Shown: piece after piece, positions 1-39,197 of the stretch
How positions within the stretch are numbered: position 1 is the first letter of the stretch
Layout: each line of letters begins with the position of its first letter
Sequence record: SRR31156797_13268
Length of the DNA: 39,197 bases
Reading direction: 5' to 3' (one strand)
Notes under the pieces: model-generated
What the model was told of the DNA's origin: nothing
Databases searched by the model: none
The model's input: the letters and a program-made list of their open reading frames with translations, nothing else
Translations under genes and position numbers: made by a program

Positions 1-1320
1 ACTGATGAAGCCTGAGCCGTACCAGATGGGTGCCGGTCCGGTGGCGTAGGGGGTAATGATCCCCATTACCCCGAGGCTGCCCGCCAGCAGAAGCGCCACG
101 ATCGGCATTGTTTCCGGCGGAAGCAGAGGTTGAGCGATGGCCAGAAACAGGGGCATTAAAGCCGTGGTGTGGGCGGTTGTGCTGGCAAAGAAATAGTGCA
201 GAGCGAAAAAGAGAATGACCAGCATGATTGCTACTGTTTCAGGTGGCATGCCTTGCAGGTTGGCGGAGACAAGACTGCCTATCCATTTGAGTACTCCTGC
301 CTTTTTTAATCCGCTGGCCATAGCGACGAGGGTGGCGAACCAGACCAGCACATTCCATGCGCCTTTATTGGTGATAACGTCCTGCCAGTTGATGACATCG
401 GTCAGGACCATCAGCGAGAGTACAAACATGGCGGCTACAGTGCTGTTCACGCCAAGTTCCTTGCCGAATATCCAGAAGATGAGTGCGGTAAGGGCGTAGC
501 CAAGCATCATCAGTTCTTTGGTGCTGACCTTACCCATCTTTATAAGCTCCTCAGTGGCCCATGCCGGAGCTTCCGGTGAATGTTTCTGGGTTGGCGGGTA
601 GATTACATAGGCCAGCCAAGGAGTCAGCAAGAACAGGGGGAGCATGATCGGAATCATGGTCTTGGCCCATTGACCCCATTGGATGTTGATCCCGGTCCCT
701 TGACTGATCAGGTCTACGGCCAGCAGGTTGGGTGCTAATGCCGTCAGGAACATGGAGCTGGTTACGCAGGTTGCGGCAAAGGCCACCCAGGTGAGATATG
801 AGCCGATTTTACGCGGTTCGTTGTCAGGGGTTGAGTTGAACATGGGCGGTATGTTGCTGGCGATGGGGTAGATGGTACCCGCACTTCGGGCCGTGTTGGA
901 TGGCATGAAAGGGGAGAGTACTAAGTCTGAGAAGGCAATGGCATATCCCAAGCCGAGGGTGTTTTTGCCCAGATGTTTGATCAGGATCAGGCTGATGCGT
1001 TTACCCAAGCCGGTTTTTTTATAGCCCATGGCAAACATGAAAGCTGAAAATATAAGCCAGATTACTCCGTTGGAAAAACCGGATAAGGCCCAATTGCGGC
1101 TGGCTTTGGCACTAGGGTCTACCAGTCCCAGCATTGCTACCACCGTTACTCCAACCAGACCTACAAGAGCGGCGGGAACGGGTTCTACTATGAGGCCGAC
1201 TACAACACCGACGAAAATGCTCAGGAAATACCATGCTTCGGGCTGTAGACCTTCCGGGGTGGGGAAGAGAGCCATAACAATTGCAACAATGACAGGGGAA
1301 AACTTTTTGAGTTTATCCAT
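1..1320 (-). CDS. DASS-family (CitT/TtdT-like) di/tricarboxylate anion transporter, 3' end outside the window
   Basis: Not in the ORF track because it runs off the left edge. Manual translation from ATG 1320 (GAGG RBS) gives MDKLKKFSPVIVAIVMALFPTPEGLQPEAWYFLSIFVGVVVGLIVEP..., with DASS motifs PSNTARSAG, FASTTAHT and ITPYATGPAPIWYGSG; highly hydrophobic. Confidence 0.9.
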   Translation of the reverse strand, partial: MDKLKKFSPVIVAIVMALFPTPEGLQPEAWYFLSIFVGVVVGLIVEPVPAALVGLVGVTVVAMLGLVDPSAKASRNWALSGFSNGVIWLIFSAFMFAMGYKKTGLGKRISLILIKHLGKNTLGLGYAIAFSDLVLSPFMPSNTARSAGTIYPIASNIPPMFNSTPDNEPRKIGSYLTWVAFAATCVTSSMFLTALAPNLLAVDLISQGTGINIQWGQWAKTMIPIMLPLFLLTPWLAYVIYPPTQKHSPEAPAWATEELIKMGKVSTKELMMLGYALTALIFWIFGKELGVNSTVAAMFVLSLMVLTDVINWQDVITNKGAWNVLVWFATLVAMASGLKKAGVLKWIGSLVSANLQGMPPETVAIMLVILFFALHYFFASTTAHTTALMPLFLAIAQPLLPPETMPIVALLLAGSLGVMGIITPYATGPAPIWYGSGFIS

Positions 1321-1460
1321 GTGACCTCACAGTAATCTAGGGTTCGCAGGAATATGTTTTCAGAAGCCTGTAACGAGCAAAAATAGTAGTCCCCGTTTGA
1401 AAGAGATGGGGATAGGTTGGTTATTAATGGCATAACTTTGAGGGCTGGGTCAATAAAGCC

Positions 1461-1504
1461 AAAAAAAATCCCGGCAAGCCGATGCGGGCTGCCGGGATTT
1501 TATT
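1461..1504. terminator. Intrinsic terminator downstream of the MCP gene
   Basis: AAAAAAAATCCCGGCAAGCC-GATGC-GGGCTGCCGGGATTTT: GC stem with an A8 tract (U tract on the - strand). Confidence 0.85.
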
Positions 1505-1521
1505 GTTGGATTTGTAAATTA

Positions 1522-3957
1522 TTACGAAGAACGAAGTTCGCTGATCAAGTCGGTCAATTCGCTGGACATGGCAGCCAGCTCCTGAACGGCTTTAGCGGAT
1601 TGCTGTATGCCTTCCGTTGTTTCACGGGTGATGTTGTTGATTTCGCTGATGGCACTGTTGATCTGTTCGGAAGCACTTGATTGCTGCTCCGAAGCAGTAG
1701 CAATCCCTTCCACCTGGTTTGCACTGTACTCAACAGTATTTACGATGGATTCAAGGGAAGAACCGGACTTTGCAGCCAGTTCAGTTGTTTGTTCAACAGC
1801 ACTCACTGCATTTTCTACTTCACGCATATTGGTGCGCATGGCCTGCTGGATGTTTTCAACATTACTGCCCACCTCATGGGTAGCAGTCATTGTTTTTTCC
1901 GCAAGCTTGCGGACTTCATCTGCGACCACTGCGAACCCTCGTCCGGCTTCTCCGGCCCGGGCTGCTTCAATAGCCGCGTTCAGAGCCAGCAGGTTGGTCT
2001 GGTCAGCAATGTCGGAAATTACATCCATGACTGTGCCGATTGACTCCGTCTGTTTGCCAAGATTTTCCATGTTGGAACGCAGATCATCGGCAATGGTGCT
2101 TACTTCTGTGATTGATCGGACCGACTGGGAGACAATTTGTGCTCCTTCTTCAGCTTGTTGCTTGGCTTCCATACTCTTTCCGGAAGCACTGGAAGCATTG
2201 CGGGCTACTTCCATGATGGTGCTATTCATCTGTTCCATGGCGGTAGCAGTCTCGGTTATCCGTTCGTGTTGTATTTCGGAACCGTTGCTGATCTGTTCTA
2301 CCTGAGCAGCCAGTTCTTCACTTGCGGATGAGAGCTGTTCGGAAATGGCTTGCGTGCGCTCGGCCACATCCTGCATTTTACGCTGGGCTTCACGGATCGC
2401 AGTTTGGTCGAGTATTACTTCAATGGCACCGACAACTTCGCCGTCTTTTTCAATGGGTACGCCGAAGTAGTCCATATCCAGTTTACCGTCGGGGGTGGTT
2501 ACCGAGGTGGAACCGTTTTCCGCTTTACGGGAAATAAATGATTTGGCGCAGGCACATCTGGCCGTTCCGCAGTCTGTGGTGTGCAGTGCGGTGGAGCATT
2601 TGTCTTTCTTTAGTTCTTCAAGGGATCGGCCAAGCAGTTTTGTGCCGGGTTTATTCATGAACATAATGTTCATTTCACGGTCAATGGTCATAACCGGCAT
2701 AGGCACGGCATCGATGAAGGACCTCATCACATTCATTGCCAGATTTGTGCGGTTAATGAGCTCTGCAAAGTTGCCTTTAAATTCACTGCTGTCGGCCTGA
2801 CTGTCTATTCGACCTTCTTCGATTCCGGTGATGGCCGTATCTATTTCAGTCATTACATTATTCAGGGTGTTACCGACTTGAGCCATGTCTTTACAGATAA
2901 TCCCGACTTCATCCTTTTGGTCTACATCCATCTTGCTGTCGAAGTTGCCTTTAGCCAGTTCCTGCACAAAGAAGCGGGCTTTAGACAGTGGAACTGTGAT
3001 GCTCCGGGCAATGAAAAAAGCAAGCACAATTCCACCCAATAAAGTCAGAGCGGACATGAAGGTCATATTGTCTACGGCTGCGGCAATAGCTGCCTGCATT
3101 TTCGGGCCAAGCTCTTCCTGCTCTTCCATGATAGAAATCTTAAGTTTAGCAATGTGTTGGGCGGTGAGAGGTCCGAGGGAATCAAGTTTTTGTTTTGCTG
3201 CAACCTGTCCCATGTTGGCTTCGATTATTTTTTTGGTGTGCAGAGCGTATTGCTTGTTGTTGTCAGTAAGTTCGTTCACAAGACCGAGGTCTGCAGGGGA
3301 GTAGAGGACGTTTTGAATTTCGCCGATGCTTTTTGCAAAATTTTGAAGTAGTTCAATGGCCTTTTCGCCGTCAGCCTGTTTTTGGCTTTTATAGACGTAT
3401 AGAGAATTGGCAAGGCTAGCTTCAAATAAGGCAGCCTTGCTTTTTTGCACCATAGCAATCAAAAAGCTGTCTTCCCTCTCGTTGGCACTTTGCAGTAGTG
3501 TTTCCAGTCCTTCTATTAATATTTTCCCATTTTCTGCAGCCTGACTGATTGATTGCTTTTCCCGTTTTTTTTCTGACAGGAATTTATTGAAGGTATTCTG
3601 GTAGGTTGCAACTTCCTGTTTGATCATTTTTATGTGATCGGCACGCTCAGCAGAGGAGATATCTTTTTGGGCTGTTTTAATTAATTCCTGAAGTTTGGAA
3701 ATTTTATTATTATACTCAGCCAGAGCTGTGTCTGAACCGGAATGCATGTAGGCAATTGCGCTCATGCGAGTCAGTAGCAGATTCTCTTGAATGCGTCCTG
3801 CCAGGTTGGTTTGCTTTGCCAGTTCGTAGTATTCTGTAAAACCGTCTGAGCTGTCAGTCAGTTTTAAAATACCTTGTCCCGCAGTGGTCGCAAGCAGAAT
3901 AAGGATCAGCCCGAATCCTGTTGCAATTTTAGTTGTTACTTTTAGGTTTTTAAGCAT
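1522..3957 (-). CDS. Methyl-accepting chemotaxis protein (helical periplasmic sensor, HAMP, cytoplasmic PAS-like domain, MCP signal domain)
   Basis: Two TM segments flank a large helical periplasmic region; signalling hairpin [46 protein letters not shown]. Confidence 0.95.
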
Positions 3958-4104
3958 CGGACATACTCCCCTTTAGTTCTCTGGCTTTTATCTATTTGAA
4001 TTGGTTGTGATAATTAAAGTAAAGGAGGCTATATGTCAATTGAGTTTAACTTTTTAGTATATGTGTTATTGTTATAAAAGTGTAGTATTATTGTTGTGGA
4101 AGGT

Positions 4105-4138
4105 AAAAAAATACCCCGGAACATTGTCCGGGGTATTT
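4105..4138. terminator. Intrinsic terminator after the binding-protein gene
   Basis: AAAAAAATACCCCGGA-ACATTG-TCCGGGGTATTT perfect stem with A/T tracts. Confidence 0.85.
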
Positions 4139-4166
4139 CTCGTAAGTATTGGGCTGCTGAGCTACG

Positions 4167-4913
4167 TTAGTCGCGTATCCCGAATTCCTGTTTGAGTACT
4201 TTGTCTCTAATTTCTTTGAATCGACCATTCTTGTTCATTTTTTCTAAAGCCTTTGTTAATTCTGGAACCAGATCAGAATGCTTTACGTTTAGATAATGGT
4301 ATACTTGGGTTGTTGCGATAGGCTCAGGGAGCATTGTGACGTCGTCAGATTGTGTTTGTTTCAAAGTCATAATTCCGGCAAGACGGGCAATCAGACCCGC
4401 ATCCAATCTGTTAAGACGGATCATCTTTATCAGTTGTTCGTTGGTTTCAAGTTCTTTTACATTTCGGATGTGTTCGGTTGAGACCTTGTTTTCAATAAAA
4501 ACGATACCTCTGAAATACCCAACGCTTAGATAGCGCAAACTTTTCCAAGTCGCTTTTACCTGCGAGTCCTTGCGGGCAAGCACCATCAAATCTACCCGGT
4601 CGATTGGAACGGGAATTTTGATTAGGTTTGGGAATTTTTTATCTATTCCGCTAACCTTGAAGAGTTCCCCGTCTACAGCACCGGAATGGGCTGAATGTGT
4701 TGATCGTAAAAGTGGGTAAGGTTTGAATTTTGTTTCAATTCCCAAGGATGAATATGCTTCGTGCAATATTTCATATACTACTTTTGAGCGTGGGGATTCG
4801 ATCCCAGACAGCACCAGTTTTTCCCCTGCAATGCATGGAGTAGAAAAGAGTACCGCAAGCAAAGTCCATATGAGTGTAGTTAAGTATTTTATTGAATGTC
4901 CATGGCTGGTCAT
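4167..4913 (-). CDS. Periplasmic substrate-binding protein (family 3-like), no cognate permease nearby
   Basis: Signal peptide (…STPCIA|GE); patterns GAVDGE, LIKMIRLNRLDAG, YHYLNVKHSDLVPELTKALEKM typical of orphan SBP_bac_3-like proteins; ATGA overlap with the upstream protease. Confidence 0.75.
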   Translation of the reverse strand: MTSHGHSIKYLTTLIWTLLAVLFSTPCIAGEKLVLSGIESPRSKVVYEILHEAYSSLGIETKFKPYPLLRSTHSAHSGAVDGELFKVSGIDKKFPNLIKIPVPIDRVDLMVLARKDSQVKATWKSLRYLSVGYFRGIVFIENKVSTEHIRNVKELETNEQLIKMIRLNRLDAGLIARLAGIMTLKQTQSDDVTMLPEPIATTQVYHYLNVKHSDLVPELTKALEKMNKNGRFKEIRDKVLKQEFGIRD

Positions 4914-6232
4914 TGCAAGTAACCCCAGCCTATCAGGCGATCATATGCATGCTTTGCATAATCTCCTTGATTGTTGACCTTAAGGAAACGGTAGTACTCA
5001 TTGGCGGCCATGTCCCGGTTACCAAGGGCTTCGTATGAAACTCCTTTGTAAAATGTAGTCATGGGGTTTCCGGGGAGTTTTTTTTCATAGGCATCGAAGT
5101 TGGAAAGGGCCTGCCTGAATTTACGGTTCTCAAGGCTGAGCATCCCGGTCATGTGCAGGGCCTGTGCTTCCTGTGGATACCTGTCCTTGGCCCGTTGGGC
5201 GTAGTGCAATCCCTGTTTGGCCTTGCCCTGTGCCAGTTGGCACTTGGACATGAGAAGCAAACCTGCATAATCGTTGGGTGCGATGCGCAGGGCTTTTGAA
5301 AAGTGGTCTTCGGCTTCATTGTAGCTTTTTTTGCGCATGGCTCCTTCGCCTTTTTGCATTTCCTCAATGGCCGGCTTGATTTTGCGTATGGAGGCGATGT
5401 TGTCCATGTATCGTTCGCGCAGGAGTTTGCCGTGAGTGTTGGCATATATTGTCTCCCGCTTTTTTACGGCGGTTGCGTAGCGCTCTGTACTCATGGGGTG
5501 GGAGGCAAACATCTGTTGCACGAATGAGGGTTTGCTCTTGTGCAGTTTGTTTAGTTCTTCCATAAGCCCGACCATGCCTTCCGGATCGTAGCCCACGTTG
5601 TCCATGTATTCCATGCCGAGGCTGTCGGCCTGCCTCTCATCGGAACGGGAGTAGCTCGCAAGGAGCATTCCGGCCCCGATTCCACCCAGCCCTGCGGCCA
5701 GTGGCACAAGTCGGCTGTCCTGAGTTGCGGCAACTCCAACTCCGACTGCAACGATACCTTGTACGGCAATGGCTGAACTCATGCGTGAGGCCGTGTGGCG
5801 GGCATTAACGTGTCCTATTTCATGACCCATGAGTGCGGCCAGCTCTGCTTCGTTTTCAAGGGTGACCAGAATGCCTCGGGTGCAGGCTATGCTTCCGCCG
5901 GGGAAGGCGTATGCGTTAACGTAGTTGGCATTTACGCAGCGGAAAGAGTAAGGCATATCCGGTCTGTGGCTGCTGGAGGAAAGGGAAACCCCGACTTTAG
6001 TAATATAGTCGCTGACCCGTCTGTCTTGAACTGCCCCGTAATCCGCAGAGAACTGGTGCGGAGAGTTTTGGCGGTCCATTTGAATTTCCTGTTGTTGGGA
6101 AACCAGCATCAATTGCTGCTGCCCTGTCACAGGGTTGATGGCGCATCCGCTCAGGATTCCCAGTGTTCCACCGGCGGTCAGTTTCAGGGCCTGTCTTCTG
6201 GAAATTTTTATTGATTTGCTTTTATTGCCCAT
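4910..6232 (-). CDS. M48-family zinc metalloprotease with C-terminal TPR repeats (BepA/YfgC-like), predicted Tat lipoprotein
   Basis: HEIGH zinc motif, NAYAFPGG, YSRSDERQAD, FASHP; N-terminus SRRQALK plus LSGC lipobox. Start moved to ATG 6232 (GAGGA RBS) from the track's 6289. Confidence 0.9.
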   Translation of the reverse strand: MGNKSKSIKISRRQALKLTAGGTLGILSGCAINPVTGQQQLMLVSQQQEIQMDRQNSPHQFSADYGAVQDRRVSDYITKVGVSLSSSSHRPDMPYSFRCVNANYVNAYAFPGGSIACTRGILVTLENEAELAALMGHEIGHVNARHTASRMSSAIAVQGIVAVGVGVAATQDSRLVPLAAGLGGIGAGMLLASYSRSDERQADSLGMEYMDNVGYDPEGMVGLMEELNKLHKSKPSFVQQMFASHPMSTERYATAVKKRETIYANTHGKLLRERYMDNIASIRKIKPAIEEMQKGEGAMRKKSYNEAEDHFSKALRIAPNDYAGLLLMSKCQLAQGKAKQGLHYAQRAKDRYPQEAQALHMTGMLSLENRKFRQALSNFDAYEKKLPGNPMTTFYKGVSYEALGNRDMAANEYYRFLKVNNQGDYAKHAYDRLIGWGYLQ

Positions 6233-6519
6233 GGTTCCTCCGAAATCTTCGTTATCTATAAAGATATATATGCGTGGTGCCTTTGGCAACTGTTTCCGAT
6301 TGCATTGGCGTGGTGGAATATAATATCTATATGGTGAAATCCATGGTCAGAGATTATAGGTTTAATGATATGCAGCTAAGAAATTTGCGGACAGAGATTA
6401 CCAATTGATTCCATTTGCAGCTTAGATATAGACTTGATGATGGCTGTATGTTTTGTCACTTGCCTAATATTTATGGCGGGTCCTGACTCTCAATTGTTAA
6501 TGCATTATGGAGCTGCAAA

Positions 6520-7212
6520 GTGAATATACCCTTGAAAGGGGAGTCCGCCAGAGAGACCCCTGTTCTTGAATTTAAAAATGTTTCTTTCAACTGGCCGGGA
6601 GGCAAGGGGCTGCGTGATGTCTCCTTTGCCGTGCCTGCGGGGCTGTTTGTGCTTATTTCCGGGCCATCCGGTGCCGGAAAGTCTACCTTGCTGCGTTTGG
6701 CTGTTCGGCTGGAAGAAGCCGGACAGGGGGATATCCTCTTAAAAGGTGAATCCATACAATCCATCTATCCTCCAGAGCTGCGGACCAAGATCGGTTTCGT
6801 ACAGCAGACTCCTACCGTGTTGCCGGGAACTGTGCGCGAAAACCTGCTATTGCCTTTTACCCTCAATATCAGGAAGGACGGGGATATCCCGTCGGATGCT
6901 GAATTACACAAATGGCTGGAACGAGTAGGGCTTGCTGAAGTCTCATTAGACAGTAATGCTTCTGAACTTTCCGTAGGCCAGCGCCAACGTCTCTGCCTGA
7001 TCCGTTCGGTCCTGCCCAAGCCCGTGGCAATCTGTTTTGACGAACCCACCAGCGCCCTTGACCGGGAAAGCCGTGAGCGGGTGGAGGCGATAGCTGAAGA
7101 ACTGGCCGCAGAAGGAATCACTGTGCTCATGGTCAACCACACCAGCTACCATCCCAGTTGTCCTCATATGCACTTGAATGTCTCCGAAGGTAAAGTGGAG
7201 ATCCTATCATGA
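6520..7212 (+). CDS. ABC transporter ATP-binding protein, FetA/YbbL-like
   Basis: Walker A GPSGAGKST, signature LSVGQ, Walker B/D-loop CFDEPTSALD; paired with a UPF0014 permease. Confidence 0.88.
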   Translation: MNIPLKGESARETPVLEFKNVSFNWPGGKGLRDVSFAVPAGLFVLISGPSGAGKSTLLRLAVRLEEAGQGDILLKGESIQSIYPPELRTKIGFVQQTPTVLPGTVRENLLLPFTLNIRKDGDIPSDAELHKWLERVGLAEVSLDSNASELSVGQRQRLCLIRSVLPKPVAICFDEPTSALDRESRERVEAIAEELAAEGITVLMVNHTSYHPSCPHMHLNVSEGKVEILS

Positions 7213-7997
7213 ACAGCGCTTTTATTTCCATAACATGGGTGCAGTTGCTGATAGCCCTGAGTCTTGTTTCCGTTTCCGGGGTTCTCTCTATTTATTACAA
7301 GCTCAAGCTGGAGAAAGATTTGGCAATTGGCGTATTGCGGTCTTTTGTACAGCTCCTGACTATGGGCTATCTGCTCAAGATTTTGTTCGGCTTGAATAGT
7401 GCCGTGTTGGTTATGGCTCTTTATTTGGTTATGACCTTTTTTTCAGTCCATATCATCCATGGCCGGGTCAAGGAGAAAAATGTTTCTTATCTTATGCCCA
7501 CCGGATTGGCTGTTATGTTCAGCTACTCGCTAGTGACTATTCTTGTCACCAAGGTGGTCATCGGTGCCCAGCCGTGGTGGGACCCGCAGTACTTCATCCC
7601 CATCGGAGGGATGGTCGCCGGAAATTCCATGAACTCGTTAGCCCTATCGCTGGAGAGGTTTTTTTCCGAACTTAAGAGTCGCCGGGATGAAGTTGAAATG
7701 TTGCTCTGCCACGGTGCGGATTATAAGGAAGCCACAGCTGAAATTTTTCGCGATGCTTTGCGCGCGGGCATGATCCCGGCTATTAATTCTCTCATGGGCG
7801 TGGGGTTGGTTTTTCTACCCGGTATGATGACCGGTCAGATTTTGGCCGGGGCTGATCCTGAAGAGGCGGTCCGTTATCAGATTGTGGTCATGTTCATGCT
7901 TGTCGCATCCACAGCCCTTTCGTCGATTATTGTTCTGTTACTGGTCCGCAAACGTTGTTTTTCTTCAGCAATGACCCTGTTTACCGGACGGAAGTAG
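7209..7997 (+). CDS. ABC transporter permease, FetB/YbbM (UPF0014) family
   Basis: Motifs RSFVQL, PQYFIPIGGMVAGNSM, GLVFLPGMMTGQILAGADPEEAVRYQI; ATGA overlap with the ATPase. Confidence 0.9.
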   Translation: MNSAFISITWVQLLIALSLVSVSGVLSIYYKLKLEKDLAIGVLRSFVQLLTMGYLLKILFGLNSAVLVMALYLVMTFFSVHIIHGRVKEKNVSYLMPTGLAVMFSYSLVTILVTKVVIGAQPWWDPQYFIPIGGMVAGNSMNSLALSLERFFSELKSRRDEVEMLLCHGADYKEATAEIFRDALRAGMIPAINSLMGVGLVFLPGMMTGQILAGADPEEAVRYQIVVMFMLVASTALSSIIVLLLVRKRCFSSAMTLFTGRK

Positions 7998-8078
7998 GAG
8001 CATCGTTGAAATGTGGTAATTGTTATGGCTGTGGTGTATGTGTATGGCAGCATATAATATCAATTTGAGGGGGAGAAG

Positions 8079-9986
8079 TTGTTTTATTTGAGTGAAATGT
8101 TTCAGGATTTATTTGCCAATAACAGCCTGTGTAAGACATTTATAGAAGATTCCCCTGATGCTATTGTTATTACAGATGTTGATGGTCGTGTCCTGGCCGG
8201 TAATTCCCGTGCTGCGGAATTGTTTGGTTATGTAGATACAAGTTCAATCCCCCTCAACGTAAATGAATGCTACAAGCATTCTGAGGATCGGGGGCGGTTA
8301 ATCGATCTGCTTTCCACAGGTAAAGCTATTCAGGGTTTCGAGGCAGAGGTCTTGGATCGGGATGGCAATTCTTTTTTTGCCAGTATCAGTGTGTCCGTGA
8401 TGAATGTTGGAGGGCTGAGGGTTCTTGTTTCTATTGTCAGGGATATTTCAGAGCGTAAGAAAGCCCAGTTGAATGAGATCAGGTTCGAGACCCTTGCCTC
8501 GCTGGCCGGTATGGCTGACGCTGAGTTTAGCCAGATATATGATTTTGCCTTGGAAGCTGCGGTACGAATCACCAGAAGTGAGATCGGTTATATTTATTTT
8601 GTCAAAGAAGATGAATCGGAACTTCGGCTCTATGCATGGTCACGAAGTGTTATGCCCCAGTGCTCTGTAGAATCCATTCCCGATGTCTACCATGTAAAAG
8701 AAGTAGGAGTCTGGGGGGAGGCAATCAGGCAACGTCGTCCCATGATTCTTAATGATTACGCTGCGTGCGAAGACAAGAAAGGGCTTCCTAAGGGGCATGT
8801 GCAAATCAAGCGGCATATGAATGTTCCACTTTTCGATGATGGCAAGATAGTGCTTCTTGTCGGTGTTGGAAACAAGGAAGATGAATACGACGATGAAGAC
8901 GTGCGTCAGCTGAGCCTGTTGATGGACGGTATGTGGAATATTGTCCGCCGCAAACAGGCGGATGAGGCTTTGCGCTTATCTTATGATGAAATGGAAGCCA
9001 AGGTGGATGAGCGTACCAGGGAGTTGCGGCGTGCTCTTGGTGATTTAAGGCAGGTTAATTCGGCAATGGCAAATGAAGTTGGGCAACGCAGGTTGGCCGA
9101 ACGAAGGTTACTTCAATTTGAGAGGCTTGTTGAGCTTAGCCCGGATATGGTTTCCTTGATCGATTCTGATTATCGTTATGTGATGGTCAATGAGTCGTAT
9201 GTGAAGTTTTTTGATAAACCAAAAGTCTTTTTTCTGGGTAAGCCCGTATATGAAATTACCGGAAGGGAAGTCTTTGAAAGCCACTCCAAGTCTTTAATTG
9301 ATTCTGCGTTTGCGGGTGATATTACCGGTTTTGAGGCATGGGTGGATTTGCCTCTGGTTGGAAAGCGTTTTTTCTCAGTGACTTATCATCCTGTTGATTC
9401 GGTTGTTGGCGATGACAGACTAGTCAGTATCACCGCTCATGACATTACGGAACAAAAAGAAATGCTTGAAGAAGTTAAGCGGTTGGCCAGTACGGATTAC
9501 TTAACTGGAGCACATAACAGGCGTCACTTCATGGACCGGGCAGAAACCGAGCTGGATCGACTGACTCGTTATGGCGGTGAGCTTTACCTCATGATGCTGG
9601 ATATCGATCACTTCAAGAATGTCAACGATACCTACGGACATAGCGTGGGAGATGTGGTTCTCAAGGAATTGGTCAAGTGTTGCACTGCCACCTTGCGTAC
9701 ATCAGATGTGTTCGGGCGGCTTGGCGGTGAAGAATTTGCGGCCTTGCTGGTTCACGGCAGTGTGGAGTCAGCCATTCAGGTGGCTGAGAGATTACGTAAG
9801 GCTATTGAAAGTATGGAAGTTCGTTGCGGAGAACATGTTGTCAAATTTACGGTGAGTATCGGCCTTACTATGGTCTGCGCTAATGAAGATATTGAAGTTG
9901 CCCTGAAACATGCAGACAAATGTCTGTATCAGGCCAAAGAGCAAGGCAGGAACCAAGTGGTTTCGTACTGTATGAAGGAAGATTAA
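8079..9986 (+). CDS. Cytoplasmic PAS-GAF-PAS diguanylate cyclase
   Basis: PAS ends (VRDISERK, AHDITEQK), GAF (VGVGNKEDEY), DIDHFKNVND, I-site RTSD and GGEEF active site; start TTG 8079 (or ATG 8097). Confidence 0.92.
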   Translation: MFYLSEMFQDLFANNSLCKTFIEDSPDAIVITDVDGRVLAGNSRAAELFGYVDTSSIPLNVNECYKHSEDRGRLIDLLSTGKAIQGFEAEVLDRDGNSFFASISVSVMNVGGLRVLVSIVRDISERKKAQLNEIRFETLASLAGMADAEFSQIYDFALEAAVRITRSEIGYIYFVKEDESELRLYAWSRSVMPQCSVESIPDVYHVKEVGVWGEAIRQRRPMILNDYAACEDKKGLPKGHVQIKRHMNVPLFDDGKIVLLVGVGNKEDEYDDEDVRQLSLLMDGMWNIVRRKQADEALRLSYDEMEAKVDERTRELRRALGDLRQVNSAMANEVGQRRLAERRLLQFERLVELSPDMVSLIDSDYRYVMVNESYVKFFDKPKVFFLGKPVYEITGREVFESHSKSLIDSAFAGDITGFEAWVDLPLVGKRFFSVTYHPVDSVVGDDRLVSITAHDITEQKEMLEEVKRLASTDYLTGAHNRRHFMDRAETELDRLTRYGGELYLMMLDIDHFKNVNDTYGHSVGDVVLKELVKCCTATLRTSDVFGRLGGEEFAALLVHGSVESAIQVAERLRKAIESMEVRCGEHVVKFTVSIGLTMVCANEDIEVALKHADKCLYQAKEQGRNQVVSYCMKED

Positions 9987-10018
9987 AAGGCCGGTGCGTG
10001 AGAACGCACCGGCCTTTT
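9985..10018. terminator. Bidirectional terminator between convergent DGC and MCP genes
   Basis: AAAAGGCCGGTGCGT-GAGA-ACGCACCGGCCTTTT perfect inverted repeat. Confidence 0.9.
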
Positions 10019-10020
10019 GT

Positions 10021-12048
10021 TTATGCGGATTTCATATTATCGATAATGGACTTGAGCTGGTGTGCCTGAGACGCAAGGTCGGAAACAGCCTCGGAAGACT
10101 GGCGCATGGCACTGTTTGTCTCAGTTGATATATTGTTGATTTCGTCTACAGCCCGGTTGATCTGCTCTGAAGTGGCTGATTGTTCTTCGCATGCCGCTGC
10201 GATTCCCTGAATTTGTTCGGAAACCGTATCGGTAAGTGAGAGAATCTCTGTGAGCGAATTTCCAGCATCCCCGGCCATGTCCGAAACAGTACCGATTTCT
10301 TTGACTGTGTACGCACACTGGCTGATACTTTCTTTGGTGCCGCGTTGGATTTCCGAAATGGCAGCTTCAACCTCATTGGTCGCGGTCATGGTTTTTTCTG
10401 CAAGCTTACGGACTTCGTCAGCAACAACCGCGAATCCTCGTCCGGCTTCCCCTGCGCGGGCAGCTTCAATGGCGGCGTTGAGGGCTAACAGGTTTGTCTG
10501 GTCAGCAATGTCTGAAATTACATCAATGATCTGACCTATTTTTCCTGCACTTCCACCCAATTCTTCCATCTCTTTTTCAAGAGCCTCAGAATAATTCTGA
10601 ACAATGCCGATGCCTTCAACCATTTCCTTGACAACGTTAGCGCCATTGGTGGCGGTTGTGCTGGCGTCCCCGGCAGTTGTTGAAGCTTCACCTGAGTTGC
10701 GGGCAACTTCAAGCACAGAAGCATTCATCTGTTCCATGGCTGTTGCTGTCTCGGCGGTTCTCTGGTTTTGCATGTCAGACCCGGTCGCAGATTGTTCAAT
10801 CTGAGCGGAGAGTTCTTCAGACGCAGTGGATATGACGGCGACGACGTCTTCAAGTTCGCGTGCAGCCTGATGCATGCCTTCGCGTTTGGCGTTTTCAGCT
10901 TCCTTGCGCGCTTCTTCTGCTTCATGCATGGCCTGCTGGGCTTTTTCGGTCGCTTCAGCGGCGTGTCGGGTCTCTTCCTGTGCTTCGCTGATTTTTTCCT
11001 TGAGCGTGACGACCATTGCGTTCAGGTCATTAGCCAGTATGCCGACTTCGTCACGGGTCTTGATCTCAAGCACATGGTCAAGGTCACCTTCGGCAACGCG
11101 GGTGGCGTATTTGGTGGCTTCTATGATGGGGCGGGCCATTGATCTGGCGTAAAGCCATGCCGCAATCATTATGAGCGGCAGGATTACGGCGATGACCAGC
11201 AGTGATGATGTTCCTACATTGTTCTGTGCTGTGACCATAGTCTCGATGGGCATTCCGATAAACCACATGCCGATATTCCTGCCCTCAACATCTTTGATAG
11301 GCCAGTAGGCTGTCTGGTAGTCAATGCCGAGAATATTGTTGCGGGCGAGGAAAGTGTTACCGCGGTCTATGACAGTCGCAGTTACTTCCGGGTTGGTCAT
11401 CTTAGTGCCTACGGCCCGACGACCGTTTTTGATGATTGTGGTCATTTCTCGGGTATCGCCATTGAATACGGTTACCTCGAGGTCGGAGAAATTTTTGACA
11501 TCATCAACAAAGTCTTTGTCGGAGAGGGATGTTCCAAGTGAAATAGTACCGATTATCTGTCCATTTTCTTTGATGGGTGCAGTTGCCCGCAGTGAGAAGG
11601 TGATTTCCTTACCTTTAATGATGCCCGAGGTTACTGTTCCGCGCAGAGCTTTATTTACGGTTCCCTGTCCTTGGACATTGTCACCTAAGCTATTGGCGTG
11701 TGCCCTTCCTAGGACCACGCCGTTTGCATCGGTCAAGGTCAGGAATTCAGATTCTGTTTCCACCATCAGGGAACGGAGTTTTTTCTGTAGTGCTTCTGAG
11801 TTGCCCTGCTTTATGGAGCCGATGAGGTCAATGTCCCGGGCCAGCAGTTCAGCTTTTTCGCGAAATCCTTTGGATAAGCTATCGATATGACGATCGACAA
11901 CTTTCTTCATGGTGGAAATATTGCGAATTGATTCTTTAGAGAACCCTTCCGCAACGTAGTGGTTAACTGTCAGGAAAATTGATGTGGCGGTCAGTAAAGC
12001 AATCACCACTGCCATCAACACGATTTTGTTTCGGATTGAAAAAGTCAT
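10021..12048 (-). CDS. Methyl-accepting chemotaxis protein with periplasmic Cache domains
   Basis: TM-Cache ([13 protein letters not shown]…GRRAVGT…[10 protein letters not shown]…IGMWFIG)-TM-HAMP-MCP signal hairpin. Confidence 0.95.
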
Positions 12049-12715
12049 GACACCCTTTTTGATTAAAAAATTGCGGTCTTTCCCCTCCTAAAAATCCTTC
12101 CTGTTCCAAAAACACTCCCTCCCCAGAGGTGTTTTTGAATCATTCTCCAAGCTGCATTATGCTTGAAGGTGGTGTGATTATTAGTCGAATAAATATTCTA
12201 GTTAATTTTAAGATAGAAGCAATTATAAAATATAAGCGTACTTTGACACATGGTTGAATATTCAGAGTAAGCCTGGATTAGGTTGAAAAGTTGTTAGGTG
12301 AAGCCATTCGGAGGCGTGTTGTCTTTATGGTTGATATCAATATGTGTCCATTTTTCGATGAGGACTCTTCAGTATGTTTCGTAACCCTGTATATTTCATT
12401 TTCATGTCGTTTAAGGAGTAAATTTCAAATATTATTCAATAGATATGCTCTGTTTTTAACAGCATTTCTGAATTATGTTTGAAAGTGGTGCATTTGCTAC
12501 TGCTCCGAATTTTAAGACAAGTGGTTTTAGGAGTTTGCAGTAAAAATAATTATGCACTTGAAATCACATAATAATATTTTGATAGATTATCTTTTGAATA
12601 GTTAGGAGTCTTGAAAAAAAGACCCTATTCGGGAAAGGGTTTACATTGTTAAATGCCGTATCTTCGGTGCCTTATCAGTCTATGTCTTAAATCTCGGACT
12701 CTTATTTTTCAGACT

Positions 12716-12733
12716 TTGTGCAAAAAAGCACAA
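12716..12733. promoter_or_regulatory. Candidate Rex operator upstream of the cytochrome-rnf operon
   Basis: TTGTG-CAAAAAAG-CACAA matches the TTGTG-N8-CACAA Rex palindrome; a further right half-site TTCACAA ends at 12781; dhcA-rnf is a known Rex target in Desulfovibrio. Confidence 0.65.
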
Positions 12734-12864
12734 AATAGTTCAGGTCCGAACATCAAAGAAATTATAATAATTTTTTCACAAGATTTTTAACTTTGAGTTA
12801 AGTCTTTATATTCCAGTGTATTGAGTGCCTAAAATAATTATCCAGACATGGATTTATAAATTCG

Positions 12865-12880
12865 TGGTATAGTACTTGCT
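12865..12880 (+). promoter_or_regulatory. Candidate promoter of the rnf operon: sigma54 -24/-12 element, or an overlapping extended -10 sigma70 element
   Basis: TGGTATAGTACTTGCT has exact TGGYAY-N5-TTGCW spacing; the same bases also read TG-G-TATAGT. Confidence 0.5.
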
Positions 12881-12905
12881 TACTCCGGTGTGTTGAACGA
12901 ATACT

Positions 12906-13249
12906 CAATTGTCTCCGGCACTTGCTGAGCAGGTGACGGTGGTTTCAGGCAATTGTTTATTGGCTCTGGTCGGTGGTCGAAGAGGTATTTCCTACTTGAC
13001 CGAAATGGTATTTTTTGGAAAGGGTTACTCCGAAATAAATACTGAATGATTGACCAATCACTAACCGTCTTCGCGGTTCTTCTTTCACTTCGTGCCTTTC
13101 CCAAAAGGTTTCGGAAGGAAGGACCGCGGGGATGGACGAATCTTTTTTAAAGGCTGTGGGTTGAGGGTTCCATACACTTTTTAAAGATTTACCGGAGGAT
13201 GAAACTGCAAATTGGTGCATAGGGTTTGCTTCTAATCGGTAGTTTCCGG
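12906..13249 (+). ncRNA. Putative structured leader RNA / cis-regulatory ncRNA of the rnf operon (family unknown)
   Basis: Seven consecutive hairpins, including a continuous 22-bp stem (13065-13086 with 13114-13135) whose G·U pairs work only on the + strand. Confidence 0.5.
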
Positions 13250-13295
13250 CCTTAGTGCCTTAATCTTGAATCTTTTTAAATTAAGGATTGATCCG

Positions 13296-13772
13296 TTGAA
13301 GAACAGATATATCCCAATAACTTTAATTGTTGCTGTCTTGTCCGTTGCGGCAATCGCCGGGTTTCTTTTCCCGCCGGCAGTGCAGGAAAATCCGGCCCGT
13401 GTTGTGATGGACAACAGTGGCGGCAGGGTTATTTTTACTCATTTTGTCCATGCGGACGAGTATGGCTACGAGTGCTCCGATTGCCACCACGATGATATCG
13501 GTCAGGAAAGACCTATTGCTTGTGGAAGCTGTCATCCGGTTGCTTTTGATGCTAAATTCAGAGCTGAACATCAGAAGAATTTTCCCAGTGAAGAAGCATG
13601 TCTGCGCTGTCACGATGATGTTCCCACCGGCCCTCTCGCAGAAGAGGACAAGCCTGACACTGAGAGCATTCCCCTGCGCGCTGAAGCTTTTCACGCCCAG
13701 TGTATGGACTGTCACGAGAGTGACGGAGGCCCCTACGGTGAAGATTCCTGTTACGATTGCCATGCGAGGTAG
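13296..13772 (+). CDS. Multiheme (5 CxxCH) cytochrome c, class III-like, Rnf-associated (DhcA position)
   Basis: N-terminal hydrophobic signal/anchor; VIFTHFVH; CSDCH, CGSCH, CLRCH, CMDCH, CYDCH; AFHAQC c3-type motif; start TTG 13296 after TAAGGA. Confidence 0.9.
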   Translation: MKNRYIPITLIVAVLSVAAIAGFLFPPAVQENPARVVMDNSGGRVIFTHFVHADEYGYECSDCHHDDIGQERPIACGSCHPVAFDAKFRAEHQKNFPSEEACLRCHDDVPTGPLAEEDKPDTESIPLRAEAFHAQCMDCHESDGGPYGEDSCYDCHAR

Positions 13773-13777
13773 GTCTC

Positions 13778-14926
13778 ATGCTTAGAATACATTATTCCCT
13801 TGAATCCGATGTTCAGAAGACCATTTTCGACATCACTGCGCCCGCTGAGCTTAACATCTCTATGCGCAACAAGATTCTGAAGATCAAGAAAGGCAAGAAG
13901 CTCGCAGCAGGTGAACTCCTCGCCGAGCGTCCTTCCAAATATGGCGCTGCCTGTAGTGCGGCCTTATCCGGTAAGGCTACCAAGGTTAACTATCACCACC
14001 TGACCATTAAAGCTGACGGCGGTGAAGAAAGCGTTGAACCTATTGATGTAAAGTCCATGGGACCGGGCAAAGAGCTGCTGCGTACCTTGCAGGAACTCGG
14101 TTTGAACATTGCTGTTCTTTCTTCCCATGCCGATAAACTGGTCATTAACGGGCTTAACCCTGAGCCGGGTATTTCCGTTGCCGAACAGCTGCTCAAAGAT
14201 GAGAAAAAGACCATTGAAGCGGGCTTGCGCCTTGCCGAATCCCTGATTACTCCGGTGCACACAACTCTGGCAGTTGCTGCCGGCTCTTCATATGAGCTTG
14301 CCGGTGCAGAGCGTGTCTTTGTTAAGCCTAAATATCCCAACTCCCTTGACGCACTTGTGGTTAAGAAGGTTACCGGAAAGGAATTTCCTGATGACACCAA
14401 AGTGATCAGCGTCATGGATCTCTACAACATCGGCAGGGTTTACGAAACCGGTATGCCTATCACCGATACCATCATGACCATCGGTGAGAAAAACTACCGG
14501 GTGCTTTTCGGGACTCCTGTAGGTCATATCTGCAATGAACTGGGCATTGAAGTGAAGTCCGGCGATAAGGTTGTTCTCGACGGTCCTTTCCGCGGCGAAG
14601 CTGTTTACAGCCTCGACGAAGGAGTAAAGAAGGGCGATTACGGTTTGTTCGTGATTCCTTCCGGTACGTTCCCTTCAATTGAAGACGCAACCTGCATCAA
14701 CTGCGGCGAATGTGTGCTCAGCTGTCCGGCCAGAATCCAGCCGAACATGCTCAGCCGTTACGCCGAGTACGAGATGTTTGAAATGGCTGAAAAGCACAAC
14801 CTGCACAGCTGTTTCGAATGCGGACTCTGCTCCTTCAACTGTACGGTCAGACGTCCTATCCTGCAGTACATCCGTTTTGCAAAGGATCAGCTCCTGGTAA
14901 GCGGTCAGGCAGAAAAGACTTCGTAG
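13778..14926 (+). CDS. rnfC: RnfC-like subunit (two [4Fe-4S] motifs; FMN/NADH motif degenerate)
   Basis: Position in the operon; KLVINGLNPEPG, KPKYP, GTPV, GPFRG, CINCGECVLSCP and CFECGLCSFNC; start ATG 13778 after GAGG/AGGT. Confidence 0.85.
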   Translation: MLRIHYSLESDVQKTIFDITAPAELNISMRNKILKIKKGKKLAAGELLAERPSKYGAACSAALSGKATKVNYHHLTIKADGGEESVEPIDVKSMGPGKELLRTLQELGLNIAVLSSHADKLVINGLNPEPGISVAEQLLKDEKKTIEAGLRLAESLITPVHTTLAVAAGSSYELAGAERVFVKPKYPNSLDALVVKKVTGKEFPDDTKVISVMDLYNIGRVYETGMPITDTIMTIGEKNYRVLFGTPVGHICNELGIEVKSGDKVVLDGPFRGEAVYSLDEGVKKGDYGLFVIPSGTFPSIEDATCINCGECVLSCPARIQPNMLSRYAEYEMFEMAEKHNLHSCFECGLCSFNCTVRRPILQYIRFAKDQLLVSGQAEKTS

Positions 14927-15071
14927 TTGCTGCGCTTCGCGCCTAAATGATTTGATTTCGCTTCCGGTAGCACAAGGAATTCAGGGATCAGTAGATTCTG
15001 AGTATTGATTGAATAATCATACAGGGTTCAGCCGGACTGCGGTTAAACATACAAGTTTCAAGGGTTAAAAT

Positions 15072-16043
15072 ATGACTCCTCCAGTAATTAAAGCAATGTC
15101 CGACATTGCGGTCAGACTCACGGTTTCGCCTGCTCCCCACTGGCGCAGCAAGCGCACCGTGGAGAAGATGATGCAGTATCATCTTCTGGCTCTGGTCCCC
15201 GCTTTGCTCATGGCTTTCAATATGTTCGGTCTGCCCGCTCTCGCGACTGTGGGTATTGCCGGAACCGCTGCCGTTCTTGCTGAGGTTCTCTGCCTCAAGA
15301 TGCAGGAACGCGACGTTAACGTAGATAACTACACCGCACTTTACGAAGGTCTCCTTTTCGCCTTCCTGCTGCCTGCGGGTGCTCCTTGGTGGATGGTAGC
15401 CAGCGGTGCTGTGCTGACTATCGTTATGGGCCGTACTGTTTTCGGCGGATTCGGTGCCAACCCCATCTGTGCCCCCCTCGTAGCTTGGGCCTTCTGTCGC
15501 CTTTCCTGGCCTGCAGCCATGGATATTGATGCGAACCTCGCCCACTTCATGATCAATGCTCCTCTGGACCAGCTTAAGTTCTTCGGTCTCGATACTCTTG
15601 AGCAGTTCAATTATATGGACCTTTTCCTCGGTAAGCAGCTCGGCGGATTGGGTGCCTCTCAGATAATGGCCGTAATGGCCGGGGGAATTTTCCTCATCGC
15701 CACCGGCTGGGTGCGTGTCTTCATTCCCGCAGCATTTCTCGCGGGTGTGGCTGTTACCGCTTCCATCTTCTGGATGATTGATCCTGAACTTTACGCTAAT
15801 CCGCTTTTCCACTTGCTGACCGGATCTGTGATGTTCGGGGCTTTCTTTCTAGCTCCTGATGTTTCTTCCAGTCCCGTTGGTGTCATTCCTCAGGTTCTTT
15901 TCGGACTTATTGCAGGGACTATGGTCATCATTATCCGGGTCTACGGTATCTACCCCGACGGCGTGCCCTTTGCCATTATGGTGGCAAACCTGCTTACCCC
16001 CCTGCTGGACCGCGTGCGTCCCAAACCTTTCGGAGGCAAGTAA
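15072..16043 (+). CDS. rnfD: RnfD membrane subunit
   Basis: VSPAPH, FGGFGANP, LFLGKQLGGLG, GSVMFGAFFLAPDVSSSP, IRVYGIYPDGVPFAIMVANLLTPLLD. Confidence 0.92.
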   Translation: MTPPVIKAMSDIAVRLTVSPAPHWRSKRTVEKMMQYHLLALVPALLMAFNMFGLPALATVGIAGTAAVLAEVLCLKMQERDVNVDNYTALYEGLLFAFLLPAGAPWWMVASGAVLTIVMGRTVFGGFGANPICAPLVAWAFCRLSWPAAMDIDANLAHFMINAPLDQLKFFGLDTLEQFNYMDLFLGKQLGGLGASQIMAVMAGGIFLIATGWVRVFIPAAFLAGVAVTASIFWMIDPELYANPLFHLLTGSVMFGAFFLAPDVSSSPVGVIPQVLFGLIAGTMVIIIRVYGIYPDGVPFAIMVANLLTPLLDRVRPKPFGGK

Positions 16044-16046
16044 GTC

Positions 16047-16616
16047 ATGCGCGAAATACTTCATATGCTCGTGGTTCTTTCCATCATCTGTGCCACTTCC
16101 GGTGCGGTGTTGGTTAACCTGAAGCAGGCCACCAAATCCCAGATTGAGCAGCAGGTTCTGACTTATGTGCAGGGTCCAGCTCTGCTCTCAGTTCTTAATA
16201 ATCGTGACAACGATCCCATTAAGGAACGTGTAAAAATAAAAGATGTGACCGTCTTCCCGGCCATGAAGGATGGCAAGCTGGTTGGTATCGCCCTTGAAGC
16301 CTTTGCTCCCGGTTATTCCGGCGACATCGGCGTCATGGTCGGCTTTGCTGTGGACAATGATGAACTGCTCGGCATCGGCATCACCACCCAGACTGAAACT
16401 CCCGGTCTCGGCGACAAGATCATGAACCCGTCCTTTACCGGGAAGTTCATCGGTCACGGTCTCGATTCTATGCAGGTTTCTGCAAAGGGCGGAGACATCG
16501 ATTCCATCGCCGGTGCGACTTACTCCTCTGTGGGTACTGTTGACGCTGTACGCAAGGCTATTGAGGTTTATCAGTCTATCAAGCCTGAGATTACCAACAT
16601 CTGGAAGAACTCTTAA
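16047..16616 (+). CDS. rnfG: RnfG subunit (FMN-binding domain)
   Basis: N-terminal TM, GYSGDI, QTETPGLG, flavinylation motif DSIAGATYSS. Confidence 0.93.
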   Translation: MREILHMLVVLSIICATSGAVLVNLKQATKSQIEQQVLTYVQGPALLSVLNNRDNDPIKERVKIKDVTVFPAMKDGKLVGIALEAFAPGYSGDIGVMVGFAVDNDELLGIGITTQTETPGLGDKIMNPSFTGKFIGHGLDSMQVSAKGGDIDSIAGATYSSVGTVDAVRKAIEVYQSIKPEITNIWKNS

Positions 16617-16625
16617 GGAGAAACC

Positions 16626-17312
16626 ATGAGCCGTTTAGTAAAAGAATTTGCAAAAGGACTCTGGGACGAGCTTCCTCCGTTCAGGGTTCTGCTGGGACTC
16701 TGTCCCGTATTGGCTGTTACCTCCTCTGCGGAGAACGGCCTCGGCATGGGAATGGCGGTCATCTTTGTTTTGACCATGTCCAACCTGATCATTTCCAGCA
16801 TCAGAAAAATTATCCCCGCGAAAGTACGTATCGCCTGCTTTATCGTTATCACCGCTTCTTTGGTTGTTACGGTTGAGTTGCTCATGCAGGCTTACGCATA
16901 TCCGCTTTACCAGAAGCTGGGCATCTTTGTTCCGCTTATTGTTGTTAACTGCCTGATCCTCGGTCGAGCTGAAGCCTTTGCTTCCAAGAACGGAGTAATT
17001 CTCTCCATTGCCGATGCTCTAGGTATGGGAATCGGTTTTGCCGCCTCCCTGACTTTCCTCGGTGCTCTCCGTGAAGTCCTCGGTGCCGGAACCGTGTTCG
17101 GCGTCCCGGTCATGTGGGAGAGCTTCAAGCCTGCGGAATTCATGATCATGGCTCCCGGAGCTTTTGTCGGCCTCGGTGTCATCCTCGCGGGTATGAACGC
17201 CTTCAACAGGTACCAGAGCCGCAAACGCGGTGAGACCCCGCCGGATGTAATGAATTCCGGTTGCGCCAATTGCGGTGCCTGCGGCGGAATCGAAAACCTC
17301 AAGGATAAATAG
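16626..17312 (+). CDS. rnfE: RnfE membrane subunit
   Basis: LGLCPVLAVT, LGIFVPLIVVNCLILGRAEAFASK, APGAF; Cys-rich tail CANCGAC. Confidence 0.95.
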   Translation: MSRLVKEFAKGLWDELPPFRVLLGLCPVLAVTSSAENGLGMGMAVIFVLTMSNLIISSIRKIIPAKVRIACFIVITASLVVTVELLMQAYAYPLYQKLGIFVPLIVVNCLILGRAEAFASKNGVILSIADALGMGIGFAASLTFLGALREVLGAGTVFGVPVMWESFKPAEFMIMAPGAFVGLGVILAGMNAFNRYQSRKRGETPPDVMNSGCANCGACGGIENLKDK

Positions 17313-17326
17313 GGGAGAGCGTTAAA

Positions 17327-17902
17327 ATGGAATACTTTCTGCTTTTTATCTCCGCCATTTTCATCAACAACATCGTACTGGTTCAGTACCTTGGCGCATG
17401 TCCCTTCATGGGAACCTCCAAGGCAACAGATGTTGCACTCGGAATGGGTGGAGCGGTTATATTTGTTACCCTGATGGCAACTGCCATTACCTGGCCCCTG
17501 CACCAGTATATACTTATCCCTTACGGAATTGAGTACTTGCAGACAATTGTCTTCATTCTGGTCATCGCGTCACTTGTACAGTTTGTTGAGATGTTCCTCA
17601 AAAAGGTCATCCCGCCTCTGTATAAGTCTCTGGGCCTCTTCCTGCCCCTGATCACCACCAACTGTGCAGTGCTCGGTGTGGCGATTATGGTTCAGCGTAA
17701 CGGGTACTCATTCATCAAGTCCATGATGTACGGACTGGCATCCGGTATCGGTTTCCTCATCGCTCTGGTCATCATCTCGTCCATTCGTGAGCGTTTGGAT
17801 GTTGCTCCGGTTCCTCAGGTTTTCAGAGGCGTTCCCATCGCTTTGATCACTGCAGGAATCATGTCTCTGGTCTTTTTCGCCTTCAAGGGCATGGCCGCCT
17901 AA
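17327..17902 (+). CDS. rnfA: RnfA membrane subunit
   Basis: NNIVLVQYLGACPF, LGLFLPLITTNCAVLG, IRERL, PIALITAG. Confidence 0.95.
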   Translation: MEYFLLFISAIFINNIVLVQYLGACPFMGTSKATDVALGMGGAVIFVTLMATAITWPLHQYILIPYGIEYLQTIVFILVIASLVQFVEMFLKKVIPPLYKSLGLFLPLITTNCAVLGVAIMVQRNGYSFIKSMMYGLASGIGFLIALVIISSIRERLDVAPVPQVFRGVPIALITAGIMSLVFFAFKGMAA

Positions 17903-17929
17903 CAGGCTAAGCAAGGAGAATATTTAGTT

Positions 17930-20044
17930 ATGGTTACTTCTTCTATATTGGTCCTATTCATGCTCGGTCTAACCGCAGCGGCCGTTTTGGCTGCCGCATC
18001 CAAGGTTTTGCATGTGGAGGAAGATCCCCGCATTGCTGAAGTTGAGGGATGTTTCCCCGGTGCAAACTGCGGTGGTTGCGGATATCCCGGTTGCAACGCA
18101 GCAGCGGGTGCAATCGTAAAGGGTGAAGCTGCTCCCGAGATCTGCGTTGCCGGTGGTCCTGAAATTGCCGAAAATATTGCGGCTATCATGGGGCTTGAAG
18201 CTACTTTTAAAGAACCCAAGGTTGCTAATAATATCTGCACCGGCGGCTCTCGTGCTAATTTGCTCTTCGAGTATGAAGGCGTTGAAGATTGTCGCGCTGA
18301 AGCACTGCTTTACGGCGGTGAGAAATCATGCGGTCTCGGTTGTCTCGGCCTCGCTTCCTGCGTAAAGGTTTGCGGCTTCGATGCTATTCGTCTCAACGAA
18401 GAGGGCGTACCTGTTGTAGACATGAACGCTTGTGTCTCCTGCGGTAAGTGCGCTGAAGTCTGCCCCACCGGAGCGATCCGCGTGAGCGGTATGACTATGG
18501 ATCTGCTCCATCTCAATAAAATCGACGATTGTCTGGCTCCCTGCATGCAGAAATGTCCGGCCCAGATCGACGTTCGCACCTATATCAACCAGATGAAAAA
18601 CGGCGACATGCGCGGTGCACTGCTGACCATGAAGGAACGCAACCCGCTGCCGCTGGCTGTGGGCCGTCTCTGCCCAGCACCCTGTGAAACCATCTGCCGC
18701 CGTAATATAGCTGATGATGGTGTGGCCATTCACACTTTGCATCGTTTCGTGGCTGACTGGGAAATGAATTCCGGTTCCCGCGTGAACCTGAACTGCAACC
18801 CGCTGTCCGGTCACAAAGTGGCAATCATCGGTGCCGGTCCCGCTGGTCTTTCCGCTGCCTACTTCCTGCGTCGCATCGGTCATGAGCCAGTCATCTTTGA
18901 AAAGCGCGAGCAGACCGGTGGTATGATGAAGGGTGTTATCCCTGAATACCGTCTGCCTTCCAAGGTTGTAGACTGGGAAATCCAGACTATCCTTGACCTC
19001 GGTGTTGAAGTTAAGAATGGCGTTGAGTTTGGTAAGGACATCACTTTCGAAACCCTTGAGCGTGACGGCTTTGAAGCTGTATTCATTGCAACTGGTGCTT
19101 GGAAAGTTCCGGCTCTTGAGCTTGAGAATGCACAGGCTGAAGGCGTTATGGACGCAGTTACCTTCCTTGAGGAAGTAGGCAAGTCCATTACCGATCTCAA
19201 AGGCAAGAAAGTTGTTGTTATCGGTGACACCAACACTGCCATGGATGTTGTGCGCAGTGCAGCACGTCTCGGTTGCGATGTGACCTCTCTGGTCGGCTGC
19301 ATCCAGCGTAAGATGTCCGCCAACAAAAACGAAGTTAAATGCGCTACTGAGTTGGGAAGTGAATTGCTTTTTCTGACCAAGCCGACCCGTTTTCTCGCTG
19401 AAAACGGTAAGATCAGCGGCGTTGAATATATTGAAGTACAGTACAAGGACCCCAAGAAGGCCCTTGGCGAACCCCTGCCTGTTGAAGGCACTGAGCAGAC
19501 CATCGATGCCGATCTGGTTATTGTCGCCACCGACCGTGTGCCCGACATGACCCCGTTCATGAACGCTGAAGGTGAAATTCCCTTCAAGCTTAATAAGAAA
19601 ACCGGTGGCATTGATTGCGACAAGACTTCCATGCAGACCAGCATGCCCAGCGTATTCGTTGGTGGTGAACTGCATACCGGTCGTTCCATTATCATTCAGG
19701 CTGTTGCTGACGGACGTATGGCAGCCCGCGGAATCCACCACTTCGTTACTGAAGGCGAAATTCCCGAGCCCAAGAACCCGCAGTTGCGCGTTATTCCTGA
19801 ATCCATTCTCAAGAATATGGACGTTACCTACACTATCCCGAGAATCAATGTTCCCGAGATTACTGTTGAAGAACGCAGGTCCACATTCAAGGAAGAAGTT
19901 AAAGGCTCTATTGTCTACGAAGCAGCACGCAAGGAAGGCAGTCGTTGTCTGCGTTGCGGTCTGACCTGTTACGATGCTGAAGCCGGTGCGGAATACGCAC
20001 AGGATTCCGACGTGCAGAAATTCAGCGAGCTGGGCACGGAGTAG
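17930..20044 (+). CDS. rnfB: RnfB fused to a C-terminal GltD/NfnB-like Fe-S flavoprotein domain
   Basis: RnfB N-terminus (PGANCGGCGYPGC, CLGLASCVKVC, CVSCGKCAEVCP), then APCMQKCP, GRLCPAPCETICRR, GAGPAG FAD motif, IPEYRLP, terminal RCLRC. Confidence 0.92.
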   Translation: MVTSSILVLFMLGLTAAAVLAAASKVLHVEEDPRIAEVEGCFPGANCGGCGYPGCNAAAGAIVKGEAAPEICVAGGPEIAENIAAIMGLEATFKEPKVANNICTGGSRANLLFEYEGVEDCRAEALLYGGEKSCGLGCLGLASCVKVCGFDAIRLNEEGVPVVDMNACVSCGKCAEVCPTGAIRVSGMTMDLLHLNKIDDCLAPCMQKCPAQIDVRTYINQMKNGDMRGALLTMKERNPLPLAVGRLCPAPCETICRRNIADDGVAIHTLHRFVADWEMNSGSRVNLNCNPLSGHKVAIIGAGPAGLSAAYFLRRIGHEPVIFEKREQTGGMMKGVIPEYRLPSKVVDWEIQTILDLGVEVKNGVEFGKDITFETLERDGFEAVFIATGAWKVPALELENAQAEGVMDAVTFLEEVGKSITDLKGKKVVVIGDTNTAMDVVRSAARLGCDVTSLVGCIQRKMSANKNEVKCATELGSELLFLTKPTRFLAENGKISGVEYIEVQYKDPKKALGEPLPVEGTEQTIDADLVIVATDRVPDMTPFMNAEGEIPFKLNKKTGGIDCDKTSMQTSMPSVFVGGELHTGRSIIIQAVADGRMAARGIHHFVTEGEIPEPKNPQLRVIPESILKNMDVTYTIPRINVPEITVEERRSTFKEEVKGSIVYEAARKEGSRCLRCGLTCYDAEAGAEYAQDSDVQKFSELGTE

Positions 20045-20056
20045 GGGGCTTTGGTC

Positions 20057-21094
20057 ATGGAAAATGCGGTCAACCGTTCTTTCGTCAAATCATTAGGTTC
20101 AAAGGCAGCTGCAATGGCTCACCCTCTTGGGGCGGCTATGAAATTGGCTGATTTCCTGCGAATCGGTGACAGGCGGCACAAGCACAGTGCAACTCGTTTC
20201 CTCATGGGAACGCAGGTCAGCATTGTCGCTCTGCACGATTCCAAGGATGCGGCCCAGCATGCCGCGGAGCTGGCATTTCTCGAAATCGAACGTCTCTCCG
20301 CAATCTTTGACCGCCATCAGTCCGGTTCCCCGGTTTCCCTGCTCAATGAAACCGGAAAACTGAGCGACGTGGCTCCCGAACTCTTTGAAGTAATGGGTAA
20401 AGCTCAGGTTTACTATCACCGTTCCAATGGAACATTTGATCTAACTGTGCTTCCTGTTTTGGAAATATTGCAAGAGAACAGAGATTCCAAGGGCAGTCTG
20501 CTTGGTCAGAGCGATCTTGACGATGCATTGGGTCTTGTGGGGTCTAATTTTGTCAATATTTGCAAGAATGGAATCAGTTTCAGCAAAAACTCCATGGCCG
20601 TGACCCTTGATGGGATCGGCAGAGGCTACATTGTAGATCGGGCCTCGGATATTCTGGCAGCAAACGGAGTTGAGAACCACTTGATCATTGCTGGCGGGGA
20701 TGTCCGCGCTTGTGGTGAACGTTCTCCTGGTCAACCGTGGATTGTTGCCATTGAAGACCCTTCCGGTAAGGGAGGGTACCCGGCGGTAATCAGGCTTAAG
20801 GATGCCGCAGTGTCCACTTCCGGTGGCTGTGAGCTCTACTTTGATGCTGAACATTCCCATTGCCACGTAGCAAACCTTAAAGCAGCGGTGTCTTCATCGT
20901 GTCAGAGGGGCAGCCTTTCGGTTGTGGCTCCCTCGGTGCTGGAAGCGGATGCGCTTTCCACTTCGGCATTCGTCATGAATCCCGAGGACGCGGTATGCTT
21001 CATCAATGCGCAGAAACAAAGTGAATGCCTGATCTCCGGGCTTTCCGGTGTAAAGATGCATTCCCGTAATTGGGAAGCACAGGTCGGGATTTAA
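20057..21094 (+). CDS. apbE: ApbE/RnfF-family FAD:protein FMN transferase (divergent)
   Basis: LMGT, SLLN, GTFDLTV, LDGIGRGYIVD, AGGD, STSG, ADALST; last gene of the rnf operon. Confidence 0.85.
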   Translation: MENAVNRSFVKSLGSKAAAMAHPLGAAMKLADFLRIGDRRHKHSATRFLMGTQVSIVALHDSKDAAQHAAELAFLEIERLSAIFDRHQSGSPVSLLNETGKLSDVAPELFEVMGKAQVYYHRSNGTFDLTVLPVLEILQENRDSKGSLLGQSDLDDALGLVGSNFVNICKNGISFSKNSMAVTLDGIGRGYIVDRASDILAANGVENHLIIAGGDVRACGERSPGQPWIVAIEDPSGKGGYPAVIRLKDAAVSTSGGCELYFDAEHSHCHVANLKAAVSSSCQRGSLSVVAPSVLEADALSTSAFVMNPEDAVCFINAQKQSECLISGLSGVKMHSRNWEAQVGI

Positions 21095-21266
21095 AACGAT
21101 ATAAAGTCAATTCCGGATGCCGGGAACTTAAAACCTCCTAAATGAAGGTTCCCTGCACACTGTAGGGATGGTTTGGGATATGATTCCACTCCGTTCAGGG
21201 CAACAACGCAGTAATTCGGAAAATGACGTCCTCATACATGGGATTCACCTTGTCCCCATGAAAGTC

Positions 21267-21306
21267 AAACGGGTCGGAAGCTCACTCTTCCGGCCCGTTT
21301 ATTTTT
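21267..21306. terminator. Terminator closing the rnf operon, probably bidirectional
   Basis: AAACGGGTCGGAAG-CTCACT-CTTCCGGCCCGTTT followed by ATTTTT. Confidence 0.8.
21281..21302 (+). repeat. Direct repeat copy 1 (20/22 identical to 22347-22368)
   Basis: CTCACTCTTCCGGCCCGTTTAT versus CTCACTCTTCCGATCCGTTTAT. Confidence 0.75.
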
Positions 21307-21751
21307 ATAACCAGCGCCTCACCTTTGAACAATATTCTTCATATTCCTCCCCGAAAACTGCGATCATGCGGCCTTCTTCAAAGGGGATGTAGACCGTGGC
21401 CACAATCATAATGAAAAGCAGCAGGAACCCGATTCCTACATAGGTTGCGCCCACAAGAGTGGTGCCCAGTATGGCCGCGACCATGCCTACATACATGGGA
21501 TTACGGCTGATCCTGAACGGCCCGCTGATCACCAGCTTGTCGGGATCTTTGAAGGTGCTGATGTTTGTTTTTAGTCTATTAAAGAGAATGGATCCTGAAT
21601 AGCAGAATAGCATTCCCGTTACGATAAGGATCCATCCCGCCCAAGCGATATAATCCGGTCTGTTGATAGGGGTGAGATCTGCAATAGAGGCCATAGTGAT
21701 CATAATAATGCTGAAGAAAAACAGCATCGGGGGTAATGGATAAAATTTCAT
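21305..21751 (-). CDS. Isoprenylcysteine carboxyl methyltransferase / PEMT-family membrane protein
   Basis: LVISGPFRISRNPMYVG and IPFEEGRMIAVFGEEYEEYCSKVRRWL motifs; start ATG 21751 after CAGGAG. Confidence 0.88.
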   Translation of the reverse strand: MKFYPLPPMLFFFSIIMITMASIADLTPINRPDYIAWAGWILIVTGMLFCYSGSILFNRLKTNISTFKDPDKLVISGPFRISRNPMYVGMVAAILGTTLVGATYVGIGFLLLFIMIVATVYIPFEEGRMIAVFGEEYEEYCSKVRRWL

Positions 21752-21804
21752 TTTTGGCTCCTGTGGTTTGTGTTCATCCAATAAATAAGTTCAGCTTTTT
21801 GGTT

Positions 21805-21841
21805 TGTCAACCATGTTGTCATAACGACATTATAGTTGTCG
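21805..21841. promoter_or_regulatory. Two tandem 17-bp palindromes, candidate MarR operators
   Basis: TGTCAACCATGTTGTCA (21805-21821) and CGACATTATAGTTGTCG (21825-21841) in the divergent methyltransferase/marR spacer. Confidence 0.55.
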
Positions 21842-21870
21842 GGAGTATGCGTATGTGTTATGGGATGGTC

Positions 21871-22320
21871 ATGAAAAATGCAGACGGAGAAATGCTTCAT
21901 GAATTTTTCAAGTCTTTGTGTGGGGCTTGGAAAGCGGTAGAGGGGGTGGAGGAATCCATCCACATGGAAAGTGGTTTGAGCAAGGCTCAGAAAATTAATC
22001 TTGCGCACCTTATTGCATCAGGATCGATGACGGTCTCTGATCTAGCATTTGCGCGCGGGGTCTCCCGGCAATCAGTTCAGGTGGGTGCAACTGCCATGAT
22101 TGAGCAGGGATATGTCCGGCTGGTTGATAATCCTCGGCATAAAAAAGCTAAATTGCTTGAAGTAACCGATTATGGTCGGGAATTGTATGAACTGTCGGAA
22201 AAAGCTGAGAACGAGATAATTAGAAAAGCCTTTCCGGATTTTGCAGCCGATGATGTGCTCAGGGCAACGCAGTTGCTGACTAAAGTGCGGGAAACGTTGG
22301 AAAAGTGGAATAGGGAATAG
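21871..22320 (+). CDS. MarR-family transcriptional regulator
   Basis: GSMTVSDLAFARGVSRQSVQ HTH and DNPRHKKAKLLEVTDYG wing; exact start uncertain (ATG 21853, 21865 or 21871). Confidence 0.88.
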   Translation: MKNADGEMLHEFFKSLCGAWKAVEGVEESIHMESGLSKAQKINLAHLIASGSMTVSDLAFARGVSRQSVQVGATAMIEQGYVRLVDNPRHKKAKLLEVTDYGRELYELSEKAENEIIRKAFPDFAADDVLRATQLLTKVRETLEKWNRE

Positions 22321-22346
22321 TTGCAGGCGGAAGGGCTTGCCGGTAA

Positions 22347-22368
22347 CTCACTCTTCCGATCCGTTTAT
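22347..22368 (+). repeat. Direct repeat copy 2, coinciding with the last codons of the GGDEF-EAL gene
   Basis: See 21281-21302; on the - strand the copies encode INGSEE* and INGPEE*. Confidence 0.75.
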
Positions 22369-24021
22369 CTTTTTATGATTTGCGATTAGTTGCAGGGCTT
22401 CATTTTCAGGCATTGGTCTTCCTAAATAAAATCCTTGTACTGTGTCACAGTTTAGTCCTTTCAGGATTTCCAGTTGCAGCTCTGTCTCGACACCTTCCGC
22501 AACAGCTTCCATATTTAGTCCATGAGCCAGTTTGATTATTGATTCCAGCAGTTTTTTACAATCATTTCCGGGCTTGATTCCTTTGATGAAACTTTGGTCA
22601 ATCTTAACGCTCTGGGTTGGAAAATTATTCAGATAAGCAAGCGAAGAATAACCTGTTCCGAAGTCGTCAATGGCACAATGAACACCTAGTTCATTTAGAG
22701 CCTTAAGACGTGCCGCTGCCAGTTCTGGATCGTTGACAAATGCTGACTCAGTTAGTTCTAAATAGAGGGATTGTAGAGGAATGTTATATTTCTCTACGGT
22801 CTCTTCAATATATCGTATCATGGATGATTCTGTGATGTGTTTAGCGCTGAGGTTGATGGAGATATGAAGGTTTTGACAGTCTCCTGAATGTTTTAGGCAT
22901 TCAGCCCACATGGTACATGCTTTTTTCATAACTAAGCGGTCAAGTTCGACAATAAGCCCTGTTTCTTCCGCTAAGGGTATAAATTCTGCCGGACTGACCA
23001 TTCCCCGGTCAGGGTGATGCCAGCGAACCAGAGCTTCAAAGCCGGAAAGTTTAATCCCGTCCTGAATGTTGAACTGTGGCTGGTAAACAAGTTTAAACTG
23101 GTCTTCCTGTAATGCGGTTTTGAAACTATTTTCGAATTTTAAAATATCGTGCGTCTGATTGAGCATGGTCTTGGTGAAAATGCTTACGACATTGTTACCA
23201 CGCTGTTTTGAGCGGCGCATAGCGATATTTGCACGGTTTATTATATCATCCGGGCTGATTTGATCCTGATTGTTGTACGCGTAAATTCCGAAGCTTATAT
23301 CAAGGCTGAAGTGTAGACCGTCTATATGAAAGGGGCGCAGTATGCTTTCACGTAATTTGCGTAATTTTAAAATACTTTTATTAGCTGAAATGTCTTTTTG
23401 AAGAATAACAAAATCATCGCCGCCCAGTCTGCAGACGAGTTCTTCTGGGCCTGTTGCTTCGAGAAGTCTTTCAGAAAATTGGATGAGAATTTTGTCGCCT
23501 ATATGATGGCCGAAGCTGTCGTTTACTTTTTTAAAATTTAAAAGATCAATAAAAAAGATACTGAACTGGATGTCTGAATTTTCAATTTGGGCAAGATATA
23601 AATTTAATTTATCAGTAAGCATCCGTCGGTTAGGCAGCTTGGTCATGTAGTCGTGATAGGCTTGGCTTTTTAAGGCGTTTCGAGATTTCAAAAGTTTTTT
23701 GAACATACGAAGAGTTAGATAAGCTGTAGCTAAAACAAACAAAGATCCGAGAAATAGTATAGGACCGAAAATTGAGTTGAAATCAATTTCGTAATGAAAA
23801 GCATGGGCCAGAATAACGGCAGAATATCCCGCAAGAAATGAGCTTATGAGCCCTATGAGAACGATAAAACTTTTTTTGGTTTGTTTATAAAGAGATGGTT
23901 CCTGTTTGCGCAGGGAGAAAAGTTGCCTGAAATATAAAGAAACTCCGAATAGGAGTATTGTCAGCCCTGAAAGAATGCAGGCGAAAAAGAAAGAAGATTC
24001 GGGATCTTTTAAAATATGCAT
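22348..24021 (-). CDS. Membrane-anchored GGDEF-EAL protein (probable c-di-GMP phosphodiesterase, possibly bifunctional)
   Basis: Three TM segments; GGDDF variant without RxxD; intact EAL, ELTES, DDFGTGYSSL, KIDQSF, AEGVET, QGFY. Confidence 0.92.
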   Translation of the reverse strand: MHILKDPESSFFFACILSGLTILLFGVSLYFRQLFSLRKQEPSLYKQTKKSFIVLIGLISSFLAGYSAVILAHAFHYEIDFNSIFGPILFLGSLFVLATAYLTLRMFKKLLKSRNALKSQAYHDYMTKLPNRRMLTDKLNLYLAQIENSDIQFSIFFIDLLNFKKVNDSFGHHIGDKILIQFSERLLEATGPEELVCRLGGDDFVILQKDISANKSILKLRKLRESILRPFHIDGLHFSLDISFGIYAYNNQDQISPDDIINRANIAMRRSKQRGNNVVSIFTKTMLNQTHDILKFENSFKTALQEDQFKLVYQPQFNIQDGIKLSGFEALVRWHHPDRGMVSPAEFIPLAEETGLIVELDRLVMKKACTMWAECLKHSGDCQNLHISINLSAKHITESSMIRYIEETVEKYNIPLQSLYLELTESAFVNDPELAAARLKALNELGVHCAIDDFGTGYSSLAYLNNFPTQSVKIDQSFIKGIKPGNDCKKLLESIIKLAHGLNMEAVAEGVETELQLEILKGLNCDTVQGFYLGRPMPENEALQLIANHKKINGSEE

Positions 24022-24104
24022 GATTTAATTTAAAGTTTGGCTATCTTTGTGTCAATTAGAGCTTTTGTGTCTTGTTGTACTTGTTCGAAGACTTTCCGCA
24101 TCGA

Positions 24105-25451
24105 TTATACCAAAGTAACTTTATTCCGGCCTTGTTCTTTCGAGCTGTAGAGTGCTGCGTCACATCTTGCAAAGATGCTTATAAAGTCATCCTCTGCATT
24201 CATTTCAGTTATTCCGAAACTTGCTGTGCAACCACTAATAGTATCGAATTTAGATGCTTCAATTTTATCGCGTAATTTCTCAGCGAGCATACGTCCTTCC
24301 TGGGCGGTTGTTTCAGGGCTGATAATGAGAAATTCTTCCCCGCCCCAGCGACCGATGTGGTCGGAGCTGCGAGTGCATGAAAGCAGAGTCTTGGAAAAAT
24401 GGACCAGCACTTCATCGCCCACAGTATGACCGTATGTGTCATTAATTCTTTTGAAGTTGTCTATATCGAGTAGTATGAGGGTTAGCGGCCTTTTGTATCG
24501 TTTGAAGCGGTCGAATTCGTGATTCAGGATTTCATCGATTTTTCTGCGGTTGTATAGCCCGGTGAGCATATCTGTCTGGGACATTTCTCGCAGTTCCTTT
24601 GTTCTTGCGGCTACCTGTCTCCGTAAGGCAAAGATGTAAATAAAAGCGAATCCTCCGACCATTATGGTGAGTCCTGTAACAGCGGCAGGCATGATCCATT
24701 CAGGGGTTATTGATACTGTCTGAATCCATTTCTGGGTGATACGCTCGAATTCCTGCGGGGGAATTTTACTTATTCCGGCCTTTATGAATTCCTGCAGTTC
24801 AGTTTCACCTTTGGCTACAGCAAGACTCAATTTCTTGGTGTATAGAGTTTCAGCTACGTAGAACTTGTCATATGCTCCCATATTATGCAGATGGTACATG
24901 GCCGCAGGATAGTCAGTCGCGAATACTAATGTTTTTCCGCTAACTGCAGCAGCAACAGTTTTTTCGCTGTTAGGACATGGAATTAAGGTTAAGCCTGGGT
25001 ATAATGTACGTAAATATGTTTCTACGTAACCGGCTTTTGTTACTGCTATGGGGAGGTTGCCAAGTTCAGATAATTTGTTGATGTTCAGCTTTTTGGAAAT
25101 AAAGAGTCTTGTGTTTAAAGGGAGTTCCAGTGGCTTTGTAAAATCAAGGTACTGGAGGCGTTTACTGGTCTCAAAAAGACCTCCATGAATCATTACTGTG
25201 CCATTTCGAACCAGCTTTAAACTGTCTGCCCAGTTTACTAATTCAAATTCTATTTTTTTGTTGTTTCTCTTTCCGAATTCCAGCCATAGGTCTATCAGCA
25301 GCCCTCTTGGCTCGCCGTTGTCACCGATAAAAGAATAAGGTGGCCATGAGTTGGAGTTAGTGACACTCAGAGAGTCGGGAACTTCTTTTGCCTTTGCTGG
25401 TATGCCCCATATGATTGGGAGAAGAAATATAATCAGGATGAATGTACGCAA
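24105..25451 (-). CDS. Diguanylate cyclase with periplasmic family-3 binding-protein sensor
   Basis: Signal peptide, WPPYSF…GLLIDLW SBP domain, TM, RSSD I-site, GGEEF; start TTG 25451 after AAGGAG. Confidence 0.9.
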   Translation of the reverse strand: MRTFILIIFLLPIIWGIPAKAKEVPDSLSVTNSNSWPPYSFIGDNGEPRGLLIDLWLEFGKRNNKKIEFELVNWADSLKLVRNGTVMIHGGLFETSKRLQYLDFTKPLELPLNTRLFISKKLNINKLSELGNLPIAVTKAGYVETYLRTLYPGLTLIPCPNSEKTVAAAVSGKTLVFATDYPAAMYHLHNMGAYDKFYVAETLYTKKLSLAVAKGETELQEFIKAGISKIPPQEFERITQKWIQTVSITPEWIMPAAVTGLTIMVGGFAFIYIFALRRQVAARTKELREMSQTDMLTGLYNRRKIDEILNHEFDRFKRYKRPLTLILLDIDNFKRINDTYGHTVGDEVLVHFSKTLLSCTRSSDHIGRWGGEEFLIISPETTAQEGRMLAEKLRDKIEASKFDTISGCTASFGITEMNAEDDFISIFARCDAALYSSKEQGRNKVTLV

Positions 25452-25680
25452 CGAATTCTCCTTGCTCCATTTAAAGACGATACTCAATAATAGCGTATAT
25501 TAAGTGGGAAATGTATCAATTATTAAAAAAAATATGCTGAGCGACTGCAATGCTTTCTTGCTTTTTGGGTGTAAAGAAGTCATGCTTTATAAATTCCAGT
25601 GTTTTAATAGTATTAGCTGTCGGGTTTGGGTTACGGTGTGTGACTTGTTGTGAGATAATTTTGGCTATTACAGGTGCTTG

Positions 25681-26691
25681 ATGAGAAAAGTTTTTATACT
25701 GTTGGGCTTTCTGTCTATTATTATATTGCAGTCCTTTAATTCTTATGCTGAAGAATTTAATCCTGTGCTTGTTTATCAAGGTCCAATTGATAAAAATTCA
25801 TTTAGTGTGGCAATTCATAAAGGAGTAGGGAGGTTTGAGGCCAAGACCGGTGAAAAGTGTACAGAAGTGGAAGTAGGCATGAGCCTTAAGGAGTATGTTG
25901 ACACGGTTACCAAATATGCTGACGCGGGCTATTCTCCGATATTTCTTATGTACGGCAATCATTTTCCGAATATGGTTCCCTTTGTACGTAAATACCCTGC
26001 AACCCGTTTTATTGTACTTGATACTGTACGCGACGAGCCAAATGTGTATTCATTTGTTCTGGCCGATCATGAAGGGGCTTTTCTGGCCGGGTCTTTAGCG
26101 GCAATGGTTTCCAGAAGTGGTAAACTGGGGTTTATTTCAGTTGTGGATACAGATTTTCAACGCCGCTTTCTGTGCGGATACTCTCAAGGAGCCAAGTTCA
26201 TTAACCCGGACATTGAAGTGCTTGAAGGTTTTACAGGTAATTATGAGGGGGCATGGTTTGACGGTAATGCCACTGCTCGTATGGCTAATAAGATGATGGA
26301 TGAAGGGGCGGATGTTATTTTTCAAGCTGCGGGTGGAGCTGGGCCAGCCGTTTTGAAGGCCTGTGCAGCCCGGGGGAAGCTCGGTATAGGGGTTGATATC
26401 AACCAGAACGGTCTTTATCCGGGCAGTGTGCTTACTTCTATGGTCAAGCATACTGATAAGGCTGTTTTTGCTGCTCTCATGCTGGCTAAGCGCGGAATTT
26501 GGCGGGATAACTACAAGCGTCTGGGGCTGGCTCAGGAAGCGATCGGGATAGTTTTTGATGAGAATAACAAAAATCTGATTACCCCTGAAATGCGCAGCCG
26601 GATAGAAGATATCCGCAAGCAAATTGTTCTCGGGAGAATTATGGTTCACGAATATACAGAAAAACCGGTCTGCCCAAATCATGATAAGTAA
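25681..26691 (+). CDS. BMP (PnrA/TmpC-like) family periplasmic binding protein
   Basis: DKNSF, HEGAFLAGSLAA, GADVIFQAAGGAG, IGVDINQN, VLTSMVK; signal peptide without lipobox Cys. Confidence 0.9.
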   Translation: MRKVFILLGFLSIIILQSFNSYAEEFNPVLVYQGPIDKNSFSVAIHKGVGRFEAKTGEKCTEVEVGMSLKEYVDTVTKYADAGYSPIFLMYGNHFPNMVPFVRKYPATRFIVLDTVRDEPNVYSFVLADHEGAFLAGSLAAMVSRSGKLGFISVVDTDFQRRFLCGYSQGAKFINPDIEVLEGFTGNYEGAWFDGNATARMANKMMDEGADVIFQAAGGAGPAVLKACAARGKLGIGVDINQNGLYPGSVLTSMVKHTDKAVFAALMLAKRGIWRDNYKRLGLAQEAIGIVFDENNKNLITPEMRSRIEDIRKQIVLGRIMVHEYTEKPVCPNHDK

Positions 26692-27865
26692 ATATGTCAT
26701 AAGGTTGCATAGTATCTCCCTGTTTCTGTTGAAGGTCCTGCTGATCGGACTGATTGTACCATTGTCGGCTGGGATGGTGATTCTTTTTGCGCTGGAAGAA
26801 AAGGAGATGAGAGCACAGCTAGCCGAGTTTCATCAGAGGTCTCTGGAAACTTTGGTGGATAGTGCTGAGGATTCAATGCTTTCTTTTTCACCGGAAGGAG
26901 CCCGCAATATTGTTAGTATCCTCCTGCAGGATGAACGTATTGTAAGAATTGAAATATTTTCATCTATTTATGATCTCTACCTGTTGCGTGTTTCTAAGGA
27001 GACACCTGAGCATCAGTACAATGTTCAGGAGTTGATGAAGAAGGTAGTAAAAAATGGTGAAGAGTTGGGATATGTGCTGGTGGCAGTGGACAACGATTGG
27101 GTTACCCCGAGGATAGAAGAGGAACGCAATCGTATCATAGTCATGTTTGTAACCATGTTTATGGGGGGGCTGCTGCTGATAATTCCGGCCATCTATTTCA
27201 AGGTGTTCAAACCCTTGAACCGTTTGATGCAGCAGGTGGAGGTTTTATCAAAGGGTGAGTTGGGAATTCCGTACCGTTGGCAGGGGCGTGATGAGTTTTC
27301 CATGCTGGGTAAAACACTTGATGATATGCGTACCAAGTTGGATAAAACTTTTAGTCTTATGCGCGAAATGGCTGTAACCGATGAGTTGACAGGGCTGCCC
27401 AACCGCCGTGGGTTTTATGGCGAAGTTGAAAAATTGCTCTGGTTAAGCGGTCGTTACAAGCATCCACTTATACTTGCTCTTTTTGATATCGATCATTTTA
27501 AAGCAATTAACGATAATTTCGGCCATCCTGTGGGGGATGAAGTTTTAAAAAGTTTTGCAGAAGTTATATCAGAGCGTATTCGCAAGACCGACCTCTTTGC
27601 CCGTGTCGGCGGAGAGGAGTTTGTTCTGGTCATGCCTGAAACCTCCCGCGATGATGCCCTTAACCTGCTTGACCGACTCAGAATGGCCGTTTCGGACCAT
27701 GAGTTCTCCCATGGTGAGACTGTAACTGTCAGTGTTGGATATACAGATTATTCCGGTTCGGAGAAGCTTGAAGGGCTTATGGACATTGCTGATAGGGCGC
27801 TTTATAAAGCTAAGCAGGACGGCAGGGACAGAATCGTTCTCGGTCCGGCAGAGTCTTTTTTATAA
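26681..27865 (+). CDS. Membrane diguanylate cyclase (TM-periplasmic domain-TM-HAMP-GGDEF)
   Basis: RKTD I-site, GGEEF, DIDHFKAIND; ATG 26681 overlaps the BMP gene end by 11 nt. Confidence 0.9.
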   Translation: MISKYVIRLHSISLFLLKVLLIGLIVPLSAGMVILFALEEKEMRAQLAEFHQRSLETLVDSAEDSMLSFSPEGARNIVSILLQDERIVRIEIFSSIYDLYLLRVSKETPEHQYNVQELMKKVVKNGEELGYVLVAVDNDWVTPRIEEERNRIIVMFVTMFMGGLLLIIPAIYFKVFKPLNRLMQQVEVLSKGELGIPYRWQGRDEFSMLGKTLDDMRTKLDKTFSLMREMAVTDELTGLPNRRGFYGEVEKLLWLSGRYKHPLILALFDIDHFKAINDNFGHPVGDEVLKSFAEVISERIRKTDLFARVGGEEFVLVMPETSRDDALNLLDRLRMAVSDHEFSHGETVTVSVGYTDYSGSEKLEGLMDIADRALYKAKQDGRDRIVLGPAESFL

Positions 27866-27898
27866 ATTTGGGTTGTTCTTCTAATGTGCAGGTATTAA

Positions 27899-28225
27899 AT
27901 GCAATACTGGATTATACTCGCTTGTGCCATTGTGTTGGAAGTTTGCGGCACTATTGCTATGAAATTTTCTGAAGGTTTTACCAGAATGGTCCCTTCGATT
28001 TTGATGTTTGTCTTATATGGGGCTTCTTTTACTGCATTGGCTTTCGCTTTAAAGAAAATTGATGTCAGTGTTGCTTACGCAATATGGTCCGGGCTTGGGA
28101 CAGCCATTATTTTTACCATTGGGATTTTCTTTTTCAAAGAGTCGGTTTCAGCCCTTAAAGTGATCAGTTTATTATTGATCATTACTGGGGTGGTTGGACT
28201 TAAAATGAGCGGGGCCGGACACTAA
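27899..28225 (+). CDS. SMR-family small multidrug efflux transporter
   Basis: 108 aa, 4 TM, WIILACAIVLEV (membrane Glu), KFSEGF, VAYAIWSGLG. Confidence 0.92.
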   Translation: MQYWIILACAIVLEVCGTIAMKFSEGFTRMVPSILMFVLYGASFTALAFALKKIDVSVAYAIWSGLGTAIIFTIGIFFFKESVSALKVISLLLIITGVVGLKMSGAGH

Positions 28226-28434
28226 TCGGCTCGTCAGTTACACTTGATTAAGCGGGTGAGTGGAAACACTTATTTTAATTAAAGTATAGACTTCGGTAGT
28301 AATAGTTATTATTAGCTTTGATGAAGAAGTGTGATTTAATAAGATAGTCATCAAAAAGAATAATTATTTTGAATATGCTGATGCTAATTGCACATACTTA
28401 ATTGAATCGATATTTAAATAAAAAGGTTGAATTT

Positions 28435-30168
28435 ATGAATATTTCCACTCGATTAAAGCTCTCTGCCTTTGTTCTCGGTTTTATCCCGGTTATTATGGCC
28501 CTCATCCTTTTTGCTTTAAGCCCGGATTTTCTTTTTGGCTCTACATCTTCAACCGTTCTCATCTGCGGTATTGCTGCAAGTCTGATGCTGACAGTTTTTA
28601 TCGTCTACAGCATCAGTCGTAATGTAATTGCGCCGATTGAAAATTTGCGTGATTTTGCAGTTGATGTGCAGAAAGGTAGGGCTAATGATGAATGCTCCGG
28701 TTTTTATATGTATGAGCTGGAAGAACTCAAGATTGCAGTCTGCGCTATGGTTGCCAGTCTGGGAGAAGCCAACAATAGAGCTGAATTATTGAGTGAGGAG
28801 GCCCGTAGTAAGGCTGTCGAAATTGAAGCTGCTTTGCAGACCAGTCGGGATAAGGAAGAAGAGACTCAGAAACTCATTGCTTCCATGCGTAAAGTTGCTG
28901 ATAAGGCCGGGAATTCATCCGAACGAATTTTTTCAGATATAAGTGATTTGAGTGATCGCATTGATAAAGTCGGTGAAGGTGTGGAGGTCCAGCGTGACCG
29001 CATGACTGAAACCGCCACCGCCATGGAGGAGATGAACTCCACGGTGGCCGAGGTTGCTCGCAATGCATCCCTTGCCGCCGGAAATGCCGACCAGTCACGG
29101 GAAAATGCAGCAACCGGAGCGCGCGGTGTCAATGCTGCCGTTGATGCAATTAAAAAGGTTGAGGATGAGGTCCTTTCTCTTAAACAGACCATGAGCCAGC
29201 TTGGTGAACGGGCTGAGAATATTGACCGCGTGATTAACGTCATCAACGATATTGCGGACCAGACCAATCTGCTGGCTCTGAATGCTGCTATTGAAGCCGC
29301 AAGGGCTGGTGAAGCAGGGCGCGGATTTGCCGTTGTTGCTGATGAGGTCCGCAAGCTGGCTGAAAAAACCATGGAAGCTACCAAAGAGGTCGGTGACGCG
29401 ATTACTGATATTCAGGAACATGCCAAAACCAACGTGGCCTCTGTGGAACGCGCTGCCGCTGATATTGTTGCCGGTACAGAGACTGCGGTTGAGTCTGGCA
29501 AATATATGCAGGAAATTGTCACCATTATCGAATCCACTTCCGAGCAGGTAGAATCCATAGCCACTGCTTCCGAAGAGCAGTCCGCTACCAGCGAAGAAAT
29601 TAACAATGCGGTTTCCGATGTGACTCATGTGGCGCAGGATACAGCAGAGGAAATGGGGGAAGCACGTCAGATTCTTCTTGAGGTTTCAAGTCTTGTTCAG
29701 GAACTCGATACCCTGATCCATGGTATGGCTGAGGGCGACCTTGTTTCGGCTGCCGGTGATGAACTGGTTACCTGGAGTGACAGTGCTTTTTCCGTGGGTG
29801 TTAAAGTTATTGATGTGCAGCACAAGAAGCTGGTCGGCATGATCAACGGATTGCACAAGGCCATGCGTGACCGCGCATCCGATACAGTTATGAAAAGGTT
29901 AGTGGAAGAGCTCAAGAATTACACTGTGGACCATTTCAGCACTGAAGAAAGACTTTTTGACCGTTACGGCTATCCCCAGACCCCCGCACATAAGGAACTC
30001 CACGAGAAGTTCGTCAATCAGGTTCTTGAGTTTGAAGCTGCATTGCTTAGCGGTAAAGCCAAGGTGACCATGGATGTCATGCAGTTTCTCAAGGACTGGC
30101 TGGTACAGCATATTCAGGGTGAAGACCGCAAGTACACCTCATTCCTGAACAGGCACGGGGTCCGTTGA
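28435..30168 (+). CDS. Methyl-accepting chemotaxis protein with C-terminal bacteriohemerythrin domain (DcrH-like O2 sensor)
   Basis: Two TM, HAMP, MCP hairpin, then [29 protein letters not shown] diiron ligands; start ATG 28435. Confidence 0.93.
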
Positions 30169-30214
30169 TTACACTACAGAGAACTCCCGCTGATCAATCC
30201 TGACCTGATGAATC

Positions 30215-31726
30215 TCAAGCCGCGCTGCTTTCATCTGCAAAACAGGCTGTTACCTTAGTTCCTGTTGCTTCAGCGGAGTGCATTGAGATTGTAGCTTTGT
30301 GTGTTTCGGCAATGAGTTTGGCGGAATATGTTCCCAGTCCGGTTCCGTCTTCTTTTCCAAGAGTGACATATTTATCGAAAAATCTCTCCCTGACCTCTTC
30401 AGGAACAGCAAGGGTATTTTTAACAGTCACAGATATGGGCGGCCCGCTATTGATGGAGATGGTCACGGTATCGCCTTCATTGGATGCTTCCACCGCATTT
30501 TTGATCAGGTTACGGAACATGGTCCGCAGAAGCATGCCTTCTCCGGTCAGGAACAGTTCTTCCACTCCTTCTATTTCCCTGCCGTCCAGCATGATGGAAA
30601 GTTTTACCCCGGACTGATTCAGTAGCAGGGCCATCTCTTCTTCCAGTGAGGTCATCAGGTCTACTAGATCCACGCGCATAGTTTTCAGCCGGTAGATTCC
30701 CTGCTCCATTTTGAACATATCCAGATGGAACTGGATCATATCAAGCATGCGGTAGCCCGCTGATGCGATGCGCTTGATATATTTACGCTGGTCTGCACTT
30801 AGCGGTTCTTCGCTGTTGAGCAGTAGCTCCGGGTAACCGATAACAAGGTTGAGGGAGGATTTGAGGTCGTGCCTGTTAATGCGCTCCACCTCATCTCGGA
30901 TCATTTCTGCTGTGCGTCTTTCATGGATTTGCTGCACCAGCAGTTTATTTTTCTTTTCCAATTCCGCTTGCTTGGAACGCAATTGTCGGGTGCGCTGCGA
31001 AACAATGTTTTCCAGCATTTCCCTGTGGCTGTTCAACCATTGGTCCCGCTTGTCGATTTTGGCCAGCATGGAGTTGAATTCAGTAACCAGATAGCCGATT
31101 TCATCGTCACTGCGGTAGGAGACCCGACGGGTGTAATCTTTACTTTCTGAAATATCACGGACTGTATCTGTTAATTGTCCGATGGGTTTGGTCAGTTTTT
31201 TGCGGAGATATCCAGTGGCTAGAAAACAAGTGGTCAAAACTGTGACCAGGATAAGCCCGGAAGTGGCCAGATTTTGGAAGAACCAGTCCAGCTGGTCGGT
31301 GAAGCAGCCGTCCAGAACAATGTAGCCCAAAAGTTCATCTCCGGAACGGATCTCTTGTACAATGTGGTAACGGTTGAAGTCTTCAATTGTCTTTGAAGTA
31401 CCCGCGGGAAGTTCCTTGGTTTGAGTCCCGAATTCTGCGAAAATTTTACCATCCGGGGTGAAGATGGTTGCTCCCACTGAATTACCGACAAGGGCCAGCG
31501 ATTCAAGAACCTCAGTTGCCGAGTCCCGGTCATCGAAATCTAGGGCCGGTGCTACGGAAGTGCTCAGAACCTGTGTTAACGAGGTCGCTTTTTTCAGGGT
31601 TGCCTGCCTGAATGAATGGAAAAAGGAAGCGATATTCAGGGTCATGGAGATCACTACCGCGGCAATGGTCGTACCTAGAATCGCGAGGCCTACTTTACGC
31701 CCGATGCTGTTCCGGTATTTTTTCAT
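30215..31726 (-). CDS. Membrane sensor histidine kinase (YfiN/CHASE8-like periplasmic domain, HAMP, HisKA, HATPase)
   Basis: PALDFDDRDSATEVL periplasmic motif, HAMP (DDEIGYLVTEFNSML), RHDLKSSL H-box, NLIKNAVEA, FFDKY, GTGLG; ATG 31726 overlaps the yfiR-like stop (ATGA). Confidence 0.9.
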   Translation of the reverse strand: MKKYRNSIGRKVGLAILGTTIAAVVISMTLNIASFFHSFRQATLKKATSLTQVLSTSVAPALDFDDRDSATEVLESLALVGNSVGATIFTPDGKIFAEFGTQTKELPAGTSKTIEDFNRYHIVQEIRSGDELLGYIVLDGCFTDQLDWFFQNLATSGLILVTVLTTCFLATGYLRKKLTKPIGQLTDTVRDISESKDYTRRVSYRSDDEIGYLVTEFNSMLAKIDKRDQWLNSHREMLENIVSQRTRQLRSKQAELEKKNKLLVQQIHERRTAEMIRDEVERINRHDLKSSLNLVIGYPELLLNSEEPLSADQRKYIKRIASAGYRMLDMIQFHLDMFKMEQGIYRLKTMRVDLVDLMTSLEEEMALLLNQSGVKLSIMLDGREIEGVEELFLTGEGMLLRTMFRNLIKNAVEASNEGDTVTISINSGPPISVTVKNTLAVPEEVRERFFDKYVTLGKEDGTGLGTYSAKLIAETHKATISMHSAEATGTKVTACFADESSAA

Positions 31727-32283
31727 TGTGGTGTGTCTCCGCAATAGATTTCAGACAGTTTCAGCAGTTTGGAACTGATAGTCAGCCCCGCTTTACGCGC
31801 CGCACAGATATTGACCTGCAGTTTGAAGCGTGAACCGGATTCCACAAGGTTGATCATGCCGCCCATTCGCAGAAATTCAGGGCTCTGCCCGATGGTCAGG
31901 ATCGGCTTGTCTTTGATCTTATTGAGCACAGCGGCAATTATGCGCGGATTGTCCACATCTATGAATAGAACTTTGAACTTTTCATCCGGCCAGCGAACCA
32001 GTTTAAATTTGTCCGGGTTTCTGAAGAAGCGGGAAATTTTTTTCGGGGCGAGTGCAGCTACGGTTATCGGACGTTCCGTAGCTATTCTGCGTTTATCTGG
32101 ACCAAGTACATATTTTGTAATTTTCTTGATAAATAGAGCCTGTAGCTGCGGCTGGGTGACCTTGATCCGGAGTTGTTGTCCTGTTTTTGAACGGGCATGC
32201 GCAGGCTGTTCGGTTATGGAACATACCATAAAAAGAGTGGCAATTGTAATTGCCAGTATTTTATGGGGTTTTAGAAGTCCCAT
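31723..32283 (-). CDS. YfiR/HmsC-family periplasmic protein
   Basis: Signal peptide; LQALFIKKITKYV, PILTIGQSPEFLRMGGMINLV, VNICAARKAGLTISSKLLKLS; start ATG 32283 after GAGG. Confidence 0.88.
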   Translation of the reverse strand: MGLLKPHKILAITIATLFMVCSITEQPAHARSKTGQQLRIKVTQPQLQALFIKKITKYVLGPDKRRIATERPITVAALAPKKISRFFRNPDKFKLVRWPDEKFKVLFIDVDNPRIIAAVLNKIKDKPILTIGQSPEFLRMGGMINLVESGSRFKLQVNICAARKAGLTISSKLLKLSEIYCGDTPQ

Positions 32284-34202
32284 ATCAACCTCAGTGTGCA
32301 TGATGGTTCGGAGGGAGAGTAGTTCCCTTGGTCAACATTGATCAGCAGGTTGTTACCGATAAGTTCTACAGACAAGTCTTCACGGGCCTGCCAGGCCAGC
32401 CGTGCATCAAAGCCGAATCCGGTGGAAAGATCCTTGTCATCCATGCTGTTGATATAGGAAGTGAAGAGGTCCAGTTCCCAGTCTTCGGCAAGGTCGATGA
32501 TGGCCTGTAGTTTAATGCTGTACAATGGAGTGTTCAGCGGTGGTGAAAAACCGGGAATGCCGGGTGGGGTTTTGGGGAAATCCTGATTGGATATATCCAG
32601 TGAAGGACGCAGGGTCAGAAAAGAATAGGGTTGCCAGTCAAGGGCAATTTCAGTTCCGTATGAAATTCCGCACAGCCCGCTGATCGGACTGGCTGTATTT
32701 GTGCTGTCATCAAAACTGAAAGTGATCATCTCATCATAATTATTAAGGTAAAGAGAGATATCCAGTTTCAATGTCTCGCTGAAAAGTTTACGGTACCCGG
32801 CTTCAACTGTAGTCAGTTTTTCATTTTTCAAGTTACCGCTGAAATCGACATTGTACTCTTTGTCTTTGATTCTGACCCGGTAGTTTCCTTCGCGGAGCCA
32901 GTAACTGGGCTGGCGGTTAGCGTAGGAAATTGCCAGCCAATATTCTTCATCATCTTCCATATACAGGAGGCGTGCAGTGGGTTGAGGGGCCAGTTCGCTG
33001 TCCCCGGAATAGTCTAGTTTCAGACCGAGGGTCAGGAAAAGTTTTTCATCAATCAGGGTAATACGGTCTTTAGCGAATCCGCTGAAATCAAGGCGGTAGA
33101 TGCTGTCGTTTGCTACCTGTACGTTTTCTCCCTGCTTAAAGGAATTCCAGAAATATTTTCCACCCAGCCCGAAGGTCAGAAAATGGTCTTCAAACTGTTC
33201 GTTGGAATAGATGAATTCTGCATCAACTGTATTTGACATGTTGTCCATGTCCGCAACAGTGATGGCGGTTCGGGTATAGGAAGAACGGAACTGCATGCCG
33301 GATTTGGCTCCGGTTTTTCTGTCCCAGAGGAGCTGGGTGTAGCCACTGTAATCGCTTTTATTCTTGTTGGCTGAGAATGGGTTACCCGGAGGAGAGTCTT
33401 CCATAATTGAAGATCCGGCTATCTGGCCTTGCAGTGAAAATTGGTCGGTATAGGCGTTTAACCAGTCAGCACGGAAACCTCCGCTTCCGGTGACCCAGTC
33501 TGTAGAACCTTTTTCGGTTCGGCCCCGGATGTGATAATTTTTACCGGGTTCATATTCACCTTTGGCATATACTGCCATGGTTGCGTTTTCAGATATCATT
33601 CCGCCTTTACGGATAAACTGGCTGACCCCATCTGTTCCTGCAGTGGTTACGCTTTGCGTTTCCTGCAATTCCGCAGCAGATTTGGTTATAATATTGATTA
33701 CGCCGTTGAAAGATTCAGATCCCCAGAGACTGGTCCATGGGCCGCGGATAACTTCGATCCGCTTCACTGTCTGGATGGGCAGGTTCTGGCTGGACCAGAT
33801 AACCCCGTGGAAGTAGGGCGATGTAATGGGTCTATTGTCGACCAGAATGAGCTGTTTACTGCTGAATGTTCCTGAGAATCCTCTTACTCCGATGGCCCAT
33901 TTGTCTGTGTCGGTGCGGGTCACAATCACGCCGGGAACTGTACGCAAGGCTTCAGGGACTGATCTGGCTCCGCTGCGTTTAATGTCTTCCTCGGTAAGGA
34001 TGGTGTATGAACCGGCTATGTTTTCAAGGGATTGTTTGCGTTCGGAAGGGGAGACCATTTCGACCTGCAGGAGGTCTTCGAGATCGAGGTTTTCCAGCTC
34101 TGCAGAGACATCCTTGTCTTCTGCAAAACTTGGTGCGGTTCCGGTCAACATGACCAGAATAATGAGAGAGAGGGCAACAACTGCCAACCGCAACCGGATC
34201 AT
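32271..34202 (-). CDS. TonB-dependent outer-membrane receptor of the YfiR-associated type
   Basis: Signal peptide; plug LEDLLQVEMVS…EDIKRSGARSVPEALRTVPG…RIEVIRGPWTSLWGSESFNGVINIITK; beta-barrel with C-terminal WDF. Confidence 0.9.
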   Translation of the reverse strand: MIRLRLAVVALSLIILVMLTGTAPSFAEDKDVSAELENLDLEDLLQVEMVSPSERKQSLENIAGSYTILTEEDIKRSGARSVPEALRTVPGVIVTRTDTDKWAIGVRGFSGTFSSKQLILVDNRPITSPYFHGVIWSSQNLPIQTVKRIEVIRGPWTSLWGSESFNGVINIITKSAAELQETQSVTTAGTDGVSQFIRKGGMISENATMAVYAKGEYEPGKNYHIRGRTEKGSTDWVTGSGGFRADWLNAYTDQFSLQGQIAGSSIMEDSPPGNPFSANKNKSDYSGYTQLLWDRKTGAKSGMQFRSSYTRTAITVADMDNMSNTVDAEFIYSNEQFEDHFLTFGLGGKYFWNSFKQGENVQVANDSIYRLDFSGFAKDRITLIDEKLFLTLGLKLDYSGDSELAPQPTARLLYMEDDEEYWLAISYANRQPSYWLREGNYRVRIKDKEYNVDFSGNLKNEKLTTVEAGYRKLFSETLKLDISLYLNNYDEMITFSFDDSTNTASPISGLCGISYGTEIALDWQPYSFLTLRPSLDISNQDFPKTPPGIPGFSPPLNTPLYSIKLQAIIDLAEDWELDLFTSYINSMDDKDLSTGFGFDARLAWQAREDLSVELIGNNLLINVDQGNYSPSEPSCTLRLIWDF

Positions 34203-34903
34203 GCTTCGGCCTGTGTCCTCGAAGTCATCATATACCCGCGTCCGCGAATAGTTTTGATTGAGACGGAATCACCGATTTTGCGGCGCAGGTTGCTCATATG
34301 CACGTTGAGCACATAGTCGTCGAAGTCGGCGCTCCTGCCGAGGGCGATTTCCATGAGTTCGTCACGTTCAATGAGTTTTCCGCAACTGGCGGCTAGATGT
34401 TCAATGATGCTGAATTCTGCAGCGGTGAAGTGGGTTTCAATTCCTTTGACCATGATGGCGTGGGAATCAAGGTTGATGTCGAGTTCCCCGACTTTGAGTT
34501 TACCCCGTGAACTGGGGGTGATGCTCGGGGATTGCAGGGCCATGGAGCAGCGGCGCAGGGATGCACGCATGCGGGCCAGCAGTTCGCGCAAGGGAAAGGG
34601 TTTGCAGATGTAGTCGTCAGCTCCCATCTCGAGGCCGACAACCCTGTCTACTTCGTCCCCCTTACCGGTAAGCATAATTACCGGAACTGTTGAGTCCAGC
34701 CGGATTTTCTCCAGCACATTCAGCCCGCTGATATCAGGCAGGACAATATCCAGCAGGATGAGGTCGTATTCATCGCAGCTGAATGCTTTGAGTCCTTCTT
34801 TGGCAGTGCATTTGTGATGCAGGCTGTACCCTTCGCCGTCCAGATAGGTGGATAAAAGTTCCCCCATCTCCGGGTCGTCGTCGATAAGAAGTATCTTGTT
34901 CAT
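34199..34903 (-). CDS. OmpR/CpxR-family response regulator
   Basis: MNKILLIDDD, LLDIVLP (phospho-Asp), GADDYICKPF, winged helix LNVHMSNLRRKI…IKTIRGRGY; ATGA overlap with the receptor gene. Confidence 0.95.
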   Translation of the reverse strand: MNKILLIDDDPEMGELLSTYLDGEGYSLHHKCTAKEGLKAFSCDEYDLILLDIVLPDISGLNVLEKIRLDSTVPVIMLTGKGDEVDRVVGLEMGADDYICKPFPLRELLARMRASLRRCSMALQSPSITPSSRGKLKVGELDINLDSHAIMVKGIETHFTAAEFSIIEHLAASCGKLIERDELMEIALGRSADFDDYVLNVHMSNLRRKIGDSVSIKTIRGRGYMMTSRTQAEA

Positions 34904-34960
34904 AATGTTCTCCTGCCAGGCATACTATGTGTTCAGAAGGGATAAGCAAATAAGTTTAGT

Positions 34961-34995
34961 GTAAATAAATGTTAAATAGCTTAAGAAATGTTAAG
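34961..34995 (+). promoter_or_regulatory. Tandem direct-repeat boxes, candidate response-regulator sites, upstream of a TATAGT -10 at 35012-35017
   Basis: GTAAA-N5-GTTAA (34961-34975, CpxR-box-like) then TTAAG-N5-TTAAG (34981-34995), with 10-bp periodicity. Confidence 0.6.
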
Positions 34996-35120
34996 AAGAG
35001 GTTTGTTTGTCTATAGTGTCCACAATTTGGACGGTGTGTGAAAATATTTCCCTCATAAACGTTCTTTACCTCCGCTGCGTATAAGCAAGTAAAGGCAGGT
35101 GAGTCGGTTACCTGTCAATA

Positions 35121-35150
35121 GTGCAAGGATGTACGATAAAACACGGAGGT
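35121..35150 (+). promoter_or_regulatory. Candidate CsrA sites in the flagellin leader
   Basis: GTGC-AAGGAT-GTAC hairpin with GGA in the loop, plus ACGGAGG overlapping the SD. Confidence 0.55.
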
Positions 35151-35154
35151 TTTT

Positions 35155-36012
35155 ATGTCATTAGTAATCAATAACAATACCATTGCAAATGCGACCGCGC
35201 GCCATCTTAATGATGCTTACAGCGCACTAAGTTCTTCCACTGAAAAGATGTCTTCCGGTCTGCGTATTAACTCTGCAGCTGATGACGCCGCAGGTCTTGC
35301 TGTTCGCGAACTTATGCGTTCGGATATTTCAACCCTGCAGCAGGGTGTGCGAAATGCCAATGACGGTATTTCCATGATCCAGACTGCAGACGGTGCACTC
35401 GGCGTTGTGGATGAAAAGCTTATCCGCATGAAGGAGCTGGCGGAACAGGCCGCAACCGGAACCTACACTTCGGACCAGCGGGCCTTGATTGACCAGGAAT
35501 ATCAGGCCATGGCTTCGGAAATTACCCGAATCGCCAATGCTACTGATTTTAATGGTATTCATCTGCTCAATGGTAATGTTTCCGGCGATAATGCTGTGAC
35601 CATCCATTTCGGAACCGGTAACGACAGCGCGGAAGATAAGTATGATATTGAGATCGGTACCTGTACCGCCTCTGCTCTCGGTATCGGTAATCAGAGTGCT
35701 GAAAATGCAGGCTACACCGTATCCACTCAGGAAGCGGCTCAGGCCTCACTTGAAGCACTTGATAATGCAATTATTTCCAAGGATAAGATCAGGGCGAACC
35801 TCGGTGCTCTTGAAAACAGGCTCGACGCAACCATCTCCAACCTTGAGATTCAGGGTGAAAATCTGCAGGCCGCAGAATCACAGATCTCAGACGTTGATGT
35901 TGCAACCGAGATGACCAACTATTCCAAGCAGCAGATCATCACTCAGTCAGCAGTTTCAATGCTTGCACAGGCAAACTCATTGCCTCAGATGGCTCTGTCA
36001 CTCATCGGCTAG
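35155..36012 (+). CDS. fliC: Flagellin (short, 285 aa)
   Basis: SSGLRINSAADDAAGLA, RNANDGISMIQTADGAL, RANLGALENRL, ESQISDVDVATEM, MLAQANSLPQMALSL. Confidence 0.96.
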   Translation: MSLVINNNTIANATARHLNDAYSALSSSTEKMSSGLRINSAADDAAGLAVRELMRSDISTLQQGVRNANDGISMIQTADGALGVVDEKLIRMKELAEQAATGTYTSDQRALIDQEYQAMASEITRIANATDFNGIHLLNGNVSGDNAVTIHFGTGNDSAEDKYDIEIGTCTASALGIGNQSAENAGYTVSTQEAAQASLEALDNAIISKDKIRANLGALENRLDATISNLEIQGENLQAAESQISDVDVATEMTNYSKQQIITQSAVSMLAQANSLPQMALSLIG

Positions 36013-36036
36013 TTCGTCAACTTTTAAAATTTAACC

Positions 36037-36062
36037 AAGGCCCGGTTTGCCGGGTCTTTTTT
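36037..36062 (+). terminator. Intrinsic terminator 1 after flagellin
   Basis: AAGGCCCGG-TTTG-CCGGGTCTTTTTT. Confidence 0.88.
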
Positions 36063-36074
36063 GTTTTTATACCT

Positions 36075-36114
36075 GAGGCCGTAGTCCTGTTTTGTTGGGA
36101 TTGCGGTCTTTTTT
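36075..36114 (+). terminator. Intrinsic terminator 2 after flagellin (tandem)
   Basis: GAGGCCGTAGTCCTG…TGGGATTGCGGTCTTTTTT, stem with G·U pairs plus U tract. Confidence 0.75.
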
Positions 36115-36197
36115 GCGTCTGGAAGCAGGCAGGTTCTTCCGGCAAAAACTTCCCTTTCTTGCACAAGCATATTTCAGCTCTCAGAATAGATTTTGTT

Positions 36198-36213
36198 GCT
36201 TAAGAATCGTTAA
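36198..36213 (+). promoter_or_regulatory. Second copy of the tandem-repeat box, upstream of the ECF sigma-flgD-flgE unit
   Basis: GCTTAAGAATCGTTAA, 14/16 identical to GCTTAAGAAATGTTAA at 34979-34994, same orientation. Confidence 0.6.
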
Positions 36214-36352
36214 TTTCAGTCTTTTTTCATTATCCAGCCTAAAGCTATTTAATAAATCCTGAATTCAATCTGTTTTATTCTAAACGTAATCTCATTGTAT
36301 ATTAATGTTGTCGGGAATGTAAGTTGCTTCTTTCTAAGCAATAGGAGGAAGT

Positions 36353-36898
36353 ATGAATACTTACATTGAAAGAAAATGCGAATATATTTCTGAAAGAGAA
36401 ATAAGTTGTTTTTTTTATGAAAATATTAATTTCATTAAAAATGTAGTTAATAAGTTTATATTCTCGAAATATGTAGGTGCTACAAAAAGTGATGTGGATG
36501 AAGTTTGTCAAGAAGTAGCATTAAAGATTTTAAAAAATGACTACATAGCAAAGTACTCCTCTGAAAAAAGCTCTATAAACACTTGGTTGTATATTATAAG
36601 TCATTCTGTTGCCGTTGATTACATGAGAAAAAATAATCGCATATATATTAATGTAGATGATCTTGAAGAGCTCTCAGCACCTGAAAATGAAAAAATAGAT
36701 TTTAACTACCCTGAAAATATTTTGTCCAAGAGACAAAAGGAAGTCGTAAGGATGATTTTTTGGGGAGATTTAAAGGCTGTTGAAGTAGCTGAACAGTTGG
36801 GGATCACCTCCCGTACAGTTCGCTGCATCAAGCATCAGGCAATCCAAAAACTCCGCCGCCATTTTTCAGCGGTCAATGAGAGGAGGGTCGTATCATGA
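36353..36898 (+). CDS. ECF-type sigma-70 factor
   Basis: Region 2 DVDEVCQEVALKI…SINTWLYIISHSVAVDYMRK; region 4 LSKRQKEVV…VAEQLGITSRTVR…AIQKLR; AGGAGG RBS; markedly AT-rich. Confidence 0.85.
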   Translation: MNTYIERKCEYISEREISCFFYENINFIKNVVNKFIFSKYVGATKSDVDEVCQEVALKILKNDYIAKYSSEKSSINTWLYIISHSVAVDYMRKNNRIYINVDDLEELSAPENEKIDFNYPENILSKRQKEVVRMIFWGDLKAVEVAEQLGITSRTVRCIKHQAIQKLRRHFSAVNERRVVS

Positions 36899-37572
36899 GT
36901 GTCGACGGCGTTAGCTACTACAGCAGCTTAACCGGGTCGGATTCGGCCAGTTCCGCAACCACGGCCAGCGACAATACCTCGCTTGATCAGGTTGATTTTC
37001 TGACCCTGCTGACCACCCAGCTGGAATATCAGGATCCTACCAACCCCGTGGATAACACCGAAATGGTCAACCAGATGACCAACTATTCCATGCTCGATGA
37101 AGACGTCCAGCAGAATGAAAATCTGGAGACCATCATCAACCAGCTGGATGCCCTCTCCGCCCTGAGCACCTCCGGTTACATTGGCGAAGATGTCATGGCT
37201 GACGGCGGGATTCTCACTGTGGAAGACGGTACAGCCACTAACGTGACCATAGACCTGCAGGAAGATGCTTCTGTTCTCGGCCTGAATATTTACGACACTG
37301 ACGGAACCCTTGTGGACACCGTTTACTACACCGATCTCGAAGCGGGCGAATTTGAAATTTCCGGTGAGGATATCTTGAGTAATTCCAACCTTGAATCAGA
37401 CGGAACCTACATCGCCATGGCCTTTGCCAACGATGCCGACGACGCATCAATCCCAGTCTACATCAAGTCCCCCGGGACCATTACCGCAGTGGATCAGGAC
37501 GACTCAGGTAACACAACCCTGACTCTTGATGACGGCCGGGAAGTTTCAATCACCGACGTTACTTTTATTTAA
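36895..37572 (+). CDS. flgD: Flagellar hook capping protein FlgD (very acidic variant)
   Basis: DFLTLLTTQLEYQDPTNPVDNTEMVNQM motif, YIG, IYDTDGTLV, DGTY; ATGA overlap with the sigma gene. Confidence 0.92.
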   Translation: MSVDGVSYYSSLTGSDSASSATTASDNTSLDQVDFLTLLTTQLEYQDPTNPVDNTEMVNQMTNYSMLDEDVQQNENLETIINQLDALSALSTSGYIGEDVMADGGILTVEDGTATNVTIDLQEDASVLGLNIYDTDGTLVDTVYYTDLEAGEFEISGEDILSNSNLESDGTYIAMAFANDADDASIPVYIKSPGTITAVDQDDSGNTTLTLDDGREVSITDVTFI

Positions 37573-37601
37573 ATAAATTTAATAAACGCAGGAGCAAAAA
37601 G

Positions 37602-39143
37602 ATGAGTGTCACCAGTTCTCTGTATACCGGAATTTCAGGCCTTAATGTAAACTCACAGGCAACTTCCGTGGTTTCCAACAACCTCGCCAACTCTTCAACG
37701 GTTGGATTCAAAAGTTCGGATGCGGTCTTTGAAGATGTCTTCTACTCCACCATCACCACCGGAAGCGGCCTTTCACAGGTAGGCAACGGGGCCGGGGTCT
37801 CCACCATTAACGTCGACTACACTCAGGGGTCTTATGAAGACTCCAGTGTCTCCACCAACGTGGCCCTTAATGGTGACGGTTACTTTATAGTAGTGGACCC
37901 GGATACCAGCACCACTTACTACACCCGCGCCGGTAACTTTGATTTTGATAAAGACGGCTATTTGGTCGATCCATACGGCAATCAGGTTCAGGGTTGGGAA
38001 ATTGAAGACGGTACAGCCTCCGGTTCTCTGACTACCATCCAGCTGGACCAGTCCCAGTCACCGCCCAAGGCTACTTCCGAGATTAGTCTGACCATGAACC
38101 TTGATTCCCAGAGTGTGGATGAGGCAATTACCTCCAATCCTTACACCTCCCTGTTCGAACTTTACGACGGTACTGAAAATCCGCCGCTGGATGATTCGCA
38201 GTACAGTTATTCCACCACTATGACCGTCTATGATGAAAACGGTTCAGCACATGACATGACCTATTATATGGACCCGGTTGATGTGGACGCGGACGGTAAT
38301 ATTATTTGGGAATATGTAGCAGCCACTGACGCTGAAGATGATATGCGGACCGGAGCAGGCGGCAATGCCTTGAATACCACCAGCGGTGCAGGACTATCCA
38401 TGACCGGGACTATGACTTTTAACTCTGAAGGCCAGATGACTTCCATGACAGCCTTCACTCTTTCCAATGCAGCTACATCTGCCGACACCAAGGACCCCGA
38501 TCAGTGGGGCTTGGCTGACCTCAGCCCTGAAGGTTACCCGGAAGTGAATCTCAACTTTACCGGAAGCACCAGTGGGCAGGATGTGGCGATAAACTTCGGT
38601 ATGTCCAGTGACGATGCTACTTGGGATACTTCCGGGGGGATCAATACCCTTGGCGATATAACCGCTGCTACCGCCTATTCGGATTTACCTTCCTTTTCTG
38701 ATTATACCCTCGAATTGGGAGCTACCACCAGTTACAGCGACAGTTCTTCAGCTACCTACAGCGTTGGGCAGGATGGTTACCCTACCGGTTCACTGGTTTC
38801 CGTTGAAGTAGATGAAAACGGTATCCTTGTCGGTAACTATTCCAATAGCCAATCTATCGAACTTTACCAGCTCGGGCTTGCCGATTTTACCAACGAAGGT
38901 GGGCTGACCGCAGAGGGTGGGACCTTGTTCCGGGCCACCACCGAGTCCGGTGAAGCCATCATCGGAACCGCCGGGTCCGCAGGGTTCGGAACCGTAGTTT
39001 CCAATTCCCTCGAAGCCTCAAACGTGGACCTCGCTTCCCAGATGACCGAGCTGATCATCATTCAGTCCGCCTATCAGGCCAACAGTAAGGTTGTAACAAC
39101 AGCCGACACTTTGTTGCAGACTGCAATTTCATTGAAAAGTTAG
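37602..39143 (+). CDS. flgE: Flagellar hook protein FlgE (very acidic variant)
   Basis: NNLANSSTVGFK, ALNGDGYF, YTRAGNF, VYDENGSAH, QDGY, YSN, LEASNVDLA…YQANSKVVTTAD. Confidence 0.95.
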   Translation: MSVTSSLYTGISGLNVNSQATSVVSNNLANSSTVGFKSSDAVFEDVFYSTITTGSGLSQVGNGAGVSTINVDYTQGSYEDSSVSTNVALNGDGYFIVVDPDTSTTYYTRAGNFDFDKDGYLVDPYGNQVQGWEIEDGTASGSLTTIQLDQSQSPPKATSEISLTMNLDSQSVDEAITSNPYTSLFELYDGTENPPLDDSQYSYSTTMTVYDENGSAHDMTYYMDPVDVDADGNIIWEYVAATDAEDDMRTGAGGNALNTTSGAGLSMTGTMTFNSEGQMTSMTAFTLSNAATSADTKDPDQWGLADLSPEGYPEVNLNFTGSTSGQDVAINFGMSSDDATWDTSGGINTLGDITAATAYSDLPSFSDYTLELGATTSYSDSSSATYSVGQDGYPTGSLVSVEVDENGILVGNYSNSQSIELYQLGLADFTNEGGLTAEGGTLFRATTESGEAIIGTAGSAGFGTVVSNSLEASNVDLASQMTELIIIQSAYQANSKVVTTADTLLQTAISLKS

Positions 39144-39197
39144 TTAACGCACTAAGTTGGATACGATAGCGGCGAAGCCCTAATAAAAGTTTTTGGG

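What the first reader, a model, noticed from the sequence alone, without database searches (positions are those of the whole stretch)
30215..39143. Candidate new system: a trans-envelope sensor (RR-TonB receptor-YfiR-kinase) controlling an accessory flagellin/hook module
Seen: four overlapping, translationally coupled genes (OmpR/CpxR-like RR, TonB-dependent receptor, YfiR-like protein, YfiN-type-sensor kinase) share a 251-bp divergent promoter with fliC, then ECF sigma-flgD-flgE. The same tandem-repeat box precedes both flagellar units, and no clear sigma28 promoter is visible before fliC. Established: in YfiBNR an outer-membrane protein sequesters YfiR to release an inner-membrane enzyme. 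Inference: an outer-membrane receptor senses an external cue, relays it through YfiR to the kinase and RR, and switches on an alternative, highly acidic set of axial proteins outside the normal flagellar hierarchy. The outcome could be a remodelled flagellum (phage, protease or predator evasion; mineral or metal contact) or a distinct appendage exported by the flagellar T3SS.
Basis: partly seen in the sequence, partly recalled or inferred. Interest (0 to 1): 0.88.

Follow-up and report, generated by a model that had tools for sequence, protein, structure and literature searches.

The report
Sensor-linked acidic spare flagellum genes
A gene cassette kept intact in some sulfate-reducing bacteria joins an outer-membrane-to-kinase sensor to a spare, very negatively charged set of the flagellum's external parts with its own sigma factor, so the cell can probably change its flagellar surface on cue.

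Summary
The window comes from a Maridesulfovibrio. It holds RR-TBDR-YfiR-like-CHASE8 kinase, joined by ATGA or short overlaps and divergent (251 bp) from fliC. A small ECF-type sigma, flgD and flgE follow, and relatives continue with flgK-flgL-fliD.

Nineteen other Desulfovibrionaceae genomes keep the whole arrangement, down to 34-44% identity in the sensor proteins. These genomes also have a canonical fliK-flgD-flgE, a lone flgE, one FlhA and a separate FliA. The set is therefore accessory and must use the single export gate.

Its FlgD/E/K/L are almost free of Lys/Arg (0.4-5.5%) in all 20 cassettes. Some genomes carry a basic paralogous set.

Footprinting shows:
- a sigma54 promoter before the sigma operon;
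- a near-unique ECF-like promoter (TRAACG-N16/17-CGTATA) before fliC;
- a shared TTAAG direct-repeat box in both intergenic regions.

Sister loci pair an orthologous RR, with different kinases, with the same sigma and axial set. That supports two-component control.

The cassette is not outside the flagellar hierarchy. Both halves also have precedents: the TBDR/YfiR-like/HK trio is catalogued in NCBIfam and was noted 59 times in this scan, and an ECF-sigma accessory flagellar cluster (RpoE6) was published in 2025. I call it a new variant of known kinds. No expression data exist.

The parts
30215..31744 (-). Sensor histidine kinase: CHASE8 periplasmic domain, HAMP, HisKA, HATPase. The likely true ATG is at 31726.
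   Evidence: Pfam. NCBIfam best hit is NF053592 HK_near_YfiR_like, 143 bits against a cut-off of 194. ATGA overlap with the yfiR-like stop.
31723..32301 (-). YfiR-like periplasmic protein (DUF4154). The conserved MGLL start is at 32283.
   Evidence: PF13689 at 87 bits. NF053591 at 64.6 bits against a cut-off of 125. Alignment A4 of 20 orthologues.
32271..34202 (-). TonB-dependent receptor with plug and barrel and no STN domain. It has a conserved N-terminal LDLEDLLxVEVVSPS stretch.
   Evidence: PF07715. NF053590 at 341.7 bits against a cut-off of 645. Alignment A3. TonB_C present in 5 of 5 genomes.
34199..34903 (-). OmpR/CpxR-type response regulator, first gene of the sensor operon.
   Evidence: Response_reg and Trans_reg_C. 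45% identical to the RR that sits beside the sigma in sister locus L078.
34922..34949 (-). Candidate sigma70-type promoter of the RR operon (TTGCTT-N16-TAGTAT on the minus strand). Inferred only.
   Evidence: Read from the sequence. The block is conserved in A1 and in the 20-locus alignment.
34971..34995 (.). Direct-repeat box in the RR/fliC spacer: three xTTAA(G) half-sites 9-10 bp apart. Candidate RR binding site.
   Evidence: Matches TTAAGAANNNTTAA with at most 1 mismatch in 18 of 20 cassettes, against a shuffle mean of 0.27.
35038..35052 (.). GGRAA-N-TTYCC-like palindrome abutting the fliC -35 element. No binding factor is assigned.
   Evidence: Visible by my reading in about 12 of 20 rows of the IG1 alignment. 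Coordinates.
35056..35083 (+). fliC promoter TAAACG-N16-CGTATA (ECF-like). Probably read by the cassette's own sigma.
   Evidence: Present in 19 of 20 cassettes. It is the only genomic match in G001, G003 and G125, and one of two in G089 and G157.
35123..35149 (+). fliC leader with GCAAGGATG plus a CACGGAGG Shine-Dalgarno: CsrA-type GGA sites.
   Evidence: GCAWGGAWG in 19 of 20 cassettes. The CsrA consensus is recalled, not tested.
35155..36012 (+). Cassette flagellin (285 aa, D0/D1 only).
   Evidence: Pfam. Its own orthogroup: 80-89% identity across cassettes against 70-74% to the other flagellins.
36039..36062 (+). Intrinsic terminator after fliC.
   Evidence: GC stem plus T-run, conserved as a structure in A2. 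Coordinates.
36139..36154 (.). Second GGCAAAAAnTTCC palindrome.
   Evidence: IG2 alignment. Coordinates.
36200..36213 (.). Second copy of the TTAAGAANNNTTAA box, about 100 bp upstream of the sigma54 promoter.
   Evidence: At most 1 mismatch in 10 of 20 cassettes, against a shuffle mean of 0.15.
36313..36329 (+). Sigma54-type promoter (GG-N8-TTGCT) of the sigma-flgD-flgE operon.
   Evidence: Found by regular expression in 18 of 20 cassettes, at -39 to -41 from the called start codon in 16 and at -27 in 2 where my start call differs. In the other 2 the extracted string ends inside the motif.
36353..36898 (+). Small ECF-type sigma factor (regions 2 and 4 only). Its stop overlaps the flgD start.
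   Evidence: Pfam. TIGR02937 at 60.3 bits against a cut-off of 42.9. 34% identical to a second flagellar-linked sigma in G001. A separate FliA exists.
36895..37572 (+). Accessory FlgD hook cap: 2 K+R in 225 aa, net charge -42.
37602..39143 (+). Accessory FlgE hook protein: 9 K+R in 513 aa, net charge -59. The operon continues beyond the window with flgK-flgL-fliD in relatives.

Best explanation
This is one conserved unit of about 12 genes found in a minority of Desulfovibrionaceae.

One arm is a two-component system. Its operon also encodes a TonB-dependent outer-membrane receptor and a YfiR-like periplasmic protein (RR-TBDR-YfiR-like-CHASE8 kinase).

The other arm is a complete spare set of the flagellum's extracellular parts: flagellin, FlgD, FlgE, FlgK, FlgL and FliD. 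These proteins are almost free of lysine and arginine and are strongly polyanionic. This arm also encodes a private ECF-type sigma factor.

The spare parts must be exported through the cell's only flagellar export gate, onto the normal basal body.

Proposed wiring:
1. The sigma-flgD-flgE-flgK-flgL-fliD operon is transcribed from a sigma54 promoter. It therefore depends on the ordinary flagellar enhancer-binding activator.
2. The private sigma made from that operon then reads the near-unique TRAACG-N16/17-CGTATA promoter of the cassette flagellin.
3. The phosphorylated OmpR-type RR binds the TTAAG direct-repeat boxes in both intergenic regions. In this way it gates the cassette and autoregulates its own operon.
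4. By analogy with YfiBNR, the YfiR-like protein holds the kinase's CHASE8 domain in check until the receptor, on sensing its ligand, captures it.

Shown here: the gene content, the accessory status, the synteny, the conserved cis-elements and the charge bias.

Inferred: every binding and regulatory step, the direction of RR action, the ligand, and the physiological purpose. My best guess at the purpose is a flagellar surface-charge or resistance variant.
For: Synteny:
- All eight genes are present in 5 of 5 Maridesulfovibrio loci.
- They are present in 14 of 15 further family loci that hold a YfiR homologue, down to TBDR 38% and YfiR 34% identity.
- The RR/fliC spacer is 245-263 bp in 20 of 20 cassettes.

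Accessory status:
- G001-G005 each have 4 full-length FlgE and 3 FlgD.
- Five deeper cassette genomes each have 3 FlgE.
- There is one FlhA in 10 of 10 genomes.
- A FliA scoring over the cut-off is present in 5 of 5.
- The canonical fliK-flgD-flgE-flagellin locus lies elsewhere.
- FlgE tree: the cassette clade has 100 SH-aLRT support and sits inside a sigma-linked clade (98) that is separate from the canonical (95) and lone (100) clades.

Charge:
- K+R is 0.4-2.3% in FlgD, 1.4-3.1% in FlgE, 2.5-4.0% in FlgK and 2.4-5.5% in FlgL in all 20 cassettes.
- Net charges run from -42 to -97.

Sigma to fliC:
- The promoter is present in 19 of 20 cassettes and is unique or nearly unique in each genome.
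- The same CGTATA -10 precedes paralogous sigma genes.
- In G078 two such promoters lie just beyond the accessory set's flagellin gene, on its strand. That they lie upstream of its start is my inference, because the flagellin match runs off the end of L078.

Sigma54 promoter. Hook genes in D. vulgaris are sigma54- and DVU1063-dependent (PMC4641369, passages read).

RR link:
- The box occurs twice in the window against 0.03 expected and is conserved.
- An RR homologue lies divergently beside the sigma in 17 of 30 sigma loci and in 12 of 15 larger contexts.
- The kinases in those loci lack CHASE8.
- (A)TGTTAAG/TGTAAAG repeats recur there.

TBDR-YfiR docking: weak support only. Score 0.60, best of 3 controls 0.00. 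Runs agree in at least 48% of contacts and the partner's pLDDT is at least 75. The mark was reached by 51 of 78 solved complexes and 2 of 108 mismatched pairs. Scores of 0.60 or less came from only 5 of those 78, and from all 4 mismatches that passed, of 180.
Against: - There are no expression data. No RNA run was listed.
- An OmpR-type RR cannot activate a sigma54 promoter, so its role at the sigma operon must be indirect or repressive.
- The box before the sigma operon decays in the deeper cassettes. It has at most 1 mismatch in only 10 of 20 and at most 2 in 13 of 20.
- The box in the RR/fliC spacer lies next to the candidate RR-operon promoter, so it could serve autoregulation alone.
- No anti-sigma gene is present, because the sigma stop overlaps the flgD start. 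How the sigma is timed is therefore open.
- The cysteines of the YfiR-like protein are not conserved across the 20 orthologues. The redox switch that I recall for YfiR therefore probably does not apply.
- The TBDR has no STN signalling domain.
- The docking pass is weak and was folded without my alignments.
- Sequence shows nothing about the ligand or about what the charge bias is for.
Confidence: 0.55

Rival explanations
1. Adjacency without control. The TCS-TBDR-YfiR operon regulates only itself, for example uptake of the receptor's substrate. The accessory flagellar set is then run purely by sigma54, the general flagellar activator and its own sigma.
For: - The sigma54 promoter is present in all cassettes.
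- OmpR-type RRs do not activate sigma54 (established knowledge).
- The best-conserved box lies about 30 bp from the candidate RR-operon -35 element.
- The box upstream of the sigma operon is weak in the deeper cassettes.
Against: - The full arrangement and the spacer length are kept in 20 of 20 cassettes, at down to 34-44% identity in the sensor proteins.
- An orthologous RR is paired divergently with the sigma and axial set in sister loci whose kinases differ.
- Box-like repeats also precede flagellin genes in those loci.
Confidence: 0.2
2. The kinase senses a periplasmic cue directly. The TBDR is simply an importer of that cue and does not relay a signal mechanically. The YfiR-like protein acts as a ligand-responsive partner of the CHASE8 domain only.
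For: - The receptor has no STN signalling domain.
- TBDR-YfiR docking has only weak support (0.60 against 0.00 for controls; the caveats are).
- In sister loci ordinary kinases without a TBDR serve the same RR.
Against: - The three genes are translationally coupled.
- They form a trio recognised across phyla by NCBIfam. This scan noted it 59 times (unchecked AI notes).
- The docking score did clear all three controls.
Confidence: 0.2
3. The module builds a distinct, non-motility appendage or secreted polyanionic polymer, for example for adhesion or metal binding, rather than a variant flagellum.
For: - The charge bias is extreme and conserved.
- The set is complete from hook cap to filament cap, with its own regulator.
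Against: - All proteins have ordinary flagellar domain architectures.
- There is one FlhA and one rod gene cluster per genome, so anything built must sit on a normal rotating basal body.
- The fliC leader carries the usual CsrA-type sites.
Confidence: 0.08

Closest known systems
NCBIfam-catalogued trio: TOL_0244 TonB-dependent receptor / TOL_0243 YfiR-like protein / YfiR-associated sensor kinase (NF053590, NF053591, NF053592)
   Same: The same three proteins lie in one operon, and each window protein has its trio model as best NCBIfam hit. I found no experimental paper on the trio. Earlier notes of this scan say the same.
   Different: All three scores are below the curated cut-offs (341.7/645, 64.6/125, 143.4/194). 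Here the operon also carries the cognate RR and has a visible candidate output, the accessory flagellar set.
YfiBNR (TpbB/DgcN) of Pseudomonas and E. coli; HmsCDE of Yersinia (recalled, not read here)
   Same: A DUF4154 YfiR-type periplasmic protein sits next to an inner-membrane sensor with a CHASE8/YfiN-type periplasmic domain. An outer-membrane partner is encoded in the same operon.
   Different: The output is a histidine kinase, not a GGDEF cyclase. The outer-membrane partner is a TonB-dependent receptor, not an OmpA/Pal-like lipoprotein. The cysteines are not conserved.
RpoE6/Asf6 accessory flagellar cluster of Azospirillum brasilense Sp7 (PMC12826043; abstract and sections 5, 9 and 17 read)
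   Same: [quoted passage not shown] It drives a small D0/D1-only minor flagellin that joins the existing polar flagellum. The activating signal was stated to be unknown.
   Different: - Here the sigma is the first gene, with its stop overlapping the flgD start, and no anti-sigma or fliS is in the cluster.
- The promoter motif differs (CGTATA here, CGTGAG there).
- Here the sigma operon has a sigma54 promoter, a linked TCS-TBDR-YfiR sensor, and the K/R depletion.
- Sequence orthology with RpoE6 was not tested.
Sigma54-dependent flagellar regulon of Desulfovibrio vulgaris (bEBP DVU1063; PMC4641369, passages read)
   Same: Hook (DVU1443-1445), flagellin and junction genes lie behind sigma54 promoters. 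The canonical flagellin of G001 also has such a promoter.
   Different: The cassette adds a private sigma and an OmpR-type RR on top of this. I could not see the DVU1063 binding motif, which is in figures or supplements.
FecA-FecR-FecI type TonB-dependent cell-surface signalling (recalled)
   Same: An outer-membrane TonB-dependent receptor is proposed to start a signal that ends at an ECF-type sigma.
   Different: There is no STN domain on the receptor and no FecR-like anti-sigma. The relay would run through a YfiR-like protein, a kinase and an RR. The sigma is controlled at the level of transcription.
Dual flagellar systems, such as the polar plus lateral systems of Vibrio, Shewanella and Bradyrhizobium (recalled)
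   Same: The cell holds more than one set of hook and filament genes, under separate regulation.
   Different: Those systems duplicate the basal body and export apparatus. Here there is one FlhA and one rod cluster per genome.

Membership tests
NCBIfam TBDR/YfiR-like/HK trio | TBDR reaches the NF053590 cut-off | tested here: not met
   Best hit, E 8.5e-102, but 341.7 bits against a cut-off of 645.
NCBIfam TBDR/YfiR-like/HK trio | YfiR-like protein reaches the NF053591 cut-off | tested here: not met
   The only hit, at 64.6 bits against a cut-off of 125.
NCBIfam TBDR/YfiR-like/HK trio | Kinase sensor region reaches the NF053592 cut-off | tested here: not met
   Best hit, residues 13-231, at 143.4 bits against a cut-off of 194.
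NCBIfam TBDR/YfiR-like/HK trio | The three genes are adjacent in one operon | tested here: met
   Overlapping reading frames, kept in 20 of 20 cassettes.
YfiBNR | YfiR (DUF4154) periplasmic protein | tested here: met
   PF13689 at 87.1 bits against a cut-off of 24.9.
YfiBNR | YfiN-type sensor with GGDEF output | tested here: not met
   CHASE8 is present (48 bits against 27), but the output is HisKA and HATPase with no GGDEF.
YfiBNR | YfiB OmpA/Pal-like lipoprotein partner | tested here: not met
   The operon holds a TonB-dependent receptor instead.
ECF sigma factors | Regions 2 and 4 only; reaches the TIGR02937 cut-off | tested here: met
   60.3 bits against a cut-off of 42.9. Pfam finds r2 and r4.
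ECF sigma factors | Co-encoded anti-sigma factor | tested here: not met
   The sigma stop overlaps the flgD start. There is no intervening ORF.
RpoE6-type accessory flagellar cluster | [quoted passage not shown] | tested here: met
   The cluster as described in PMC12826043, section 5.
RpoE6-type accessory flagellar cluster | Sequence orthology of the sigma to RpoE6; Asf6 and fliS in the cluster | not tested
   I had no RpoE6 sequence from any tool. No fliS or Asf6-like gene was seen after fliD, where an AraC-type gene follows.
Sigma54-dependent promoter | GG and GC elements 10 bp apart with a TTGC core | tested here: met
   Found by regular expression in 18 of 20 cassettes: at -39 to -41 from the called start codon in 16 and at -27 in 2 where my start call differs. 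The other 2 strings end inside the motif. The consensus is recalled.
TonB-dependent transducer (FecA type) | N-terminal STN signalling domain | tested here: not met
   Pfam finds the Plug domain only.
Flagellar FlgD / FlgE / flagellin | Family domains above Pfam cut-offs | tested here: met
   FlgD, FlgE_D2, Flg_bb_rod, Flg_bbr_C, Flagellin_N and Flagellin_C.

The most novel reading that the evidence does not exclude
An outer-membrane TonB-dependent receptor, acting through a YfiR-like relay, a kinase and an RR, makes the cell rebuild everything outside the outer membrane on its one basal body. Hook cap, hook, junction, filament cap and filament are all replaced by a nearly lysine/arginine-free polyanionic version. 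Some genomes also hold a basic counterpart. This would amount to environmentally programmed switching of flagellar surface charge, or of resistance to proteases or phages.
Probability: 0.3. Interest if true: 0.85.

Novelty: new variant of a known kind. Interest (0 to 1): 0.64.

Why it matters
The TBDR/YfiR-like/kinase trio is widespread but has no known output. Here it is welded to an easily scored one: a flagellin and a hook operon. The cassette occurs in cultivable Maridesulfovibrio; a sigma 90% identical to the window's is named from M. salexigens. That makes the trio's signalling logic directly testable.

For flagellar biology the cassette provides three things:
- a candidate upstream signal pathway for ECF-sigma accessory flagellar clusters, whose signal was stated to be unknown in Azospirillum;
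- a three-tier cascade of sigma54, private sigma and flagellin;
- a striking and unexplained design rule, namely complete external flagellar sets that are K/R-free in some copies and basic in others, on a single export apparatus.

Tried and rejected
- Whole genome of the window: none is held, so relatives were used instead.
- RNA evidence: no RNA holder was listed.
- Literature: searches for the trio found nothing relevant, and so did a search on charge-biased hooks. One search found no paper on Desulfovibrio hook paralogues. One search listed FlgE2 papers for Campylobacter, Helicobacter and Cereibacter only, and I saw those as listings.
- ESM Atlas for the sigma: only generic small-sigma clusters.
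- The search for homologous proteins for the sigma: close Maridesulfovibrio relatives only, so no link to RpoE6 could be tested.
- Genome-wide counts of TTAAGAANNNTTAA: not enriched over the reversed-pattern control. The box is informative only by its position and conservation. Two copies upstream of the second sigma in G001 are kept only in G001 and G005, and I do not rely on them.
- A sigma54 promoter upstream of the sigma in sister loci: not found. Several of those loci have a GGATGWW-N-CGTATA promoter instead.
- The idea that the cassette sigma is FliA: rejected, because a separate FliA exists.
- The idea of a second complete flagellar system: rejected, because there is one FlhA per genome.

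Full report
**Observation**

- On the minus strand lie an OmpR-type response regulator (34199-34903), a TonB-dependent receptor (32271-34202; Plug domain, no STN domain), a DUF4154 YfiR-like protein (31723-32301) and a CHASE8-HAMP-HisKA-HATPase kinase (30215-31744).
- On the plus strand, after a 251-bp spacer, lie a 285-aa flagellin (35155-36012), a 181-aa sigma with regions 2 and 4 only (36353-36898), flgD (36895-37572) and flgE (37602-39143).
- The RR/TBDR, YfiR/HK and sigma/flgD junctions are ATGA overlaps, and the conserved YfiR start overlaps the TBDR end.
- The box TTAAGAANNNTTAA occurs twice in the window, at 34981 and 36200. Chance expects 0.03.

**Where it comes from, and synteny**

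No genome is held for the window. The TBDR finds five Maridesulfovibrio chromosomes at 72-92% identity. All five keep all eight genes in the same order.

In a sample of 201 Desulfovibrionaceae genomes, 17 have a YfiR-like homologue at E<=1e-8. I fetched 20-kb contexts for the 15 I had not yet seen.
- Fourteen of the 15 keep HK-YfiR-TBDR-RR divergent from fliC, sigma, flgD and flgE. Identities fall as low as 38% for the TBDR and 34% for YfiR.
- The exception (L041, 24% identity) has a kinase and a YfiR-like gene but no flagellar genes.

The RR/fliC spacer is 245-263 bp in all 20 cassettes. In relatives the operon continues beyond the window end with flgK, flgL and fliD.

**Accessory status**

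Each of G001-G005 has four full-length FlgE and three FlgD genes. The contexts in G001 are:
- a canonical fliK-flgD-flgE-flagellin locus;
- a lone flgE after a TPR gene;
- a second sigma-flgD-flgE-flgK-flgL-fliD set beside gal genes, whose sigma is 34% identical to the window's.

Five deeper cassette genomes each have three FlgE: canonical, cassette and lone. All ten genomes have one FlhA. Five of five have a FliA above the curated cut-off.

A quick maximum-likelihood tree of 38 FlgE sequences separates the lone clade (SH-aLRT 100), the canonical clade (95) and all sigma-linked FlgE (98). The 14 TBDR-cassette FlgE included form one clade (100) inside the sigma-linked group. I left the near-identical rows L001, L002, L004, L005, L030 and L034 out of the tree.

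The cassette flagellin is its own orthogroup. It is 80-89% identical between genomes and 70-74% identical to the other flagellins.

The set is therefore spare external parts for a single basal body, not a second flagellar system.

**Charge**

In all 20 cassettes K+R is 0.4-2.3% of FlgD, 1.4-3.1% of FlgE, 2.5-4.0% of FlgK and 2.4-5.5% of FlgL, with D+E at 10-21%.

| Protein | Cassette, net charge | Second set in G001, net charge | Canonical, net charge |
|---|---|---|---|
| FlgD | -42 | +9 | -16 |
| FlgE | -59 | +2 | -26 |
| FlgK | -81 | +8 | not computed |
| FlgL | -51 | -4 | not computed |
| FliD | -97 | +17 | not computed |

(All.) The second set in G001 is basic, with FlgD at pI 9.5. Other sigma-linked sets span this range. 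By my reading of the and 84 figures, the three sets without an adjacent RR (L006, L084, L085) are the least K/R-poor (FlgE K+R 6.0-8.9%). The RR-linked sets run from 1.4% to 5.5%.

**Cis-elements**

I aligned both intergenic regions from the 20 cassettes. The elements are listed here in order along the plus strand.
1. A block next to the RR start contains a candidate sigma70 promoter for the sensor operon. This is inferred only.
2. Three xTTAA(G) half-sites lie 9-10 bp apart (34971-34995). They match the 14-mer with at most 1 mismatch in 18 of 20 cassettes, against a shuffle mean of 0.27.
3. A GGRAA-N-TTYCC-like palindrome follows, with no factor assigned.
4. The fliC promoter TRAACG-N16/17-CGTATA is present in 19 of 20.
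5. The fliC leader carries GCAWGGAWG (19 of 20) plus a GGAGG Shine-Dalgarno. This resembles CsrA sites; the consensus is recalled.
6. A terminator follows fliC.
7. A second palindrome follows.
8. A second copy of the box lies at 36200-36213. It has at most 1 mismatch in 10 of 20 cassettes, against a shuffle mean of 0.15.
9. A sigma54-type GG-N8-TTGCT element lies about 40 bp before the sigma start. A regular expression finds it in 18 of 20. In the other two the extracted string ends inside the motif, because I had mis-called the TTG of TTGC as the start codon.

**Who reads the fliC promoter**

The motif TRAACG-N16/17-CGTATA is the only genomic match in G001, G003 and G125 and one of two in G089 and G157. 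The reversed-pattern control gives 0-2 per genome.

None of the other three flagellins of G001 has this motif. The canonical one has a sigma54 promoter.

In sister sub-families the sigma gene itself is preceded by GGATGWW-N13-15-CGTATA. That is the only genomic match in G001, G003 and G008. In G078 two copies lie just beyond the accessory flagellin gene, on its strand. That they are upstream of its start is my inference, because the flagellin match runs off the end of L078.

A shared CGTATA -10 with varying -35 elements fits a family of small sigmas that read their own promoters and their flagellins' promoters. It resembles a B. subtilis ECF consensus that I recall (TGAAAC-N16-CGTATA) more than the sigma28 consensus (GCCGATAA, recalled). 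In genomes whose only member of this sigma family is the cassette sigma (G125 and G157), the fliC promoter persists. The cassette sigma is therefore the best candidate. No experiment supports this yet.

**Sigma54**

In D. vulgaris the enhancer-binding protein DVU1063 and sigma54 control DVU1443-1445 (fliK-flgD-flgE), a flagellin, DVU0307 and flgKL (PMC4641369, passages read). A 2025 survey also lists hook and cap genes among sigma54 targets in Desulfovibrionia (PMC12316311, passages read).

It also means the OmpR-type RR cannot be its direct activator.

**Is the two-component system really linked?**

The strongest evidence comes from beyond the cassette. Homologues of the small sigma occur in 59 of 201 family genomes, but in only 2 of 401 genomes sampled phylum-wide.
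- In the 30 loci returned (each ±1.5 kb), 26 show a flagellar axial gene beside the sigma, and 17 show an OmpR-type RR homologue (31-46% identity) beside it.
- In 15 larger contexts, 12 have the RR next to the sigma. The set flgD-flgE-flgK-flgL(-fliD) and/or flagellins lies nearby.
- In the two loci checked by Pfam, the RR is followed by an ordinary HAMP-HisKA-HATPase kinase, with no CHASE8, YfiR or TBDR. Only its kinase core aligns with the window kinase, at 21% identity. The RRs are 45% identical.
- ATGTTAAG or TGTAAAG direct repeats at a pitch of about 10-11 bp recur in those spacers and before those flagellins.

A conserved RR + sigma + axial-set core with exchangeable sensors is what one expects of a real regulatory unit. 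The TBDR-YfiR-CHASE8 input looks like one derived input; this is inference from the FlgE tree.

**The sensor arm**

NCBIfam already models this trio. NF053590, NF053591 and NF053592 are the best hits for the three window proteins, all below their cut-offs. Earlier notes of this scan report the trio in 59 findings from 56 genomes as widespread, catalogued and unstudied (unchecked AI notes). My literature searches found no study of it.

The relay model is analogy with YfiBNR, which I recall and did not read here. In that model the receptor captures the YfiR-like protein and so frees the kinase.

A fold-docking test of TBDR (residues 28-643) with the YfiR-like protein (38-192) gave weak support.
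- The score was 0.60 and the best of 3 controls was 0.00.
- Runs agreed in at least 48% of contacts, and the partner's pLDDT was at least 75.
- The mark was reached by 51 of 78 solved complexes and 2 of 108 mismatched pairs.
- Scores of 0.60 or under came from only 5 of those 78, and from all 4 mismatches that passed (of 180).
- My alignments were not used.

TonB is present in 5 of 5 genomes. The cysteines of the YfiR-like protein are not conserved.

**Closest published system**

[quoted passage not shown] It drives a small minor flagellin that enters the polar filament. Similar clusters exist in Rhodopseudomonas, Bradyrhizobium and Magnetospirillum. The authors state that the activating signal is unknown (PMC12826043; abstract and sections 5, 9 and 17 read).

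The present cassette is the same kind of thing in another phylum, with these differences:
- a different gene order and no anti-sigma or fliS;
- a different promoter motif;
- a sigma54 first tier;
- a linked envelope sensor;
- the K/R-free composition.

Whether the sigmas are orthologous was not tested.

**Verdict**

The cassette is a new variant that joins two known kinds of module. Its value lies in three points:
- a visible output for an unstudied sensor trio;
- a candidate signal input for ECF-sigma accessory flagellar sets;
- an unexplained but strongly conserved charge design.

Every regulatory step remains inference from comparative sequence. No RNA run was listed. Supplementary files of the cited papers, including the DVU1063 motif, could not be seen.

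Noticed in passing
L006 (G001:C1:396000-412000), 6601-15746: A second accessory set (sigma-flgD-flgE-flgK-flgL-fliD) lies beside gal genes. Its proteins are basic: FlgD pI 9.5, FliD net charge +17. The sigma has a GGATGTT-N-CGTATA promoter that is the only genomic match in G001. A 104-aa ORF (7435-7749) fills the sigma-flgD gap and could be an anti-sigma factor. I did not test this.
   Followed up: partly
L008 (G001:C1:3291000-3309000), 7198-9770: A lone fourth flgE sits directly after a TPR-protein gene. It forms its own clade in the FlgE tree and is present in all ten cassette genomes checked.
   Followed up: partly
L003 6859-9048 and L027 13133-15386: Two genomes carry a tandem second copy of the cassette flagellin. 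In L003 the second copy has a different upstream region that lacks the CGTATA promoter but keeps the same leader end.
   Followed up: no
window 35038-35052 and 36139-36154: GGRAA-N5-7-TTYCC-like palindromes occur in both intergenic regions, one of them abutting the fliC -35 element. They are partly conserved, by my reading in about 12 of 20 cassettes. Related GGGTTTTTCC stretches precede flagellin promoters in L080 and L081. The binding factor is unknown.
   Followed up: partly
window 32271-34202 (TBDR residues about 36-56): A conserved N-terminal stretch, LDLEDLLxVEVVSPSxRKQ, lies just after the signal peptide (nearly invariant L36, L39, E42, L44 and V47 in alignment A3). It is possibly the TonB box. 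An earlier scan note mentions an unusual N-terminal tag on YfiR-linked receptors.
   Followed up: no
window 1522-30168: The neighbourhood is dense in signalling genes: three MCPs, one of them with a C-terminal hemerythrin domain (28402-30168), four GGDEF or GGDEF-EAL proteins, and an M48 peptidase-TPR protein.
   Followed up: no
L091 (G116:C7), 8751-14794: A sister locus has an RR next to the sigma, followed by four tblastn matches to the cassette flagellin. These are two long matches plus two shorter ones that may be later parts of the same genes. K+R is 9-12%, so they are relatively basic. No hook genes are in view.
   Followed up: no
L041 (G011:C40) and L089 (G381:C127): Two outliers. L041 has a weak YfiR-like gene plus a kinase, with no flagellar genes. 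L089, from an 8-Mb genome, holds the only hit of the phylum-wide sample other than G001, a sigma homologue with no flagellar genes detected within 15 kb.
   Followed up: no
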